Source of the DNA: Candidatus Poriferisocius aerobius
GTDB lineage: Bacteria > Actinomycetota > Acidimicrobiia > Acidimicrobiales > Bin134
NCBI GenBank assembly: GCA_028278955.1
Contig: JAPYOC010000073.1
Location: 1 to 53,800, forward strand
Direction: 5' to 3'
DNA: 53,800 nucleotides
Shown: piece by piece, positions 1-53,800 of the stretch
Layout of the letters: every line of letters starts with the position of its first letter
Numbering within the stretch: position 1 is the stretch's first letter
Made by a program: the position numbers and the translations under genes
Notes under the pieces: generated by a model
Told to the model about the DNA's origin: nothing
Seen by the model: the letters and a program-made list of their open reading frames with translations, nothing else
Database searches by the model: none

Positions 1-535
1 CTCCAGCAGGTGGCTGTGCCGCCGAAGGCCGCGCTCGGCGGCGAAAGCGGCCAGTTGGCGCAAGTGGTCGGCGGTGTGGGTGTGCACCAGCGAAGTGGGC
101 GCCACCGCCACCCGAGTCATGGCCTCGGCGGCCGGATCGTGCCGACGGTCGGCGGTGTCCTGCAGCCCGCGCAGGCACTGGTCCAGGGATTCCGGCGCCA
201 GCCCGGCATGGGCGAAGCCCCGGTGGGAGCCGGCGACCGTGTGGCCGCCGCGGCAGAGCACCAGGCGAATGCCGACTTCGCCCGCGGCTTGGAATACGGC
301 ATCCTCCAGCTCCTGCGAACTGCCGGCGTGATACAGGTAGTGGTGGTCGGCGCAGGTGGTGCAGCCCGCCCGCAGCAGCTCGGCAAAGCCAATGCGGGCC
401 GCGACGTACAGGCTGTCGGGCGTCAGCAACGGCCAGATTCGGTAGGGCACCGCCGCCAGCCACTCGCCCAACGGCAGGTCGATGCCGCCGGGCAGGCCCT
501 TGCTCAACGACTGGGCGACGTGGTGGTGGGCGCGC
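1..535 (-). pseudogene. amidohydrolase (8-oxoguanine deaminase-like), lacking its N-terminal region and running off the left window edge
   Basis: Hand translation of the minus strand gives AHHHVAQSLSKGLPGG..FAELLRAGCTTCADHHYLYH..GIRLVLCRGGH..VAVAPTSLVH..RHSHLLE, which carries amidohydrolase-superfamily metal motifs. It is absent from the ORF track because its stop lies beyond position 1. Minus-strand GC3 is high only left of ~530. Confidence 0.55.
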
Positions 536-912
536 TGGTGGCCGTGAACGCAACGGGAGAGATCAACGACGGCGCGGTGCAGCAGGCGCTGGCCGACGGC
601 ACCTACGAGCACCGGCCTGCCGACGCGTTCGCCCGATCCGAAAGCGATGAAGCCCGCTCCAGCACCACCATCGGGGTGGTGGCCACCAATGCGAGGCTCG
701 ACAAGGCGGGTTGCTTCCGGGTGGCTCGCAGCGGCCACAGCGGCATGGCCAGGGCCCTGTTGCCCGCCCATACCGACGGTGACGGGGACGCGTTGGTGGT
801 GGGGGCGACAGGTCGCGTTGAGGCGGATCCCGGGCTGGTGCGCCTGATGGCGGCGGTCGCGGTGGAGACCGCCATCAGGACAGTGGGCTCGGCTGACGGT
901 GACCGCCTATGA
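515..912 (+). pseudogene. P1/DmpA-family aminopeptidase, C-terminal ~130 aa fragment only
   Basis: The tail of ORF 10..912 reads VGALVAVNATGEI..SSTTIGVVATNARLDKAGCFRVARSGHSGMARALLPAHTDGDGDALVVGATG, typical of peptidase family P1 (S58). The first ~170 codons of that ORF are antisense to the amidohydrolase and look non-coding. Confidence 0.55.
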
Positions 913-925
913 GGCCGATAGGCAG

Positions 926-2035
926 TTAGAGAAAGCGGAGGGGGACTCGTCGGCTCAGCCGGCAGACGATTTCGTAGGCGACGGTGTCGATACGCTCGGC
1001 GATCTCGGCGGCGGTGATCTCTTCTGCGCCCTGTCGTCCCAGCAAGATCACCTCGTCGCCGGCCGAGACGGGATGGCTGGCGCCGCAGTCCACCATGGTC
1101 TGGTCCATGGTCACAACACCGGCGATGGGCCGTCGGCGGCCACCGATCAGCACCTCGCCGCCTCGAGTTCCCAGTCGCCGGGTCCAGCCGTCGGCGTAGC
1201 CGATGGGGATGGTGGCCAGCTGGGTGTCGCACGGGGCGCGGTAGCGGTGGCCGTAGGACACTGGTGTGCCCGCCGCGATGTTCTTGACCAGGGACACCTC
1301 GGTGCGCACCGTCATGGCGGGTTGGAGGGCAAGGCAGTCGGCCAACGCCGGTGACGGTGCGATCCCGTACAGAGCGATGCCGCAGCGCACCATGTCGAAT
1401 CGGCCCCTCGGGTGGGCCATGGCCACGGCCGAGTTGGCCATGTGGCGACAGAAGCCTTGGTGGCCGGCGAGCCGGAGCCGGGACAACAGGTGGTTGAACC
1501 GCTCGATCTGGTGGCCGGTGAAGGGGTTGTCGGGTTCGTCGGCCACCGCACAGTGCGTCCACACCCCGGTCAGCTCCAGGGTGTCTCGCTGGGCGATGGC
1601 GTCGGCCATGCTCAGCACCTCTGCGGGCGTGGCGCCCACCCGGGCCATGCCGGTGTCTACTTTGAGGTGAACCGGCAAGCGGTGCCCGGCGGCGGCCGCG
1701 GCGGCCGCGGCGGCCGCCAAACCCTCGCCTTGGTACACGGTGGGGGTGAGCCGGTGCTCGACGACCTCGGCGAATTCGTAGGGGCGAGGTTCCGACAGCA
1801 AGAGGACGGGAACCGCAATGCCGTCTTCCCGCAGCCTTCGGCCCTCGTCCACCAGGGCCACCGCCAGCGCCTCGGCGCCGGCGGCCACTGCGGTTCGGGC
1901 GACGGGGAGCATGCCGTGTCCGTAGGCGTCGGCTTTGACCACGGCGCAAAGCTTGGCCGGCCAGACGACCTCGGCCAACAGCCTGGTGTTGTGGGCGATG
2001 GCTTCCAGACTGACATCGGCCCAGGTCGGCCTCAT
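926..2035 (-). CDS. alr: alanine racemase
   Basis: The C-terminal 369 aa of ORF 926..3250 read MRPTWADVSLEAIAHN..AVVKADAYGHG..YADGW. The ATG at 2035 overlaps the nnr stop (ATGA). Confidence 0.9.
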   Translation of the reverse strand: MRPTWADVSLEAIAHNTRLLAEVVWPAKLCAVVKADAYGHGMLPVARTAVAAGAEALAVALVDEGRRLREDGIAVPVLLLSEPRPYEFAEVVEHRLTPTVYQGEGLAAAAAAAAAAGHRLPVHLKVDTGMARVGATPAEVLSMADAIAQRDTLELTGVWTHCAVADEPDNPFTGHQIERFNHLLSRLRLAGHQGFCRHMANSAVAMAHPRGRFDMVRCGIALYGIAPSPALADCLALQPAMTVRTEVSLVKNIAAGTPVSYGHRYRAPCDTQLATIPIGYADGWTRRLGTRGGEVLIGGRRRPIAGVVTMDQTMVDCGASHPVSAGDEVILLGRQGAEEITAAEIAERIDTVAYEIVCRLSRRVPLRFL

Positions 2036-3447
2036 GGGCCGGTGTCCCGTCCGAGAGCGGCCTCCCATGCTTGGGGGAGGGTCGCCAGCAGGTCGGAGGC
2101 CGCCATCGGCCCGGCGGGAAGCAGGGTGGCTGCCTGCCCGTGGAGCCAGGCCGCACAGGCTGCGGCCTTCAACGGCTCGACTCCGGTGCTGAGCAGGCCG
2201 CAGATCAGCCCGGTCAGGACATCGCCGGTCCCGGCGGTGGCCAACCGGGCGTCGCCGTTGACGATCGCCAGCGCGGCCCCAGCGGGAGCGGCCACCACGG
2301 TGGTGGCGCCCTTGAGCAGGATGTGAGCGCCAGTGGCGGCAGCCAGGTCGCGGGCGGCGGCGAAGCGGTCGGGAGCGGGGGCTTCGCCGGTCAGCACGCG
2401 GTATTCGCCGTCGTGGGGGGTGAGCACGGTGGGCGCGGAGCGGTCGGCCAACACGTTGGCGGCGTCGGTGCCGAGAGCGAACAGGCCATCGCCGTCGATG
2501 ACCAGGGGGAGCGTCGTGCGTCCGGCCAGGTCGCGGACGGATTGGGCGGTGTTCGGCTGCCGCCCCAGCCCGGGCCCCACCGCCATGGCCTTGAATCGCG
2601 TCTGATCGCTGCTCTGCCCGACGGCATCGGCCCAGTGGTCGGCGGGGAGGGGCTGGCCGACGGCCTCGGTTGGCACCGTAGCGCGGGCGAGAGCGCCCGG
2701 CGCGTCGAGGCCGGGAGTGCTCAATCGGACATAGCCCGAACCGCCCCGCAATGTCGCCGAGGCGGCCAAGCGGGCGGCGCCGCTCATGGCCGCCGACCCG
2801 GCGATCACCCAGGAGGCGGTCTGCCATTTGTGAGCTTCGACGGGTCGAGAAGGAAGCCAACGGCTGACGTCGGCTGCGGTGATGAGGTGGGTGCGGGCCG
2901 AGGAGAGGTCGAGCCCGATGGGCGCCACCGTGAACTCGCCGCAGTGCCCGGCGCCGGGGTGGAGCACCCCGCCGGGCTTGAGGGCGCCGAAGGCGACCGT
3001 TCGGTCGGCGACCCAGGGCGCTCCGACGATCTCGCCGGTCAAGCCGTTGACCCCGGACGCGATGTCGGCGGCCAGGATCGGAGCGGGTTGCCGGGTATGG
3101 TCGGGCAGCGACGCCACCGGCGGCGGGAAGTACGGCCGGCGCAAGCCGGTGCCGTAGGCGGCGTCGATGGCCAAGTGGGCGGGGGGCAGCGTCCTGGGCC
3201 CATCGGAGGCGTTGACCAACGCCACGCGGACGCCGCGCCGCCGCAGCCACTGGGCGGCTGATCGGCCATCGGCGCCGTTGTTGCCTTGCCCCGCGAGCAC
3301 GGTCACCCGCCGGCCGTAGCCGCCCCCCAGCATGCTCAGCGCGGCTCGGGCCAGCGCCGCGCCCGCCCGTTCGATCAGTGCCTCAACCGGCTCGGGAGCG
3401 GCGGCATCGATTGCGCCCATTTCCTCGGGGGTGACGATGGGGATCAT
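2032..3447 (-). CDS. nnr: bifunctional NAD(P)H-hydrate repair enzyme (epimerase / ADP-dependent dehydratase, YjeF family)
   Basis: 471-aa ORF. The N-terminal YjeF_N motif is VLAGQGNNGADG and the C-terminal half is carbohydrate-kinase-like. It sits next to alr, as in actinobacteria. Confidence 0.85.
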   Translation of the reverse strand: MIPIVTPEEMGAIDAAAPEPVEALIERAGAALARAALSMLGGGYGRRVTVLAGQGNNGADGRSAAQWLRRRGVRVALVNASDGPRTLPPAHLAIDAAYGTGLRRPYFPPPVASLPDHTRQPAPILAADIASGVNGLTGEIVGAPWVADRTVAFGALKPGGVLHPGAGHCGEFTVAPIGLDLSSARTHLITAADVSRWLPSRPVEAHKWQTASWVIAGSAAMSGAARLAASATLRGGSGYVRLSTPGLDAPGALARATVPTEAVGQPLPADHWADAVGQSSDQTRFKAMAVGPGLGRQPNTAQSVRDLAGRTTLPLVIDGDGLFALGTDAANVLADRSAPTVLTPHDGEYRVLTGEAPAPDRFAAARDLAAATGAHILLKGATTVVAAPAGAALAIVNGDARLATAGTGDVLTGLICGLLSTGVEPLKAAACAAWLHGQAATLLPAGPMAASDLLATLPQAWEAALGRDTGP

Positions 3448-3448
3448 T

Positions 3449-6421
3449 TCAGCTGCCGTCTTTCCTCTCGGGGGCGCCTGCCGCCAGCGCGGCCTTCACG
3501 AGCGGAAGCTCCAACCGCGGCTCCTCGGTTCGGGAAATGCCGACCGTGACGGTCTTGGCTTGGTGGCGAATGGCGTCCACTGGGCGGGTCAGCTGGCCCA
3601 CGGCCGCGGTGAGCATGGCGGTGAGGTCTTCGAGCACCACGGCGGGGGTGCCCACCCGGCCCCGTTCCAGCTCGTAGGCGCCGAGCGGGGCAATGCCCAG
3701 CGCATAGCGGTACATCGAGGCCAGCTCGGCCGCGGTGGCGGCTTCGAGGCATCCGTTGTATCGGCCTCGGCGCAGATCTTGGAAGAACTGCTGGGCGGCG
3801 GGGGCGAACTGCGGTCGGAGCCTTTCCAACCGCGGCCGGCTGCCGATGCCGGCCCCACCGCCGGCCACCTCGGCTTCGATGACCGCTCGGGTCTCCCGCA
3901 ATGGCTGGGCCAGCTCGTCGATGGCCAGGGCCGATTCGTAGCCGAACAGGTGGCCCACCATGGTGGCCAGCACAAAGGCCAACGCGGGCGAGGCGGTAGC
4001 GGGGGTGGTGACTACCTCTGCGGCGGCGGCGAACCGGGCAGTGCCGTCGCTGGCGATCACGATGGGAGCGGCTTTGTGGGCCCGGAAGATGGCCACTTCT
4101 TTGGCCACGTCATCGGCGGTGGAACCCGACAGTCCGGCCGCGCACACCAAAATGAGCGGCTCCGAGGACAGATCGATGTGCTTTTTGTCCTCGGTGATGT
4201 CGCAGGAAATGGATTTGTAGCACAACTCGGAGAGTTTGATGCGGACTTCTTCGGCGGCCACCCGGTTGATCCCGTTGCCCACCACTGCCCAATGGGTCCG
4301 CCCCAGGGCGTGGCGACGGACGATGTCGGCAATGCGGTCGTGCGAGTCCAGCACGTCGGCCATCGCCTCGGGAAGATCGCGCAGCGACGCCAGCAGCTGT
4401 TGGCGCCGCTCATGTCGTCGGGAGTCGGCGGGCACCTCACCGTTGGCGGCGTCGGCCAGCGCCACTGCCAACAGCACGCCAGCGGCCACTTGGGCGTAGA
4501 ACGCCTTGGTAGACGCAACGCTCATCTCCACATCGCGGCCGTCGGAGGTGTACAGCACGCCGTCGGCCTTGTCGCACAAGTCGCTGTTGCGCCGGTTGAC
4601 GATGGCGATGACCCCAGCGGATCGCCGGCGCACCAGATCCACAGTGCGGTTGGTGTCGGTCGTGGTGCCCGACTGGCTGATGGCGATGACCAGGGTGTTG
4701 TGCATATCGGCCTGCATCCCGAACCCCGACAACTCGGTGGCCTGCGCTGAGCTGACGCGGCACTCCGGCAGCTCAAGGCGCAAGAAATGCGCCAGGCTGC
4801 GAGCCGCTACCGCGGCGGTTCCCTGGCCGATGGCGATGATGTTGTCGATCTCGCCGGCGGCCAGCCGTTTGGCTATGCGCTCGGGCAGCGCGTCGGCTCC
4901 CAAGTCCACCCGCAGCGACGCCGCGGCCCGGTCGCCGCCGGTGCTGATGATCCGGCCTCGCAAAGTCTTGCGGAAGGACTCGGGCGACTCGGTGATCTCT
5001 TTCAGCAGGAAATGACGGAATCCCCGTCGGTCGATGTCGCGGGTGGTGATCTCGGCGGCAACGATGTCGGTATCGGCCGCCGAAAGCGGAGTGCCGTCGT
5101 AGGAGAAACGCTGGACGGCCCTCAGATCGCCGGCGTGTCGGCGGTCGAGAACCGCCACTTGGCCTCGACTGGTTGCCCCGTTTTCCAAGTCGGACGGGGT
5201 TTCGCCCTCCATGCGCAGATAGCGGTTGGCCTGCTCGACGAGGCCGTAGGGTTCGCTGGCCACAACGTAGGCGTCCTCCGCCGCGCCGATGTAGAGGGCT
5301 TGGCCGCTGCCTCGCAGGGCCAAGAGCAGTCGGCCCGGGTCGCAAGCAGCCTGCCCGGCGATGGCCGCCGAGCCGCCAAAGTCGACCACGGTCCGACGGA
5401 ACGCGTCGACGGGGTCGGCCGACTCGGCCAACCGGCAAGCCCACAGAGCAGGGACGATCTTGGCATCGGTGGTGATGCCGGGGTTCAGGCTCAGGTTGTG
5501 GCGGGCCAGCAGGTCGGTGTGGTTGTCGATGTCGCCGTTGAGCGCGCCGACGGTGTAGGGCCGGTCATGCCCCTTTGCCAATTCGGAGTTGAGCGGGTGG
5601 GCATTGGCCTCGTTGATCATGCCCACGCTGGCCCAGCGGGTGTGACCGATGACCACCGCAGAGGCTTCGGGCGCGTCCACTGCGGCGGCGAGAAGCTCGT
5701 CGTCGGCGATGGCAGCCCGCAGCGCAGCGGTGTTGTCGCCGAGTCCGCCGATCTCGGCCGCCGCCTTGTAGACGAAGCTCAGCGAGGTTTCGGCCCAGCG
5801 CACCGAGCCCGAGCGGAACAGCGGATCAGCAGCCCGCTCGGCCAGCGCCGCCGCCACGGCCGGAGACGACGGGTCGAGGCGGTGGTCGCTGACCATGATG
5901 TGCAGGCCCGCTGAGTCTCGGCCCCGAACCTCCAGCCGGTCTAAGCCCGACAGGGCGACTTGCACCGAGCTGAAGGCGGCCAGCGCCGCCCCTCCGGCGG
6001 CGGGGCCGGCCAAACCGGCCACCGCCTCGGCGGTTTTCAGCCGGTCGTTTCCGATGGACCACACGGCGTCTTTCATCTGGGCCAGCGCGGCGTTGACCGC
6101 CTCGGGGGCCGGGTCTGAGGCTGCGTGGTCGAGGTCGGCTTCCAAGGCGCCGATCAGCCGGTCGATCTCGTCCAAACAGGCTCGTATCGTTGCCCGCAGC
6201 CCTTTCTTGGCCAAAAGCGCCTGGAGCCCGGGAGTGCCTTGAAGCAGGCGATCGGCCCGGCTCAGGCTCTCGGCGCCAGCGCTGATGCATCCTGGCCGAT
6301 CGTCGGAGCGGCTCAGGTCGCGCAAAGCCGCGGCGACCGGGCTCAAAAGGTCGAGGATCTCGGCCCTGGTCGGGGGCAACCGCGGTGAACCGCGCCGGAC
6401 TATCGCGACAATGCCGCACAT
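3449..6421 (-). CDS. atypical long GlmS-like glutamine amidotransferase / tandem-SIS protein (990 aa)
   Basis: It starts MCGIV (Ntn catalytic Cys2). GlmS-type motifs are RLEVRGRDSAGL, GHTRWASVG, ISQSGTTTDT, VASTKAF and AKTVTV. It occupies the glmS position next to glmM. It is about 380 aa longer than canonical GlmS. Confidence 0.75.
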   Translation of the reverse strand: MCGIVAIVRRGSPRLPPTRAEILDLLSPVAAALRDLSRSDDRPGCISAGAESLSRADRLLQGTPGLQALLAKKGLRATIRACLDEIDRLIGALEADLDHAASDPAPEAVNAALAQMKDAVWSIGNDRLKTAEAVAGLAGPAAGGAALAAFSSVQVALSGLDRLEVRGRDSAGLHIMVSDHRLDPSSPAVAAALAERAADPLFRSGSVRWAETSLSFVYKAAAEIGGLGDNTAALRAAIADDELLAAAVDAPEASAVVIGHTRWASVGMINEANAHPLNSELAKGHDRPYTVGALNGDIDNHTDLLARHNLSLNPGITTDAKIVPALWACRLAESADPVDAFRRTVVDFGGSAAIAGQAACDPGRLLLALRGSGQALYIGAAEDAYVVASEPYGLVEQANRYLRMEGETPSDLENGATSRGQVAVLDRRHAGDLRAVQRFSYDGTPLSAADTDIVAAEITTRDIDRRGFRHFLLKEITESPESFRKTLRGRIISTGGDRAAASLRVDLGADALPERIAKRLAAGEIDNIIAIGQGTAAVAARSLAHFLRLELPECRVSSAQATELSGFGMQADMHNTLVIAISQSGTTTDTNRTVDLVRRRSAGVIAIVNRRNSDLCDKADGVLYTSDGRDVEMSVASTKAFYAQVAAGVLLAVALADAANGEVPADSRRHERRQQLLASLRDLPEAMADVLDSHDRIADIVRRHALGRTHWAVVGNGINRVAAEEVRIKLSELCYKSISCDITEDKKHIDLSSEPLILVCAAGLSGSTADDVAKEVAIFRAHKAAPIVIASDGTARFAAAAEVVTTPATASPALAFVLATMVGHLFGYESALAIDELAQPLRETRAVIEAEVAGGGAGIGSRPRLERLRPQFAPAAQQFFQDLRRGRYNGCLEAATAAELASMYRYALGIAPLGAYELERGRVGTPAVVLEDLTAMLTAAVGQLTRPVDAIRHQAKTVTVGISRTEEPRLELPLVKAALAAGAPERKDGS

Positions 6422-6448
6422 CTACCCCAAGGCTAACGGTGTGTCGTC

Positions 6449-7759
6449 CTATCGGTTGATCGCGGCGGCCACGTCGACGGCGACGGATTCGGCGAGATGT
6501 GGGGTTTCGGCCTCGACCATGATTCTGAGCACGGGCTCGGTCCCCGAGGGGCGGACCAGCACTCGGCCCTTTGAGCCCAAAGCCGCCTCGGCGGCAGCGA
6601 CGGCTGCCAACAGGCGGTGCTCATCGATGGTGTTCGCGCCGAGGGCCACGTTGTGGAGCACTTGGGGCATCTTGGTCATGGCCTCGGCGGCCAATTCCCT
6701 CAGCGGCAGGCCGCGGCGGGCGACCACTTCCAGAAGCTGCAGGGCGGTGACCATGCCGTCGCCGGTCGTGGCCAGGGAAGGGAAGATCACGTGGCCCGAC
6801 TGCTCGCCGCCCACCGCCCAACCACTGGCTTGCAGCGCCGCCCACACGTGCCGGTCGCCCACCGGGGTGGTCATCACATTGATGCCCCGCTGGGCCATGG
6901 CCCGATGGAAGCCCAGGTTGGTCATCACGGTGACCACCACGGTGTTGCCCGGCAACCGGCCGTGATGCTGGCGGTCGAGAGCGCAGATGGCGATGATCTG
7001 GTCGCCGTCGACCAACTCTCCGGTGTGGTCCACGGCCAGCACCCGGTCGGCGTCTCCATCGAAGGCCAGTCCCAGGTCGGCGGCCCGACGGTGAACCGCT
7101 TGAGCCACCGTTTCAGGGTGGGTGGAGCCGCAGCGGTGGTTGATGTTGCGCCCGTTCGGGGACGAGTTGATGACTTCAACCCTCACGCCGTGGGCTTGGA
7201 GCGGCCCGGGCAGCACGGCGGCGGCTGATCCGTGGGCCGCGTCCACCACCACGCGGAGGCCGGTCCCATCGAAATCAGCGGTGCGCGCCACCGCTTGCCG
7301 ATACTCCTCGAGCACCTCCGAGCCATTGGAAGTCCGCGGCGGAGCACCGAGGGTGGGCACGGGGCGGCGGTCCGACCGGCTCAGAGTCGACTCCAAGGCG
7401 GTTTGGATCTCATCGTCGAGCTTTCCACCCTCCGGGCTGAAGATCTTCACGCCGTTGTCGTGCCAAGGATTGTGCGATGCCGAGACCATGGCCCCCGGCG
7501 TGGCGGCCCGGGCCGCAGCCCAGGCCACTGCCGGCGTGGGCGCCACCCCTATGTCAAGGGTGGAAACACCCACCGAGCTGAAACCAGCGGCCAGCGCGGC
7601 GGCGAACTCAGCACTGGATTCGCGGGTGTCGCGCCCGACAATCACCGGACCGGGTGGGGCTAGGACTTCGGCCGCGGCTTGGGCCAGTTGGATGATGTCG
7701 TCGGGCAGGAGTTCTTCGTAGGCTCGCCCCCGAACCCCGTCGGTACCGAAGCGCAGCAC
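6449..7759 (-). CDS. glmM: phosphoglucosamine mutase
   Basis: MLRFGTDGVRG.. with the active-site motif SASHNPWHDNG. It lies directly downstream of rpsI. Confidence 0.92.
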   Translation of the reverse strand: MLRFGTDGVRGRAYEELLPDDIIQLAQAAAEVLAPPGPVIVGRDTRESSAEFAAALAAGFSSVGVSTLDIGVAPTPAVAWAAARAATPGAMVSASHNPWHDNGVKIFSPEGGKLDDEIQTALESTLSRSDRRPVPTLGAPPRTSNGSEVLEEYRQAVARTADFDGTGLRVVVDAAHGSAAAVLPGPLQAHGVRVEVINSSPNGRNINHRCGSTHPETVAQAVHRRAADLGLAFDGDADRVLAVDHTGELVDGDQIIAICALDRQHHGRLPGNTVVVTVMTNLGFHRAMAQRGINVMTTPVGDRHVWAALQASGWAVGGEQSGHVIFPSLATTGDGMVTALQLLEVVARRGLPLRELAAEAMTKMPQVLHNVALGANTIDEHRLLAAVAAAEAALGSKGRVLVRPSGTEPVLRIMVEAETPHLAESVAVDVAAAINR

Positions 7760-8155
7760 TTAGCGTTTGGAGTACTGGGGTGCTTTGCGGGCTTTCTTCA
7801 GGCCGTATTTCTTGGATTCCTTCTTGCGGTCGTCGCGAGTCAGGAATCCCGCTTGCTTGAGGGAATCCCGCAATTCGGGATCCAATGCCACCAGGCCGCG
7901 GGCGATGCCCAGCCGGAGTGCTCCGGCCTGCCCGTTGGCCCCGCCCCCGTGCATATTCACGTCAATGTCGTACACTTGAGCGGTGTTGGTGAGCCGAAGA
8001 GGGGCCATAAAGGCCATCCGATGGCTGCGGGAGGGAAAGTAGTCCTGGGCTTCACGGCCGTTGACGGTCACCTGGCCGGTGCCGGGGCGGAACCGAACGC
8101 GGGCAATTGCCTGCTTGCGCCGACCGGTGGCCTGGGTCAGAGGGGAAGACATCAA
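7760..8155 (-). CDS. rpsI: 30S ribosomal protein S9
   Basis: 131 aa ending KKARKAPQYSKR. It overlaps the rplM stop. Confidence 0.95.
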   Translation of the reverse strand: MMSSPLTQATGRRKQAIARVRFRPGTGQVTVNGREAQDYFPSRSHRMAFMAPLRLTNTAQVYDIDVNMHGGGANGQAGALRLGIARGLVALDPELRDSLKQAGFLTRDDRKKESKKYGLKKARKAPQYSKR

Positions 8156-8610
8156 GAGCCTCCGCTGCGGGATCGGGCCCCGGCTATTTCTAGGGGCTGG
8201 GGCCTTTGTGCGTCATGGGGATGGGTCGAACCGGCGTATACCTTGAGTTTGCGGAGCATCTGGCGACCCAAGCGGTTCTTGGGGAGCATCCCCCGCACTG
8301 AGCGGCGTACCGCCTCGGTGGGCTGGGTGGCCAGCAAATGGCCATAACTGGTTTGTCGAAGGCCGCCGGGGAAACCGGAGTGGCGGTACACCTGCTTGTC
8401 GGTGGCCTTGCTGCCGGAGAGCACGATCTTCTCGGCGTTCACGATGATCACATGGTCGCCGGTGTCGAGATTGGGGGTGAATTCGGGCTTGTGCTTGCCC
8501 CGCAGCACGCGGGCCACCTCGGTGGCCATCCGGCCGAGGACCAGACCCTCGGCGTCCACAACGTGCCACGCGCGTTCGATGTCTTTGGCTTTTGGGGAGT
8601 AAGTGGGCAT
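8152..8610 (-). CDS. rplM: 50S ribosomal protein L13
   Basis: MPTYSPKAKDIERAWHVVDAEGLVLGRMA... The start is placed at the internal ATG (8610) of ORF 8152..8649, which has a GAAGGA Shine-Dalgarno sequence upstream. Confidence 0.92.
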   Translation of the reverse strand: MPTYSPKAKDIERAWHVVDAEGLVLGRMATEVARVLRGKHKPEFTPNLDTGDHVIIVNAEKIVLSGSKATDKQVYRHSGFPGGLRQTSYGHLLATQPTEAVRRSVRGMLPKNRLGRQMLRKLKVYAGSTHPHDAQRPQPLEIAGARSRSGGS

Positions 8611-8644
8611 CGGCTTTCCTTCAGGTGCGACACCGGAGGCCACA

Positions 8645-8674
8645 ATCATACGGGCCGAGTCGTCCGAGTGACAA
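8645..8674 (-). promoter_or_regulatory. candidate sigma-A type promoter for rplM-rpsI-glmM
   Basis: The minus strand reads TTGTCA, then 18 nt, then TATGAT. It ends ~35 nt upstream of the rplM ATG, in the 96-bp gap after truA. Confidence 0.35.
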
Positions 8675-8706
8675 CTGGCCGCTCCACGGCAGGGACGGCA
8701 GGATGC

Positions 8707-9456
8707 TCACGGATAGCAGACTGACCAGAGGCAGAGTCCGTGGGGCGGGGCGAGCGCAGGGGTGCGGGAACGGTCTTTGGCGGCCAAGATGTCGGCCATG
8801 GCTTCGGGCGGCTTTCGCCTGGCCCCGATGACGACCAGGGTGCCGGCGATGGAGCGCACCATCTGATGGCAGAAGGAGGAAGATTCGATCTCGAAGCGCA
8901 GCAGGCTGTTGGCGCCGGCTTCCCATTCGGCCCGTAAGACCCTGCGGACTCTCGACTTCTCCGTTCCGTCGGCGTGGTGCTGCCGACGGCAGAATGAGGA
9001 GAAGTCGTGCTCCCCGACCAATACGGCCGCGGCGGTGCGCATGGCCCCGATGTCCAGCGGCTGAGGGCAGTGCCAGGAAGTGGCGGCCAAGAACGGGTCG
9101 GGGACTTCGCGGTTCAAAATCGTGTAGCGGTAGGTGCGGCTGATGGCGTCGAAGCGGGCATCGAACCCCGCAGAGGCGGGTTTGGCCCCTCGGATCGCGA
9201 TCGTCGGCGCCAGCATGCGGTTCACCGCGTTGGCAACGCCACCGAGGTCGGCGTCGTCGGGGGCATCGAAGCTCACTACCTGCCCCTGGGCGTGAACGCC
9301 GGTATCGGTGCGACCGGCGCAGGTCAGCTCAACAGACTGCCGCAGGCATTTAGCGAGGGCCTCGGTCAGCTCGCCGGCCACCGTGTGGACCCCCTCGTTG
9401 AGGGCGAATCCGTGGTATCGCCCGCCATCGTAGGCGACCGTCGCTTTGACCCGCAC
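8707..9456 (-). CDS. truA: tRNA pseudouridine(38-40) synthase
   Basis: VAYDGGRYHGF and GRTDTGVHAQGQV motifs. GTG start at 9456. Confidence 0.9.
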   Translation of the reverse strand: MRVKATVAYDGGRYHGFALNEGVHTVAGELTEALAKCLRQSVELTCAGRTDTGVHAQGQVVSFDAPDDADLGGVANAVNRMLAPTIAIRGAKPASAGFDARFDAISRTYRYTILNREVPDPFLAATSWHCPQPLDIGAMRTAAAVLVGEHDFSSFCRRQHHADGTEKSRVRRVLRAEWEAGANSLLRFEIESSSFCHQMVRSIAGTLVVIGARRKPPEAMADILAAKDRSRTPALAPPHGLCLWSVCYP

Positions 9457-9469
9457 GGCTGCCCGGCGG

Positions 9470-9817
9470 CTAGTGGTGTGTCACAGAAATAATCGCGCGT
9501 GTCCTGCTCGCCAGCGACGCCGCTCGCGGCGTTGCGGCTCCTCGCCGTACGCAGGGGGTATGGCTTCGTCGCCGCGCCTTGCTGTCGGTGATCTCTGGGT
9601 CTCCCAGCTGGGCCAGGATTTGGCGGTGGTTGTGGCGTCCGCCCTGCTTCGCTTTGGTGATGAGCCTCTCGGCTACCGGGCGCATGGCCTTGGCCTTGGC
9701 CTCGGTGGTGGTAATTCCCTCAGCCGCGATCAGCGATGCGACCAAGTTGGCCAGCATCAGCTTCTGGTGCTGAGAGCTGCCGCCGAAGCGGGACCCTTTG
9801 CGCGGTCGTCCGGGCAT
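9470..9817 (-). CDS. rplQ: 50S ribosomal protein L17 (C-terminal third atypical)
   Basis: The N-terminal 80 aa are clearly L17: MPGRPRKGSRFGGSSQHQKLMLANL..ITTTEAKAKAMRP.AERLIT.AK. The last 35 aa lack the GGYTRI / GD.A.MA.IELV motifs. Confidence 0.8.
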   Translation of the reverse strand: MPGRPRKGSRFGGSSQHQKLMLANLVASLIAAEGITTTEAKAKAMRPVAERLITKAKQGGRHNHRQILAQLGDPEITDSKARRRSHTPCVRRGAATPRAASLASRTRAIISVTHH

Positions 9818-9831
9818 GGCAGTTTCCTTGT

Positions 9832-10773
9832 CTACGAACGGGGTCCGGCCAACGCCAGGCCGCGTTCGTCCAGCTTCTCGTTCACCTCGTCCAATGACTT
9901 CTGGCCGAAGTTGGTGATGGCCAGCAGTTCGTCCTCGGTGCGGGCTAGCAGCTCGCCGATGATGTTGATCTGGGCTCGCTTGAGGCAGTTGCGGGGCCGC
10001 TCAGACAAGTCGAGGTCTTCGATGGGCAGATCGAGTTCGGGGGATCCGGCCGGAGCGCTGCCCGCTTCGGCCATGCTCAGGCCTTGGGGTTGGTCGCTCA
10101 TCTCCTCGACCAGTTGAACCAGGGTGCGCAAGGTGGCGCCGGCCGAGGCCAGCGCATCTTGGGGGGTGATGGACCGGTCGGTTTCGATGTCGAGCACGAG
10201 ACGGTCGAACTCCGTGGACTGCTCCACCCGGGTGGGCTCCACGTCGTAGGCCACCCGGCGCACCGGGGAGAAGATGGAGTCAATAGGGATCACGCCGATG
10301 GTGGAGTCCAGCCGGTTGGCGTCGGCTGCGACGTAGCCCCGGCCCTGGGCGATGGTGATGTCCATCGCCAGGCGGGCCTTGTCGTTCAAGCGGGCGATGA
10401 CCAAGTCGGGGTTCAACACCTCAATGTCGGGGTTCACCGCCAGGCTGGCCCCGGTGAGTTCGCCCGGACCCCGGTGGTCGATGCGAAGCTCGACCGGCTC
10501 GGTGCTGTGGCACCGCAACACCAGATCCTTCAGGTTCAAGATGATGTCGGTCACGTCCTCGGCCACGCCGCGGATGGTGTCGAACTCGTGGAGGGCGTCG
10601 TCGAAGCGGGCCCGGATCACCGCGGCGCCGGGAATCGACGACAGCAGGGCCCGGCGCAGAGAGTTGCCGAGCGTGTGTCCGAAGCCCGGCTCCAGCGGTC
10701 CAATGGCGAATTTCTGGCGGTTGTCTTCGAGCTCGGTAACCGACTCGACAGTGGGTCGTTGCATTACCAGCAT
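9832..10773 (-). CDS. rpoA: DNA-directed RNA polymerase subunit alpha
   Basis: 313 aa with the motif GPLEPGFGHTLGNSLRRALLSSIPGAAV. Confidence 0.95.
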   Translation of the reverse strand: MLVMQRPTVESVTELEDNRQKFAIGPLEPGFGHTLGNSLRRALLSSIPGAAVIRARFDDALHEFDTIRGVAEDVTDIILNLKDLVLRCHSTEPVELRIDHRGPGELTGASLAVNPDIEVLNPDLVIARLNDKARLAMDITIAQGRGYVAADANRLDSTIGVIPIDSIFSPVRRVAYDVEPTRVEQSTEFDRLVLDIETDRSITPQDALASAGATLRTLVQLVEEMSDQPQGLSMAEAGSAPAGSPELDLPIEDLDLSERPRNCLKRAQINIIGELLARTEDELLAITNFGQKSLDEVNEKLDERGLALAGPRS

Positions 10774-10853
10774 GTTCCGGCTCCCTCGGTTCTTGGAATG
10801 GTGATGGTCAACTTGGTCGAAAGCTCTTTATGAGCAGGCGAGAGGCAGCAGGC

Positions 10854-11471
10854 CTACTTGCTGTAGAGCTCGACGATGAGCTGTTCTCTAACTGGCACAT
10901 CGATCTGCTCCCGCACCGGCACGTCTCGCACGGTGGCCTCGAAGCCGTCATCGGCTCGCCCCAACCAGGCCGGCGGTGTTCGATCTAAGACATCGAGGTT
11001 CCACCCCACCACGATCATTTCACGGGCCTTGTCCCGCAGGGCCACGACGTCTCCCTTGCGCAGCCGATAGCTGGGAATGTTCACCCGGCTCCCGTTCACG
11101 TTGAGATGGCCGTGGGAGACGAGTTGGCGGGCCTGGGGCCGGGTGGCCCCCCACCCGAGGCGGTAAACCACGTTGTCGAGCCGCAACTCCAAGAAGCGCA
11201 GCATGTTCTCGCCGGTGACCCCCTTGTGGCGGGCCGCCTCTTTGAAGATATTGCCGAACTGGCGCTCGTTGAGCCCGTAGGTATAGCGGGCCTTCTGCTT
11301 CTCCTGAAGCTGGAGCAGGTACTCTGAGACATTGCCTCGCCGCCGCGACCGGCCGTGCTCGCCGGGGGGATAGGGCCGGCGTTCCAAGGCGACGGTCTCT
11401 CCCTTGGTGCCCCAAACGTTCACCCCGAGGCGCCGGGAAACCCGCGATCGCGGACCGGTATAGCGGGACAT
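10854..11471 (-). CDS. rpsD: 30S ribosomal protein S4
   Basis: An internal ATG of ORF 10854..11609 gives MSRYTGPRSRVSRRLG... The start lies 1 nt after the rpsK stop. Confidence 0.93.
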   Translation of the reverse strand: MSRYTGPRSRVSRRLGVNVWGTKGETVALERRPYPPGEHGRSRRRGNVSEYLLQLQEKQKARYTYGLNERQFGNIFKEAARHKGVTGENMLRFLELRLDNVVYRLGWGATRPQARQLVSHGHLNVNGSRVNIPSYRLRKGDVVALRDKAREMIVVGWNLDVLDRTPPAWLGRADDGFEATVRDVPVREQIDVPVREQLIVELYSK

Positions 11472-11472
11472 G

Positions 11473-11871
11473 TCAGACCCTCCGCCGCTTGGCCGGGCGG
11501 CAGCCGTTGTGGGGCAGGGGGGTGATGTCTTTGATGCCGGTGATCTCGATGCCCACCCCTTGGAGGGAGCGAATGGCGGTCTCGCGGCCCGAACCCGGTC
11601 CGCGGACATGCACGTCCACCTTGCGAACCCCGTGCTCCATGGCCTTGCGACCGGCTTGCTCGGCGGCCATCTGCGCCGCGAACGGGGTGGATTTGCGGGA
11701 CCCCTTGAAGCCGACGTTGCCTGCCGACGCCCAAGAGATCACATTCCCCTGCTGGTCGGCGATGGTCACGATGGTGTTGTTGAAGGAGCTTTTGATGTGG
11801 GCCACCCCATAGGAGATGTTCTTGCGCTCCCGGCGGCGGGGCCGACGCCCTGCGGCTGATGGCTTGGCCAT
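11473..11871 (-). CDS. rpsK: 30S ribosomal protein S11
   Basis: [30 protein letters not shown]. Confidence 0.95.
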
Positions 11872-11893
11872 TAGCGGTTCGTCCTTTCCTGCT

Positions 11894-12274
11894 TCACTTC
11901 TTCATCACTTTCTTCTTGCCGGTCACGGTCTTCTTCGGCCCCTTGCGGGTGCGGGCGTTGGTGTGGGTGCGCTGGCCGCGCACCGGGAGTCCCCGCCGGT
12001 GGCGCAGACCTTGGTAGCAGCCGATCTCCATCTTGCGCTTGACGTCTTGGCTGGTCTCCCGGCGCAGGTCGCCTTCCACCCGGAGACCGCCCTCGATGAA
12101 GTTGCGCAGCCGGGCCACTTCCTCGTCGGTGAGGTCGCGCAGCCGGGTGCTCTCGTCGATGTCGGTCTGGACGCACACCTGGCGGGCCAGGGTTGGCCCG
12201 ATGCCGTAGATGTAGGTGAGGGAGACAACGGTTCGCTTCTCCCGCGGGATGTCGACGCCAGCGATACGGGCCAT
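11894..12274 (-). CDS. rpsM: 30S ribosomal protein S13
   Basis: [22 protein letters not shown]. Confidence 0.95.
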
Positions 12275-12277
12275 CGC

Positions 12278-12391
12278 TCAGCCCTGCCGCTGCTTGTGGC
12301 GGGGATTGCTGCAGATCACCCGCACGCGTCCATGCCGGCGTATGACCTTGCATTTATCGCAGATTTTCTTGACACTGGGACGGACTTTCAC
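12278..12391 (-). CDS. rpmJ: 50S ribosomal protein L36
   Basis: Too short for the ORF track. Hand translation of the minus strand gives (GTG)[36 protein letters not shown], 37 aa, between infA and rpsM. Confidence 0.9.
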
Positions 12392-12451
12392 GGTCTGCCT
12401 TTCGATGATCCGCCGGGCACGGTGGCAATGGGCATAGAGGTGGCGTTGGGG

Positions 12452-12676
12452 CTACTTGTACCGATAGGTGATTCGGCCCCGCTGAAGGTCGTAGGGCGTC
12501 AACTCCACTTGGACCCGATCACCGGGGAGAATCCGGATGTAGTGCATCCTCATCTTGCCGGAGATGTGGGTCAGCACTTTGTGCCCGTTCTCAAGTTCGA
12601 CTCGGAACATGGCGTTGGGAAGAGACTCGGTGACCGTCCCTTCCATGATGATGGCATCTTCCTTGTTTTTCGCCAA
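12452..12676 (-). CDS. infA: translation initiation factor IF-1
   Basis: [49 protein letters not shown] prefer the TTG at 12676 (74 aa, canonical length). The longest ORF starts at 12703. Confidence 0.9.
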
Positions 12677-12730
12677 GGGCGACCTCTCCTGACGGCTTGG
12701 CAAGCTTGTGCAGTAAACCGCGCGAACAAA

Positions 12731-12747
12731 GGCTCTATATCAGAGCC
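12731..12747 (-). terminator. small hairpin with a T-tract between adk and infA (weak terminator or processing-site candidate)
   Basis: The minus strand reads GGCTCT-GATAT-AGAGCC followed by TTTGTT. The stem is only 6 bp. Confidence 0.25.
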
Positions 12748-12805
12748 AAGGGGTAATCGTATCGGCCGGCATCGCCGGGAACAAACCGACCGGCCATCGC
12801 AAGGG

Positions 12806-13366
12806 CTATGGAAGAGCGTCGATTGCCGCTGAGATGCGGGCGAGCACCTCGCCCTCGGTTCCCAGCCCATCGACGACGGCCAGGCAGCCCCGCGTCTCAA
12901 ACCAGGCCAGCAGCGGGGCAGTCTCGGCCTCGTACAGCTCCAGTCGCCGGGAAATAGCCTCCTCGGTATCGTCGTCGCGGCCGCGGGCCAGCATCCGCTC
13001 GGTTACCTCCGCGATGGGCACGTCGAGGTTGATGGCCAGGTCTGGCCCGCTCTGGCCGAGGATCTCGGCCAGAGCGTCGGCTTGGGCGGTGGTGCGGGGA
13101 AACCCGTCTAGGACAACGCCGTGGACCCCAATGTCGTCAGCGGACAGCCGCTCGTCCACAATGCCGATCATGATGTCGTCGCCGACCAGGTTGCCGGCGT
13201 CTATCACCGCTTTGGCCCGAAGCCCCAACTCGGTGCCCGCGGCCACCGAGGCCCGCAGCATGTCGCCGGTGGAGATGTGGACTACGCCGTAGCGCTTGGA
13301 CAGCAAGGCGGCTTGGGTGCCTTTGCCCGAGCCTTGGCGGCCCAATATCACCAGCACCAGCGGCAT
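12806..13366 (-). CDS. adk: adenylate kinase (short form)
   Basis: ILGRQGSGKGTQA P-loop; 186 aa. Confidence 0.92.
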   Translation of the reverse strand: MPLVLVILGRQGSGKGTQAALLSKRYGVVHISTGDMLRASVAAGTELGLRAKAVIDAGNLVGDDIMIGIVDERLSADDIGVHGVVLDGFPRTTAQADALAEILGQSGPDLAINLDVPIAEVTERMLARGRDDDTEEAISRRLELYEAETAPLLAWFETRGCLAVVDGLGTEGEVLARISAAIDALP

Positions 13367-13430
13367 TGCTTCCCAGCTCCTTGACTCATGGACTCGAAAA
13401 GGAGGGGCGGCTTGCCTTGCGGGCCACTGG

Positions 13431-14780
13431 TCACTTCAAGAAGCCCTCGTAGTTTCTCATCATGAGCTGGCTGTCGATCTGCTTCATGGTCTCGAGCGCC
13501 ACGCCCACGGCGATGAGCACGGAGATGCCGCTGAAGCTGTACGCCGTTGCGCTCTGGCTGTCGATGTATTGGGACAGGGCGATAGCGGGAATGACCGCCA
13601 CCGCCGCGATGAAGAGCGCTCCGGGCAGCGTGATGCGAGACAGGATGCGGCCCAGGTAGCGCTCGGTTTGGCGGCCGGGCCGGATGCCGGGGATGAATCC
13701 GCCCTGCTTGCGGATCTGGTCGGCCTGCTTGACCGGGTCGAAGGTGATGGCGGTGTAGAAGTAGGCGAACCCCACGATCATCAGGGCGAAGACCACCAGG
13801 TAAACCGTGTCGGCCGGGTCTCCCAAATGGGTGTTCACCCAGTTCTGGACGCTTTCTCCCCAGGTGTTGTGGTCGGGGTCGGAATCTGAGGGCAGCACGG
13901 CTGAGAGCAGGATCGGCATGTACAGAACCGAGCTGGCGAAGATGATGGGTATCACCCCCGACTGGTTCACTTTCAGCGGGATGTAGGTGCTCTGGCCGCC
14001 AGCCATGCGCCGGCCCACCACCCGCTTGGCGAACTGCACCGGTATCTGCCGCTGCCCGTTCTCCACGAATACGATGGCTACCAAGAGGGCCAGGTACATG
14101 AGGCCGATGACGAACACCGCGCCCCAGCCTTCCGATGCCTTCACCAACGAGAACTGGTTGGGGATGGTGGACACCACTGAGGCGAAGATAATCAGTGACA
14201 TGCCGTTGCCGATGCCCTTTTGGGTGATGAGCTCGCCCATCCACATCAACAGGGCGGTGCCGGCGGTGAGGGTAAGCACCACCAGGAAAACCCTGGGGGC
14301 GGTGAAGTTGGGCAGCAGGTCGATGGCCTGGTTGGCGTTGCCGCCCGTGAGGCCGAGCCCGCCGCCGCCGTTGTGGAACAGGAAGGAGAACGAGGTGGCT
14401 TGGATGATGGCGATGGCGATGGTCAGGTACCGGGTCCACTGGGTGATCTTGCGCTGGCCCACCGCGCCCTGGTTCTGCCATTGCTCGATGCGGGGAATGA
14501 CCACGCCGAGCACCTGCATGATGATGGACGCGGTGATGTAGGGGAAGATGCCCAGGGCGAAGATGGCGAACTGCGACAAGGCGCCACCGGAGAAGAAGTT
14601 CAACAGCCCGGTGACCCCGCCGGCGTCGGCCTGGTTGCGGAGCTGGTCGACGGCATCGAGGTCGACGCCGGGGGAGGGAATGGCCACACCGAGGCGGAAT
14701 ATCACCAGCATCGACAGTGTGAACAGGATCTTGTTCCGCAGGTCGGCGACCCGGAACATATTCGTAACCCTCGTGAGCAC
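13431..14780 (-). CDS. secY: preprotein translocase subunit SecY
   Basis: 449 aa, multi-pass hydrophobic protein, in the canonical position between rplO and adk. Confidence 0.95.
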   Translation of the reverse strand: MLTRVTNMFRVADLRNKILFTLSMLVIFRLGVAIPSPGVDLDAVDQLRNQADAGGVTGLLNFFSGGALSQFAIFALGIFPYITASIIMQVLGVVIPRIEQWQNQGAVGQRKITQWTRYLTIAIAIIQATSFSFLFHNGGGGLGLTGGNANQAIDLLPNFTAPRVFLVVLTLTAGTALLMWMGELITQKGIGNGMSLIIFASVVSTIPNQFSLVKASEGWGAVFVIGLMYLALLVAIVFVENGQRQIPVQFAKRVVGRRMAGGQSTYIPLKVNQSGVIPIIFASSVLYMPILLSAVLPSDSDPDHNTWGESVQNWVNTHLGDPADTVYLVVFALMIVGFAYFYTAITFDPVKQADQIRKQGGFIPGIRPGRQTERYLGRILSRITLPGALFIAAVAVIPAIALSQYIDSQSATAYSFSGISVLIAVGVALETMKQIDSQLMMRNYEGFLK

Positions 14781-14816
14781 GGCGACCCCTTCTTCTGCGA
14801 ACCCGTCGGGTTTCGG

Positions 14817-15302
14817 CTATCGGTTGGTGAGGGCGTTGCCCCTGGCTGGCGGCCGCCCGGTGAAAGGCTTGGGCAACACCTCTACGCTACCGCCCGCAGC
14901 GACGATGGCCGCCTTCGCCGATTCCGAGAAACCGTGGGCTTTCACCGTGACAGCCCGGGTCAGCTCGCCGCGGCCGAGCACTTTGGCCAGAGCCCCCTTG
15001 TGCAGGAGGCCTTGCTGATGGAGCACCTCGGGGTTGATCTCATCGAGCCCAGTGGCCTCGATGATGTCGAGGTTGATGGCCTGGTACTCCACGCGGAACG
15101 GGTTCTTGAACCCCCGAAGCTTGGGCACCCGCCGGGCCAGGGGCATCTGGCCGCCCTCGAATCCGACCGGGATCTTGCTGCGGGCCCGCTGGCCCTTGGT
15201 TCCCCGCCCGGCGGTCTTGCCGCCTTTGCCGGCGATGCCCCGAGCCTTGCGCTGGGCCTGCTTGCGGGCGCCTGGCGCCGGTTTCAGATCGTGGACTTTC
15301 AT
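14817..15302 (-). CDS. rplO: 50S ribosomal protein L15
   Basis: MKVHDLKPAPGARK..GKGGKTAGRGTKGQ. ATGA overlap with the rpmD stop. Confidence 0.92.
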   Translation of the reverse strand: MKVHDLKPAPGARKQAQRKARGIAGKGGKTAGRGTKGQRARSKIPVGFEGGQMPLARRVPKLRGFKNPFRVEYQAINLDIIEATGLDEINPEVLHQQGLLHKGALAKVLGRGELTRAVTVKAHGFSESAKAAIVAAGGSVEVLPKPFTGRPPARGNALTNR

Positions 15303-15484
15303 GACTCCTCGGTCTCCTCCCAAGCGATCAAGTGGGACACCCTGTCGATCATCCCCCTGATTTCGGGGGCATCGGGCAGGGTGTTGGTTTGGCCGATACC
15401 CCGCAGGCCCAAAGCTCGCAGCGTGCCCCGCTGCTTGGGCCGGGTGCCGATCTGAGATCGGATTTGAGTGACTTTGATAGCCAT
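15299..15484 (-). CDS. rpmD: 50S ribosomal protein L30
   Basis: The last 61 aa of ORF 15299..16105 read MAIKVTQIRSQIGTRPKQRGTLRALGLRGIGQ. Confidence 0.9.
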   Translation of the reverse strand: MAIKVTQIRSQIGTRPKQRGTLRALGLRGIGQTNTLPDAPEIRGMIDRVSHLIAWEETEES

Positions 15485-15489
15485 GGACG

Positions 15490-16074
15490 CTATTCCTGGT
15501 CGTGTGCCGGCCTCGCAGCCGACAGGCGCTCTGATTGCCGGTAGGCGGCCAGCAGGCCGGCGGGCACGAACTCGTCGGCGGGGATACCCCGGTGGCGGGC
15601 CACCTCGTCGGGCCGCTTCAGGGCTTTGAGCCCGGCGATGGTAGCCCGAGCCACGTTGATGTGGTTGGGAGAGCCCAGCGATTTGCACAGCACGTCGCCG
15701 ATCCCGGCCTCCTCTAAGATGGCGCGCGCCGCTCCCCCGGCGATCACGCCGGTGCCTGGCGCCGCTGGCTTGAGCAGCACCCTCCCGGCGCCCATCTCGC
15801 CGATAACCGGGTGGGTGATGGTGGAAGCGGCCAGCGGAACCCGAAACAGGTTGCGCCGAGCCTCCTCGGTGCCCTTCTGAATGGCCAAGGGCACCTCTTT
15901 GGCCTTGCCGTAGCCCAGTCCGACCCGGCCCGCGCCGTCGCCGATCACGACCAGCGCGGTGAATGAGAAGCGCCGACCGCCCTTGACTACTTTGGCCACT
16001 CGGTTGATGTTGATCACGCGAGAGTCGCGCAGCTGCCCGTCGCCGGCGAGCGTGGACGGCGAAGTGTCGGTCAT
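15490..16074 (-). CDS. rpsE: 30S ribosomal protein S5
   Basis: Internal ATG. Motifs: [36 protein letters not shown]. Confidence 0.92.
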
Positions 16075-16120
16075 GGTCGCCGCCCGGAGGAATCTGGGGA
16101 GGCATTGGGGATGATGGTCA

Positions 16121-16483
16121 CTAGAACTCCAGTCCGGTTTCTCGGGCGGAATCGGCCAAGGCGGCGACCCGTCCGTGGTAGCGGAAGCCGCCCCGGTCGA
16201 AGACAACCGCGGTGATGTTCTTCTCCTTGGCTCGCTCGGCGATGAGCTTGCCCACCGCCGCGGCGCCGGCCACGTTTCCGGTGGGGCCGGACCGCAAGCC
16301 GGCCTCGGTGGTGGACGCCGAGGCCAGGGTATGGCCCGCGGCATCGTCAATGAGCTGGGCCATGATGTGGCGGTTGGACCGGTAGACGGCCAGGCGCGGA
16401 CGCTCGGCAGTGCCCCCGATCTTCTTGCGAACCCGGCGGTGGCGCCGGATCCGGCCCTCGTGTTTGTGTTTGACGCTGCTCAT
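16121..16483 (-). CDS. rplR: 50S ribosomal protein L18
   Basis: [32 protein letters not shown]. Confidence 0.93.
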
Positions 16484-16536
16484 CGGTACTCCGTCGTCTT
16501 ATTGCCGTTCCTGCGGCCAATGCTTGCCCATCCGGA

Positions 16537-17076
16537 TCACTTCGCGGCCTTCCCGGCTTTGCGGATAATCCGCTCACCGGCATAGCGGATGCCCTTTCCC
16601 CGGTAAGGCTCGGGTTTGCGAACCGCCCGGATGTCGGCGGCCACTTGCCCGACGGCCTGTTTGTCGATCCCCAGCACATGGATGCTCGTCTGGTTGGGCA
16701 CCTCGAACGTGACGCCGTCGGGGGCGTCCACGTGTACCGGATGGCTGAAGCCCAGTTGCAGCTCGATCTTGCTGCTGCCGTGGGCGACAGCCCGGTAGCC
16801 CACTCCGACGATCTCCAGTTCTTTGCGGTAGCCCTCGCTGACGCCGGTGACCATGTTGGCCAGAAGCGAGCGACTCAACCCGTGCAAGGCTTTCGTGTTG
16901 CGCTGGTCGTCGGCTCTCTCGACCAAGACGAAGCCGCTTTCAATCCGGGCCGAGATGGTGTCGGGGAGGCTGTGCTCCAGCGATCCTCGGCGGCCGGTGA
17001 CGGTGACGCGGGCCCCGTCGATGGCGATATCCACGCCGTCAGGCACTGGAATCGGGTTCTTTCCAACTCGTGACAA
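16537..17076 (-). CDS. rplF: 50S ribosomal protein L6
   Basis: MSRVGKNPIPVPDGVD..; 179 aa. Confidence 0.95.
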   Translation of the reverse strand: MSRVGKNPIPVPDGVDIAIDGARVTVTGRRGSLEHSLPDTISARIESGFVLVERADDQRNTKALHGLSRSLLANMVTGVSEGYRKELEIVGVGYRAVAHGSSKIELQLGFSHPVHVDAPDGVTFEVPNQTSIHVLGIDKQAVGQVAADIRAVRKPEPYRGKGIRYAGERIIRKAGKAAK

Positions 17077-17086
17077 CGCCGGCCTC

Positions 17087-17491
17087 CTACCAGACCACGC
17101 AGACGACTTCGCCGCCCATGCGGCGCCGGCGAGCCTCGCGGTCGCTCATGAGCCCCTTGCTGGTGGACACGATGGCCATTCCCAATCCGCCCAGCACTCG
17201 GGGGATGTTCTCAGACTTGGAGTACACCCGCAGGCCGGGCTTGGACACTCGAGTGATGCCGGAGATGACCCGCTTGCGCTGGTCGGAGTACTTCATGTCG
17301 ATGGTGAGGGTGTGCCCAGGACCGTTCGAGGCCTCCGCCACCGCGAAGCCGTCGATATAGCCCTCTTGCTCGAGGACGCCGGCCAGCGCCACCTTCATCT
17401 TGGATGACGGCATCCGCACTTCGTCGCGCATGGCGGTGTTGGCGTTGCGGATGCGGGTCAACATGTCGGCGATGGGGTCGGTCATAGTCAC
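17087..17491 (-). CDS. rpsH: 30S ribosomal protein S8
   Basis: [13 protein letters not shown] motif. Confidence 0.95.
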
Positions 17492-17533
17492 AGTGGCATC
17501 ACCTCATCAGGGTTGTTCATCGCTTCAGCCTCC

Positions 17534-17719
17534 TCACCAACTCGCCTTGGTCAGGCCGGGGATCTCGCCGGCATGGGCCAGCTCCCGCAAGCACACTCGA
17601 CAAAGGCCGAACTTGCGGTACACGGCTCGGGATCGGCCGCAGCGTCGGCAGCGGGTGTAGGCCCGTACCTTGAACTTCGGCGTTCGCTGTTGCTTTTGGA
17701 TAAGCGCCTTTTTTGCCAT
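17534..17719 (-). CDS. rpsN: 30S ribosomal protein S14, zinc-binding type Z
   Basis: 61 aa with CRRCGR..CRVCLRE cysteines. Confidence 0.93.
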
Positions 17720-17723
17720 TGCG

Positions 17724-18293
17724 TTACTGTCCCTCGGCTCGGAATGGGAAAGAGAAGGCCTCGAGCAGCGCCCGGCCCTCGGTGTCGGTGGTTGCGGTGG
17801 TGACGATTGTGATGTCCATGCCTCTGATGACGTCGATGGAGTCGTAGTCGATTTCGGGGAAGATCAGCTGTTCGGTGACTCCGAAGGAATAGTTCCCGTT
17901 CCCGTCGAAAGAGCGGGGCGACAGGCCTCGGAAATCCCGGATTCGGGGGATGGCCAGATTGATGAGGCGATCCAGAAACTCCCACATGCGGGGCCCTCGC
18001 AAGGTGACCTTGGCGCCGATAGGGTTCCCTTCGCGGATCTTGAAGTTGGCGATGGACTTCTTGGCCCGGGTGATGACGGGGCGCTGGCCTGCGATGGTGG
18101 TCAGATCGGCCATCGCGCCGTCGAGCAGCCTGGCTTGAGCCACGGCTTCGCCGACGCCCATGTTGACGACGATCTTCTCGAACCGGGGCACCTGCATGAT
18201 GTTGTCCAGCCCCAGCTGCTCTTTGACCTGGTCGCGGAGTTCTTCTCGATACAGGGTTTGCAGCCGGGGGGCCGTCGCCGCAGCAGCCATCAC
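17724..18293 (-). CDS. rplE: 50S ribosomal protein L5
   Basis: [26 protein letters not shown]. Confidence 0.95.
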
Positions 18294-18598
18294 AGATCAA
18301 CTCCCGTGCGCCGGCAGACGCGGATTTTCTGCCCGTCGGTGTCGAACCGGTAGCCCACCCGGGTGGGCCGGCCGTCGGCTGGGCTTATCACCGCCACGTT
18401 GGAGGCCCGGATGGGCATCTCCTTGTCGATGATGCCGGTCTGCATGATCCCCTGGCGAGGTCCTTGGTGTTTGGTGGCGACGTTCACGCCGTCCACGATC
18501 ACCGTTTTCTCGGCCGGGAAGGCGAACATGACCTCCCCCTCTTTGCCCCGGTCTTTGCCGCTGAGCACCCGGACTCGATCTCCCTTGCGGACCTTCAT
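18290..18598 (-). CDS. rplX: 50S ribosomal protein L24
   Basis: An internal ATG gives [23 protein letters not shown] (KOW motif). Confidence 0.92.
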
Positions 18599-18602
18599 AG
18601 CG

Positions 18603-18971
18603 CTAGAGCACCTCCGGGGCAAGCGACACGATGCGCATGAAGCGCTTGTCGCGCAGTTCTCGCCCCACCGGGCCGAAGATGCGAGTCCCCCGGGGTTGCT
18701 GCTGGTCGTTGATGAGGACGGCGGCGTTCTCATCGAAGCGGATGTAGGAGCCGTCTTTGCGGCGCTTTTCCTTTTTGGCCCGGACCAGCACGCAGTGCAC
18801 CACCTCGCCCTTGCGGACGGCGGCGCCGGGCATCGCGTCTTTCACGGTGGCCACGAACACGTCGCCAATGGTGGCGTAGCGCTTGCGGGACGAGCCCAGC
18901 ACGCGGATGCACAGCACCTCTTTGGCCCCGGAATTGTCAGCCACCTTCACCCGGGTCTCCTGCTGGATCAT
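18603..18971 (-). CDS. rplN: 50S ribosomal protein L14
   Basis: [26 protein letters not shown]; 122 aa. Confidence 0.95.
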
Positions 18972-19267
18972 CGGGCCCGCTCCACGATTTCCAGCAGCCG
19001 CCACCGCTTGGTCTTGGACAGAGGGCGGGTCTCCTGCACGCGCACCCTGTCGCCCACCGCGAGTTGGTTGGACTCGTCGTGGACATACAGACGGGTGTTG
19101 CGCTGCACGGTCTTGTTGTACCGGCGGTGGCGGACGCGATCGGTGGAGACCACCACCGCGGTCTTGTCCATGGAGACCGACGACACCACCCCCTCACGAA
19201 CCTTGCGACTCCTGCGCTGGATCGTGGCGTCGGCCGTTTCAGGCGAATCAACGTCTGCGTCAGCCAT
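18968..19267 (-). CDS. rpsQ: 30S ribosomal protein S17
   Basis: [16 protein letters not shown].. and RYNKT..VHDE motifs. Confidence 0.93.
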
Positions 19268-19499
19268 TGCCGGCCTCCTGCATCTGGGCTTGTTGGGCTT
19301 CGGCGGCTTGGATCTCGCGCGTCCGCAGCTCGGTCATGGCTCGGGCCACTTCTTTTTTGGCCTCCTTCAGCCGGGCGGTGTTGTCCAGACGGCCAGTTAC
19401 GATTTGAAAGCGGAGCTTGAACACCTCGTCCTTGGCCTCGTCTAGCCGCTCGATGAGGTCGGCGTCGCTCAGGTTCTGCCAGTTGGCTTTGCGGGCCAT
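19260..19499 (-). CDS. rpmC: 50S ribosomal protein L29
   Basis: 79 aa reading LSDADLIERLDEAKDEVFKLRFQ. Confidence 0.9.
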   Translation of the reverse strand: MARKANWQNLSDADLIERLDEAKDEVFKLRFQIVTGRLDNTARLKEAKKEVARAMTELRTREIQAAEAQQAQMQEAGNG

Positions 19500-19545
19500 G
19501 ACTACCGCCTCTTTTGGGGTTGGGTGGTCTCGTGGATCATGGCGG

Positions 19546-19959
19546 TCACCCTTCTTGGCGCTCGACGAACCGAGCCTTGATCGGGAGCTTCTGGATTCCC
19601 CGCTCGATGGCCGTGCGGGCCACCTCGCGGTCGTGGTAGGACAGCTCGAACAGGATGCGGCCCGGTTTCACCACTGCCACCCACCGTTCTGGGTTTCCCT
19701 TGCCCGAGCCCATCCGGGTCTCAGCGGGCTTCTCGGTGACCGGTTTGTCGGGGAAGATGTTGATCCAGACCTTGCCGCCCCGGCGGATATGCCGGGTGAT
19801 GGCGATACGGGTGGCCTCGATTTGGCGCGCCGTGATCCACCCCGGCTCGAGGGCCTTGATGCCGTACTCGCCGAAGGAAACTGTGGTTCCCCCCTTGGCG
19901 ATCCCCTTGGTTCGGCCTCGATGGTGCTTGCGGTGCTTGACTTTTTTGGGCATCAACAT
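19546..19959 (-). CDS. rplP: 50S ribosomal protein L16
   Basis: [25 protein letters not shown]. Confidence 0.95.
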
Positions 19960-19965
19960 GGTGTG

Positions 19966-20868
19966 TCAGTCTCCATCGCCCGGCCGGAAGTGCGGTGTCT
20001 GGCGGTGCTCGCGAGTCGAGCGGAGGATGTCCTCCTCCTCTTCAAGCAGCTTCTCGAATTCTGGGTCGGCTTCTTTGATTAGGGGGGCGGGCTCTTCGGT
20101 CTCGTCGGCACGTTCAATCTCGCCTTGTCGCCTTGGCGCCGCCGACGATACCACCGCCCGGGGCTTTTGGGTCCCGGAAGCCTCGCCTACGGCCATAGCC
20201 GCCTCCCGGCTGATCTTGTCCTCGGCCTGGGTCTTGTAGGGCAAGATGTCGCCCTTGTAGATCCACACCTTCACCCCGATGCGGCCGTAAGTGGTGTGGG
20301 CTTCCCTGAACCCGTAGTCGATGTCGGCCCGAAGGGTGTGAAGAGGAACCCGGCCCTCGCGGTACCATTCGGTGCGGGCCATCTCGGAGCCGCCCAAACG
20401 GCCCGAGCACTGCACCCGGATGCCAAGGGCGCCGGCTTTCTGAGCGTTTTGCACCGCTCGCTTCATCGCCCGGCGGAAGGCCACTCGATTGGCGAGCTGG
20501 TCGGCGACGCCTTGGGAGATGAGAGCCGCGTCTAGTTCGGGCTGCTTGATCTCTTGGATATTGAGCTGTACCCGGTTGTTGCCGGTTATCTTGGCCAAGC
20601 CGTTGCGGAGCCGGTCGGCTTCGCTGCCCCGCCGCCCGATGACGATGCCGGGCCGAGCGGTGTGGACATCCACCCGGAGCCGATCTCGAGTGCGCTCGAT
20701 CTCGATCCGGCTGATGGCGGCATGGGGCAGCTCCGACATCAGGTAGTCGCGCACTTTCCAGTCCTCGATGATGAAGTCGCCGTATTCCCGCCGGTTGGCG
20801 AACCAGCGCGACTTCCAGTCGGTGGTGATCCCGAGCCGGAACCCGTAAGGATTGATCTTCTGGCCCAT
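19966..20868 (-). CDS. rpsC: 30S ribosomal protein S3 (with C-terminal extension)
   Basis: [23 protein letters not shown]; 300 aa. Confidence 0.95.
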
Positions 20869-21572
20869 CAGGCTTCCTTCTCTTTTTCCTCTTTTTCAAG
20901 CTCTTCTTCATGGCTGTCGCTGCCGTGCCGATCCGCGATCTCGTCGGCTTCATGGCCGTCGCGGCTGTCTTGATCGTCGGCCTCGTCGTTTTCAGCCTCT
21001 GTAGCCCCAGCCTGCTCTGAGGTTTCTTCCCCGTCGCTGCTGGGCGTGGGCTCTTGGTTTTCTGTTTCTTCTGCCGGTTCTTCTGTCGGGACCGCATCGC
21101 GCTCCCGGCTGGCGGCTACTCGCCGCCGCCGAGCTTCGGCGGCAGAGCTGCGCCGACCGGTGCCCTTGAGGGCCAGTCGAGCCTCGATGGCGGTGAGTTC
21201 GTCGTCGGTGTAGCGGGCGACCACCACGGTGATATGGCAGGTCCGCTTGCGGATGCGCGTGGCCCGGCCTCGGGCCCGGGGCCGCCAGCGCTTCAGCGTG
21301 GGGCCCTCGTCGGCGTAGCAGGCGGCCACAAACAGCTCATCGCCGTCGAGCTCGTCATTGTGCTCGGCGTTGGCCACCGCCGAGTCGAGGCATTTGGCGA
21401 TCGTGTTGGAGATGCGCCGCTCTGAGAATTGGAGAATCTCCCGGGCCTCGGTATACGACTTCCCTCGAACCAAATCGAGCACTTCGCGAGCCTTGAAGGC
21501 TGACGAGCGCACATACTTGGCCACCGCTCGGTTTCCCGGCCTGGCCTCGCGGCCCACGGTGACGGCCGCCAT
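20868..21572 (-). CDS. rplV: 50S ribosomal protein L22 with a long acidic C-terminal tail
   Basis: An internal ATG gives [39 protein letters not shown]... The L22 core is followed by a ~110-aa tail rich in D and E. Confidence 0.9.
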
Positions 21573-21850
21573 CAGCGACGGGCTCCCCGCTCTTGGCCGG
21601 CATGTGACCGGAATGTGCGAGTGGGGGCGAATTCGCCCAGCTTGTGGCCCACCATCGATTCGGTGATGTACACCGGCACATGCTTGCGCCCGTCGTGGAC
21701 TGCAATGGTATGGCCCACCATGTCGGGGATGATGGTGGAGCGGCGGGACCATGTCCTGATGACTTGCTTGGTGTTCTGGTCGTTGAGCGCATCAACCTTG
21801 CGCAGCAGATGGCCGTCCACGAACGGTCCCTTCTTCAAGCTCCTGGGCAT
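21572..21850 (-). CDS. rpsS: 30S ribosomal protein S19
   Basis: [29 protein letters not shown]. Confidence 0.95.
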
Positions 21851-21861
21851 CTCGGCTCCCC

Positions 21862-22698
21862 CTAGCGACGCCCGCCGCGGGTGCGGCGCCGTCGGACGAT
21901 CATCTGCTGTGACTTCTTCTTCTTGTTTCGGGTGCGGCCCTCGGGCTTGCCCCACGGCGACACCGGGTGGCGCCCGCCCGACGATTTGCCCTCGCCACCG
22001 CCCAAGGGGTGGTCTACTGGATTCATGGCCACGCCCCGGGTCTGCGGCCGCACGCCCTTCCAGCGGGCTCGACCGGCCTTGCCCAGCTTGATGAGCTCGG
22101 CTTCGGCGTTGCCCACCGACCCCACCGTGGCCCGGCAGTCGATAGGCACTCGGCGCATCTCGGTGCTGGGCAGCCGTACAGTGGCGAAGCCTCCCTCTTT
22201 GGCCACCAGCTGGGCGCTGGCACCCGCCGAGCGGGCCATGCGGGCCCCGCCGCCGGGCTTCAACTCCACGGCATGCACCGTCGTGCCCACCGGGATGTAG
22301 CGCAGGGGCAGGGCATTGCCCGGCCTGATCTCCGCGCCGGGCCCGTTTTGCAGAACATCGCCCACGCCGACGCCTTCGGGCGCCAGGATGTAGCGCTTCT
22401 CTCCGTCGTGGAAGTGCAACAGCAGGATGCGGCAGTTGCGATTGGGGTCGTATTCCACCGATGCCACCGTGGCCGGGATGCCGTCTTTGACCCGCTTGAA
22501 GTCAACGAGGCGGTAGCGCTGCTTGTGCCCGCCGCCCCGATGGCGAGCGGTCCGGCGGCCATGGTTATTGCGTCCGCCGGTGCCGGTTTTCTTGGCTACC
22601 AGCGTCCGCTCCGGCTTTGCGGCGGTGATGCCGGAGAAGTCCGACACCGTTTGGAAGCGCTGGCCGGGGCTGGTCGGATTTCGTCTACGCACTGCCAT
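21862..22698 (-). CDS. rplB: 50S ribosomal protein L2
   Basis: Internal ATG at 22698. Motifs: [29 protein letters not shown]. Confidence 0.95.
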
Positions 22699-22739
22699 GG
22701 TGTGCCTCGCAAGTGGAATACGGCCGGTAGCGGCGGCGC

Positions 22740-23030
22740 TCAGACATCGAACAGCTCGATCTCGTCGCCTTGGGCCAGCGTGACCAACGCCCGCTTGGTG
22801 TCCGGTTTGCGGCCGTAGGAGGGGCTGCGCCGGTTGCGGCGGCGCTTGCCCTTGCGGTTCATGGTGTTGACCTTGAGGACGGTCACATCGAACAACGACT
22901 CGATAGCGTCCCTGATCTCCGGCTTGGAGGCGCGGGGATGAACGTGGAAGGTGTAGACGTTGGCCTCCAAAAGCTCGTAAGACTTCTCGGAGACCACCGG
23001 GGAGAGCACGATGTCGCGGGGATCCTTCAC
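22740..23030 (-). CDS. rplW: 50S ribosomal protein L23
   Basis: The GTG start at 23030 overlaps the rplD stop. The protein reads [18 protein letters not shown]. Confidence 0.9.
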
Positions 23031-23716
23031 GAGTCGTCCCCTTCGCCGCCGGATTCTGGCTCGGCTGGTGCGGTGGAGGGCAGAGTGTCGAGGGTGAACA
23101 CCACCACATCGGACGTCAACACGTCGTAGGCGTTCAGCTCCCCGGGGCTGATGAGATGCACCTCGGAAAGGTTGCCGAAGCTCTTCCACACGTTCTGCTC
23201 GTTGCGTGGCGCCACCAGCAGCACCCGTCCTTTGGCCGGCAAAGCGGCGAGCGCGGCGACTGCGTCCTTGGTGCGGGGGGACTCGAATCGCCAGCGGTCC
23301 ACCACCACCACCTTGCCGTCTCGAGCCCGGTCGGACAGCGCCGATCGAAGGGCCAGGCGGACCATCTTCTTGGGGGTTCTCTGGCGGTAGCTCCGAGGCT
23401 TGGGACCCAGCGCCACGCCCCCTCCCCGCCATTGCGGATTCCGGGTAGAGCCGTGGCGGGCCCGGCCGGTGCCCTTCTGGCGCCACGGCTTTCCGGCCCC
23501 GCCTCTGACCTCGGCTCTGGTCTTGGTGCTCTGGGTTCCCCGCCGTCGGGCGGCAAGCTGGGCAGTGACCACTTGGTGCATGGCGAACACATTGGGCTCG
23601 ATGCCGAACACCTCGGGATCCAAGTCCACTGATCCGGTCTCTGTCCCGGAGGGGTCGCGCACGGTCACGGTATGCATCTGCCGGGCCGGCGCCGCGTCGA
23701 CGGGGAGGGCAGTCAT
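23027..23716 (-). CDS. rplD: 50S ribosomal protein L4
   Basis: [26 protein letters not shown] motif. The ATG at 23716 overlaps the rplC stop. Confidence 0.92.
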
Positions 23717-24363
23717 GGTCGCCCCGCCCCGTTCTTCACTGCGCTGCGGATCAGCACGGTTGCCCCTCGGCGACCGGGAACCGAGCCCTTGAGCAGGATC
23801 AAATCGTTCTCGACGTCCACCCTCACCACCTGGAGGTTCAGCGTGGTGACCTTCTCGGCCCCAGCCCGGCCTGGCATCTTCTTGCCCCGGAAAATCCTCG
23901 AAGGGGTGGCGCACTGGCCCACGGCGCCGGGTTTGCGATGCACCTTGTGGGCACCGTGGCTGGCTTTTTGACCGCTGAAGTTGTGGCGTTTCATGGTCCC
24001 GGAGAAGCCCTTGCCCTTGCTGACGCCGGTCACGTCCACCCGCTCGCCACCGTCGAACACGTCGGCGCCGATCTCCTGGCCGGTTTCATAGGCGCCCACA
24101 TCGTCGATGCGCAGTTCCACCAACTTGCGGCCGGGGGCGACGCCGGCCTTGTCCAAATGGCCCTGCTCCGGCTGGGTCAGCCGATCGGCGCTCTGGGTTC
24201 CGTAAGTCACCTGAAGGGCGGAATAGCCGTCGGTCTCCGGCCGTTTGACCTGCACAATGCGGCAGGGTTCCACTCGCAGCACGGTCACCGGCACGACGCG
24301 GTCGTCCTCGTCCCACACCTGGGTCATTCCTATCTTTTCGCCGACAATCGCCTTGGCAACCAT
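23713..24363 (-). CDS. rplC: 50S ribosomal protein L3
   Basis: GEKIGMTQVWDEDDRVVPVTV; 216 aa. Confidence 0.95.
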   Translation of the reverse strand: MVAKAIVGEKIGMTQVWDEDDRVVPVTVLRVEPCRIVQVKRPETDGYSALQVTYGTQSADRLTQPEQGHLDKAGVAPGRKLVELRIDDVGAYETGQEIGADVFDGGERVDVTGVSKGKGFSGTMKRHNFSGQKASHGAHKVHRKPGAVGQCATPSRIFRGKKMPGRAGAEKVTTLNLQVVRVDVENDLILLKGSVPGRRGATVLIRSAVKNGAGRP

Positions 24364-24640
24364 CGCGACCCTGCCTTCACGCGAAAGCTCCGCACGGACT
24401 CAGCCCCAGCAAGTGGGCCCGGCCGGCGGAGCGGGCTTCGGTTGTGCCGTCCGGTTCCCGCAGCAGGTTTGCTACTCCCTGCGGGCCTAGACAGACATCG
24501 CTTGACACGAACCGTGCCAGCGGGTGCCGACACGAAGGACGAACAGTAGCGACCGCTCGAGCAATAGCCAAATCCCCGAACGGGCAAAAGGCAAAGATTA
24601 CCGTGAAATCGTGGACGGTGTTTCGTCCGAGGAGGCACCA

Positions 24641-25789
24641 GTGGGGCCGTCACCATCCCAGAAGGTCCCGCCTTGGCTGTTTCGCGCCATCCTGGCCGGT
24701 GCGGCCGCTCTGGGCGGGCTGTACGTCGTGGGATGGCTGATCCGAGAGCTGAGGCCGCTCTTGGTGATCGTGCTGGTGTCGTTCTTCCTGTCTTTCGCGC
24801 TGGAGCCTGCGGTGAACCGCATGGAACAGATGGGCGTTCGCCGGGGCGTGGGCACCGGGCTCGTGTTCTTAGCGCTGCTGGCGGCAGTGGGGCTGTTCCT
24901 GTGGGCCATCGGCACGGTGCTGGCCGATCAGGTGGGCGAGTTTGCCGACGATGCCCCCGGCTACATCAACGATGTCGAGGATTGGGTGGAGGACGCTTTC
25001 GGCATTGAGGTCGACGCTCAAGGGCTGCTAGATGAGTTCCAGGAGGGTGGGGCCGTCGCCAACTTGGCCACCAGACTGGCCGAGAATCTCATCAACCTCG
25101 GTGCCACCGTGCTGCAAGTGCTGTTCCAGATTCTGACCATCGCACTGTTCACCTTCTATCTTGTGGCTGAAGGGCCGAAGCTGCGCCGCAACGTCTGCTC
25201 GTTGCTGTCGCCCGAGCATCAGCGCCAAGTGTTGAGCATTTGGAACCTGGCGATAGACAAGACCGGGGGTTACATCTACAGCCGGTTGATCCTGGCGACG
25301 GCCTCGTTCTTGGTCCACTGGCTGGTTTTCTGGCTGGTCGATGCGCCGTTCCCGGTGCCGATGGCGATGTGGGTGGGCTTGGTGTCGCAGTTCGTACCGG
25401 TGATCGGCACCTACATCGCCGGGGCGTTGCCTGTGCTGATCGGGCTGCTAGATGAGCCGTCGACCGGATTGGCCATCCTGATCTCCATTGTGGTCTATCA
25501 GCAGGTGGAGAACTACCTGCTCCAGCCCAAGGTGACCGCTCACACCATGGAGATCCACGTAACGGTGGCGTTCGGATCAGTGATTGCCGGCAGTCTGCTG
25601 TTGGGGCCGGTGGGAGCGGCGCTGGCCCTTCCCGCTGCTGCCACGGTGCAGGCCTTCTTGTCCAGCTACCTCGAACGCCACGAGGTGGTGCAAGAACTCG
25701 AAGACGCCGAGGCCGCCCAGCACCCTGAGCGCGACCCCATAGGCCAGCGGATCCGCCAAGCGGTGCGCCAGACCTTCACCCCCAAGTAA
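24641..25789 (+). CDS. AI-2E family transporter (PerM/YhhT-like permease)
   Basis: Multi-pass membrane protein with a typical UPF0118 C-terminal region (VYQQVENYLLQPKV). The longest ORF starts at GTG 24524. The GTG at 24641 follows GAGGAGG at good spacing and is preferred. Confidence 0.8.
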   Translation: MGPSPSQKVPPWLFRAILAGAAALGGLYVVGWLIRELRPLLVIVLVSFFLSFALEPAVNRMEQMGVRRGVGTGLVFLALLAAVGLFLWAIGTVLADQVGEFADDAPGYINDVEDWVEDAFGIEVDAQGLLDEFQEGGAVANLATRLAENLINLGATVLQVLFQILTIALFTFYLVAEGPKLRRNVCSLLSPEHQRQVLSIWNLAIDKTGGYIYSRLILATASFLVHWLVFWLVDAPFPVPMAMWVGLVSQFVPVIGTYIAGALPVLIGLLDEPSTGLAILISIVVYQQVENYLLQPKVTAHTMEIHVTVAFGSVIAGSLLLGPVGAALALPAAATVQAFLSSYLERHEVVQELEDAEAAQHPERDPIGQRIRQAVRQTFTPK

Positions 25790-25801
25790 GCAGCGAGGCA
25801 C

Positions 25802-25827
25802 CGTCAGGAGCAGGCGGCGAGGGCGGC
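25802..25827. repeat. left copy of a perfect 26-bp direct repeat (cgtcaggagcaggcggcgagggcggc)
   Basis: Identical to 28168..28193. It lies 13 bp after the permease stop and is a duplicate of the tpx 3' end, including the stop codon. Confidence 0.85.
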
Positions 25828-25842
25828 CACCAGCTCCAAGGG

Positions 25843-26928
25843 CTATAGCCGAATGGCAGGAGCAGGAGCGTCGACTATCCAGTTGTTGGGTTGAGTTGAT
25901 TCGCAGCGAAAGGTGACGCGTCCCGGGTCGACTGACAACCGCTCGAATCGACGAGTTGCCTCTTTGATCGTCTGAGTGACAGCACGTGGCCGTCGTCTTG
26001 GACGAGCAGTGGCGTTGTCGCGAGTGAGCCAAGCCTGTGATGTCAGACCGGCGATTCGAGCGCGGTCGCTGTCTCTGGGGAGATCTGCGTTTCCCTGTTT
26101 GAAGGGTGTGAGTCCAGCGATGGGATAGGGCACGAGAAGGTCATTCCACATGGACTGGTCGTGAGCATCCACGGAGCCATGGTGAGGAATCTTGACGACG
26201 TGAGCCATTTCTGAGGGCCTTCCACTGGAGTTGACGATTGCCCTCCAGCCTCTTGAATCGTCAGATGACCGTTCTAAATCAGCACCAAGTAGGGCGATTG
26301 CCTCCCCTACCCGTATCCAGACCACGACTGATGACGGGTTTCGCTGCGGTCGCGGGACAGCGCGTTTTGGCTGGCCGGGCTCTGCGATGAGTGTGCTGAA
26401 GCCAGAAATAGCATCTGCTATTGACGCGCTGCTCGGGGACAAGGTCCATATCTCACAGTCTGGAGCCAAATTCGTCGACCGTTGGTGGATCCTTGAATCA
26501 GCCGAAGCAAGTTGCGGTGCGCCTCGCCCAGAGTCCCTGAGATGAGTCCAAACGGTCCACATCTCTTTGACACCAGATGAACCTTCAATGAAGGAGTCTG
26601 CGTCCAGTGCGGCGAGCATCATGAACTCGTCTTTCTCGAGCGCAGCCGAATGGATCACTCTGGCCGCTGAGCACCCCTCGACCAGTTCGGAGAAGCCGCG
26701 AATATGGTCGTCGTGCCAATGAGTGGCTACGACCCAGTGCACAGCATCTGTGGCCACTCCCAGTGATTCGAGGTATGCGAGCGCTGCGGGGCGGCCAGCT
26801 TGGGTCACACAGGAGTCGATGATGAGCCATTCGCCGCCGCCGACATGCAGTACGCAGCACTCTCCTCGACCAGGACCGAGGAGAGTTATCTCGATCTCAT
26901 CGTCCCTTGGGGGCTGACGAGTCACCAT
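25843..26928 (-). CDS. MBL-fold metallo-hydrolase, ComEC/Rec2-like beta-lactamase domain (candidate nuclease)
   Basis: Motifs THWHDDH (HxHxDH) and KIPHHGS. The ATG at 26928 overlaps the upstream stop (ATGGTGA). The longest ORF starts at 26991. Confidence 0.75.
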   Translation of the reverse strand: MVTRQPPRDDEIEITLLGPGRGECCVLHVGGGEWLIIDSCVTQAGRPAALAYLESLGVATDAVHWVVATHWHDDHIRGFSELVEGCSAARVIHSAALEKDEFMMLAALDADSFIEGSSGVKEMWTVWTHLRDSGRGAPQLASADSRIHQRSTNLAPDCEIWTLSPSSASIADAISGFSTLIAEPGQPKRAVPRPQRNPSSVVVWIRVGEAIALLGADLERSSDDSRGWRAIVNSSGRPSEMAHVVKIPHHGSVDAHDQSMWNDLLVPYPIAGLTPFKQGNADLPRDSDRARIAGLTSQAWLTRDNATARPRRRPRAVTQTIKEATRRFERLSVDPGRVTFRCESTQPNNWIVDAPAPAIRL

Positions 26929-27467
26929 CCGAAACGGATTCGAAGCTCCTCGGCGCGGTCGGCGGCTCTTCGAAGATCCCTGTCGCTCCAAGAAGGCAGT
27001 CGACGGAACACGAGAACGGATGATCGGCTTCGCTCTCCAGAAGGCTCGGTGCGGTAGCCGACGCTCCAGTAGAAGACTGCCCCTGGCGCCACGAGGGCCA
27101 GATCGCCGCGGCTCACTTCCTCAAGATCGAATTCAGCTACTTCTTCGTCTGAGGTTTCTATCAGGTCGAACAGCCGAGCGATGAAAGTTGAGCCCGTCAC
27201 CTCGGAAACCGTTCCTTGCCACTTTTGGAGGACATGAAAGTGCGGCTGGACCTGAGTGTGACTGGGTAGAGCAACAGGTGGAACAACGGGCAGGGGAGAT
27301 CGACCGCGGCTTATGGCATTTATCTGGTCGCCGCCGGGCGCTGTTTCTGATGTCTCTTCGACAAGCATTGACTGGGCTTGTCGCGGGATGCTGTATGCAG
27401 GGGTCGATGCTGCTTCGTGGCATGAACTGCTCTCATGGAGAAGCCTGAGGCTGCAAGTTGCCGTCAT
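26922..27467 (-). CDS. hypothetical protein (181 aa: low-complexity N-terminal half, conserved-looking C-terminal ~100 aa)
   Basis: The ATG at 27467 overlaps the upstream stop (ATGA), and its own stop overlaps the MBL start. I recognise no motif. Confidence 0.5.
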   Translation of the reverse strand: MTATCSLRLLHESSSCHEAASTPAYSIPRQAQSMLVEETSETAPGGDQINAISRGRSPLPVVPPVALPSHTQVQPHFHVLQKWQGTVSEVTGSTFIARLFDLIETSDEEVAEFDLEEVSRGDLALVAPGAVFYWSVGYRTEPSGERSRSSVLVFRRLPSWSDRDLRRAADRAEELRIRFGW

Positions 27468-28123
27468 CTAATCAGACCCTCCACATGTCCAAGTATTTGA
27501 TTTGCACGCTCTGAGATATTTCTCCATTCAACATTCAACAACTTGCCTATAGCCACTGTAGATATTGACATGTTCTCTTGAGATAAACTGAAGTGGTCGT
27601 TAACTTCACAGAGTACATTTTTTCCTCCGTCCAATATCGGTTCAACCTTTACTCGTATATATCCATCATGACCATCGGTTCGCTCACCCTGTTCTTCGAC
27701 CCGTACCATGTCGGGTCTTTGCAGTACCGCAGTCCACTTTTCGGCGGGCACGAGTTCCCGACCTAGCTGGTTGAACTGGTCTTTTGACTCATACTCGAGG
27801 ACTAGATCGTGATTAATACCAAGGGCCCGAGTGGGGATGTGTCTGAGTAAATCGAGTGTGCCAATGAGCAAGTCTCTTGTTGCCTCGTAATGGGATTCCC
27901 GTTTTGAGTGAAGAGCAAGGCGGTCGCGAGTCACTTGCAAACGGAGCCAGTCCAACTGAAATATCGCTACCTCAGAATGGATGATCTCAATCTTGTCGAC
28001 GTCAACTTCCTCATGTCGGATTAAATCTTCTTGGGCAAACCATGAAGGATGAAAGATCGAAGGGTTGAACGCACCGAGGACCACGAGAGAGATCTCGCGC
28101 TGGATTTGCTGTGGCCTAGCCAT
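27464..28123 (-). CDS. hypothetical protein (219 aa), AT-rich foreign gene
   Basis: ATG at 28123 with a GAGGG Shine-Dalgarno sequence 4 nt upstream. It is a clean 219-aa ORF in sequence of ~40% G+C (hand count 38-40% over 27481-27600). I recognise no catalytic motif. Confidence 0.6.
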   Translation of the reverse strand: MARPQQIQREISLVVLGAFNPSIFHPSWFAQEDLIRHEEVDVDKIEIIHSEVAIFQLDWLRLQVTRDRLALHSKRESHYEATRDLLIGTLDLLRHIPTRALGINHDLVLEYESKDQFNQLGRELVPAEKWTAVLQRPDMVRVEEQGERTDGHDGYIRVKVEPILDGGKNVLCEVNDHFSLSQENMSISTVAIGKLLNVEWRNISERANQILGHVEGLIR

Positions 28124-28167
28124 CAGACCCTCAATCTTAGGTCCTTGACTGCCGGTCAGCCAGGGTG

Positions 28168-28193
28168 CGTCAGGAGCAGGCGGCGAGGGCGGC
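28168..28193. repeat. right copy of the perfect 26-bp direct repeat, inside the 3' end of tpx
   Basis: Identical to 25802..25827. On the minus strand it encodes ..AALAACS plus the stop. Confidence 0.85.
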
Positions 28194-28670
28194 GTCGTAG
28201 TCGGGCTCGTCGGCGATGGCGCCCACCAGCTCGGAGTGGGCCACGGTGCCGTCGGGGGCGATGACCACCACGGCTCGGGCGGTGAGACCGGACAGGGGGC
28301 CGTCGACCATCTCTACGCCGTAGTCGCTGAGGAACTCCCGGTTGCGGAAGATGGAGCCGATGGTCACGTTCTCGATCCCCTCCGCGCCGCAGAAGCGGGC
28401 GCCGGCGAAGGGCAGGTCCAACGAGGCGCAGATCACGGTGGTGTTGTCGAGGTTGGCGGCCCGCTCGTTGAAGGCTCGCACGCTGGTGGCGCACACCCCG
28501 GTGTCGATGCTGGGGAAGATGTTGAGTACCACGCTGCGCCCGGCCAAGCCCTCCAGTGTGACGGGGGATAGGTCGCCGCCGGTGAGGGTGAAGGCCGGCG
28601 CGGTCGTTCCCGCCGCGGGCAAATCACCGCTGGTGTTGATGGCTATGTCTTTGAATTTGGTCTGGCCCAT
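28170..28670 (-). CDS. tpx: thiol peroxidase (atypical 2-Cys peroxiredoxin Tpx)
   Basis: An internal ATG of ORF 28170..29039 gives MGQTKFKD..LNIFPSIDTGVCATS..SLDLPFAGARFCGAEG; 166 aa. Confidence 0.9.
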   Translation of the reverse strand: MGQTKFKDIAINTSGDLPAAGTTAPAFTLTGGDLSPVTLEGLAGRSVVLNIFPSIDTGVCATSVRAFNERAANLDNTTVICASLDLPFAGARFCGAEGIENVTIGSIFRNREFLSDYGVEMVDGPLSGLTARAVVVIAPDGTVAHSELVGAIADEPDYDAALAACS

Positions 28671-28704
28671 AGCCGTTTTGTAGCACCCCAGCCGCCGGGA
28701 TTCG

Positions 28705-31700
28705 TTGCCGGGGAAGGCGATTGTGCCGGATTCATCAGAGATGGCCCGCCTTGCGGGGCATTGCGGCCAAGCTGTCACCGCCCGCTCGTACAATCGGGCC
28801 ATGGTTCCTGCTGACCACCGGGACGAGAAGGCGCTGAACGCGGCCATTGCCGCCGCCATCGGTCGGTGCCACCCGCAGTCTGTGGTAGAAGCCGAGCGAG
28901 CCAGCAAGCTGGTCGGCTCAGCCAAGCAGCCCGACATCACCGTGGAAGCTCCCGGCCGTGAGCGAGTGCTGGTAGAGAACAAGTACTCCAACGTCTCGGC
29001 CCGGCACTTGGAGGAGCAGTGCTTGGGCCATTTCGGCACGCAGTGGGCCGCCGATCAGCGCCCAGTCCGGGTGGTAGTGGCCATGAGGAGCCCGGAGCGG
29101 CTGAATGACTTCTCTGATGAGGATCTCGCCGAAGGCGCGTTTACCGAGATCACCTTCCAGTGGGCCATGTGGTCGGTGAACGGCGAGGGTGATCCGGCTC
29201 GGTTCCCCGAATCCGGATGGCTGGAGGGTAGGATCGCCGAACTGGCCGCCTTCATCGACCGGGCGGGGGCCGACGGTGCCGACGCCGGTCCGGCCGCAGA
29301 GCGGCTACAGGCGCAGCTGGCCGCAGCGGCGGGCCAAGCCACCGAGGGGGTGGGCACTGCCGAGGCCTTCGGACTGGTGCTGGCCCAGGAGCCGGGGGAG
29401 CAGACCAACCGCATGGCGATGGCGATCCTGTTCAACGCCGTGCTGTTCCAGTTCCATATTGCCGCGCACCATCCAGAGATACCAACGCCCTCGCAGATGC
29501 TGGCCGACAACAAGCTGGATCAGCTCCATGTGCTCGAAATATGGCAGCAGGTCTTGGAGGTGAACTACTGGCCCATTTTCGGAGTGAGCCGAAGGCTGCT
29601 GCGGGAAATCAACAGTTTCGGGGCTGCCAAGCGATCGTTGGAACTACTGTGCCGCACCGCAGGGGAGATAGCCCACGACCCCAGTTCATCGGGCCTGGTG
29701 GGGCGGCTCCTCGGAGAGTTGATCGGCGACCGCAAATTCTTGGCCACCTTCTACACCCATCCTGCCTCGGCCGCGATGTTGGCCGAGCTGGCGGTGAGTC
29801 GCTTGGATGTGGATTGGTCGGATCCCGAGGCTATTGCCGGGTTGAGGGTGGGCGACATGGCCTGTGGCACCGGGGCGCTGTTGACCGCGGTCTACCGGCG
29901 GATCGTGGAGCGACACCGGGTTGAGGGCGGCGACGATGCCAATATCCATCGGACGCTCATGGAGGAGGTGATGATCGGCTGCGACATCATGGCCGCGGCC
30001 GTGCATCTGACGGCGTCTCGCCTGTCGGGGGAGCGGCCCGACATCGACTACACCGGCACCAAGACCTGGGTGATGCCCTACGGCAAAGTGGCCGATGCCC
30101 GCGGGGTGGTCGGCTACCGGATAGGGGCGCTCGACCTGTTGCACTCCAACACCCGCTATGCCCTCTGGGGTGACGGCACGCTGGCGGCGGCCGCGCAGGG
30201 AGAAGAGGCGCTGGCCTTCGCTGACGTTGCTGCAGAGTCATTGGACATCGCCATCATGAACCCCCCGTTCACCCGGCCGACCAACCATGAGGCCACCCAC
30301 GCCGAAGTGCCCAACCCGGCGTTTGCCGGGCTGGGCAACGACCCGCAAGATCAGAAGGCGATGTCGGAGGCGCTGGTGGCGAGCATCAAGAGCATCAGCG
30401 GCGGCAAGGCCAGTCACGGCAACGCGGGAATCGCCTCCAACTTCATCGACTTGGCCCATGCCAAGCTCAAGCCCGGCGGCGTATTGGCCCTGATCGTGCC
30501 GGCGTCGCTGGTTTCCGGGGCCTCGTGGAGGCCGGCGCGCGGTCTTCTGGCTGCTGGCTATGGAGACATTGAGATCTTCTCCATTTCAGAGCACGGAGAC
30601 GAAGCGTCGCAGGGCCGTGCCTTCTCTGCCGACACCGGGATGGCGGAAGTGATTGTGGTTGCCACAAAGCATGAGCGATCTCCGCGTAGCAGATCGCTGG
30701 AGGCCGATTATGTGGTCTTGGGCAAGCGGCCCGTGTCGGCGCTGGCTGGAGTTGAGATCGCGCAAGCGGTGATGGGCTCAGAGGAACGAGATGCTCTGCT
30801 GTCTCTTGGCGATCAGGTTCATGGACATCGTTCAGCATCGGCATTCACGAAAAACATGTGTGGCCACCCGGTTGGAACTCACAGTTTTGAGGTTGTTGTC
30901 ACCTCTTCAGAGCTTGCAGCCGGAAAGCTGGCATTACCCCGTGGTCGTGCCTTGGATCTTCCAATCAGCGGACTGGCTCAGCTCGGCTACCGAGGGTCGG
31001 TAGACAGAGACATTGCAGGCAAAAACTCAGACGGCACACCACGGGGGCCTTTCGATATCCTCAGGCTCTCAGATAGGCATCAGCACGCCAGCGTTGATTG
31101 GCCAGTGCTCTGGTCACATGACCATAGAGCAGAGATATTGATGAGAGTCCTCCCCTGTTCGAGGGGAGTCTTGCGCCAGAATATGAGAAATCGGGCGCTA
31201 GAGATTTGGGAGGGACGCGACAACCCTGTCGGCGGACAGTGGATTTCAGGCGCAACCCGTCTCCACATCAACAGCGACTTTCGGCTGAACTCTCAGCCCA
31301 CCGCCGCTTGTCTGACCCCCAAGCCTGCCATGGGCGGGCGGGCGTGGCCCTCGTTTCAGCCGACGGCGGACGACGAATCTGAAAATGAGAACTGGGAGAA
31401 GGCAATCTGCGTATGGCTGAACAGCACCCTCGGCCTGCTCGGACGCTGGTGGGTCTCCAGCCGCCAGCAAAAGGGTCGGGCAAACCTCACGATCACCACC
31501 CTGGGGAGCATTCCCGTTCTGGACTTGCAGGCCATCTCAGCTGAACAGGTACGGGAGCTGGCCGCCACCTTCGACGAGTTTGAGCACCGGCCCATGCTGC
31601 CGGCCAACGAGGCCTACCGAGACGAAACCCGCCAGGAACTAGACTGGGCAGTGCTGTGCGGGGTGCTGGGGCTTCCCGAGACCATTCTCGACCCGCTGGC

Positions 31701-31764
31701 AACGCTGAGATTGCAGTGGTGCGCGGAGCCCTCGGTTCATGGCAACAAGAAAACCCGTCCCTGA
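28705..31764 (+). CDS. single-polypeptide restriction-modification-like enzyme: PD-ExK nuclease-like N-terminus, gamma-class N6-adenine DNA methyltransferase and TaqI-like specificity domain (type IIG/IIL-like)
   Basis: QPDITVEAPGRERVLVENKY (D..ExK); FYTHPASAAMLAEL (motif X-like); VGDMACGTGALL (motif I); IMNPPFT (motif IV); VWLNSTLGLLGRWWV..GSIPVLD (TaqI-C-like). The start is uncertain: TTG 28705, GTG 28723 (which has GGAAGG upstream) or ATG 28741. Confidence 0.7.
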   Translation: MPGKAIVPDSSEMARLAGHCGQAVTARSYNRAMVPADHRDEKALNAAIAAAIGRCHPQSVVEAERASKLVGSAKQPDITVEAPGRERVLVENKYSNVSARHLEEQCLGHFGTQWAADQRPVRVVVAMRSPERLNDFSDEDLAEGAFTEITFQWAMWSVNGEGDPARFPESGWLEGRIAELAAFIDRAGADGADAGPAAERLQAQLAAAAGQATEGVGTAEAFGLVLAQEPGEQTNRMAMAILFNAVLFQFHIAAHHPEIPTPSQMLADNKLDQLHVLEIWQQVLEVNYWPIFGVSRRLLREINSFGAAKRSLELLCRTAGEIAHDPSSSGLVGRLLGELIGDRKFLATFYTHPASAAMLAELAVSRLDVDWSDPEAIAGLRVGDMACGTGALLTAVYRRIVERHRVEGGDDANIHRTLMEEVMIGCDIMAAAVHLTASRLSGERPDIDYTGTKTWVMPYGKVADARGVVGYRIGALDLLHSNTRYALWGDGTLAAAAQGEEALAFADVAAESLDIAIMNPPFTRPTNHEATHAEVPNPAFAGLGNDPQDQKAMSEALVASIKSISGGKASHGNAGIASNFIDLAHAKLKPGGVLALIVPASLVSGASWRPARGLLAAGYGDIEIFSISEHGDEASQGRAFSADTGMAEVIVVATKHERSPRSRSLEADYVVLGKRPVSALAGVEIAQAVMGSEERDALLSLGDQVHGHRSASAFTKNMCGHPVGTHSFEVVVTSSELAAGKLALPRGRALDLPISGLAQLGYRGSVDRDIAGKNSDGTPRGPFDILRLSDRHQHASVDWPVLWSHDHRAEILMRVLPCSRGVLRQNMRNRALEIWEGRDNPVGGQWISGATRLHINSDFRLNSQPTAACLTPKPAMGGRAWPSFQPTADDESENENWEKAICVWLNSTLGLLGRWWVSSRQQKGRANLTITTLGSIPVLDLQAISAEQVRELAATFDEFEHRPMLPANEAYRDETRQELDWAVLCGVLGLPETILDPLATLRLQWCAEPSVHGNKKTRP

Positions 31765-31802
31765 CTCTCAGCAGAAGCCGAGCCGTTCAGCCTGGGGCAG
31801 GG

Positions 31803-32969
31803 TCAGATGCCCTCGGCTTCGACTTCCTCGCGGCTGACGCCGAGCAGGAACAGCACTGCGTCCAGGTAGGGGACGCTCACGGCAGTCTCTACGGCTTGGC
31901 GGACCCTGGGCTTGGCGTTGAAAGCGATGCCCAGGCCTGCGGCGGTCAGCATGTCGATGTCGTTGGCCCCGTCGCCCACCGCCACCACCTGCTCGGCTGT
32001 CACCCCCTCGGCGGCGGCCACCTCGTGGAGGATTTCGGCTTTGCGAGCCCGGTCCACCAGTGGGCCTTCCAAGCGGCCGGTGAGCTTGCCGTCGGCCATC
32101 TCCAGGGTGTTGGCGAAGGCGTAGTCGAGGTCGAAATCCTGTTTGAGCCGGTTGCAGAATCGGGTGAAACCTCCGCTCACGATGGCGACGACGTAACCCA
32201 GCCGCTGAAGGGTGGCCAAAAACGTTCGGGCACCGGGGGTCAGGGTCATCTGGTCCCACACCCGCTCCAAGGCGGCTTCGTCCAACCCGGCGAGGAGGCG
32301 AACCCGGTCTCGCAGGGCGGTCTCGAAGTCGATCTCTCCTCGCATGGCCTGCTCGGTCAGCTCTTGGCACACTTCGAAGCATCCTGCCTCGGCGGCCAGC
32401 AGGTCGATCATCTCGTCCTGGATGAGGGTGGAGTCCACGTCGAGCATGGCCACCCGCTTGGTCCGCCGAGCCAGCCCTTCTCGCTGGATGGCCACGTCGA
32501 AGTCGGGGCTGGCGGCGGCCACCGAGAGCAGGTTGCGGCGGATAGCGTCGGCGTCGCCCCCCTCCACCAGCAGCTCGTAGCTGTAAATGGGATAGCGGGA
32601 GAGACGCACGATGCGGTTGATGTTGCCGCCGCCCTCGGCGATGGCGGCGGCGGTGGCGGCCAGCATCGCCGGGGCCAGTTCTCGGCCCAGCACGGTCACG
32701 GCGTGGGCGCCGATGTGAGCGGTGGGAGTGGGATCGACCACGTCGAACTCCACAGCGACTTTCTGCTCCCAGCCGAAAAGGAGCAGGTCTTTGAGCAGAT
32801 CCCGGCCGGGGGGAACCTCCACCACGATGCCCAGCGTGAGCTGGCGGCGGATGACCACCTGCTCGATGTCCTGAATGCGGGCGTCACCGCTGGTGAGCAC
32901 GTCGAGCAGGGCCGCGAACAGCCCGGGACGGTCGGGACCGGAAACCCGGAGCAGGATCACTTTGTCCAT
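31803..32969 (-). CDS. serB: phosphoserine phosphatase with N-terminal tandem ACT domains (SerB2-like)
   Basis: HAD motifs MLDVDSTLIQ and GDGANDIDM; 388 aa. The ~170 N-terminal residues are ACT-like. Confidence 0.88.
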   Translation of the reverse strand: MDKVILLRVSGPDRPGLFAALLDVLTSGDARIQDIEQVVIRRQLTLGIVVEVPPGRDLLKDLLLFGWEQKVAVEFDVVDPTPTAHIGAHAVTVLGRELAPAMLAATAAAIAEGGGNINRIVRLSRYPIYSYELLVEGGDADAIRRNLLSVAAASPDFDVAIQREGLARRTKRVAMLDVDSTLIQDEMIDLLAAEAGCFEVCQELTEQAMRGEIDFETALRDRVRLLAGLDEAALERVWDQMTLTPGARTFLATLQRLGYVVAIVSGGFTRFCNRLKQDFDLDYAFANTLEMADGKLTGRLEGPLVDRARKAEILHEVAAAEGVTAEQVVAVGDGANDIDMLTAAGLGIAFNAKPRVRQAVETAVSVPYLDAVLFLLGVSREEVEAEGI

Positions 32970-33019
32970 GGCGGTGTGGACTCGGCCTGCGGCTTCGGTG
33001 TTGTCGCTCCGGTTCAGCC

Positions 33020-33340
33020 TCAGCCGTGTTGGAGCTTGATCTCTATGTCGACACCTGCGGGCAAGTCCAGCCGCTGAAGGGAGTCCACGGTCTTGGGACC
33101 GGGATCCACGATGTCGAGCAAGCGCTTGTGGATGCGTATCTCGAAATGCTCGCGGCTGTCTTTGTCTTTGTGGGGCGAACGGATGACGGTGAAGCGGTGC
33201 TTCTCGGTGGGCAGCGGGACAGGTCCCCGCAGATCGGCCTGAGTGCGCTTGACCGTCTCCACGATCTTCTTCGTGGACTGGTCGATGATCTCGTGATCGT
33301 AGGCCTTCAGCCGAATGCGGATTTTCTGTCCTGCGGCCAT
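33020..33340 (-). CDS. rpsJ: 30S ribosomal protein S10
   Basis: An internal ATG gives [48 protein letters not shown]; 106 aa. It lies 5 bp after tuf. Confidence 0.95.
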
Positions 33341-33345
33341 GAGAG

Positions 33346-34536
<1,191 letters not shown>

Positions 34537-34571
34537 TTTCTATCCTCCGAAGACGGGCTATTGGCCTGTAG

Positions 34572-36650
34572 TTACTCGCCCCGAATGCGGGCGACGATCT
34601 CCTCCTGCACCTTGACAGGCGCCTGCCGGTAGGTGTCGAACTGCATGGTGTGCGTGGCACGCCCCTGGGTTCTCGACCGGAGTTCGGTAGCGTATCCGAA
34701 CATTTCCGAGAGTGGCACATGGGCCTTGACAATTTGTTCGCGACCCCGCTGCTCCATGCTGTCGATCTTGCCCCGGCGGCTGTTCAAGTCGCCGATGACG
34801 TCACCCATGTACTCCTCGGGGGTCACCACATCAACGGCCATGATCGGCTCGAGCAATGTGGGCTTGGCTCGTCGGGCGGCATCGCGCAAGGCGGCGGTGG
34901 CCGCGATCTTGAAGGCCATGTCGGATGAGTCCACCTCGTGGTGCCGGCCGTCGGTGAGGGTCACCTTGAGGTCCACAACCGGGAATCCGGCCAGAGGCCC
35001 GGTGGTCATGGCGTCTTGCATGCCGCTGTTCACGGCGGGGATGTACTCCTTGGGAATGCGCCCGCCGCTGATTTCGGTGGCGAACTCGTAGCCTTTGCCG
35101 GGATCGTTCGGCTCTAGGTTGAAGGTGATCTCGGCATACTGCCCGGCGCCGCCGGTCTGCTTTTTGTGGGTGTAGGTGAACTTGGTCACCGGGGCGGAGA
35201 TTGTTTCCCGATAGGCCACCTGCGGCTTGCCGACCGAGGCGTCCACGCGGAACTCCCGCAGCATCCGCTCCACCAGCACCTCCAAGTGCAGTTCCCCCAT
35301 TCCGGCGATGAGGGTTTGGGCCGTCTCCTCGTCGGTGCGGACCTGAAACGTGGGATCCTCTTCGGCCAAGGCCGACATGGCCTTGCCCAGTTTGTCCTGG
35401 TCGGCCTTGGTCCTGGGCTCCACCGCCACTTGGATTACCGGATCGGGGAAGTCCATCTGCTCCAGCTCGATCGGGTGGTCGGGATGGGTCAAAGTGTCGC
35501 CGGTGCGCACGTCCTTGAGGCCGATACCGGCCACGATGTCGCCGGCGCGCACAACGTCGAGATCCTCCCGGTCGTTGGCGTGCATCTCCAAAATGCGCCC
35601 GAGCCGCTCTTTGCGGCCAGAACGGGTGTTGACCACCTGGCTGCCCTTGGCCATCTGGCCGCTGTACACCCGGAAGTAGGTGAGCTTGCCGACGTGGGGA
35701 TCGCTCATGATCTTGAACGCCAAGGCGCTGAACGGCGCGTCGTCGTCGGCGGGCCGCTCGGACTCTTCTCCCTTGTGGACGCCCTTCACCGGGGGGATGT
35801 CCAGCGGGGAGGGGAGGTAGTCGATAACGGCATCCAAAAGAGGCTGCACGCCCTTGTTCTTGAAGGCCGATCCGCACAGCACCGGCACGATGTCCAGCGA
35901 AAGGGTGCAGGCCCGCAGCGAGGCCCGCAGGTCGGCGGGGGTGATCGACTCCTCGTCCTCGACGTACTTCTCCAGCAGATGCTCGTCGAACTGGGTCAAT
36001 AGGTCGATGAGCTCGAGGCGGGCTTCGGCGGCTTTGTCCTTGATGTCGTCGGGAATCTCGGTGACGTCCCAAGTGGAACCCAAATCGTCGCCTCGCCACA
36101 CGAGGCCCTGCATCTCCACCAAATCGACCACGCCGAGCAGTTCGGCCTCGAGGCCGATGGGCAGCTGCACCACCGCGGTGTTGGCGCGCAGCCGCTCGGT
36201 GATGGTGAGCACAGCCCGCTCGAAATTGGCCCCGGTGCGGTCGAGCTTGTTGATGAAGCAGATGCGGGGGACGCCGTACTTGTTGGCCTGGCGCCACACC
36301 GTCTCCGACTGGGGTTCCACGCCGGCCACGCCGTCGAACAGAGCCACCGCGCCGTCGAGCACTCGCAGGGATCGCTCCACCTCCATGGTGAAGTCCACAT
36401 GGCCAGGAGTGTCGATGATGTTGATCCGGTGCCCGGCCCACTCTGCGGTGGTGGCTGCCGAGGTGATCGTGATGCCCCGCTCCTGCTCTTGCTCCATCCA
36501 GTCCATGGTGGCGGCGCCGTCATGCACTTCTCCGAGCTTGTAGGCCTTGCCGGTGTAGTAGAGAATGCGCTCGGTGCAGGTGGTTTTGCCCGCGTCGATG
36601 TGGGCCATGATGCCAATGTTGCGGGTTTTGTCCAGCGGATGACGAGACAT
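34572..36650 (-). CDS. fusA: elongation factor G
   Basis: [14 protein letters not shown] and DTPGHVDF motifs; 692 aa. Confidence 0.97.
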
Positions 36651-36673
36651 GGTGTTCAGGAGGCGAACGCCGC

Positions 36674-37144
36674 TTACCAGCGGTAGTGGGCGAAGGCGCG
36701 GTTCGACTCAGCCATCTTGTGCAAGTCGTCGCGCCGCTTCACCGACGCACCCAGGCCATTGGAGGCATCCAGGATTTCATTGGCCAGGCGATCGGTCATG
36801 GTGCGCTCGCGCCGCTCGCGAGCATGGTTGACGATCCAGCGGATGGCCAGGGTGTTCGCCCGGCGAGGGCGCACATCCACCGGAACCTGATAAGTGGCGC
36901 CGCCAACGCGGCGGCTGCGGACCTCGAGCTGGGGACGGACGTTGTCCACGGCCCGCTTCAGGGTGCCCAGCGGCTCGGCGCTGGTCTTCTGCTCCACGAT
37001 ATCGAGCGCGCCGTAGACGATTCGCTCCGCAGTGGAGCGCTTGCCCCGTTGCAGTATCTTGTTGACGAACTGGGTGACCAGCAAGGAGTCGTAGACCGGG
37101 TCGTTGGGAAGGTTGCGTCGCCCCGCGGGGCCCTTGCGAGGCAT
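36674..37144 (-). CDS. rpsG: 30S ribosomal protein S7
   Basis: An internal ATG gives [10 protein letters not shown]... The protein ends AFAHYRW. Confidence 0.95.
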
Positions 37145-37188
37145 CGTTAGGCCCCTGTGCCGGTGCCGGAGGAATGCCCAGACATGGA

Positions 37189-37560
37189 TCAGGCTTCCTG
37201 CTTGGCGCCGTAACGGCTGCGGGCTTGTCGGCGGTCGGACACCCCCGCAGTGTCCAGGGTGCCGCGGATGACCTTGTAGCGCACGCCCGGCAGATCGCGG
37301 ACCCGGCCGCCCCGCACCAGCACAATGGAGTGCTCTTGAAGATTGTGGCCCTCGCCGGGGATGTAGGCGGTGACCTCCATGCCGCTGGTTAGACGGACGC
37401 GGGCCACCCGACGGAGCGCAGAGTTCGGCTTTTTCGGAGTAGTAGTGTAAACCCGAGTACACACCCCTCGCCGCTGGGGCGCGCCTTTGAGGGCCGGTGT
37501 CTTCTCCTTGCGGAATTTCGACTGGCGACCCTTGCGCACCAGTTGCTGGATCGTGGGCAC
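37189..37560 (-). CDS. rpsL: 30S ribosomal protein S12
   Basis: [29 protein letters not shown]. Confidence 0.96.
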
Positions 37561-37626
37561 AGCACTTCCTAGGGTTGAGTGGAAAAAGGTTGAGAGCGCA
37601 GCGATGGCCGCGCGCCAATGGTTACT

Positions 37627-45192
<7,566 letters not shown>

Positions 45193-45348
45193 CCCTGAGC
45201 GCCGACAGGAGGGGGAAATCCAGTAGACGCGGCCGCGTCAAACGAGTAGGCGTGATTGGGGAGACAAGCGAGCCGGTATGGGGGGATGTTACGCGGCGCG
45301 GGCAAGGCTTACAAACCATACCCGCTAGGTTTTCGCTGTTCTCGTGGG

Positions 45349-45741
45349 TTATTTGAGCTCGACGGCCCCGCCGACGGCCTCGATGAGCTCTTTGGCCTTC
45401 TCGGCGTCTTCCTTGGAGGCCTTCTCCAAGACCGGCTTGGGGGCGTTGTCCACCAGCTCTTTGGCGTCCTTGAGCCCCAGATTGGTGAGAGAGCGCACCT
45501 CCTTGATGACCTGGATCTTCTTGTCGCCCGCGTTGGTGAGCACCACATCGAACTCGGTCTGCTCATCACCGCCGCCGCTGTCACCGCCGTCGGCGTCGGG
45601 CGCCGCCACCATCATGGGCATGGTCGCAGCCGGGGCCGAGGCCTCAACGTTGAAGCGCTCCTTGAACGCCTCTTTGAGCTCGGACAGCTCGAGCACGGTC
45701 ATGGACCCGATGGAGTCCAGAATCTCGTCAACTTTGGACAT
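45349..45741 (-). CDS. rplL: 50S ribosomal protein L7/L12
   Basis: 130 aa with an Ala-rich hinge and the C-terminal region KEVRSLTNLGLKDAKELV. Confidence 0.95.
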   Translation of the reverse strand: MSKVDEILDSIGSMTVLELSELKEAFKERFNVEASAPAATMPMMVAAPDADGGDSGGGDEQTEFDVVLTNAGDKKIQVIKEVRSLTNLGLKDAKELVDNAPKPVLEKASKEDAEKAKELIEAVGGAVELK

Positions 45742-45743
45742 TG

Positions 45744-46337
45744 CTATGCCTCATTCCTTTTGTTTGTGATTCCTTTTTCGCTCAGCGCTTCCAGCAGCCC
45801 GGCCACCTCCACCATCGGCGCTTCCAGCAGCCCGGCCACCTCCACCATCGGCGCTTCGATGAGCGCGGCCATCTCGGCCATGGGGGCCTCGAGCAGTCCG
45901 AGGAGCTCGGAGAGAATCTCGTCTCTGGTTCCGAGTTTGGACAGGGCGTTCACGTCGTCGGCGCTGAGCACCTGGCCGTCGAGCACCCCTCCCTTTATCG
46001 ACAGGAAGCTGGAATCGCCGGCGTACCGGCACAGGGCCTTGGCCAGCGAGACTGCGTCGCCGGGGGTGCCGTCGTCACGGGTGCCCACGAAGGCCAGCGC
46101 GGTCGGGCCTGCGAGCATGGCGTCCAGGTCCAAGTTCAGCTCTCGGGCTGCGAAGCGGGTGAGGGTGTTCTTGTATACCCTGTATTCGCCCCCGACTTCG
46201 CGCAGCTGCTGGCGCAGCGCGGCCAGCGCGGGCACGTCGAGGCCGCGATAGTCGGTGAGCACCACTGCCTCGGTGGAGGAGATGCGGTCGCGCACCTCGT
46301 TCACCACGGCCACTTTCTCGGGGCGGGGATTTTCCAT
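45744..46337 (-). CDS. rplJ: 50S ribosomal protein L10 (extended C-terminal helix region)
   Basis: MENPRPEKVAVVNEV..LTDYRGLDV..LR.. The start is placed at the internal ATG 46337; the longest ORF starts at 46367. Confidence 0.9.
   Translation of the reverse strand: MENPRPEKVAVVNEVRDRISSTEAVVLTDYRGLDVPALAALRQQLREVGGEYRVYKNTLTRFAARELNLDLDAMLAGPTALAFVGTRDDGTPGDAVSLAKALCRYAGDSSFLSIKGGVLDGQVLSADDVNALSKLGTRDEILSELLGLLEAPMAEMAALIEAPMVEVAGLLEAPMVEVAGLLEALSEKGITNKRNEA
45785..45883. repeat. 33-bp in-frame tandem repeat inside rplJ (two perfect units plus one diverged unit)
   Basis: 45785-45817 is identical to 45818-45850 (gcgcttccagcagcccggccacctccaccatcg). 45851-45883 is a degenerate third copy. The encoded repeat is LLEAPMVEVAG x2, then LIEAPMAEMAA. 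Confidence 0.9.
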
Positions 46338-46539
46338 CAGTAGGGCTGAGCCTTCCGTAACAGGCAAATGGGGCGCCGCTGAGATGCGAACGCCCCACGA
46401 TCCTCGGGAGGGTTCACCTCGTCAGGCTGGCTGTCACCTTGGTCTGGGACGACTGGGTGTCAGCCGATTAAGCGGTGCTGGGCACTGCGCCTGATGTCTG
46501 CGGCAAAGCGATCAATTGTGAGTAGCTGAAATTATCAGT

Positions 46540-47241
46540 TCAGCTGCTGGCCCCCAAGTCGGCGGGATCCAGTCGGACTCCGGGTCCCATGGTCGAGGAG
46601 ATGGTCACCTTGCGGACATAGCGGCCCTTGAGGGCTGCGGGCTTGGCCCGGGCGACCTCTTCCATGACCGCTCGGATGTTGGCCACCAGGGCATCGGCCT
46701 CGAAGCTGACCTTGCCCACCGGCACATGGATGTTGCCCTGGCGATCGGTGCGGTACTCCACCTTGCCGCTCTTGAACTCGCCCACCGCTTGGGCCACGTC
46801 GTCGGTGACGGTGCCGGTCTTGGGGTTGGGCATCAGCCCTCGGGGGCCCAGAATCTTCCCGAGCTTGCCCACCACCGGCATCATGTCGGGGGTGGCGATG
46901 GCCACGTCGAAGTCCATCTTGCCCGCCTGCACCTGCTCGGCGAGATCGTCGGCGCCCACCACATCGGCGCCGGCTTCGCCGGCCAGGGTGGCCGCCTCGC
47001 CTTGAGCGAACACCGCCACCCGGACGTCGGTGCCGGTGCCGGAGGGCAGCGAGACCGTTCCCCGGATCATCTGGTCGGCTTTGCGGGGATCAACCCCCAG
47101 CCGGGCGGCGAGTTCCAGGGTCTCGTCGAACTTCGCAGGCGACAGGGTTTTAACCAGCTCTACCCCCTCTTGGGCGGTGTGCGGGTGTTGCCTGTCGTAG
47201 CGCCGGGCGGCATCGCCGTATCGCTTGCCTTTCTTCGCCAT
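46540..47241 (-). CDS. rplA: 50S ribosomal protein L1
   Basis: [37 protein letters not shown]. Confidence 0.95.
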
Positions 47242-47364
47242 GTCGGCTCCCTCGGTGTTGCGGCCCGCCGGGCGAGGTCGTCCCCTCGGGCGGTTGGATA
47301 TGAATGCTGTTTTCGTGCCTGGGGTTTCGTGCCTGGGGCGGCTACCCCACAGTGCTTGGAGTGG

Positions 47365-47790
47365 CTACGCCACTTTGATGCCCATGCTGCGGGCGGTTCC
47401 GGCCACCTGAAGCTTGGCCTGCTCGAGGTCGTCGGTGTTGAGGTCGGGCATCTTGGCCTGGGCGATCTCCGCGCACTGGGCGTCGGTGATGGTGCCGACC
47501 ACGTCGCGGCCCGGCTCCGTCGACCCCTTCTCCAGTCCGGCTGCTTCTCGGATGAGAAAGGATGTGGGCGGAGTCTTGGTGATGAATGTGAACGTCCGAT
47601 CCTCGTAGATGGTGATCTCCACCGGGATGATCTGACCCCGCTTGTCCTCGGTCTTGGCGTTGTAGTCCCGGCAGAAGTCCATGATGGCAACGCCGTGGGG
47701 GCCGAGTGCAGTGCCCACCGGCGGCGCAGGGGTGGCCTGGCCAGCGGAGATCTGGATTTTGATGGTGGTGGCCACCTTCTTTTGGGCCAT
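47365..47790 (-). CDS. rplK: 50S ribosomal protein L11
   Basis: [25 protein letters not shown]. Confidence 0.95.
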
Positions 47791-47817
47791 GGCTGGTTTC
47801 CTTCCGGCTTGGTCTTG

Positions 47818-48630
47818 CTACAGCTTGGCGACTTGGGAGAATTCGAGCTCGACGGGAGTCTCCCGGCCGAAGATGTTCACCAACACCTTCACCTTGAGCT
47901 GGTCCTCGTTGACTTCGGCCACCTCGCCGGAGAAGTCGGCGAACGGCCCTTCCTTGACCCGGATGGTCTCTCCCACTTCGTAGAGCAGGCGGGGCTTGGT
48001 GCGCCGGACGGCCGGCTCGCCGTCGCTTTTGACTTGGAGGAAGTTCTCCACGTCCTTGCGCTTCAGGGGCGATGGCCTGCTGCCCCGTCGTCCGTGGCCC
48101 ACAAAGCCGGTCACGCCGGGGGTGTTGCGGATCACGTCCCAGGAGATGTCGTTCATCTCGGCGCGAACCAGCAGATAGCCCGGGAACATCTTCTTTTTGG
48201 CGGTGACCTTCTTGCCGGCCTTGAACTCCACCACGTCCTCCATGGGGATGACGGTCTCGTGGATGTGGCTCTGCATGTCCATGGTCCTGCGCCGGGCTTC
48301 GATGTTCTGCTGAACCTTGTTCTCATAGCCCGACTGGGTGTGGACCACGTACCACTTGCCCGGCATGTCGTAGGGGCTGATGGTGGCAACCTCTTCTTCG
48401 GCCTTCTCGTACACCAGCTCTTCGGCGTCCACGACCTCGGTCGCGTCTGTCGACCGGCTGCTGGCCCTGGAAGGCTCCCCGGCGTCGGCACCGGACGAGG
48501 CACCGGGGCCGGTGGGCAGCAGGGCAGCCGCAGCCTCGGCGGCGTCCACCGCCTCGGATTCCGGCGCAACCTCGTCAGGGGTGGTGGGGAACAGGTCTGT
48601 CATCTCGGATTCGCCTATCGCAGAGTTCAT
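47818..48630 (-). CDS. nusG: transcription termination/antitermination factor NusG (acidic N-terminal extension)
   Basis: [14 protein letters not shown] (NGN domain) and C-terminal KOW domain. The ATG at 48630 overlaps the secE stop (ATGA); ATG 48603 is an alternative. Confidence 0.9.
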
Positions 48631-48932
48631 CGATCGAACAACTTCAGGATGGCCTCGCTGAATCCCCAGTCGAGCAGGCCGATGGCCGCGGTGAGCAGCA
48701 CCAGAACCACCAGCACCACGATGGAGTAGTTGACCACTTCCTCGCGCCTCGGCCACGACACTTTGCGGAGCTCGCCTCTGACCTCGCGTAAGAACTGGGC
48801 CGGGCCCACCCGCTCTTCGCCGGGCCGAGGTTGGTTGCGGGCCTGGCGGCGGTCGCGGACCGGTGTGCCTTCTTCGTCAACGAAGCCCTGCCTCTTGGCC
48901 ATTCTCTTCTGTTGTCTGTTCAAGTCGGTCAT
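48627..48932 (-). CDS. secE: preprotein translocase subunit SecE
   Basis: An internal ATG gives [23 protein letters not shown] plus one C-terminal TM helix. The longer ORF would overlap tRNA-Trp. Confidence 0.88.
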
Positions 48933-48977
48933 GGTGGTTCCAGTGCGCCCGGCACTACGGAGATGGGATCGCTTGCG

Positions 48978-49050
48978 CAGGGCAGGAGGGACTCGAACCC
49001 CCAACCGCCGGTTTTGGAGACCGGTGCTCTACCAATTGAGCCACTGCCCT
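48978..49050 (-). tRNA. tRNA-Trp (anticodon CCA)
   Basis: Hand-folded. Acceptor stem AGGGCAG/CTGCCCT, anticodon loop CUCCAAA, T-loop GGTTCGAGTCC. No encoded CCA. Canonical position upstream of secE. Confidence 0.9.
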
Positions 49051-49121
49051 TCGTTCGCCAGGGGCAAGGCTACCGTGCCGACGCCTGCCATCCGCAATAC
49101 AAAACTGCGGAGCGAGGCACG

Positions 49122-49304
49122 CTACCGGCGGGATCGGCGGCGGAAGACAACGGTGATGGCGGCCAGGGTGGTCGCGGCCAGAAAGCGCCTGACGTTCTGG
49201 CGGCGTCGGTCGTACTGATCCAGCCGGGCCATGACCTTCCACACCAGAGTGGGCGGCGCCTCGGTTGGGGGCCGACGGCGCAAGGGCTGGGTGGCGTCTC
49301 TCAT
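49122..49304 (-). CDS. small membrane-anchored protein downstream of the ECF sigma gene (possible anti-sigma factor)
   Basis: 60 aa starting MRDATQPL..., with one hydrophobic helix FLAATTLAAITVVF. It begins 10 bp after the sigma stop. It has no zf-HC2 motif, so the call rests on position only. Confidence 0.35.
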   Translation of the reverse strand: MRDATQPLRRRPPTEAPPTLVWKVMARLDQYDRRRQNVRRFLAATTLAAITVVFRRRSRR

Positions 49305-49314
49305 GGCACGGTTT

Positions 49315-49710
49315 TCATTGCACGGCCCGGAGCTTCTGACGGGCTCGATGAAGCCGGACTTTGGCCGCCGATGTGGTGATGCCCAACTCGGTGGCGATCT
49401 CGCTGTGGGAGAGGTCGTGCAGGTCGCGTAACACCACCACTTGGCGCAGCCGCTCGGGCAGCGCCCGGATCGCCCGGTCGATGTGCTGGCGCAGCACGGC
49501 CGCCTCGGCTCGCAGGGTCGGGTCCTGCTCGGGCCGCACATCGGCAATAGGGGCATCGTCGCTCAGCTCTTCGGTGCGCTGGCGCGACCGGCGGCTCAAA
49601 TGGGTCGATGCGCAGTTGCTGGTGATGCGGTACATCCACGTGGAGAAGCTGGAGTCGCCCCGAAAGCGGCGAATGGCGCGGTAGGCCCGGACATAGGCGT
49701 CTTGCACCAC
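49315..49710 (-). CDS. ECF-type RNA polymerase sigma-70 family factor (as called, lacks region 2.1/2.2)
   Basis: Region 2 (DVVQDAYVRAYRAIRRF..FSTWMYRIT) and region 4 (LRDLHDLSHSEIATELGITTSAAKVRLHRAR). Clear sigma homology continues upstream in frame to 49884, a stretch without any ATG, GTG or TTG. Confidence 0.8.
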   Translation of the reverse strand: MVQDAYVRAYRAIRRFRGDSSFSTWMYRITSNCASTHLSRRSRQRTEELSDDAPIADVRPEQDPTLRAEAAVLRQHIDRAIRALPERLRQVVVLRDLHDLSHSEIATELGITTSAAKVRLHRARQKLRAVQ

Positions 49711-49926
49711 GTCGCCGGCGTCGTGCTGATTGCCGGTGAGCCGGTAGGCCAGCGCGTAGATGTCCCGATAGGTAACCCGGACCAGCTCGTTGAACGCGTC
49801 GCGGTCGCCGCGGCGGGCGGCTTCTACCAGCGCGGCGTCCTCGGCCGCCGGCTCACGAGATACTGCGGAAGCGATGGAACCACGCTACATCTGACGGTGT
49901 CCGGGGCGAAAGGGGGATGGGCGGGG

Positions 49927-50003
49927 TGGTAGCGGCGGCCAGACTCGAACTGGCGACCTCTCGATTATGAGTCGAGCGCTCTTACCGACTGAGCTACGCC
50001 GCC
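49927..50003 (-). tRNA. tRNA-Met (anticodon CAT, elongator type), CCA encoded
   Basis: The minus strand reads GGCGGCGTAGCTCAGTCGGTAAGAGCG..CTCATAA..GGTCGCCAGTTCGAGTCTGGCCGCCGCTACCA. The anticodon stem has no GGG/CCC run, so it is not an initiator tRNA. Confidence 0.9.
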
Positions 50004-50044
50004 CCGGGGCCTGTCGGCGGCCTGATGCCGTCAAGGTGGCCCTG

Positions 50045-50117
50045 AGCCTCCTGAGAGAATCGAACTCTCGACCTTTTCCTTACCATGGAAACGCTCTGCC
50101 GACTGAGCTAAGGAGGC
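50045..50117 (-). tRNA. tRNA-Thr (anticodon GGT)
   Basis: The minus strand reads GCCTCCTTAGCTCAGTCGGCAGAGCGTTTCCATGGTAAGGAAA..GAGAGTTCGATTCTCTCAGGAGGCT. Confidence 0.9.
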
Positions 50118-50192
50118 GGGATGGGGAATCTACCCCGTTTTCAGACCAATATTGCCATCCAATGCCGGCGGCGGGAAAGCCAGAATTGGGGG

Positions 50193-50735
50193 GTGACGAA
50201 CGATACGGTGTTGCCTGCGATCATTCGAGCAGCCCGGTTGGCTGACGCCGAGGGCATTCGTCGGATCTACAACCACGAAGTGCTGAACGGAACCAGCACC
50301 TTCGACATCGAACCCCGGTCGCTGGTCGCGCAGCAAGCCTGGTTGGAAGGCCGCAGCGGTGTCCACGCGGTGCTGGTGGCCACGCCCGTCGGCGACGACA
50401 CCGTGCTCGGATACGCCGCCCTGTCGCCCTTCCACGCTCGGCCGGCCTACAACGCCACGGTGGAGAACTCGGTGTACGTCCACGCGGACCACCGGGGCCA
50501 GGGAATCGGCCGGGTGCTGTTGGCCGAGATGATCGGGCGGGCCCAGAGCCACGGTTTTCACACCGTGATCGCCCGCGTTTCCGGGGACAACGAGGCATCG
50601 GTCGCCCTCCACCGCTCCACAGGCTTCCGGTTGGTCGGCACCGAGCGCGAGGTGGGCCGCAAATTCGGCCGCTGGGTAGACGTGACCGTGATGCAGCTCA
50701 TGCTGCGCGACTGGAACAGGCCGGGGTCGCCCTAG
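50193..50735 (+). CDS. GNAT family N-acetyltransferase (phosphinothricin / methionine-sulfoximine acetyltransferase-like)
   Basis: IRAARLADAEGIRRIYNHEV..VYVHADHRGQGIGRVLL..HRSTGFRLVG. The ORF-track start at 50121 abuts tRNA-Thr, so I prefer the GTG at 50193. Confidence 0.8.
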   Translation: MTNDTVLPAIIRAARLADAEGIRRIYNHEVLNGTSTFDIEPRSLVAQQAWLEGRSGVHAVLVATPVGDDTVLGYAALSPFHARPAYNATVENSVYVHADHRGQGIGRVLLAEMIGRAQSHGFHTVIARVSGDNEASVALHRSTGFRLVGTEREVGRKFGRWVDVTVMQLMLRDWNRPGSP

Positions 50736-50822
50736 TGGGCCAGAAGCTGTCTCGTTCTTTCAGCCACCTTGTCGACCTCTCGGGCTTGTTCTGAGAGGCA
50801 TGTGGATGACCGGAGGGTTTAC

Positions 50823-50851
50823 GGGGTCGCTTCGTTTCGCAAGACGACCCC
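50823..50851. terminator. hairpin between the convergent GNAT and hsdR genes (bidirectional terminator candidate)
   Basis: GGGGTCG..CGACCCC is a 7-bp stem that can extend by ~3 more pairs. It sits in the 150-bp convergent gap and has weak T-tracts. Confidence 0.3.
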
Positions 50852-50885
50852 TCCATTCGGCAAAGTCCACGATCATGGGCAGAAC

Positions 50886-53800
50886 CTATCCGCAGGGTGC
50901 GACAGAAGGTCCCGCCGCCTGCTGGGCGGTCACGGTTTGGTAGATGCCCTTGGCCAGCGCGGCGAACACGATTTCTCTGAAATCGGGGTCGTTGAGGCAT
51001 CGTTTGACGATTTCGTGGTTGTCGGCCATGCGCTCCACCATCAGCTTGGGCAGCTCCGGGCGGATGGCGAGATCGAACTTCTCGAAGGGGTTGGCCGCTG
51101 CGGTCTGGCCGATGTTCTCGTCGCCGGCGCCGTCTTGTTGCAGCTGCTCGAAGAACAGCCGATCTGACTCGTCGAAGGCCGTGCCGAAGCGGTCGTTGAG
51201 GTTGGCGATGATCTCCGAGAGCGGGGACTCGTCTTCTTCTGTACGGCCTGTGCCCACCTCGGTCGGACTCCGCACCGTTGTGTCGTCCTCGCCGAGGCCG
51301 ATGGCGCCGTTGGAGACGCGGTGGAGCCGGTAGTACTCCAGCTCGACGTCGTCTTCAAGGCTCAGCTGCTCGGCCCTGCCGTCGCGAAGGCTCGGCAGCA
51401 GTCCTCGGGCGAACGCGTGGAGCTGTTCCAGCTCGCTATCGGCGTAGGGGATGATCTGGCTGATGAACGCATAGAGCTTCACGAATGCCCCAAGCCGGTC
51501 GCGGAACCGGGCTTGCTTGTTCTCGTCGCGGTTGTGGAATCGGTCAACGGCGTGCCGAAGCTCCACCGCCAACATCGCATGGCCGCTCTTTTGGCGCTTG
51601 TCGAGTGGCTGGAAGTACACCCGCGCGAACCGCTCCACCTCGTCGTGGTGGTACACCTGCATCTCGTCGAGTTCGTGCTTGAGTTCGTCGAGCCGGTTCG
51701 GGTCTGATCGGGCTTCAAGCTGGGTCTGGTCGTAGTAGGGGGCGAAGGCCGCGCTGATGTCGGCGGGATCGTTGACGAAATCCAGCACGAACGGGTTGCT
51801 CTTGCCGGGAGCAACCCGGTTGAGGCGCGACAGCGTCTGCACCGCCTGAACCCCGTCGAGGCGCTTGTCGACGTACATCGCCTGCAACAACGGCTGATCG
51901 AAGCCGGTCTGGTACTTCTTAGCCACGAGCAGTATCTGGTAGTCGGGGGAGCCGAAGCGCGCCGGCAGCGCCGACTCGCTGATGGGCTTGCCGCTGGCGA
52001 TGTCGGTGTTCATGGCGGGCTCGGTGAAATCCTCGCCGGTGTCGGGGTCGGTCACGGTGCCGCTGAACGCCACCAGCGGACGGATGTCGGTGTAGCCCTT
52101 CTGGGCGATGTACTCCGCAAAGGCCTGCATGTAGCGCACGGCTTGGCGCCGCGAAGACGTGACCACCATCGCTTTGGCCTTGCCGCCCATGTGGTGTCTG
52201 ACGTTGGCGCGGAAGTGCTCGATGATCACCTCGGTCTTCTGGGCCAGGTTGTGGAGGTGGATCGCCGCAAATTTGCTCAGGGCCTTGGCGGCGCGGCGCT
52301 CCGGATACTCGGGGTCATCGGCGGCAGTGCTGGCGATCCGGTAGTAGGTGTCGTAGTCGGTGTAGTTCTCCAGCACATCGAGGATGAAACCTTCCTCGAT
52401 GGCCTGGCGCATGCTGTAGATGTGGAACGCCTCGGGTAGTCCGCTCAGGCCCGGGCGCCCGAAGAGTTCGATGGTCTTGCCTTTGGGGGTGGCGGTGAAG
52501 GCGAAGAACGACAGGTTCGGCTGCGGGCCGCGCGACTCAACGATTGCGTTCAGCCCGTCCTCCCAGTTTTCAAGGTTCTCCAACGCGGTGTGCGAGCGCT
52601 CACCTAGGACCTCTTTCATGGCGCGGGCGCTCTCCCCGGTCTGGCTGGAATGGGCCTCGTCCACGATCACCGCATACCGCCGCCCCGCGATCTTCTGGAC
52701 CCACTCGGTTGCCTGGGCCTGGTCGTGCTGGGAGGGCTCGTCGGGGGAGCTGGCCCCGGCTATGGACAGCAGGCCCTGCATCACGAACGGGAACTTCTGC
52801 AACGTGGTTATCACGATCTTGGTTCCGTCCACGAGGGCCTGGGCCAATTGCCTGGAGTCCTCGTCGATGGCCTGCACCACGCCCTGGGCGTGTTCGATTT
52901 GGTAGATGGCGTCTTGAAGCTGCCGGTCGAGCACCCGGCGGTCGGTGATGACCAGCACGCAGTCGAACACCTTGTCGTCGGCCTCGGTGTGCAAGCTCGC
53001 CAGCCGGTGCGACAGCCACGAGATGCTGTTGGTCTTCCCGCTGCCCGCCGAGTGTTGGATCAGATAGTTGTTGCCCGCTCCTTCTGTTCGGGCTGCTTCC
53101 ACCAGTCTGTTGACCGCATCGAGTTGGTGGTAGCGGGGGAACACCAACGTCTCTCGCCTCACGGTACGGGCACCGCTGTCGCCATAAACCTTTTCGTCTC
53201 GGCGCTCGACGAACACGTAGTGGCCCAAGATGCCGAGGAAGCGGGTGCGCTCGAGCACTTCCTGCCAGAAGTAGCCGGTGCGGTAGCCGCAGGGATGCTC
53301 CGGGTTGCCCGCACCGCACCTGATCTCGCCGGGTGCGCTGCCTCGGTTGAAAGGCAGGAATCGAGTCTCGTGCTTGGCTAGCCGCGTGGTCATGTGAACC
53401 TCGTCGGTGTCAGCGGCGAAATGCACCAGGGCGCGCTGGGAGAACTTGAACACCGGAGCGTTGGGGTCGCGGTCTTCTTTGTATTGGTGGACTGCGTCGC
53501 GCCACGTCTGCTCCGTCATCGGGTTCTTCAACTCGCAGGTGGCCACCGGCACCCCGTTGAGGGCGAAGAGCAGGTCGATGGTGTCGCCCTTGCCGGGATG
53601 GCAGCGGACCTGGCGGGTCACGGTGAGCTCGTTCAGCTCGAATTGTGCCACCGCCTCAGAGTTCAAGCCGTGAGCTGGTTTGAAGAACGCCAGACGCAGC
53701 ACCTTTCCCTGGAACTTGAACCCCTGGCGCAAAACCCCGAGCGTGCCCTTGATGTCGAGCTGCTTCACCAACTGGTCTACAACCATCGATTCCAAGCTCT
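50886..53800 (-). CDS. hsdR: type I restriction enzyme R subunit (HsdR), N-terminus beyond the window
   Basis: Nuclease motif DLLFALNGVPVATCELKNP (D..ExK). SF2 helicase motifs QHSAGSGKT, VIVDEAHSSQ and FTATP. The frame remains open to position 53800. Confidence 0.88.
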   Translation of the reverse strand, partial: SLESMVVDQLVKQLDIKGTLGVLRQGFKFQGKVLRLAFFKPAHGLNSEAVAQFELNELTVTRQVRCHPGKGDTIDLLFALNGVPVATCELKNPMTEQTWRDAVHQYKEDRDPNAPVFKFSQRALVHFAADTDEVHMTTRLAKHETRFLPFNRGSAPGEIRCGAGNPEHPCGYRTGYFWQEVLERTRFLGILGHYVFVERRDEKVYGDSGARTVRRETLVFPRYHQLDAVNRLVEAARTEGAGNNYLIQHSAGSGKTNSISWLSHRLASLHTEADDKVFDCVLVITDRRVLDRQLQDAIYQIEHAQGVVQAIDEDSRQLAQALVDGTKIVITTLQKFPFVMQGLLSIAGASSPDEPSQHDQAQATEWVQKIAGRRYAVIVDEAHSSQTGESARAMKEVLGERSHTALENLENWEDGLNAIVESRGPQPNLSFFAFTATPKGKTIELFGRPGLSGLPEAFHIYSMRQAIEEGFILDVLENYTDYDTYYRIASTAADDPEYPERRAAKALSKFAAIHLHNLAQKTEVIIEHFRANVRHHMGGKAKAMVVTSSRRQAVRYMQAFAEYIAQKGYTDIRPLVAFSGTVTDPDTGEDFTEPAMNTDIASGKPISESALPARFGSPDYQILLVAKKYQTGFDQPLLQAMYVDKRLDGVQAVQTLSRLNRVAPGKSNPFVLDFVNDPADISAAFAPYYDQTQLEARSDPNRLDELKHELDEMQVYHHDEVERFARVYFQPLDKRQKSGHAMLAVELRHAVDRFHNRDENKQARFRDRLGAFVKLYAFISQIIPYADSELEQLHAFARGLLPSLRDGRAEQLSLEDDVELEYYRLHRVSNGAIGLGEDDTTVRSPTEVGTGRTEEDESPLSEIIANLNDRFGTAFDESDRLFFEQLQQDGAGDENIGQTAAANPFEKFDLAIRPELPKLMVERMADNHEIVKRCLNDPDFREIVFAALAKGIYQTVTAQQAAGPSVAPCG

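Follow-up and report, generated by a model that had tools for sequence, protein, structure and literature searches.

Organization of the interval between rpsJ and rplC

The DNA analyzed here is a stretch of 53,800 nt from Candidatus Poriferisocius aerobius (contig JAPYOC010000073.1), to which we refer in its entirety as the "window". Its genes for elongation factor Tu and ribosomal protein S10 lie side by side on the minus strand, tuf at 33346-34536 (a 396-aa ORF, 97% identical to tuf of locus L001, that precedes rpsJ in a str-type unit) and rpsJ at 33020-33340 (Ribosomal_S10, PF00338, E 1e-36), with 5 nt between the stop codon of the one and the start codon of the other. The S10/spc/alpha block opens with the gene for ribosomal protein L3, rplC (23713-24363, minus strand; Ribosomal_L3, PF00297), and the gap between the rplC start and the rpsJ stop, as delimited by the ORFs of the window and their family matches, extends from 24364 to 33019, i.e., 8656 bp. 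The initial annotation had described rpsJ and rplC as split by ~8.7 kb, and ORFs and family matches place every gene that it named where it had put it.

Nearest to rpsJ, on the same strand and 50 nt beyond it, is the phosphoserine phosphatase gene serB (31803-32969, minus strand), which encodes an ACT-ACT-HAD protein (TIGR00338, 241 bits; cutoff, 144). It is followed by a 27-nt remnant of a citE-like (HpcH/HpaI lyase) gene that consists of the last 8 codons and the stop (31768-31794, minus strand), and then by a plus-strand gene resembling restriction-modification (RM) genes (28741-31764, in an ORF readable from 28705) for a fused protein of 1007 aa. The thiol peroxidase gene tpx (28170-28670, minus strand; NF001808, 220 bits, cutoff 123) precedes a low-GC cassette of three minus-strand genes with overlapping stop and start codons (25843-28123), which encode two proteins of unknown function of 219 aa (27464-28123) and 181 aa (26922-27467) and an MBL-fold protein (25843-26925; PF00753; phrog_28593, E 4e-34). 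Repeat searches and junction sequences place a direct repeat on either side of the cassette: copy 1 is the true 3' end of tpx with its stop codon (28157-28232, minus strand), and copy 2 (25791-25836, minus strand), on the other side of the cassette, is a decayed duplicate of that end. The last gene of the gap is a plus-strand AI-2E family permease gene (24611-25789; PF01594, E 2e-58), for which 24611 is the likely start in an ORF readable from 24524. The initial annotation had assigned host-like composition to serB, tpx and the permease gene but not to the RM-like gene and the cassette. Per-gene GC3 values bear this out for the cassette (0.48-0.58, against 0.79-0.92 for neighboring genes) and speak against it for the RM-like gene as a whole, whose GC3 of 0.75 is near host-like except for a patch of ~500 bp (30757-31260) at 0.53.

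The rpsJ-first, rplC-next order of an E. coli-type S10 operon is not found here, as opposite-strand genes lie between the two. The arrangement is instead that of a terminal gene of a str unit, rpsJ having tuf directly upstream on its strand and a non-adjacent rplC with upstream signals of its own. We found no L4-responsive leader upstream of rpsJ, where only 5 nt separate it from tuf, and no Rfam leader in the window; the uncoupling of any S10-leader control from the rest of the block, which the initial annotation had anticipated, is in keeping with this. A scan of the window detected no terminator-like site between rpsJ and serB, and serB is probably co-transcribed with rpsJ; from the sequence we infer a single transcript for tuf, rpsJ and serB.

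The rpsJ/rplC boundary in other Acidimicrobiia

Among the loci sampled (the top 80 S10 matches together with pattern matches, a set that is not phylogenetically balanced), 53 are rpsJ-anchored and of the Acidimicrobiia type, and in 50 of these rpsJ closely abuts tuf but is separated from rplC by 189 nt or more. Contiguity with rplC is seen in 3 of the 53 and a spacer of 189-380 nt in 17, and the two genes are 1.4-9.7 kb apart in 20 and rplC is absent from the available 2-10 kb in the remaining 13; kilobases of varied genes, or no rplC nearby, are thus characteristic of 33 of the 50 separated loci. In nearly every locus of the Acidimicrobiia type, 0-85 nt separate tuf from rpsJ. The Actinomycetes loci have the opposite pattern, with 9-47 nt between rpsJ and rplC and at least 91 nt between tuf and rpsJ in all 26 examined. 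The initial annotation had treated the split as the breakage, in this genome, of a near-universal adjacency, a view that does not survive the comparison: the boundary is open in ~94% of the Acidimicrobiia-type loci examined. The split is the normal state in the class Acidimicrobiia, and as a single-genome oddity it is ordinary. An order-wide interruption of uniform composition, which the initial annotation had weighed against its own reading, is nearly what was found as far as conservation goes, but the composition is not uniform. In the literature that we searched, we found no description of the arrangement of rpsJ and rplC in the Acidimicrobiia.

The three contiguous loci, L003, L018 and L032, are labeled as Acidimicrobiia, and because of them the boundary change in this class may be either ancestral or derived. 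Locus L003 and the window share a family label.

A conserved leader RNA and a predicted promoter upstream of rplC

Between the AI-2E permease gene and rplC, the window encodes a putative structured RNA on the minus strand (24366-24511) that matches a covariance model with 80.5 bits (E 6e-22). This leader is ~145 nt long and consists of three helices and the conserved motifs GACGUC, AGGCC, GGGAACC, GGCACAACCGA and UUCGCGUGA. The model matches about 140 Acidimicrobiia loci with scores of 38-101 bits, always just upstream of rplC; among 101 further loci, rplC is directly downstream in 99, at a median distance of 33 nt. No match was found in Actinomycetes or in the three loci in which rpsJ and rplC are contiguous. 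Rfam 15 yielded no match to the leader at gathering score, nor any on the leader strand at E <= 10.

Support for the predicted structure comes from covariation. The three helices are recovered in an independent MAFFT alignment (A1) and in one fitted to the model (A2), with 93.5-95% of cells paired as compared to 34-49% in shifted controls, compensatory changes in 10-12 of 20 pairs, and none of 500 shuffles equalling the observed values. Taken over 99 sequences, pairing amounts to 93.5% of the cells, compensatory changes affect 12 pairs, and covariation scores 0.365, whereas shifted controls never exceed 0.09. The minimum-energy fold of the window leader reproduces the helices, with a free energy not significantly lower than that of shuffled sequences (z = -1.6).

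Upstream of the leader, a TANNNT hexamer occurs at a distance of 7-70 nt in 89 of 97 loci (34% in shuffles), and TTG is found 16-19 nt upstream of that hexamer in 58 of the 97 (2.5% in shuffles), from which a sigma-70-like promoter is predicted to precede the leader. The predicted promoter of the window (24543-24571, minus strand) has a -35 element TTGGCT (24571-24566), a 17-nt spacer and a -10 element TACTGT (24548-24543). Transcription is predicted to start near position 24536. A generic promoter scan of the region returned no strong consensus site, its criteria being ill-suited to high-GC actinobacterial promoters. The expectation of the initial annotation that the block from rplC to rplQ would have its own transcription signals is borne out by this conserved, predicted promoter and the structured 5' leader directly upstream of rplC, and rpsJ and rplC would accordingly be read as separate transcription units.

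As a conserved element of the 5' untranslated region with a structure backed by covariation, the leader has the attributes of ribosomal protein leaders, and we regard it as an undescribed RNA that is probably one of them. By analogy with known cases it is most plausibly autoregulatory, with L4 as the likeliest ligand. There is some chance, a minor though appreciable one, that it binds no ribosomal protein and is a riboswitch, an attenuator that senses a small molecule or factor, an RNase processing site or an antitermination element. Depending on the locus, anywhere from 1 to 135 nt lie between the conserved 3' hairpin and the start codon, a variation that speaks against a mechanism in which the ribosome-binding site is simply occluded and so fits such alternatives; their weakness is that the leader is seen only before the rplC-rplD ribosomal protein operon and once per genome region, the typical signature of a ribosomal protein leader, for which the E. 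coli L4 leader (PMC3616713) and the L4 candidate of the Archaeoglobi (PMC7247131) provide precedents.

Contents of the gap and their history

Across the loci, the 58 ORFs found at the boundary fall into about 40 clusters of unrelated functions, and the genes differ by family (protease, oxygenase, esterase, kinase and RM genes); 17 Acidimicrobiia-type loci have no inserted gene at all. This diversity, together with the insertion-free loci and the dispensability of citE, which has been deleted in the window and in L202, makes it unlikely that the gap genes are a selected functional extension in which serB, tpx and the permease gene are co-regulated with translation genes. Some features do lean toward that idea: in at least five genomes serB begins 22-50 nt beyond rpsJ, reads in the same direction and is not set off from it by a terminator-like site, and the AI-2E gene, homologues of which were found in 17 pattern-search loci, is divergent to rplC in several families and stands directly beside it in L001, L002, L012, L033 and L200-L203.

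The closest comparisons with the window show how variable the occupancy of this junction can be. The gap order in L001 and L002 is serB-citE-tpx-AI-2E; L203 has the same set and the RM-like gene as well; L202 has the RM-like gene without citE; the window and L200 carry the cassette in addition to the RM-like gene; and L201 combines an intact citE and the cassette with two copies of IS3, one of which splits the RM-like gene. The proposal of the initial annotation that the filling took more than a single step is well founded in these relatives, which show at least five occupancy states. The window itself retains two junction scars, the citE remnant and the duplication of the tpx 3' end. The remnant reads QAERLGFC*, as compared to RAERLGLC* at the end of citE in L001, and an intact citE of 289 aa occupies its site in L001, L201 and L203.

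Three of the genes, serB, tpx and AI-2E, are common to relatives at 80-88% nucleotide identity. With its same position in L001, L002, L202 and L203, serB is an old resident of the gap, as are the AI-2E permease gene and tpx, the latter aligning colinearly with L001 and L002 (81-87% nucleotide identity). The RM-like gene is found at the same site in L200-L203 and is missing from L001 and L002; its product is 75-78% identical in amino-acid sequence to those encoded at the same position in related species, which argues that it, too, is an old resident and not a recent arrival. The protein, which may be a type IIG enzyme with endonuclease and methyltransferase fused, combines a PD-(D/E)xK-like motif with a putative N6-adenine methyltransferase domain, and its C-terminal region is variable. 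Among 22 homologs, DMACGTG (motif I) and NPPF (motif IV) are invariant and a KQPD-x13-ENKY motif is kept in at least 90%. All of its methyltransferase matches are weak and below curated cutoffs (e.g., Eco57I, 17 bits against 25.3), including those to PADLOC MTase_II and type IIG models (E 1e-9 to 5e-3); there are further weak matches to mad2 and, in the PDB, to BrxX and TaqI (E 0.009-0.14), and no nuclease family or structure match was found for the N-terminus.

The cassette resembles a genomic islet, showing presence/absence polymorphism at a precise site and flanking direct repeats. Its position spans 2.4 kb in the window and about 36 bp in L001 and L002; it is present also in L200 and L201, and in L205 and L206 the three genes are again found together, in unrelated surroundings. 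Repeat copy 2 matches the tpx end over 37 nt at 89% and 22 nt at 91% identity, and the duplication of the tpx 3' end, which covers 37-46 nt in the window, extends over 241 nt in L201 (tpx residues 88-166). The cassette has no integrase or transposase of its own, its three ORFs matching the MBL fold only and no recombinase family.

From the presence/absence states and the scars we infer an order of events. In the Poriferisocius lineage the junction would first have held serB, citE, tpx and AI-2E; the RM-like gene would then have entered between citE and tpx; citE would have been deleted in this genome, leaving the 27-nt remnant; and the mobile cassette, with its MBL-fold gene and two genes of unknown function, would then have entered at the tpx 3' end, which was duplicated in the process. 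One might suppose that an intact S10 operon was disrupted, recently and in this genome only, by one or more incoming islands and that rplC gained a makeshift promoter, given the deviant composition and flanking repeats of the cassette and the lack of the RM-like gene in L001 and L002. This is highly improbable, as the separation, promoter and leader extend across ~140 Acidimicrobiia loci, insertion-free ones included, and relatives share not only serB, tpx and AI-2E but also, in other species and at 64-85% amino-acid identity, the RM-like gene and the cassette. A chimeric join at a gap border, which might be suspected of a metagenome-type contig and against which the initial annotation had cautioned, is ruled out for practical purposes, since the rpsJ-serB border recurs in the independent assemblies L001, L002, L202 and L203 and the AI-2E-leader-rplC border in L001, L002 and L200-L203, L200 is colinear with the window over 20000-31334 at 97.7% identity, and several of the relatives' assemblies are complete long-read chromosomes.

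A proposed shift of the operon boundary

We favor with good confidence, as the best overall explanation, an operon boundary shifted throughout the class, an rplC unit and stepwise filling of the junction. The str/S10 boundary of Acidimicrobiia would lie one gene further downstream than that of E. coli or Actinomycetes, with rpsJ as the tail gene of an rpsL-rpsG-fusA-tuf unit and the large ribosomal protein operon starting at rplC with its own sigma-70-type promoter and ~145-nt leader. Insertions at rpsJ/rplC would break no operon and would have accumulated in many lineages because the site is an inter-operon junction. A str cluster with a terminal S10 gene is also known in cyanobacteria and plastids and in Chlamydia.

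In Archaea, uS10 is always apart from uL3-uL4-uL23 (PMC10833476). The Acidimicrobiia resemble the archaeal str cluster in that S10 is encoded with the S12, S7 and elongation factor genes and the L3-L4-L23 block is separate; they differ in that the two units are still same-strand neighbors with 0.2-10 kb of variable DNA between them, and are not dispersed. The S10 operon of E. coli is autoregulated by L4 through its leader (PMC3616713), and both systems have a structured 5' leader before a long rplC-rplD operon. The E. coli leader, however, is confined to Gammaproteobacteria and precedes rpsJ, whereas that of Acidimicrobiia precedes rplC and leaves rpsJ outside the unit, and its architecture is different, with no Rfam model matched. 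The L4 leader candidate upstream of rplC in Archaeoglobi (Eckert and Weinberg 2020, PMC7247131) is likewise a conserved RNA directly before rplC-rplD-rplW-rplB with S10 encoded elsewhere. That candidate is archaeal and unrelated in sequence and structure (no Rfam match at E <= 10 on the leader strand), and the motif of the Acidimicrobiia is represented by many more sequences and is better supported by covariation. In the rpoBC-str-S10-spc-alpha supercluster, multigene insertions have been described from between the operons (Brandis et al. 2019, PMC6735719), and here as there accessory genes pile up at operon junctions while the order within operons is kept; the permissive junction is str/S10, upstream of rpsJ, in Proteobacteria and rpsJ/rplC, one gene further, in Acidimicrobiia.

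What is modestly novel among these findings is the leader RNA, the gene order being ordinary for the lineage. A more ambitious reading, to which we give an even chance, is that an undescribed, class-wide L4-sensing leader arose with the one-gene shift of the str/S10 boundary, that S10 (NusE) was thereby uncoupled from the large operon and tied to EF-Tu, and that rpsJ/rplC is now a class-wide landing site for accessory and defense genes.

Implications

Soil, freshwater, oceans, activated sludge and sponges all harbor Acidimicrobiia in abundance, and methods of annotation or synteny analysis should not assume that rpsJ and rplC are adjacent in the genomes of this class, which markers and binning checks based on the ribosomal protein block could misjudge. 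The leader, which occurs ~140 times, covaries clearly and has a defined genomic role, is a well-supported candidate for an RNA family new to Rfam and a candidate L4-type feedback element in a phylum with few known leaders of this kind. The arrangement is a counterpart in bacteria to the way in which Archaea place S10, and it suggests that the position of an operon boundary decides where a highly conserved supercluster tolerates insertions.

Gene content of the gap and authenticity of its borders

All of the genes named in the initial annotation were recovered in their places by ORF listing and family searches, and the separation of rpsJ (S10) from rplC (L3) is real, with a gap of 8656 bp between the two genes (24364-33019). 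On the minus strand, tuf (33346-34536) stops 5 nt before the start of rpsJ (33020-33340; PF00338, E 1e-36), and the rpsJ stop lies 50 nt from the start of serB (31803-32969, minus strand), which encodes an ACT-ACT-HAD protein scoring 241 bits against TIGR00338 (cutoff 144). Then come a large restriction-modification-like (RM-like) gene on the plus strand (28741-31764), tpx on the minus strand (28170-28670; NF001808, 220 bits), a cassette of three overlapping minus-strand genes (27464-28123, 26922-27467 and 25843-26925), a plus-strand AI-2E permease (ORF from 24524, probable start 24611) and, on the minus strand, rplC itself (23713-24363). The GC profile, with a window mean of 0.65, drops to 0.47-0.50 at 27250-28000 and, less markedly, to 0.55 at 30750-31250. 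Upstream of the rpoBC/str region are three minus-strand tRNA genes (48978-49050, 49930-50003 and 50045-50117), the sole Rfam matches in the window.

The closest species representative, locus L001, lies on a complete chromosome of Candidatus Poriferisocius sp., a genus that NCBI taxonomy places in Ca. Hopanoidivoransaceae, Acidimicrobiales, Acidimicrobiia; its S10, EF-Tu and L3 are 100%, 97% and 95% identical to those of the window. The rpsJ-serB border is also present in L001, L002, L202 and L203, and the border between the AI-2E gene and rplC in L001, L002 and L200-L203, all of them independent assemblies. L200, a JGI metagenome contig, is colinear with window positions 20000-31334 at 97.7% identity. 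Because both borders recur in independent assemblies, a misassembly at either one, which the initial annotation had allowed for, is excluded for practical purposes.

The rpsJ-rplC boundary across the class

The split is a class-wide state and a normal operon boundary rather than an accident of the window genome. Spacers were measured in loci anchored on S10 and extending 10 kb to either side; 53 Acidimicrobiia-type loci gave room to judge. The two genes are contiguous in only three of these (L003, L018 and L032); they are separated by a spacer of 189-380 nt in 17 and stand 1.4-9.7 kb apart in 20, and in 13 rplC was not seen within the available 2-10 kb. The tuf-to-rpsJ distance is 0-85 nt in the same loci, with four exceptions. 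The class Actinomycetes shows the opposite pattern in all 26 loci, which include Streptomyces, Micromonospora, Actinomadura, Nanopelagicaceae and others: rpsJ and rplC lie 9-47 nt apart, and tuf and rpsJ at least 91 nt, often kilobases. The most economical interpretation is that tuf, rpsJ and rplC once stood in an unbroken array and that each class opened a different junction of it, with the operon boundary of the Acidimicrobiia falling between rpsJ and rplC. The synteny comparison proposed in the initial annotation shows a split that is not specific to this genome. The interpretation given there stands where it calls for separate control of rplC and for filling in several steps, but it overlooks that operons of this class normally divide at this point.

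The locus L003 carries fusA, rpsJ and rplC contiguously (7875-10971), lacks the leader RNA described below and has no tuf at this locus; it is labelled Ca. Hopanoidivoransaceae like the window, and its locus GC is 0.59. Either the locus was compacted secondarily, or the genome is mislabelled or belongs to a deeper lineage.

Cyanobacteria and plastids, as well as Chlamydia, have the same S10 arrangement as the Acidimicrobiia. No account of this arrangement in the Acidimicrobiia turned up in the literature searched. In Archaea, uS10 is always apart from uL3-uL4-uL23 (PMC10833476), an arrangement that matches the boundary between rpsJ and rplC in this class.

A conserved leader RNA and a predicted promoter upstream of rplC

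Every Acidimicrobiia locus inspected has a conserved element upstream of rplC, whatever stands further upstream. It is a structured leader RNA of about 120-145 nt, located in the window at 24366-24511 on the minus strand (covariance-model match 80.5 bits) and known from at least some 140 related loci (among them L001 14254-14399 and L014 6928-7047), with the conserved junction motifs GACGUC, AGGCC, GGGAACC, GGCACAACCGA and UUCGCGUGA. A MAFFT alignment of 32 sequences gives three helices with 20 pairs, 10 of which show compensatory changes; 95% of cells are paired, as against 34-49% with shifted partners, the covariation score is 0.368 versus at most 0.078 in shifted controls, and the observed values were reached by none of 500 shuffles. 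The covariance model built from this alignment, when searched against the window and comparison loci L001-L080, yielded 38 full-length matches, six of them in loci outside the seed and every one closely preceding rplC on its strand, and it had no match in the Actinomycetes loci or in the three contiguous loci (L003, L018 and L032). When 185,579 species genomes were searched more widely by pattern, at least 120 stretches were returned, and among the matches listed there were 118 new loci, 101 of which match the model at 54-101 bits, come almost exclusively from Acidimicrobiia-labelled MAGs and, in 99 of the 101, have rplC directly after the leader (median 33 nt). In a 99-sequence alignment, which was fitted to the model and so favours the structure, 93.5% of cells are paired, 12 pairs show compensatory changes and the covariation score is 0.365 versus at most 0.09 in shifted controls. 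No Rfam 15 family matches the leader, whether in the window at gathering score, in the leader region at E <= 10 or in five related loci, and no description of it was found in the literature searched.

Full-score Acidimicrobiia rplC leaders were also seen on contigs binned as Verrucomicrobiales (L081 900-1008) and Acidobacteriota (L167 2882-2993), which are probably mis-binned or mislabelled. One Microthrixaceae MAG, locus L010, has 4.4 kb between tuf and rpsJ; directly after tuf, at 5585-5677, it gives a weak and incomplete match to the leader (27 bits), and a full leader is also present upstream of rplC.

Further upstream, we compared TANNNT and TTG motifs in 97 distinct loci with shuffles: TANNNT occurs within 7-70 nt upstream of the leader in 89 of the loci (34% of shuffles), and in combination with TTG 16-19 nt further upstream in 58 (2.5% of shuffles). 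In the window this comparison predicts an rplC promoter on the minus strand, composed of TTGGCT (24571-24566) and TACTGT (24548-24543). Generic scans of 23500-34000, which were uninformative for this high-GC genome, gave no sigma-70 promoter and two weak terminator-like sites, both inside the cassette. The earlier proposal of a separate promoter for rplC is thus borne out, at the level of predicted motifs and the leader, as an ancient and conserved feature.

By far the likeliest role for this RNA is that of a candidate autoregulatory ribosomal-protein leader. Two analogies would make L4 its obvious ligand: the S10 leader of E. coli (PMC3616713) and a candidate L4 leader of the Archaeoglobi, which likewise precedes rplC (PMC7247131). 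Descent from an ancestral rpsJ leader was considered and rejected for lack of evidence: the covariance model matched nothing upstream of rpsJ in Actinomycetes, and those genomes instead have a different conserved hairpin there. This near-invariant hairpin, GCGACACGCCCGACCGCG(G/U)GGGUCGGAGG, lies about 75-100 nt upstream of rpsJ in Streptomyces, Micromonospora, Kitasatospora and Paractinoplanes (L042, L046, L053, L062, L065, L068, L071, L074 and L076-L080). It has no Rfam match (L042, L053 and L077), is unmatched by the Acidimicrobiia leader model and may be a separate rpsJ leader.

Stepwise filling of a permissive junction

An origin of the gap as a single island is rejected, as relatives show a series of occupancy states. 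L001 and L002 hold serB, a citE-like gene of the HpcH/HpaI lyase type, tpx and the AI-2E gene in about 4.1 kb; L203 carries these same genes and, between citE and tpx, the RM-like gene as well; L202 has the RM-like gene and no citE; and the window and L200 have the RM-like gene, a citE remnant and the three-gene cassette. In the window the remnant comprises the last 8 codons (QAERLGFC*, 31794-31768), directly past the serB stop. The sister-species locus L201 has an intact citE, two IS3 copies, a DUF7380 gene, the cassette and an RM-like gene split by one IS3. The IS3-family elements (1128-2260 and 5220-6397) both lie in its citE-tpx interval, and the pieces of its RM-like gene encode 589 and 373 aa. 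Multi-step filling, as first proposed, therefore holds.

The RM-like protein has homologs of about 1000 aa, called hypothetical in their sources, which keep three motifs: a PD-(D/E)xK-like KQPD-x13-ENKY, the methyltransferase motif I DMACGTG and the motif IV NPPF. Its family and PDB matches are all weak and confined to the methyltransferase core, with only marginal methyltransferase matches in PDB sequence and profile searches, and the label "RM-like, type IIG-like" is fair but unproven. The gene had been set apart as foreign in composition; with a GC3 of 0.75, however, it comes close to the host, and L202 and L203 carry it in the same place at 75-78% identity, which together mark it as an old resident. 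A patch of about 500 bp at 30757-31260 has a GC3 of 0.53, compared with about 0.78-0.83, and falls in the C-terminal third, the part least conserved between species (61% versus 85% for the N-terminal part in L201). Such a patch may fit a specificity-domain exchange.

Duplicate copies of the tpx 3' end flank the cassette (28157-28232 matches 25791-25836; 241 nt in L201), which has no recombinase gene inside it. Such a duplication would be left by Campbell-type integration, a single crossover with a circular DNA that carries a tpx fragment. The trio encodes proteins of about 219 aa, about 180 aa and about 360 aa, the last an MBL-fold protein (phrog_28593, E 4e-34). It lies at 25843-28123 in the window and 8806-11086 in L201, and, at 33-65% identity, is found in unrelated genomic surroundings in L205 (3821-6116) and L206 (3690-6080). 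PADLOC and NCBIfam placed it in no known defence system, the matches being weak, confined to the MBL motif region and directed at the MBL components of such systems. The recurrence of three genes with overlapping stop and start codons in unrelated contexts suggests that they may form an undescribed, self-contained mobile or defence-type module.

Variation in content extends beyond Poriferisocius. Among the matches listed from the pattern search, 49 loci include rpsJ on the upstream side of the leader, at a distance of 59-203 nt in 18 and 1.2-7.5 kb in 31. Gap ORFs were chosen with GC3 guidance, since choosing the longest ORF gave antisense artefacts; those supported in 19 filled gaps form about 40 clusters, common only to near relatives, and a Pfam sample of them has unrelated functions (HtrA-like protease, 2OG oxygenase, FAD reductase, diacylglycerol kinase, acyltransferase and carboxylesterase). 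The gap of L033, on an Acidimicrobiales chromosome, holds an independent type IIG-like RM gene. There, two copies of rpsJ with the terminal ~90 nt of tuf (3647-3964 and 10619-10936, 99% nucleotide identity) enclose some 6.6 kb with that gene and a 946-aa gene, a duplication-flanked insertion pattern as at tpx in the window. In Proteobacteria, the junctions between operons of the translation supercluster are described as behaving in this way (PMC6735719); the Acidimicrobiia junction is permissive in the same way, but displaced by one gene.

The anomaly of gene order is therefore ordinary for this lineage and resembles arrangements known elsewhere. Some novelty lies in a covarying, class-wide rplC leader RNA outside Rfam, together with a documented one-gene shift of the operon boundary.

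Follow-up and report, generated by a model that had tools for sequence, protein, structure and literature searches.

In the genome of a sponge-associated actinobacterium of the genus Candidatus Poriferisocius, a 2.3-kb low-GC operon of three genes is inserted between the thiol peroxidase gene tpx and a convergent permease gene. The insert lies in the 53,800-nt stretch of DNA analyzed here (the window, to which all positions refer). We consider it likely that this islet entered the genome by Campbell-type homologous recombination on a tpx segment that it carried, and that its cargo functions in defense or addiction. The structure as such is of an ordinary kind, an islet at which the end of a gene has been regenerated. 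The cargo is an uncharacterized three-gene module that is subject to strong purifying selection, nearly always compositionally foreign, often flanked by repeats or tRNA genes, and free of recombinases.

The site is bounded on one side by the gene for an AI-2E family transporter, the permease (24641..25789, + strand; Pfam PF01594, E 1.8e-58), which adjoins tpx in 15 species with an empty site and ends with a TAA stop at 25787-25789. The native tpx-permease spacer of 14 nt (25790..25803) is retained beside the displaced end of tpx in the layout of the empty sites, such that the permease stop, 14 nt and TCA at the left junction of the window reproduce the 20-nt arrangement of L016, L017, L019, L020, L026 and L028. 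Next to the spacer lies what decay has left of the native tpx 3' end, now a pseudogene fragment (25804..25841, - strand); it was delineated by alignment to tpx, to the 241-bp remnants that remain intact in L018 and L096, and to the 13-nt relic of L097. The gene for an MBL-fold hydrolase (25843..26925, - strand; ComEC-like, 360 aa; gene call from public assemblies; Pfam Lactamase_B, E 1.1e-8) stops about 2 nt from this remnant, and its start overlaps by 4 nt the stop of p181 (26922..27467, - strand), a protein with a variable N-terminal half and a conserved C-terminal beta domain. The first gene of the operon, p219 (27464..28123, - strand), encodes a conserved alpha/beta protein. Between the start of p219 and the tpx stop lies an element-borne spacer (28124..28169, - strand) that contains a relic of a tpx-permease spacer as well as a ribosome-binding site (GAGGG), and nothing resembling a terminator; homologous spacers are also present in L096, L178 and L180. 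The functional tpx gene (28170..28670, - strand) is intact and encodes a 166-aa thiol peroxidase (NCBIfam NF001808, E 8.5e-66; Pfam Redoxin). Its last 241 nt (28170..28410, - strand; tpx nt 261-501) correspond to the segment that is duplicated in L018, L096 and L178-L180, and would have arrived with the cassette.

The insert is bracketed by an exact 26-bp direct repeat, CGTCAGGAGCAGGCGGCGAGGGCGGC, first noticed in the first-pass annotation of this DNA and present exactly twice, at 25802-25827 and 28168-28193, both times on the + strand; in 100 dinucleotide-preserving shuffles there were no matches to it, even with 3 mismatches allowed. The right copy, at the end of the functional tpx, had been described as the tpx stop plus the last 8 codons; the stop (28170-28172) is indeed included, together with 7 codons and 2 nt downstream of tpx. 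The left copy, which comprises the displaced native tpx stop, the last 7 codons and 2 nt of the spacer, begins 12 nt past the permease stop rather than the 13 bp given previously. Similarity between the two sides reaches 37 nt at 89% identity (25791-25827 and 28157-28193), taking in the relic of the tpx-permease spacer. The earlier suggestion that the left copy is a decayed longer duplicate is borne out: CACCAGCTC, at 25828-25836, is found again within tpx at 28224-28232, and in other species a duplicate of 241 bp, joined at the same point, is still present. The 30 nt that are absent from the left copy are flanked by the near-identical 13-mers CGGCGAGGGCGGC and CGGCGATGGCGCC, which points to a slippage-type deletion in a longer duplicate. 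The remnant can be read as the stop and 7 codons, the 30-nt deletion, GAGCTGGTG(G), a deletion of about 170 nt, and the junction relic CCTTG. As judged from these alignments, the 26 bp is the leftover of a duplication of about 255 bp (241 nt of tpx and about 14 nt of spacer) after two deletions, not an att core. Because the displaced copy is down to about 40 nt, of which 26 are identical, the cassette could hardly be removed through recombination between the repeats and is probably locked in at this site.

The interval between the repeats (25828-28167) has a GC content of 55.3%, against 65.1% for the window; p219 stands at 47.4%, the MBL gene at 58.4%, and positions 27481-27600 at 39.2%, in line with the low GC of the insert and the 38-40% counted by hand in the first-pass annotation. 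The 78% sampled there from tuf proved unrepresentative of that gene, which has 63.6% overall. The high GC content of the region is the only observation that speaks for a chance repeat or an assembly collapse. We reject this explanation as having practically no probability, given the empty result of the shuffles, the recovery of an identical arrangement, including the two repeat copies, from JGI, NCBI and Logan assemblies produced independently by different pipelines (L001-L006, L008, L009, L011 and L014), and the homologous, longer repeats in other species. Lookups of the exact tpx protein and of the exact permease protein yielded no empty allele within the species, the cassette being present on 9 of the 9 contigs with the exact tpx, and no circular form was seen; both results count against the recombination scenario set out below.

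Comparison across the genus establishes that the insertion is genuine. An empty site, consisting of the permease stop, 14-100 nt and the tpx stop, was found in 15 of 20 related Candidatus Poriferisocius species (a search by way of the permease gave 16 species, 15 of them with the empty site), and the native 14-nt spacer is kept beside the left copy. The cassette occupies the tpx site in three separate host clades: the window species with L007, L018 with L096, and L097 with L098. Less decayed copies retain a duplication of about 241 bp of the tpx 3' end with a constant junction, the MBL stop codon being joined to tpx nt 261; the boundary CTTCGCCGG at this position is identical in L018, L096, L178, L179 and L180, and relics of it persist in L097 and in the window. 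In L096, the 241-bp direct repeat shows 92% identity, with 19 of the 20 differences synonymous, and the displaced copy matches the tpx of L017, a sister species with an empty site, at 98.3% identity. Between the L018 and L096 remnants there are 9 differences, all 9 synonymous, and the long remnants in general contain no indels (synonymous changes 19/20, 9/9 and 11/11 in three comparisons). Both repeat copies show purifying selection, and so does the cargo, with dN/dS values of 0.06-0.29 for the cassette genes.

Presence and absence of the cassette are scattered on the host tree, and its synonymous divergence between lineages is high (dS 0.8-2); between the window and L096, dS is 1.05-1.65 for the cassette against 0.45-0.65 for host genes. 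The functional tpx ends co-vary with the cassette lineages in the last codons and the spacer only, and the remainder looks mosaic, a pattern in the aligned sequences that hints at shuffling of tpx ends that do not track the cassette lineages. The 13-nt relic of L097 bears that lineage's own tpx variant, GCTAGCGC. Only L096 is informative on the exchange point, which there lies either upstream of the repeat or no more than 24 nt into it. Decay can be followed through the window, L007, L097 and L098, and the genus as a whole presents a natural series from the empty site through the intact 241-bp duplication, a 40-nt relic and the loss of any relic to decaying cargo, in which an islet is seen arriving, staying removable and then becoming locked in as the repeat erodes. 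One Logan contig (L180) closes on itself by 28 nt, a closure for which a collapsed repeat accounts equally well. A second variable gene, encoding a 1007-aa methylase-like protein, is located on the other side of tpx.

These observations can be assembled into a scenario. The incoming DNA would have carried the last 241 nt of tpx and about 14 nt of spacer beside a single tight operon, p219-p181-MBL, presumably as a circular intermediate, and a single reciprocal, Campbell-type recombination between the carried tpx 3' segment and the resident tpx would have integrated it. The incoming copy would now complete tpx, whereas the resident 3' end and the native spacer would have been pushed to the permease side; in this species, the displaced copy would then have lost about 170 nt and, afterwards, 30 nt. 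The first-pass annotation's view that the 3' end of the target is regenerated fits this sequence of events, with the right copy as the tpx end brought by the cassette and the left copy as the displaced native end. For the recombination event itself, we favor plain homologous recombination through the tpx segment that came with the cassette as the most likely route; the cassette would then be a passenger, spreading among related genomes and disappearing again when the repeats recombine.

Beyond this genus, the p219-p181-MBL trio was found in about 200 genomes from more than 10 phyla. Of 80 loci from many phyla, each species being represented by one genome, 78 have the trio conserved, and the GC content of the cassette is below that of the flanks in 59 of 60 loci. 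Flanking direct repeats are present at 10 of 57 loci compared to 3 of 102 control windows (p = 0.002), and no repeats are detectable at most trio loci. The repeats range in length from 20 bp to 1.1 kb, and several are duplicates of gene ends or whole genes with 68-100% identity, including those of L131 (71%) and L101 (69%). In the window, L096, L136, L175 and L134, only the trio genes lie between the repeats. The L175 repeat consists of 30 bp from the 3' end of a tRNA-Met gene, and the gene beside it encodes a Fic/DOC protein, not an integrase; 16 loci have a tRNA 3' end directed toward the cassette, and of these tRNA-adjacent loci L175 alone has a tRNA 3'-end repeat on the far side. The cassette does not keep one orientation with respect to the target gene. 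At about 75 loci, a survey of 127 nearest and 114 second-nearest neighbor ORFs revealed no recurring family of recombinases. No conserved motif is present at the cassette ends, the shared k-mers coming solely from six related Chloroflexota loci, and no near-identical multi-copy cases occur among the 80 loci.

The first-pass annotation attributed the structure to site-specific integration, and a non-autonomous att-flanked element of the CIME or satellite type would indeed produce a similar arrangement: a tyrosine or serine integrase encoded elsewhere would act at a fixed core near tpx nt 261, and the element would supply the replacement 3' end. Such an element would account for a junction that stays fixed across cassette lineages with saturated synonymous divergence and for mainly synonymous replacement of a gene end, the known e14/icd pattern; it predicts the L096 exchange point (24 nt or less into the repeat) better than homologous recombination does, albeit in one case, and the tRNA-Met repeat of L175 and the tRNA 3' ends at 16 loci are hallmarks of integrase-type integration. 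The L131 and L101 duplicates, as now found, are also too diverged for homologous recombination. However, there is no integrase in or beside the cassette of the window, none of the neighbor families around some 75 loci is a recurring recombinase, no larger element or helper element uses tpx in the 20 genomes of the genus, and repeat lengths elsewhere vary widely; moreover, a fixed junction is equally expected as an inherited part of the incoming DNA. We therefore regard an att-flanked element as unlikely, and the CIME label cannot be confirmed because no helper element is found at tpx in these genomes. Derivation from a larger island, also suggested at first reading, is contradicted by the same three genes traveling together alone in about 80 genomes from many phyla, and a remnant of a larger integrase island was discarded given the neighbor ORF survey. 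The annotation was right in noting that no integrase, transposase or terminal inverted repeat lies inside the insert (none by Pfam, and no inverted repeats), and its interpretation, which is partly supported, was largely correct in form.

Two further explanations appear less probable still. A single ancient insertion at the root of the genus, with duplication in situ followed by vertical descent, many losses by repeat recombination, decay and no later horizontal movement, would explain the one junction common to all copies and the decay series, and loss by repeat recombination would restore a perfect empty site, in keeping with the resemblance of the L017 tpx end to the L096 remnant. This history is improbable considering that the long remnants lack the signs of neutral decay, that the L097 remnant has the tpx substitutions of its own lineage, that cassette dS exceeds host dS between the window and L096, and that at least 6 losses would be needed on the host tree. 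Very improbable, in our view, is that the trio itself is a new, self-sufficient integrative element that, with no tyrosine, serine, DDE or HUH enzyme, cuts and joins at gene and tRNA ends and carries a copy of the target end. If true, this would explain why only three genes lie between target-derived direct repeats in several phyla, and it agrees with the enrichment of flanking repeats, the sporadic, cross-phylum, low-GC distribution and the lack of any other recombinase nearby. Yet none of the trio proteins resembles a known recombinase or transposase, the ends have neither a conserved motif nor inverted repeats, no near-identical multi-copy cases were seen among the 80 loci, most loci show no detectable repeats, and orientation toward the target gene is not constant; furthermore, in Poriferisocius the MBL stop lies directly against the repeat, so that an end site would have no space. 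A transposon or insertion sequence was rejected for the lack of a transposase, terminal inverted repeats and a conserved end motif, and because repeat length is not fixed. Homologous recombination on the carried tpx segment remains the preferred reading.

The closest known parallel for the replaced gene end is the insertion of e14 or phage 21 in icd of E. coli, where the element brings an alternative 3' end and integration makes the gene whole again; what remains of the native 3' end on the far side is a pseudogene fragment (icdC) with mostly silent differences, and e14 excision yields a chimeric gene (PMC13626634). The tpx site likewise combines a functional gene end with a displaced remnant, and the differences in L096 are nearly all synonymous. 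At 15 kb, e14 is the remnant of a prophage and encodes an integrase of its own. In contrast, the islet described here is 2.3 kb long, contains three unrelated genes and no recombinase, and its duplicate in the window is worn to 26 identical nt; no tyrosine or serine recombinase domain was detected in the three proteins with Pfam, NCBIfam, PADLOC and PHROGs. The direct repeats derived from the 3' end of the target and the lack of integration and transfer genes are shared with CIMEs and with other att-flanked islets that are non-autonomous. The definition of a CIME presupposes a cognate ICE or IME at the same att site, and a survey of 16 + 3 species together with strain variants, all from this one genus, revealed no cognate ICE, IME or prophage at tpx. 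In addition, the trio occurs with other targets in other phyla, so it is not what deletions have left of any single ICE. The resemblance to a Campbell-type insertion duplication lies in the repeat being a stretch of host DNA of which empty sites have one copy, with both copies at the occupied site derived from functional alleles. Scattered presence and absence, and a second variable gene across tpx, recall the exchange of defense islets at hot spots through homologous recombination in the core genes on either side, where classical replacement by double crossover leaves no repeat. To our knowledge, a natural islet with a homology arm fixed across many lineages has not been described as a class.

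With regard to the cargo, the MBL protein contains the motifs HWHDDH and PHHGS, the latter typical of ComEC-type MBL domains, and matches phrog_28593 (E 3e-34). Its other matches are weak and partial, confined to the N-terminal part (PADLOC LmuA, 4.6e-9, and RT-associated MBL, 3.3e-7; NCBIfam Avs1a, 4.5e-5, and ComEC, 0.003), with scores far under the curated cut-offs (24 bits compared to 220 for 6A-MBL, and 22 compared to 420 in another case). The N-terminal HxHxDH core and the weak model matches are features in common with ComEC/Rec2 and with MBL effectors such as Avs1a, the MBL-type LmuA of Lamassu, the RT-associated MBL of DRT and 6A-MBL. The 181-aa p181 protein has a disordered, variable N-terminal half and a conserved C-terminal beta domain of about 105 aa, and matches nothing in Pfam, NCBIfam, PADLOC or PHROG. 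Residues 70-180 are modeled by AF2 with pLDDT 80-95, and the top Foldseek matches are OB folds (LysRS N-domain, exosome Csl4/Rrp40, Rim1 and RPA) with low TM scores, such that the modeled C-terminal domain looks like an OB fold. The 219-aa p219 protein, with 24 residues invariant across the family and an AF2 pLDDT of 90, has no family match in Pfam, NCBIfam or PADLOC and no confident match in the PDB (best TM 0.32); AdoMetDC and RepDE were discarded as candidates (TM about 0.3), and one unnamed viral protein matches it with TM 0.64-0.68.

Taking these features together, the cargo is most likely a DNA-directed defense or addiction module in which a ComEC-like MBL nuclease would act with an OB-fold nucleic-acid binder and the partner p219. 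PADLOC families show no clear enrichment among the immediate neighbors of the cassette, so the proposed defense role rests solely on domain content. Unlike the known MBL anti-phage systems, the module comprises two proteins, p219 and p181, that match no PADLOC, NCBIfam or Pfam model, and includes no SMC, NTPase, RT or membrane domain. A phage origin was rejected, with 0 matches in 50,697 phage genomes and 3 in 2.9 million IMG/VR contigs. Literature searches returned nothing on the p219-p181-MBL trio or on the islands of this genus. The trio is either a candidate new DNA-targeting defense or addiction system or a mobile unit that moves by a mechanism not understood. Homologs in cultured hosts are located on the Pantoea agglomerans plasmid pAR24_C and on a plasmid of Adhaeribacter swui.

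The 26-mer CGTCAGGAGCAGGCGGCGAGGGCGGC occurs exactly twice in the window, in direct orientation at 25802-25827 and 28168-28193, and did not turn up when 100 dinucleotide-preserving shuffles were searched with up to three mismatches permitted, which bears out the exact repeat around the insert reported in the first-pass annotation. The right copy indeed carries the end and stop codon of tpx (thiol peroxidase, 166 aa, 28170-28670, minus strand; NF001808, E 8.5e-66), but comprises the last seven codons, the stop and 2 nt downstream rather than eight codons; likewise, the left copy begins just past the stop of the convergent AI-2E family permease gene (24641-25789), at 12 nt rather than 13. The similarity extends to 37 nt at 89%, reaching a relic of the tpx-permease spacer. 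As noticed earlier, the 9-nt stretch CACCAGCTC that follows the left copy recurs in tpx, 30 nt further in; because the 30 nt absent from the left copy are bounded by two near-identical 13-mers, their loss is a typical slippage deletion. Independent assemblies from JGI, NCBI and Logan also contain the tpx-cassette arrangement with both repeat copies, so that assembly collapse is ruled out as the origin of the repeat. The GC content of the 2340 nt between the repeats is, as claimed, low (55.3% vs 65.1% for the window), with 47.4% in p219, the first gene of the cassette, and 39.2% over 27481-27600, in agreement with the earlier hand count; the 78% quoted for tuf does not extend to the entire gene, which has only 63.6%.

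A search with the permease retrieved 16 species-level genomes of Candidatus Poriferisocius, a genus of sponge-associated Acidimicrobiia. The empty sites proposed as a check are present in 15 of these species, with the permease stop directly opposite the tpx stop. Six of the 15 consist of stop, 14 nt and stop, a layout identical to that of the left junction in the window. The left copy is thus the tpx end native to this site, together with its native spacer. In the window, foreign sequence follows the tpx end that is joined to the functional gene.

The suspicion that the repeat is a decayed longer duplicate is substantiated by other loci of the genus. In L096, a complete chromosome, the cassette (p219-p181-MBL) follows tpx, and between it and the permease lies a 241-bp copy of the tpx 3' end; the two 241-bp copies align without gaps at 92% identity. 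The same remnant adjoins the permease in the L018 locus, and three Logan contigs from other samples (L178-L180) share this design. In all five, CTTCGCCGG, corresponding to tpx nt 261, stands 2-5 nt after the MBL stop codon; relics of this junction persist as 13 nt in the L097 locus and as CCCTT in the window. Thus, the 26 bp in the window are no att core but the leftover of a duplication of about 255 bp (241 nt of tpx plus spacer) from which about 170 nt and 30 nt have been deleted. In a sister strain (L007, L010 and L012), the repeat is wholly lost and the junction tract has diverged, and an 8-bp tandem duplication (CCATGGCT), equivalent to window position ~26183, frameshifts the MBL gene and cuts its product to 296-297 aa. 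In these three loci, a tract of about 450 bp (window-equivalent 25500-25950) that runs from the MBL 3' end across the junction into the permease 3' end is about 17% diverged within otherwise 99% identical sequence, and looks like an imported recombination tract. Elsewhere, p219 contains a stop codon (L097) or most of the MBL gene is gone (L098). With intact, shortened and repeat-less loci and loci with broken cargo, the genus shows all stages from fresh insertion through decay.

Several observations speak against a single old duplication in situ that merely decayed. The two tpx copies of L096 differ at 20 sites, 19 of them synonymous, as are all nine differing sites between the L018 and L096 remnants, which contain no indels. 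Furthermore, the tpx end of L017, a sister species with an empty site, is 98.3% identical to the L096 remnant and 92.1% to the L096 functional copy, and the relic in L097 has that genome's own tpx variant. Hence, for most of their history, both copies were functional gene ends in separate genomes, one apparently arriving with the cassette and the other being the resident end. In the host tree (rplB-permease region), the cassette occurs in three separate clades amid empty lineages, and synonymous divergence among cassette lineages (0.8-2) does not follow the distance between hosts; between the window and L096, the cassette value exceeds those of tpx, rplC and the permease two- to threefold. The simplest reading of these comparisons is repeated Campbell-type recombination, in which a carried tpx segment would recombine with the resident tpx by a single crossover, cassette loss being the reverse reaction. 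The same topology of integration, with a replaced gene end, has been described for e14 and phage 21, which integrate at icd/icdC of E. coli (PMC13626634).

This single-crossover exchange may be either ordinary homologous recombination or the work of a site-specific enzyme. The former is favored by the lack of any recombinase near the cassette, by the variable repeat lengths at other loci, and by the fact that functional tpx ends track cassette lineages only in the last codons and spacer. An enzyme is suggested by L096, the sole informative case, in which the exchange fell within the repeat's first 24 nt, and by tRNA-related signals at loci of the trio in other phyla; that the trio mediates its own integration seems improbable. 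Contigs L178-L180 (2544-2603 bp) each contain the cassette alone, with a partial tpx 3' end at either end; the ends of L180 share an exact 28-nt overlap. Either a circular form or an assembler break at the 241-bp repeat could produce such contigs.

The three cassette genes, p219 (27464-28123), p181 (26922-27467) and the gene for a 360-aa MBL-fold hydrolase (25843-26925), all lie on the minus strand like tpx and are coupled by 4-nt start/stop overlaps. The tpx stop and the p219 start are 46 nt apart, and this spacer has a GAGGG ribosome-binding site and nothing resembling a terminator. Neither p219 nor p181 has a match in Pfam, NCBIfam or PADLOC. The confidently predicted alpha/beta fold of p219 (pLDDT 90) has no convincing relative in the PDB and one structural match to an unnamed viral protein (TM 0.64-0.68). 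In p181, the N-terminal half is variable and disordered; the top Foldseek matches of the conserved C-terminal domain are OB folds, an assignment that is tentative because of the low TM scores. The MBL protein, with HWHDDH and PHHGS motifs, matches the uncharacterised phage family phrog_28593 (E 3e-34) and shows weak partial matches, far under curated cut-offs, to MBL-type LmuA, RT-associated MBL, Avs1a, 6A-MBL and ComEC. The dN/dS of the cargo is 0.06-0.29, and the genes are under strong purifying selection. By content, the islet is an uncharacterised module, for which a DNA-directed defence or addiction system would be the first candidate to examine.

As annotated in the first pass, no integrase, transposase or terminal inverted repeat lies between the repeats in the window, and the structural reading, integration that regenerates the tpx 3' end without internal mobility genes, was essentially right. 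Of the att-flanked, CIME-like element proposed there, the flanking repeats and the lack of mobility genes stand, whereas the site-specific mechanism and the CIME identity are conjectural; rather than a remnant of a larger island, the islet is a compact unit of three genes that travels as a whole. Its topology places it with gene-end-replacing integrative islets, but it lacks their defining feature, as no recombinase is encoded in or near it.

A p219 profile search yielded 199 genomic loci, 80 of which were listed and analysed. In 78 of these 80, p181 and MBL homologues come after p219 in unchanged order, and the other two stop at a contig edge. The listed loci come from Actinomycetota, Chloroflexota, Planctomycetota, Verrucomicrobiota, Acidobacteriota, Gemmatimonadota, several deltaproteobacterial lineages, Bacteroidota and others. 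Among them, GC content of the trio is below that of the flanks in 59 of 60 loci (median difference -6.6 points), and the neighbours are unrelated housekeeping genes, with no clear enrichment of defence genes and no recurrent recombinase family among the 241 nearest and second-nearest ORFs. The cassette ends have no conserved sequence in common. Flanking direct repeats were found at 10 of 57 testable listed loci; among 102 shifted control windows, three had them (p = 0.002). Among these repeats are a 214-bp duplicate of a DHDPS-family gene's 5' end (L136, 7705-7918 and 10483-10696), 121 bp or more from the 3' part of pepP (L161), 27 bp over an acyltransferase gene end (L134), an entire 1.1-kb enolase-superfamily gene at 71% identity (L131) and a 30-bp tRNA-Met 3' end (L175). 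A tRNA gene lies within ~600 bp, 3' end toward the cassette, in 16 listed loci.

In sponge-type Chloroflexota, the trio lies between tRNA-Gly(tcc) and the DHDPS-family gene; L136 has, besides its 214-bp duplicate of the 5' region, an extra 531-aa gene of unknown function, and just a 24-29-nt repeat is left in place of the duplicate in L143 and L150 (~7820-7848). The MAG CAZEZQ01 contains two diverged trio copies on separate contigs (L108 and L157; p219 38% and 29% identical to that of the window), so a single genome can hold more than one variant.

The S10 ribosomal-protein operon of the window is split, with about 8.7 kb between rplC (23713-24363) and rpsJ (33020-33340, directly after tuf) that hold a serB-like gene, a gene for a 1007-aa methylase-like protein (28741-31764, plus strand), tpx, the cassette and the permease; in more distant Acidimicrobiales (L036-L038, L043, L045, L047), only the permease separates rpsJ from rplC. 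The 1007-aa protein has weak N6-methyltransferase, MAD2 and type IIG-like matches. Its gene, on the opposite side of tpx from the cassette, is present in some species of the genus only and differs more between the two strain types than any other stretch of the locus (~220 differences in 28800-30400, near-identity elsewhere). It has the look of a second variable, defence-like gene and would place tpx in the middle of a hot spot.

Sequenced phages almost entirely lack the trio, and plasmids rarely carry it; we found it on two, Pantoea agglomerans pAR24_C and an Adhaeribacter swui plasmid, with its genes annotated as hypothetical or MBL-fold. On the conjugative pAR24_C (L176), the distant homologue of the trio, at 7612-10263, lies between two tyrosine-recombinase genes in an accessory region. 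P. agglomerans is a cultured host of the module and could serve for testing the trio.
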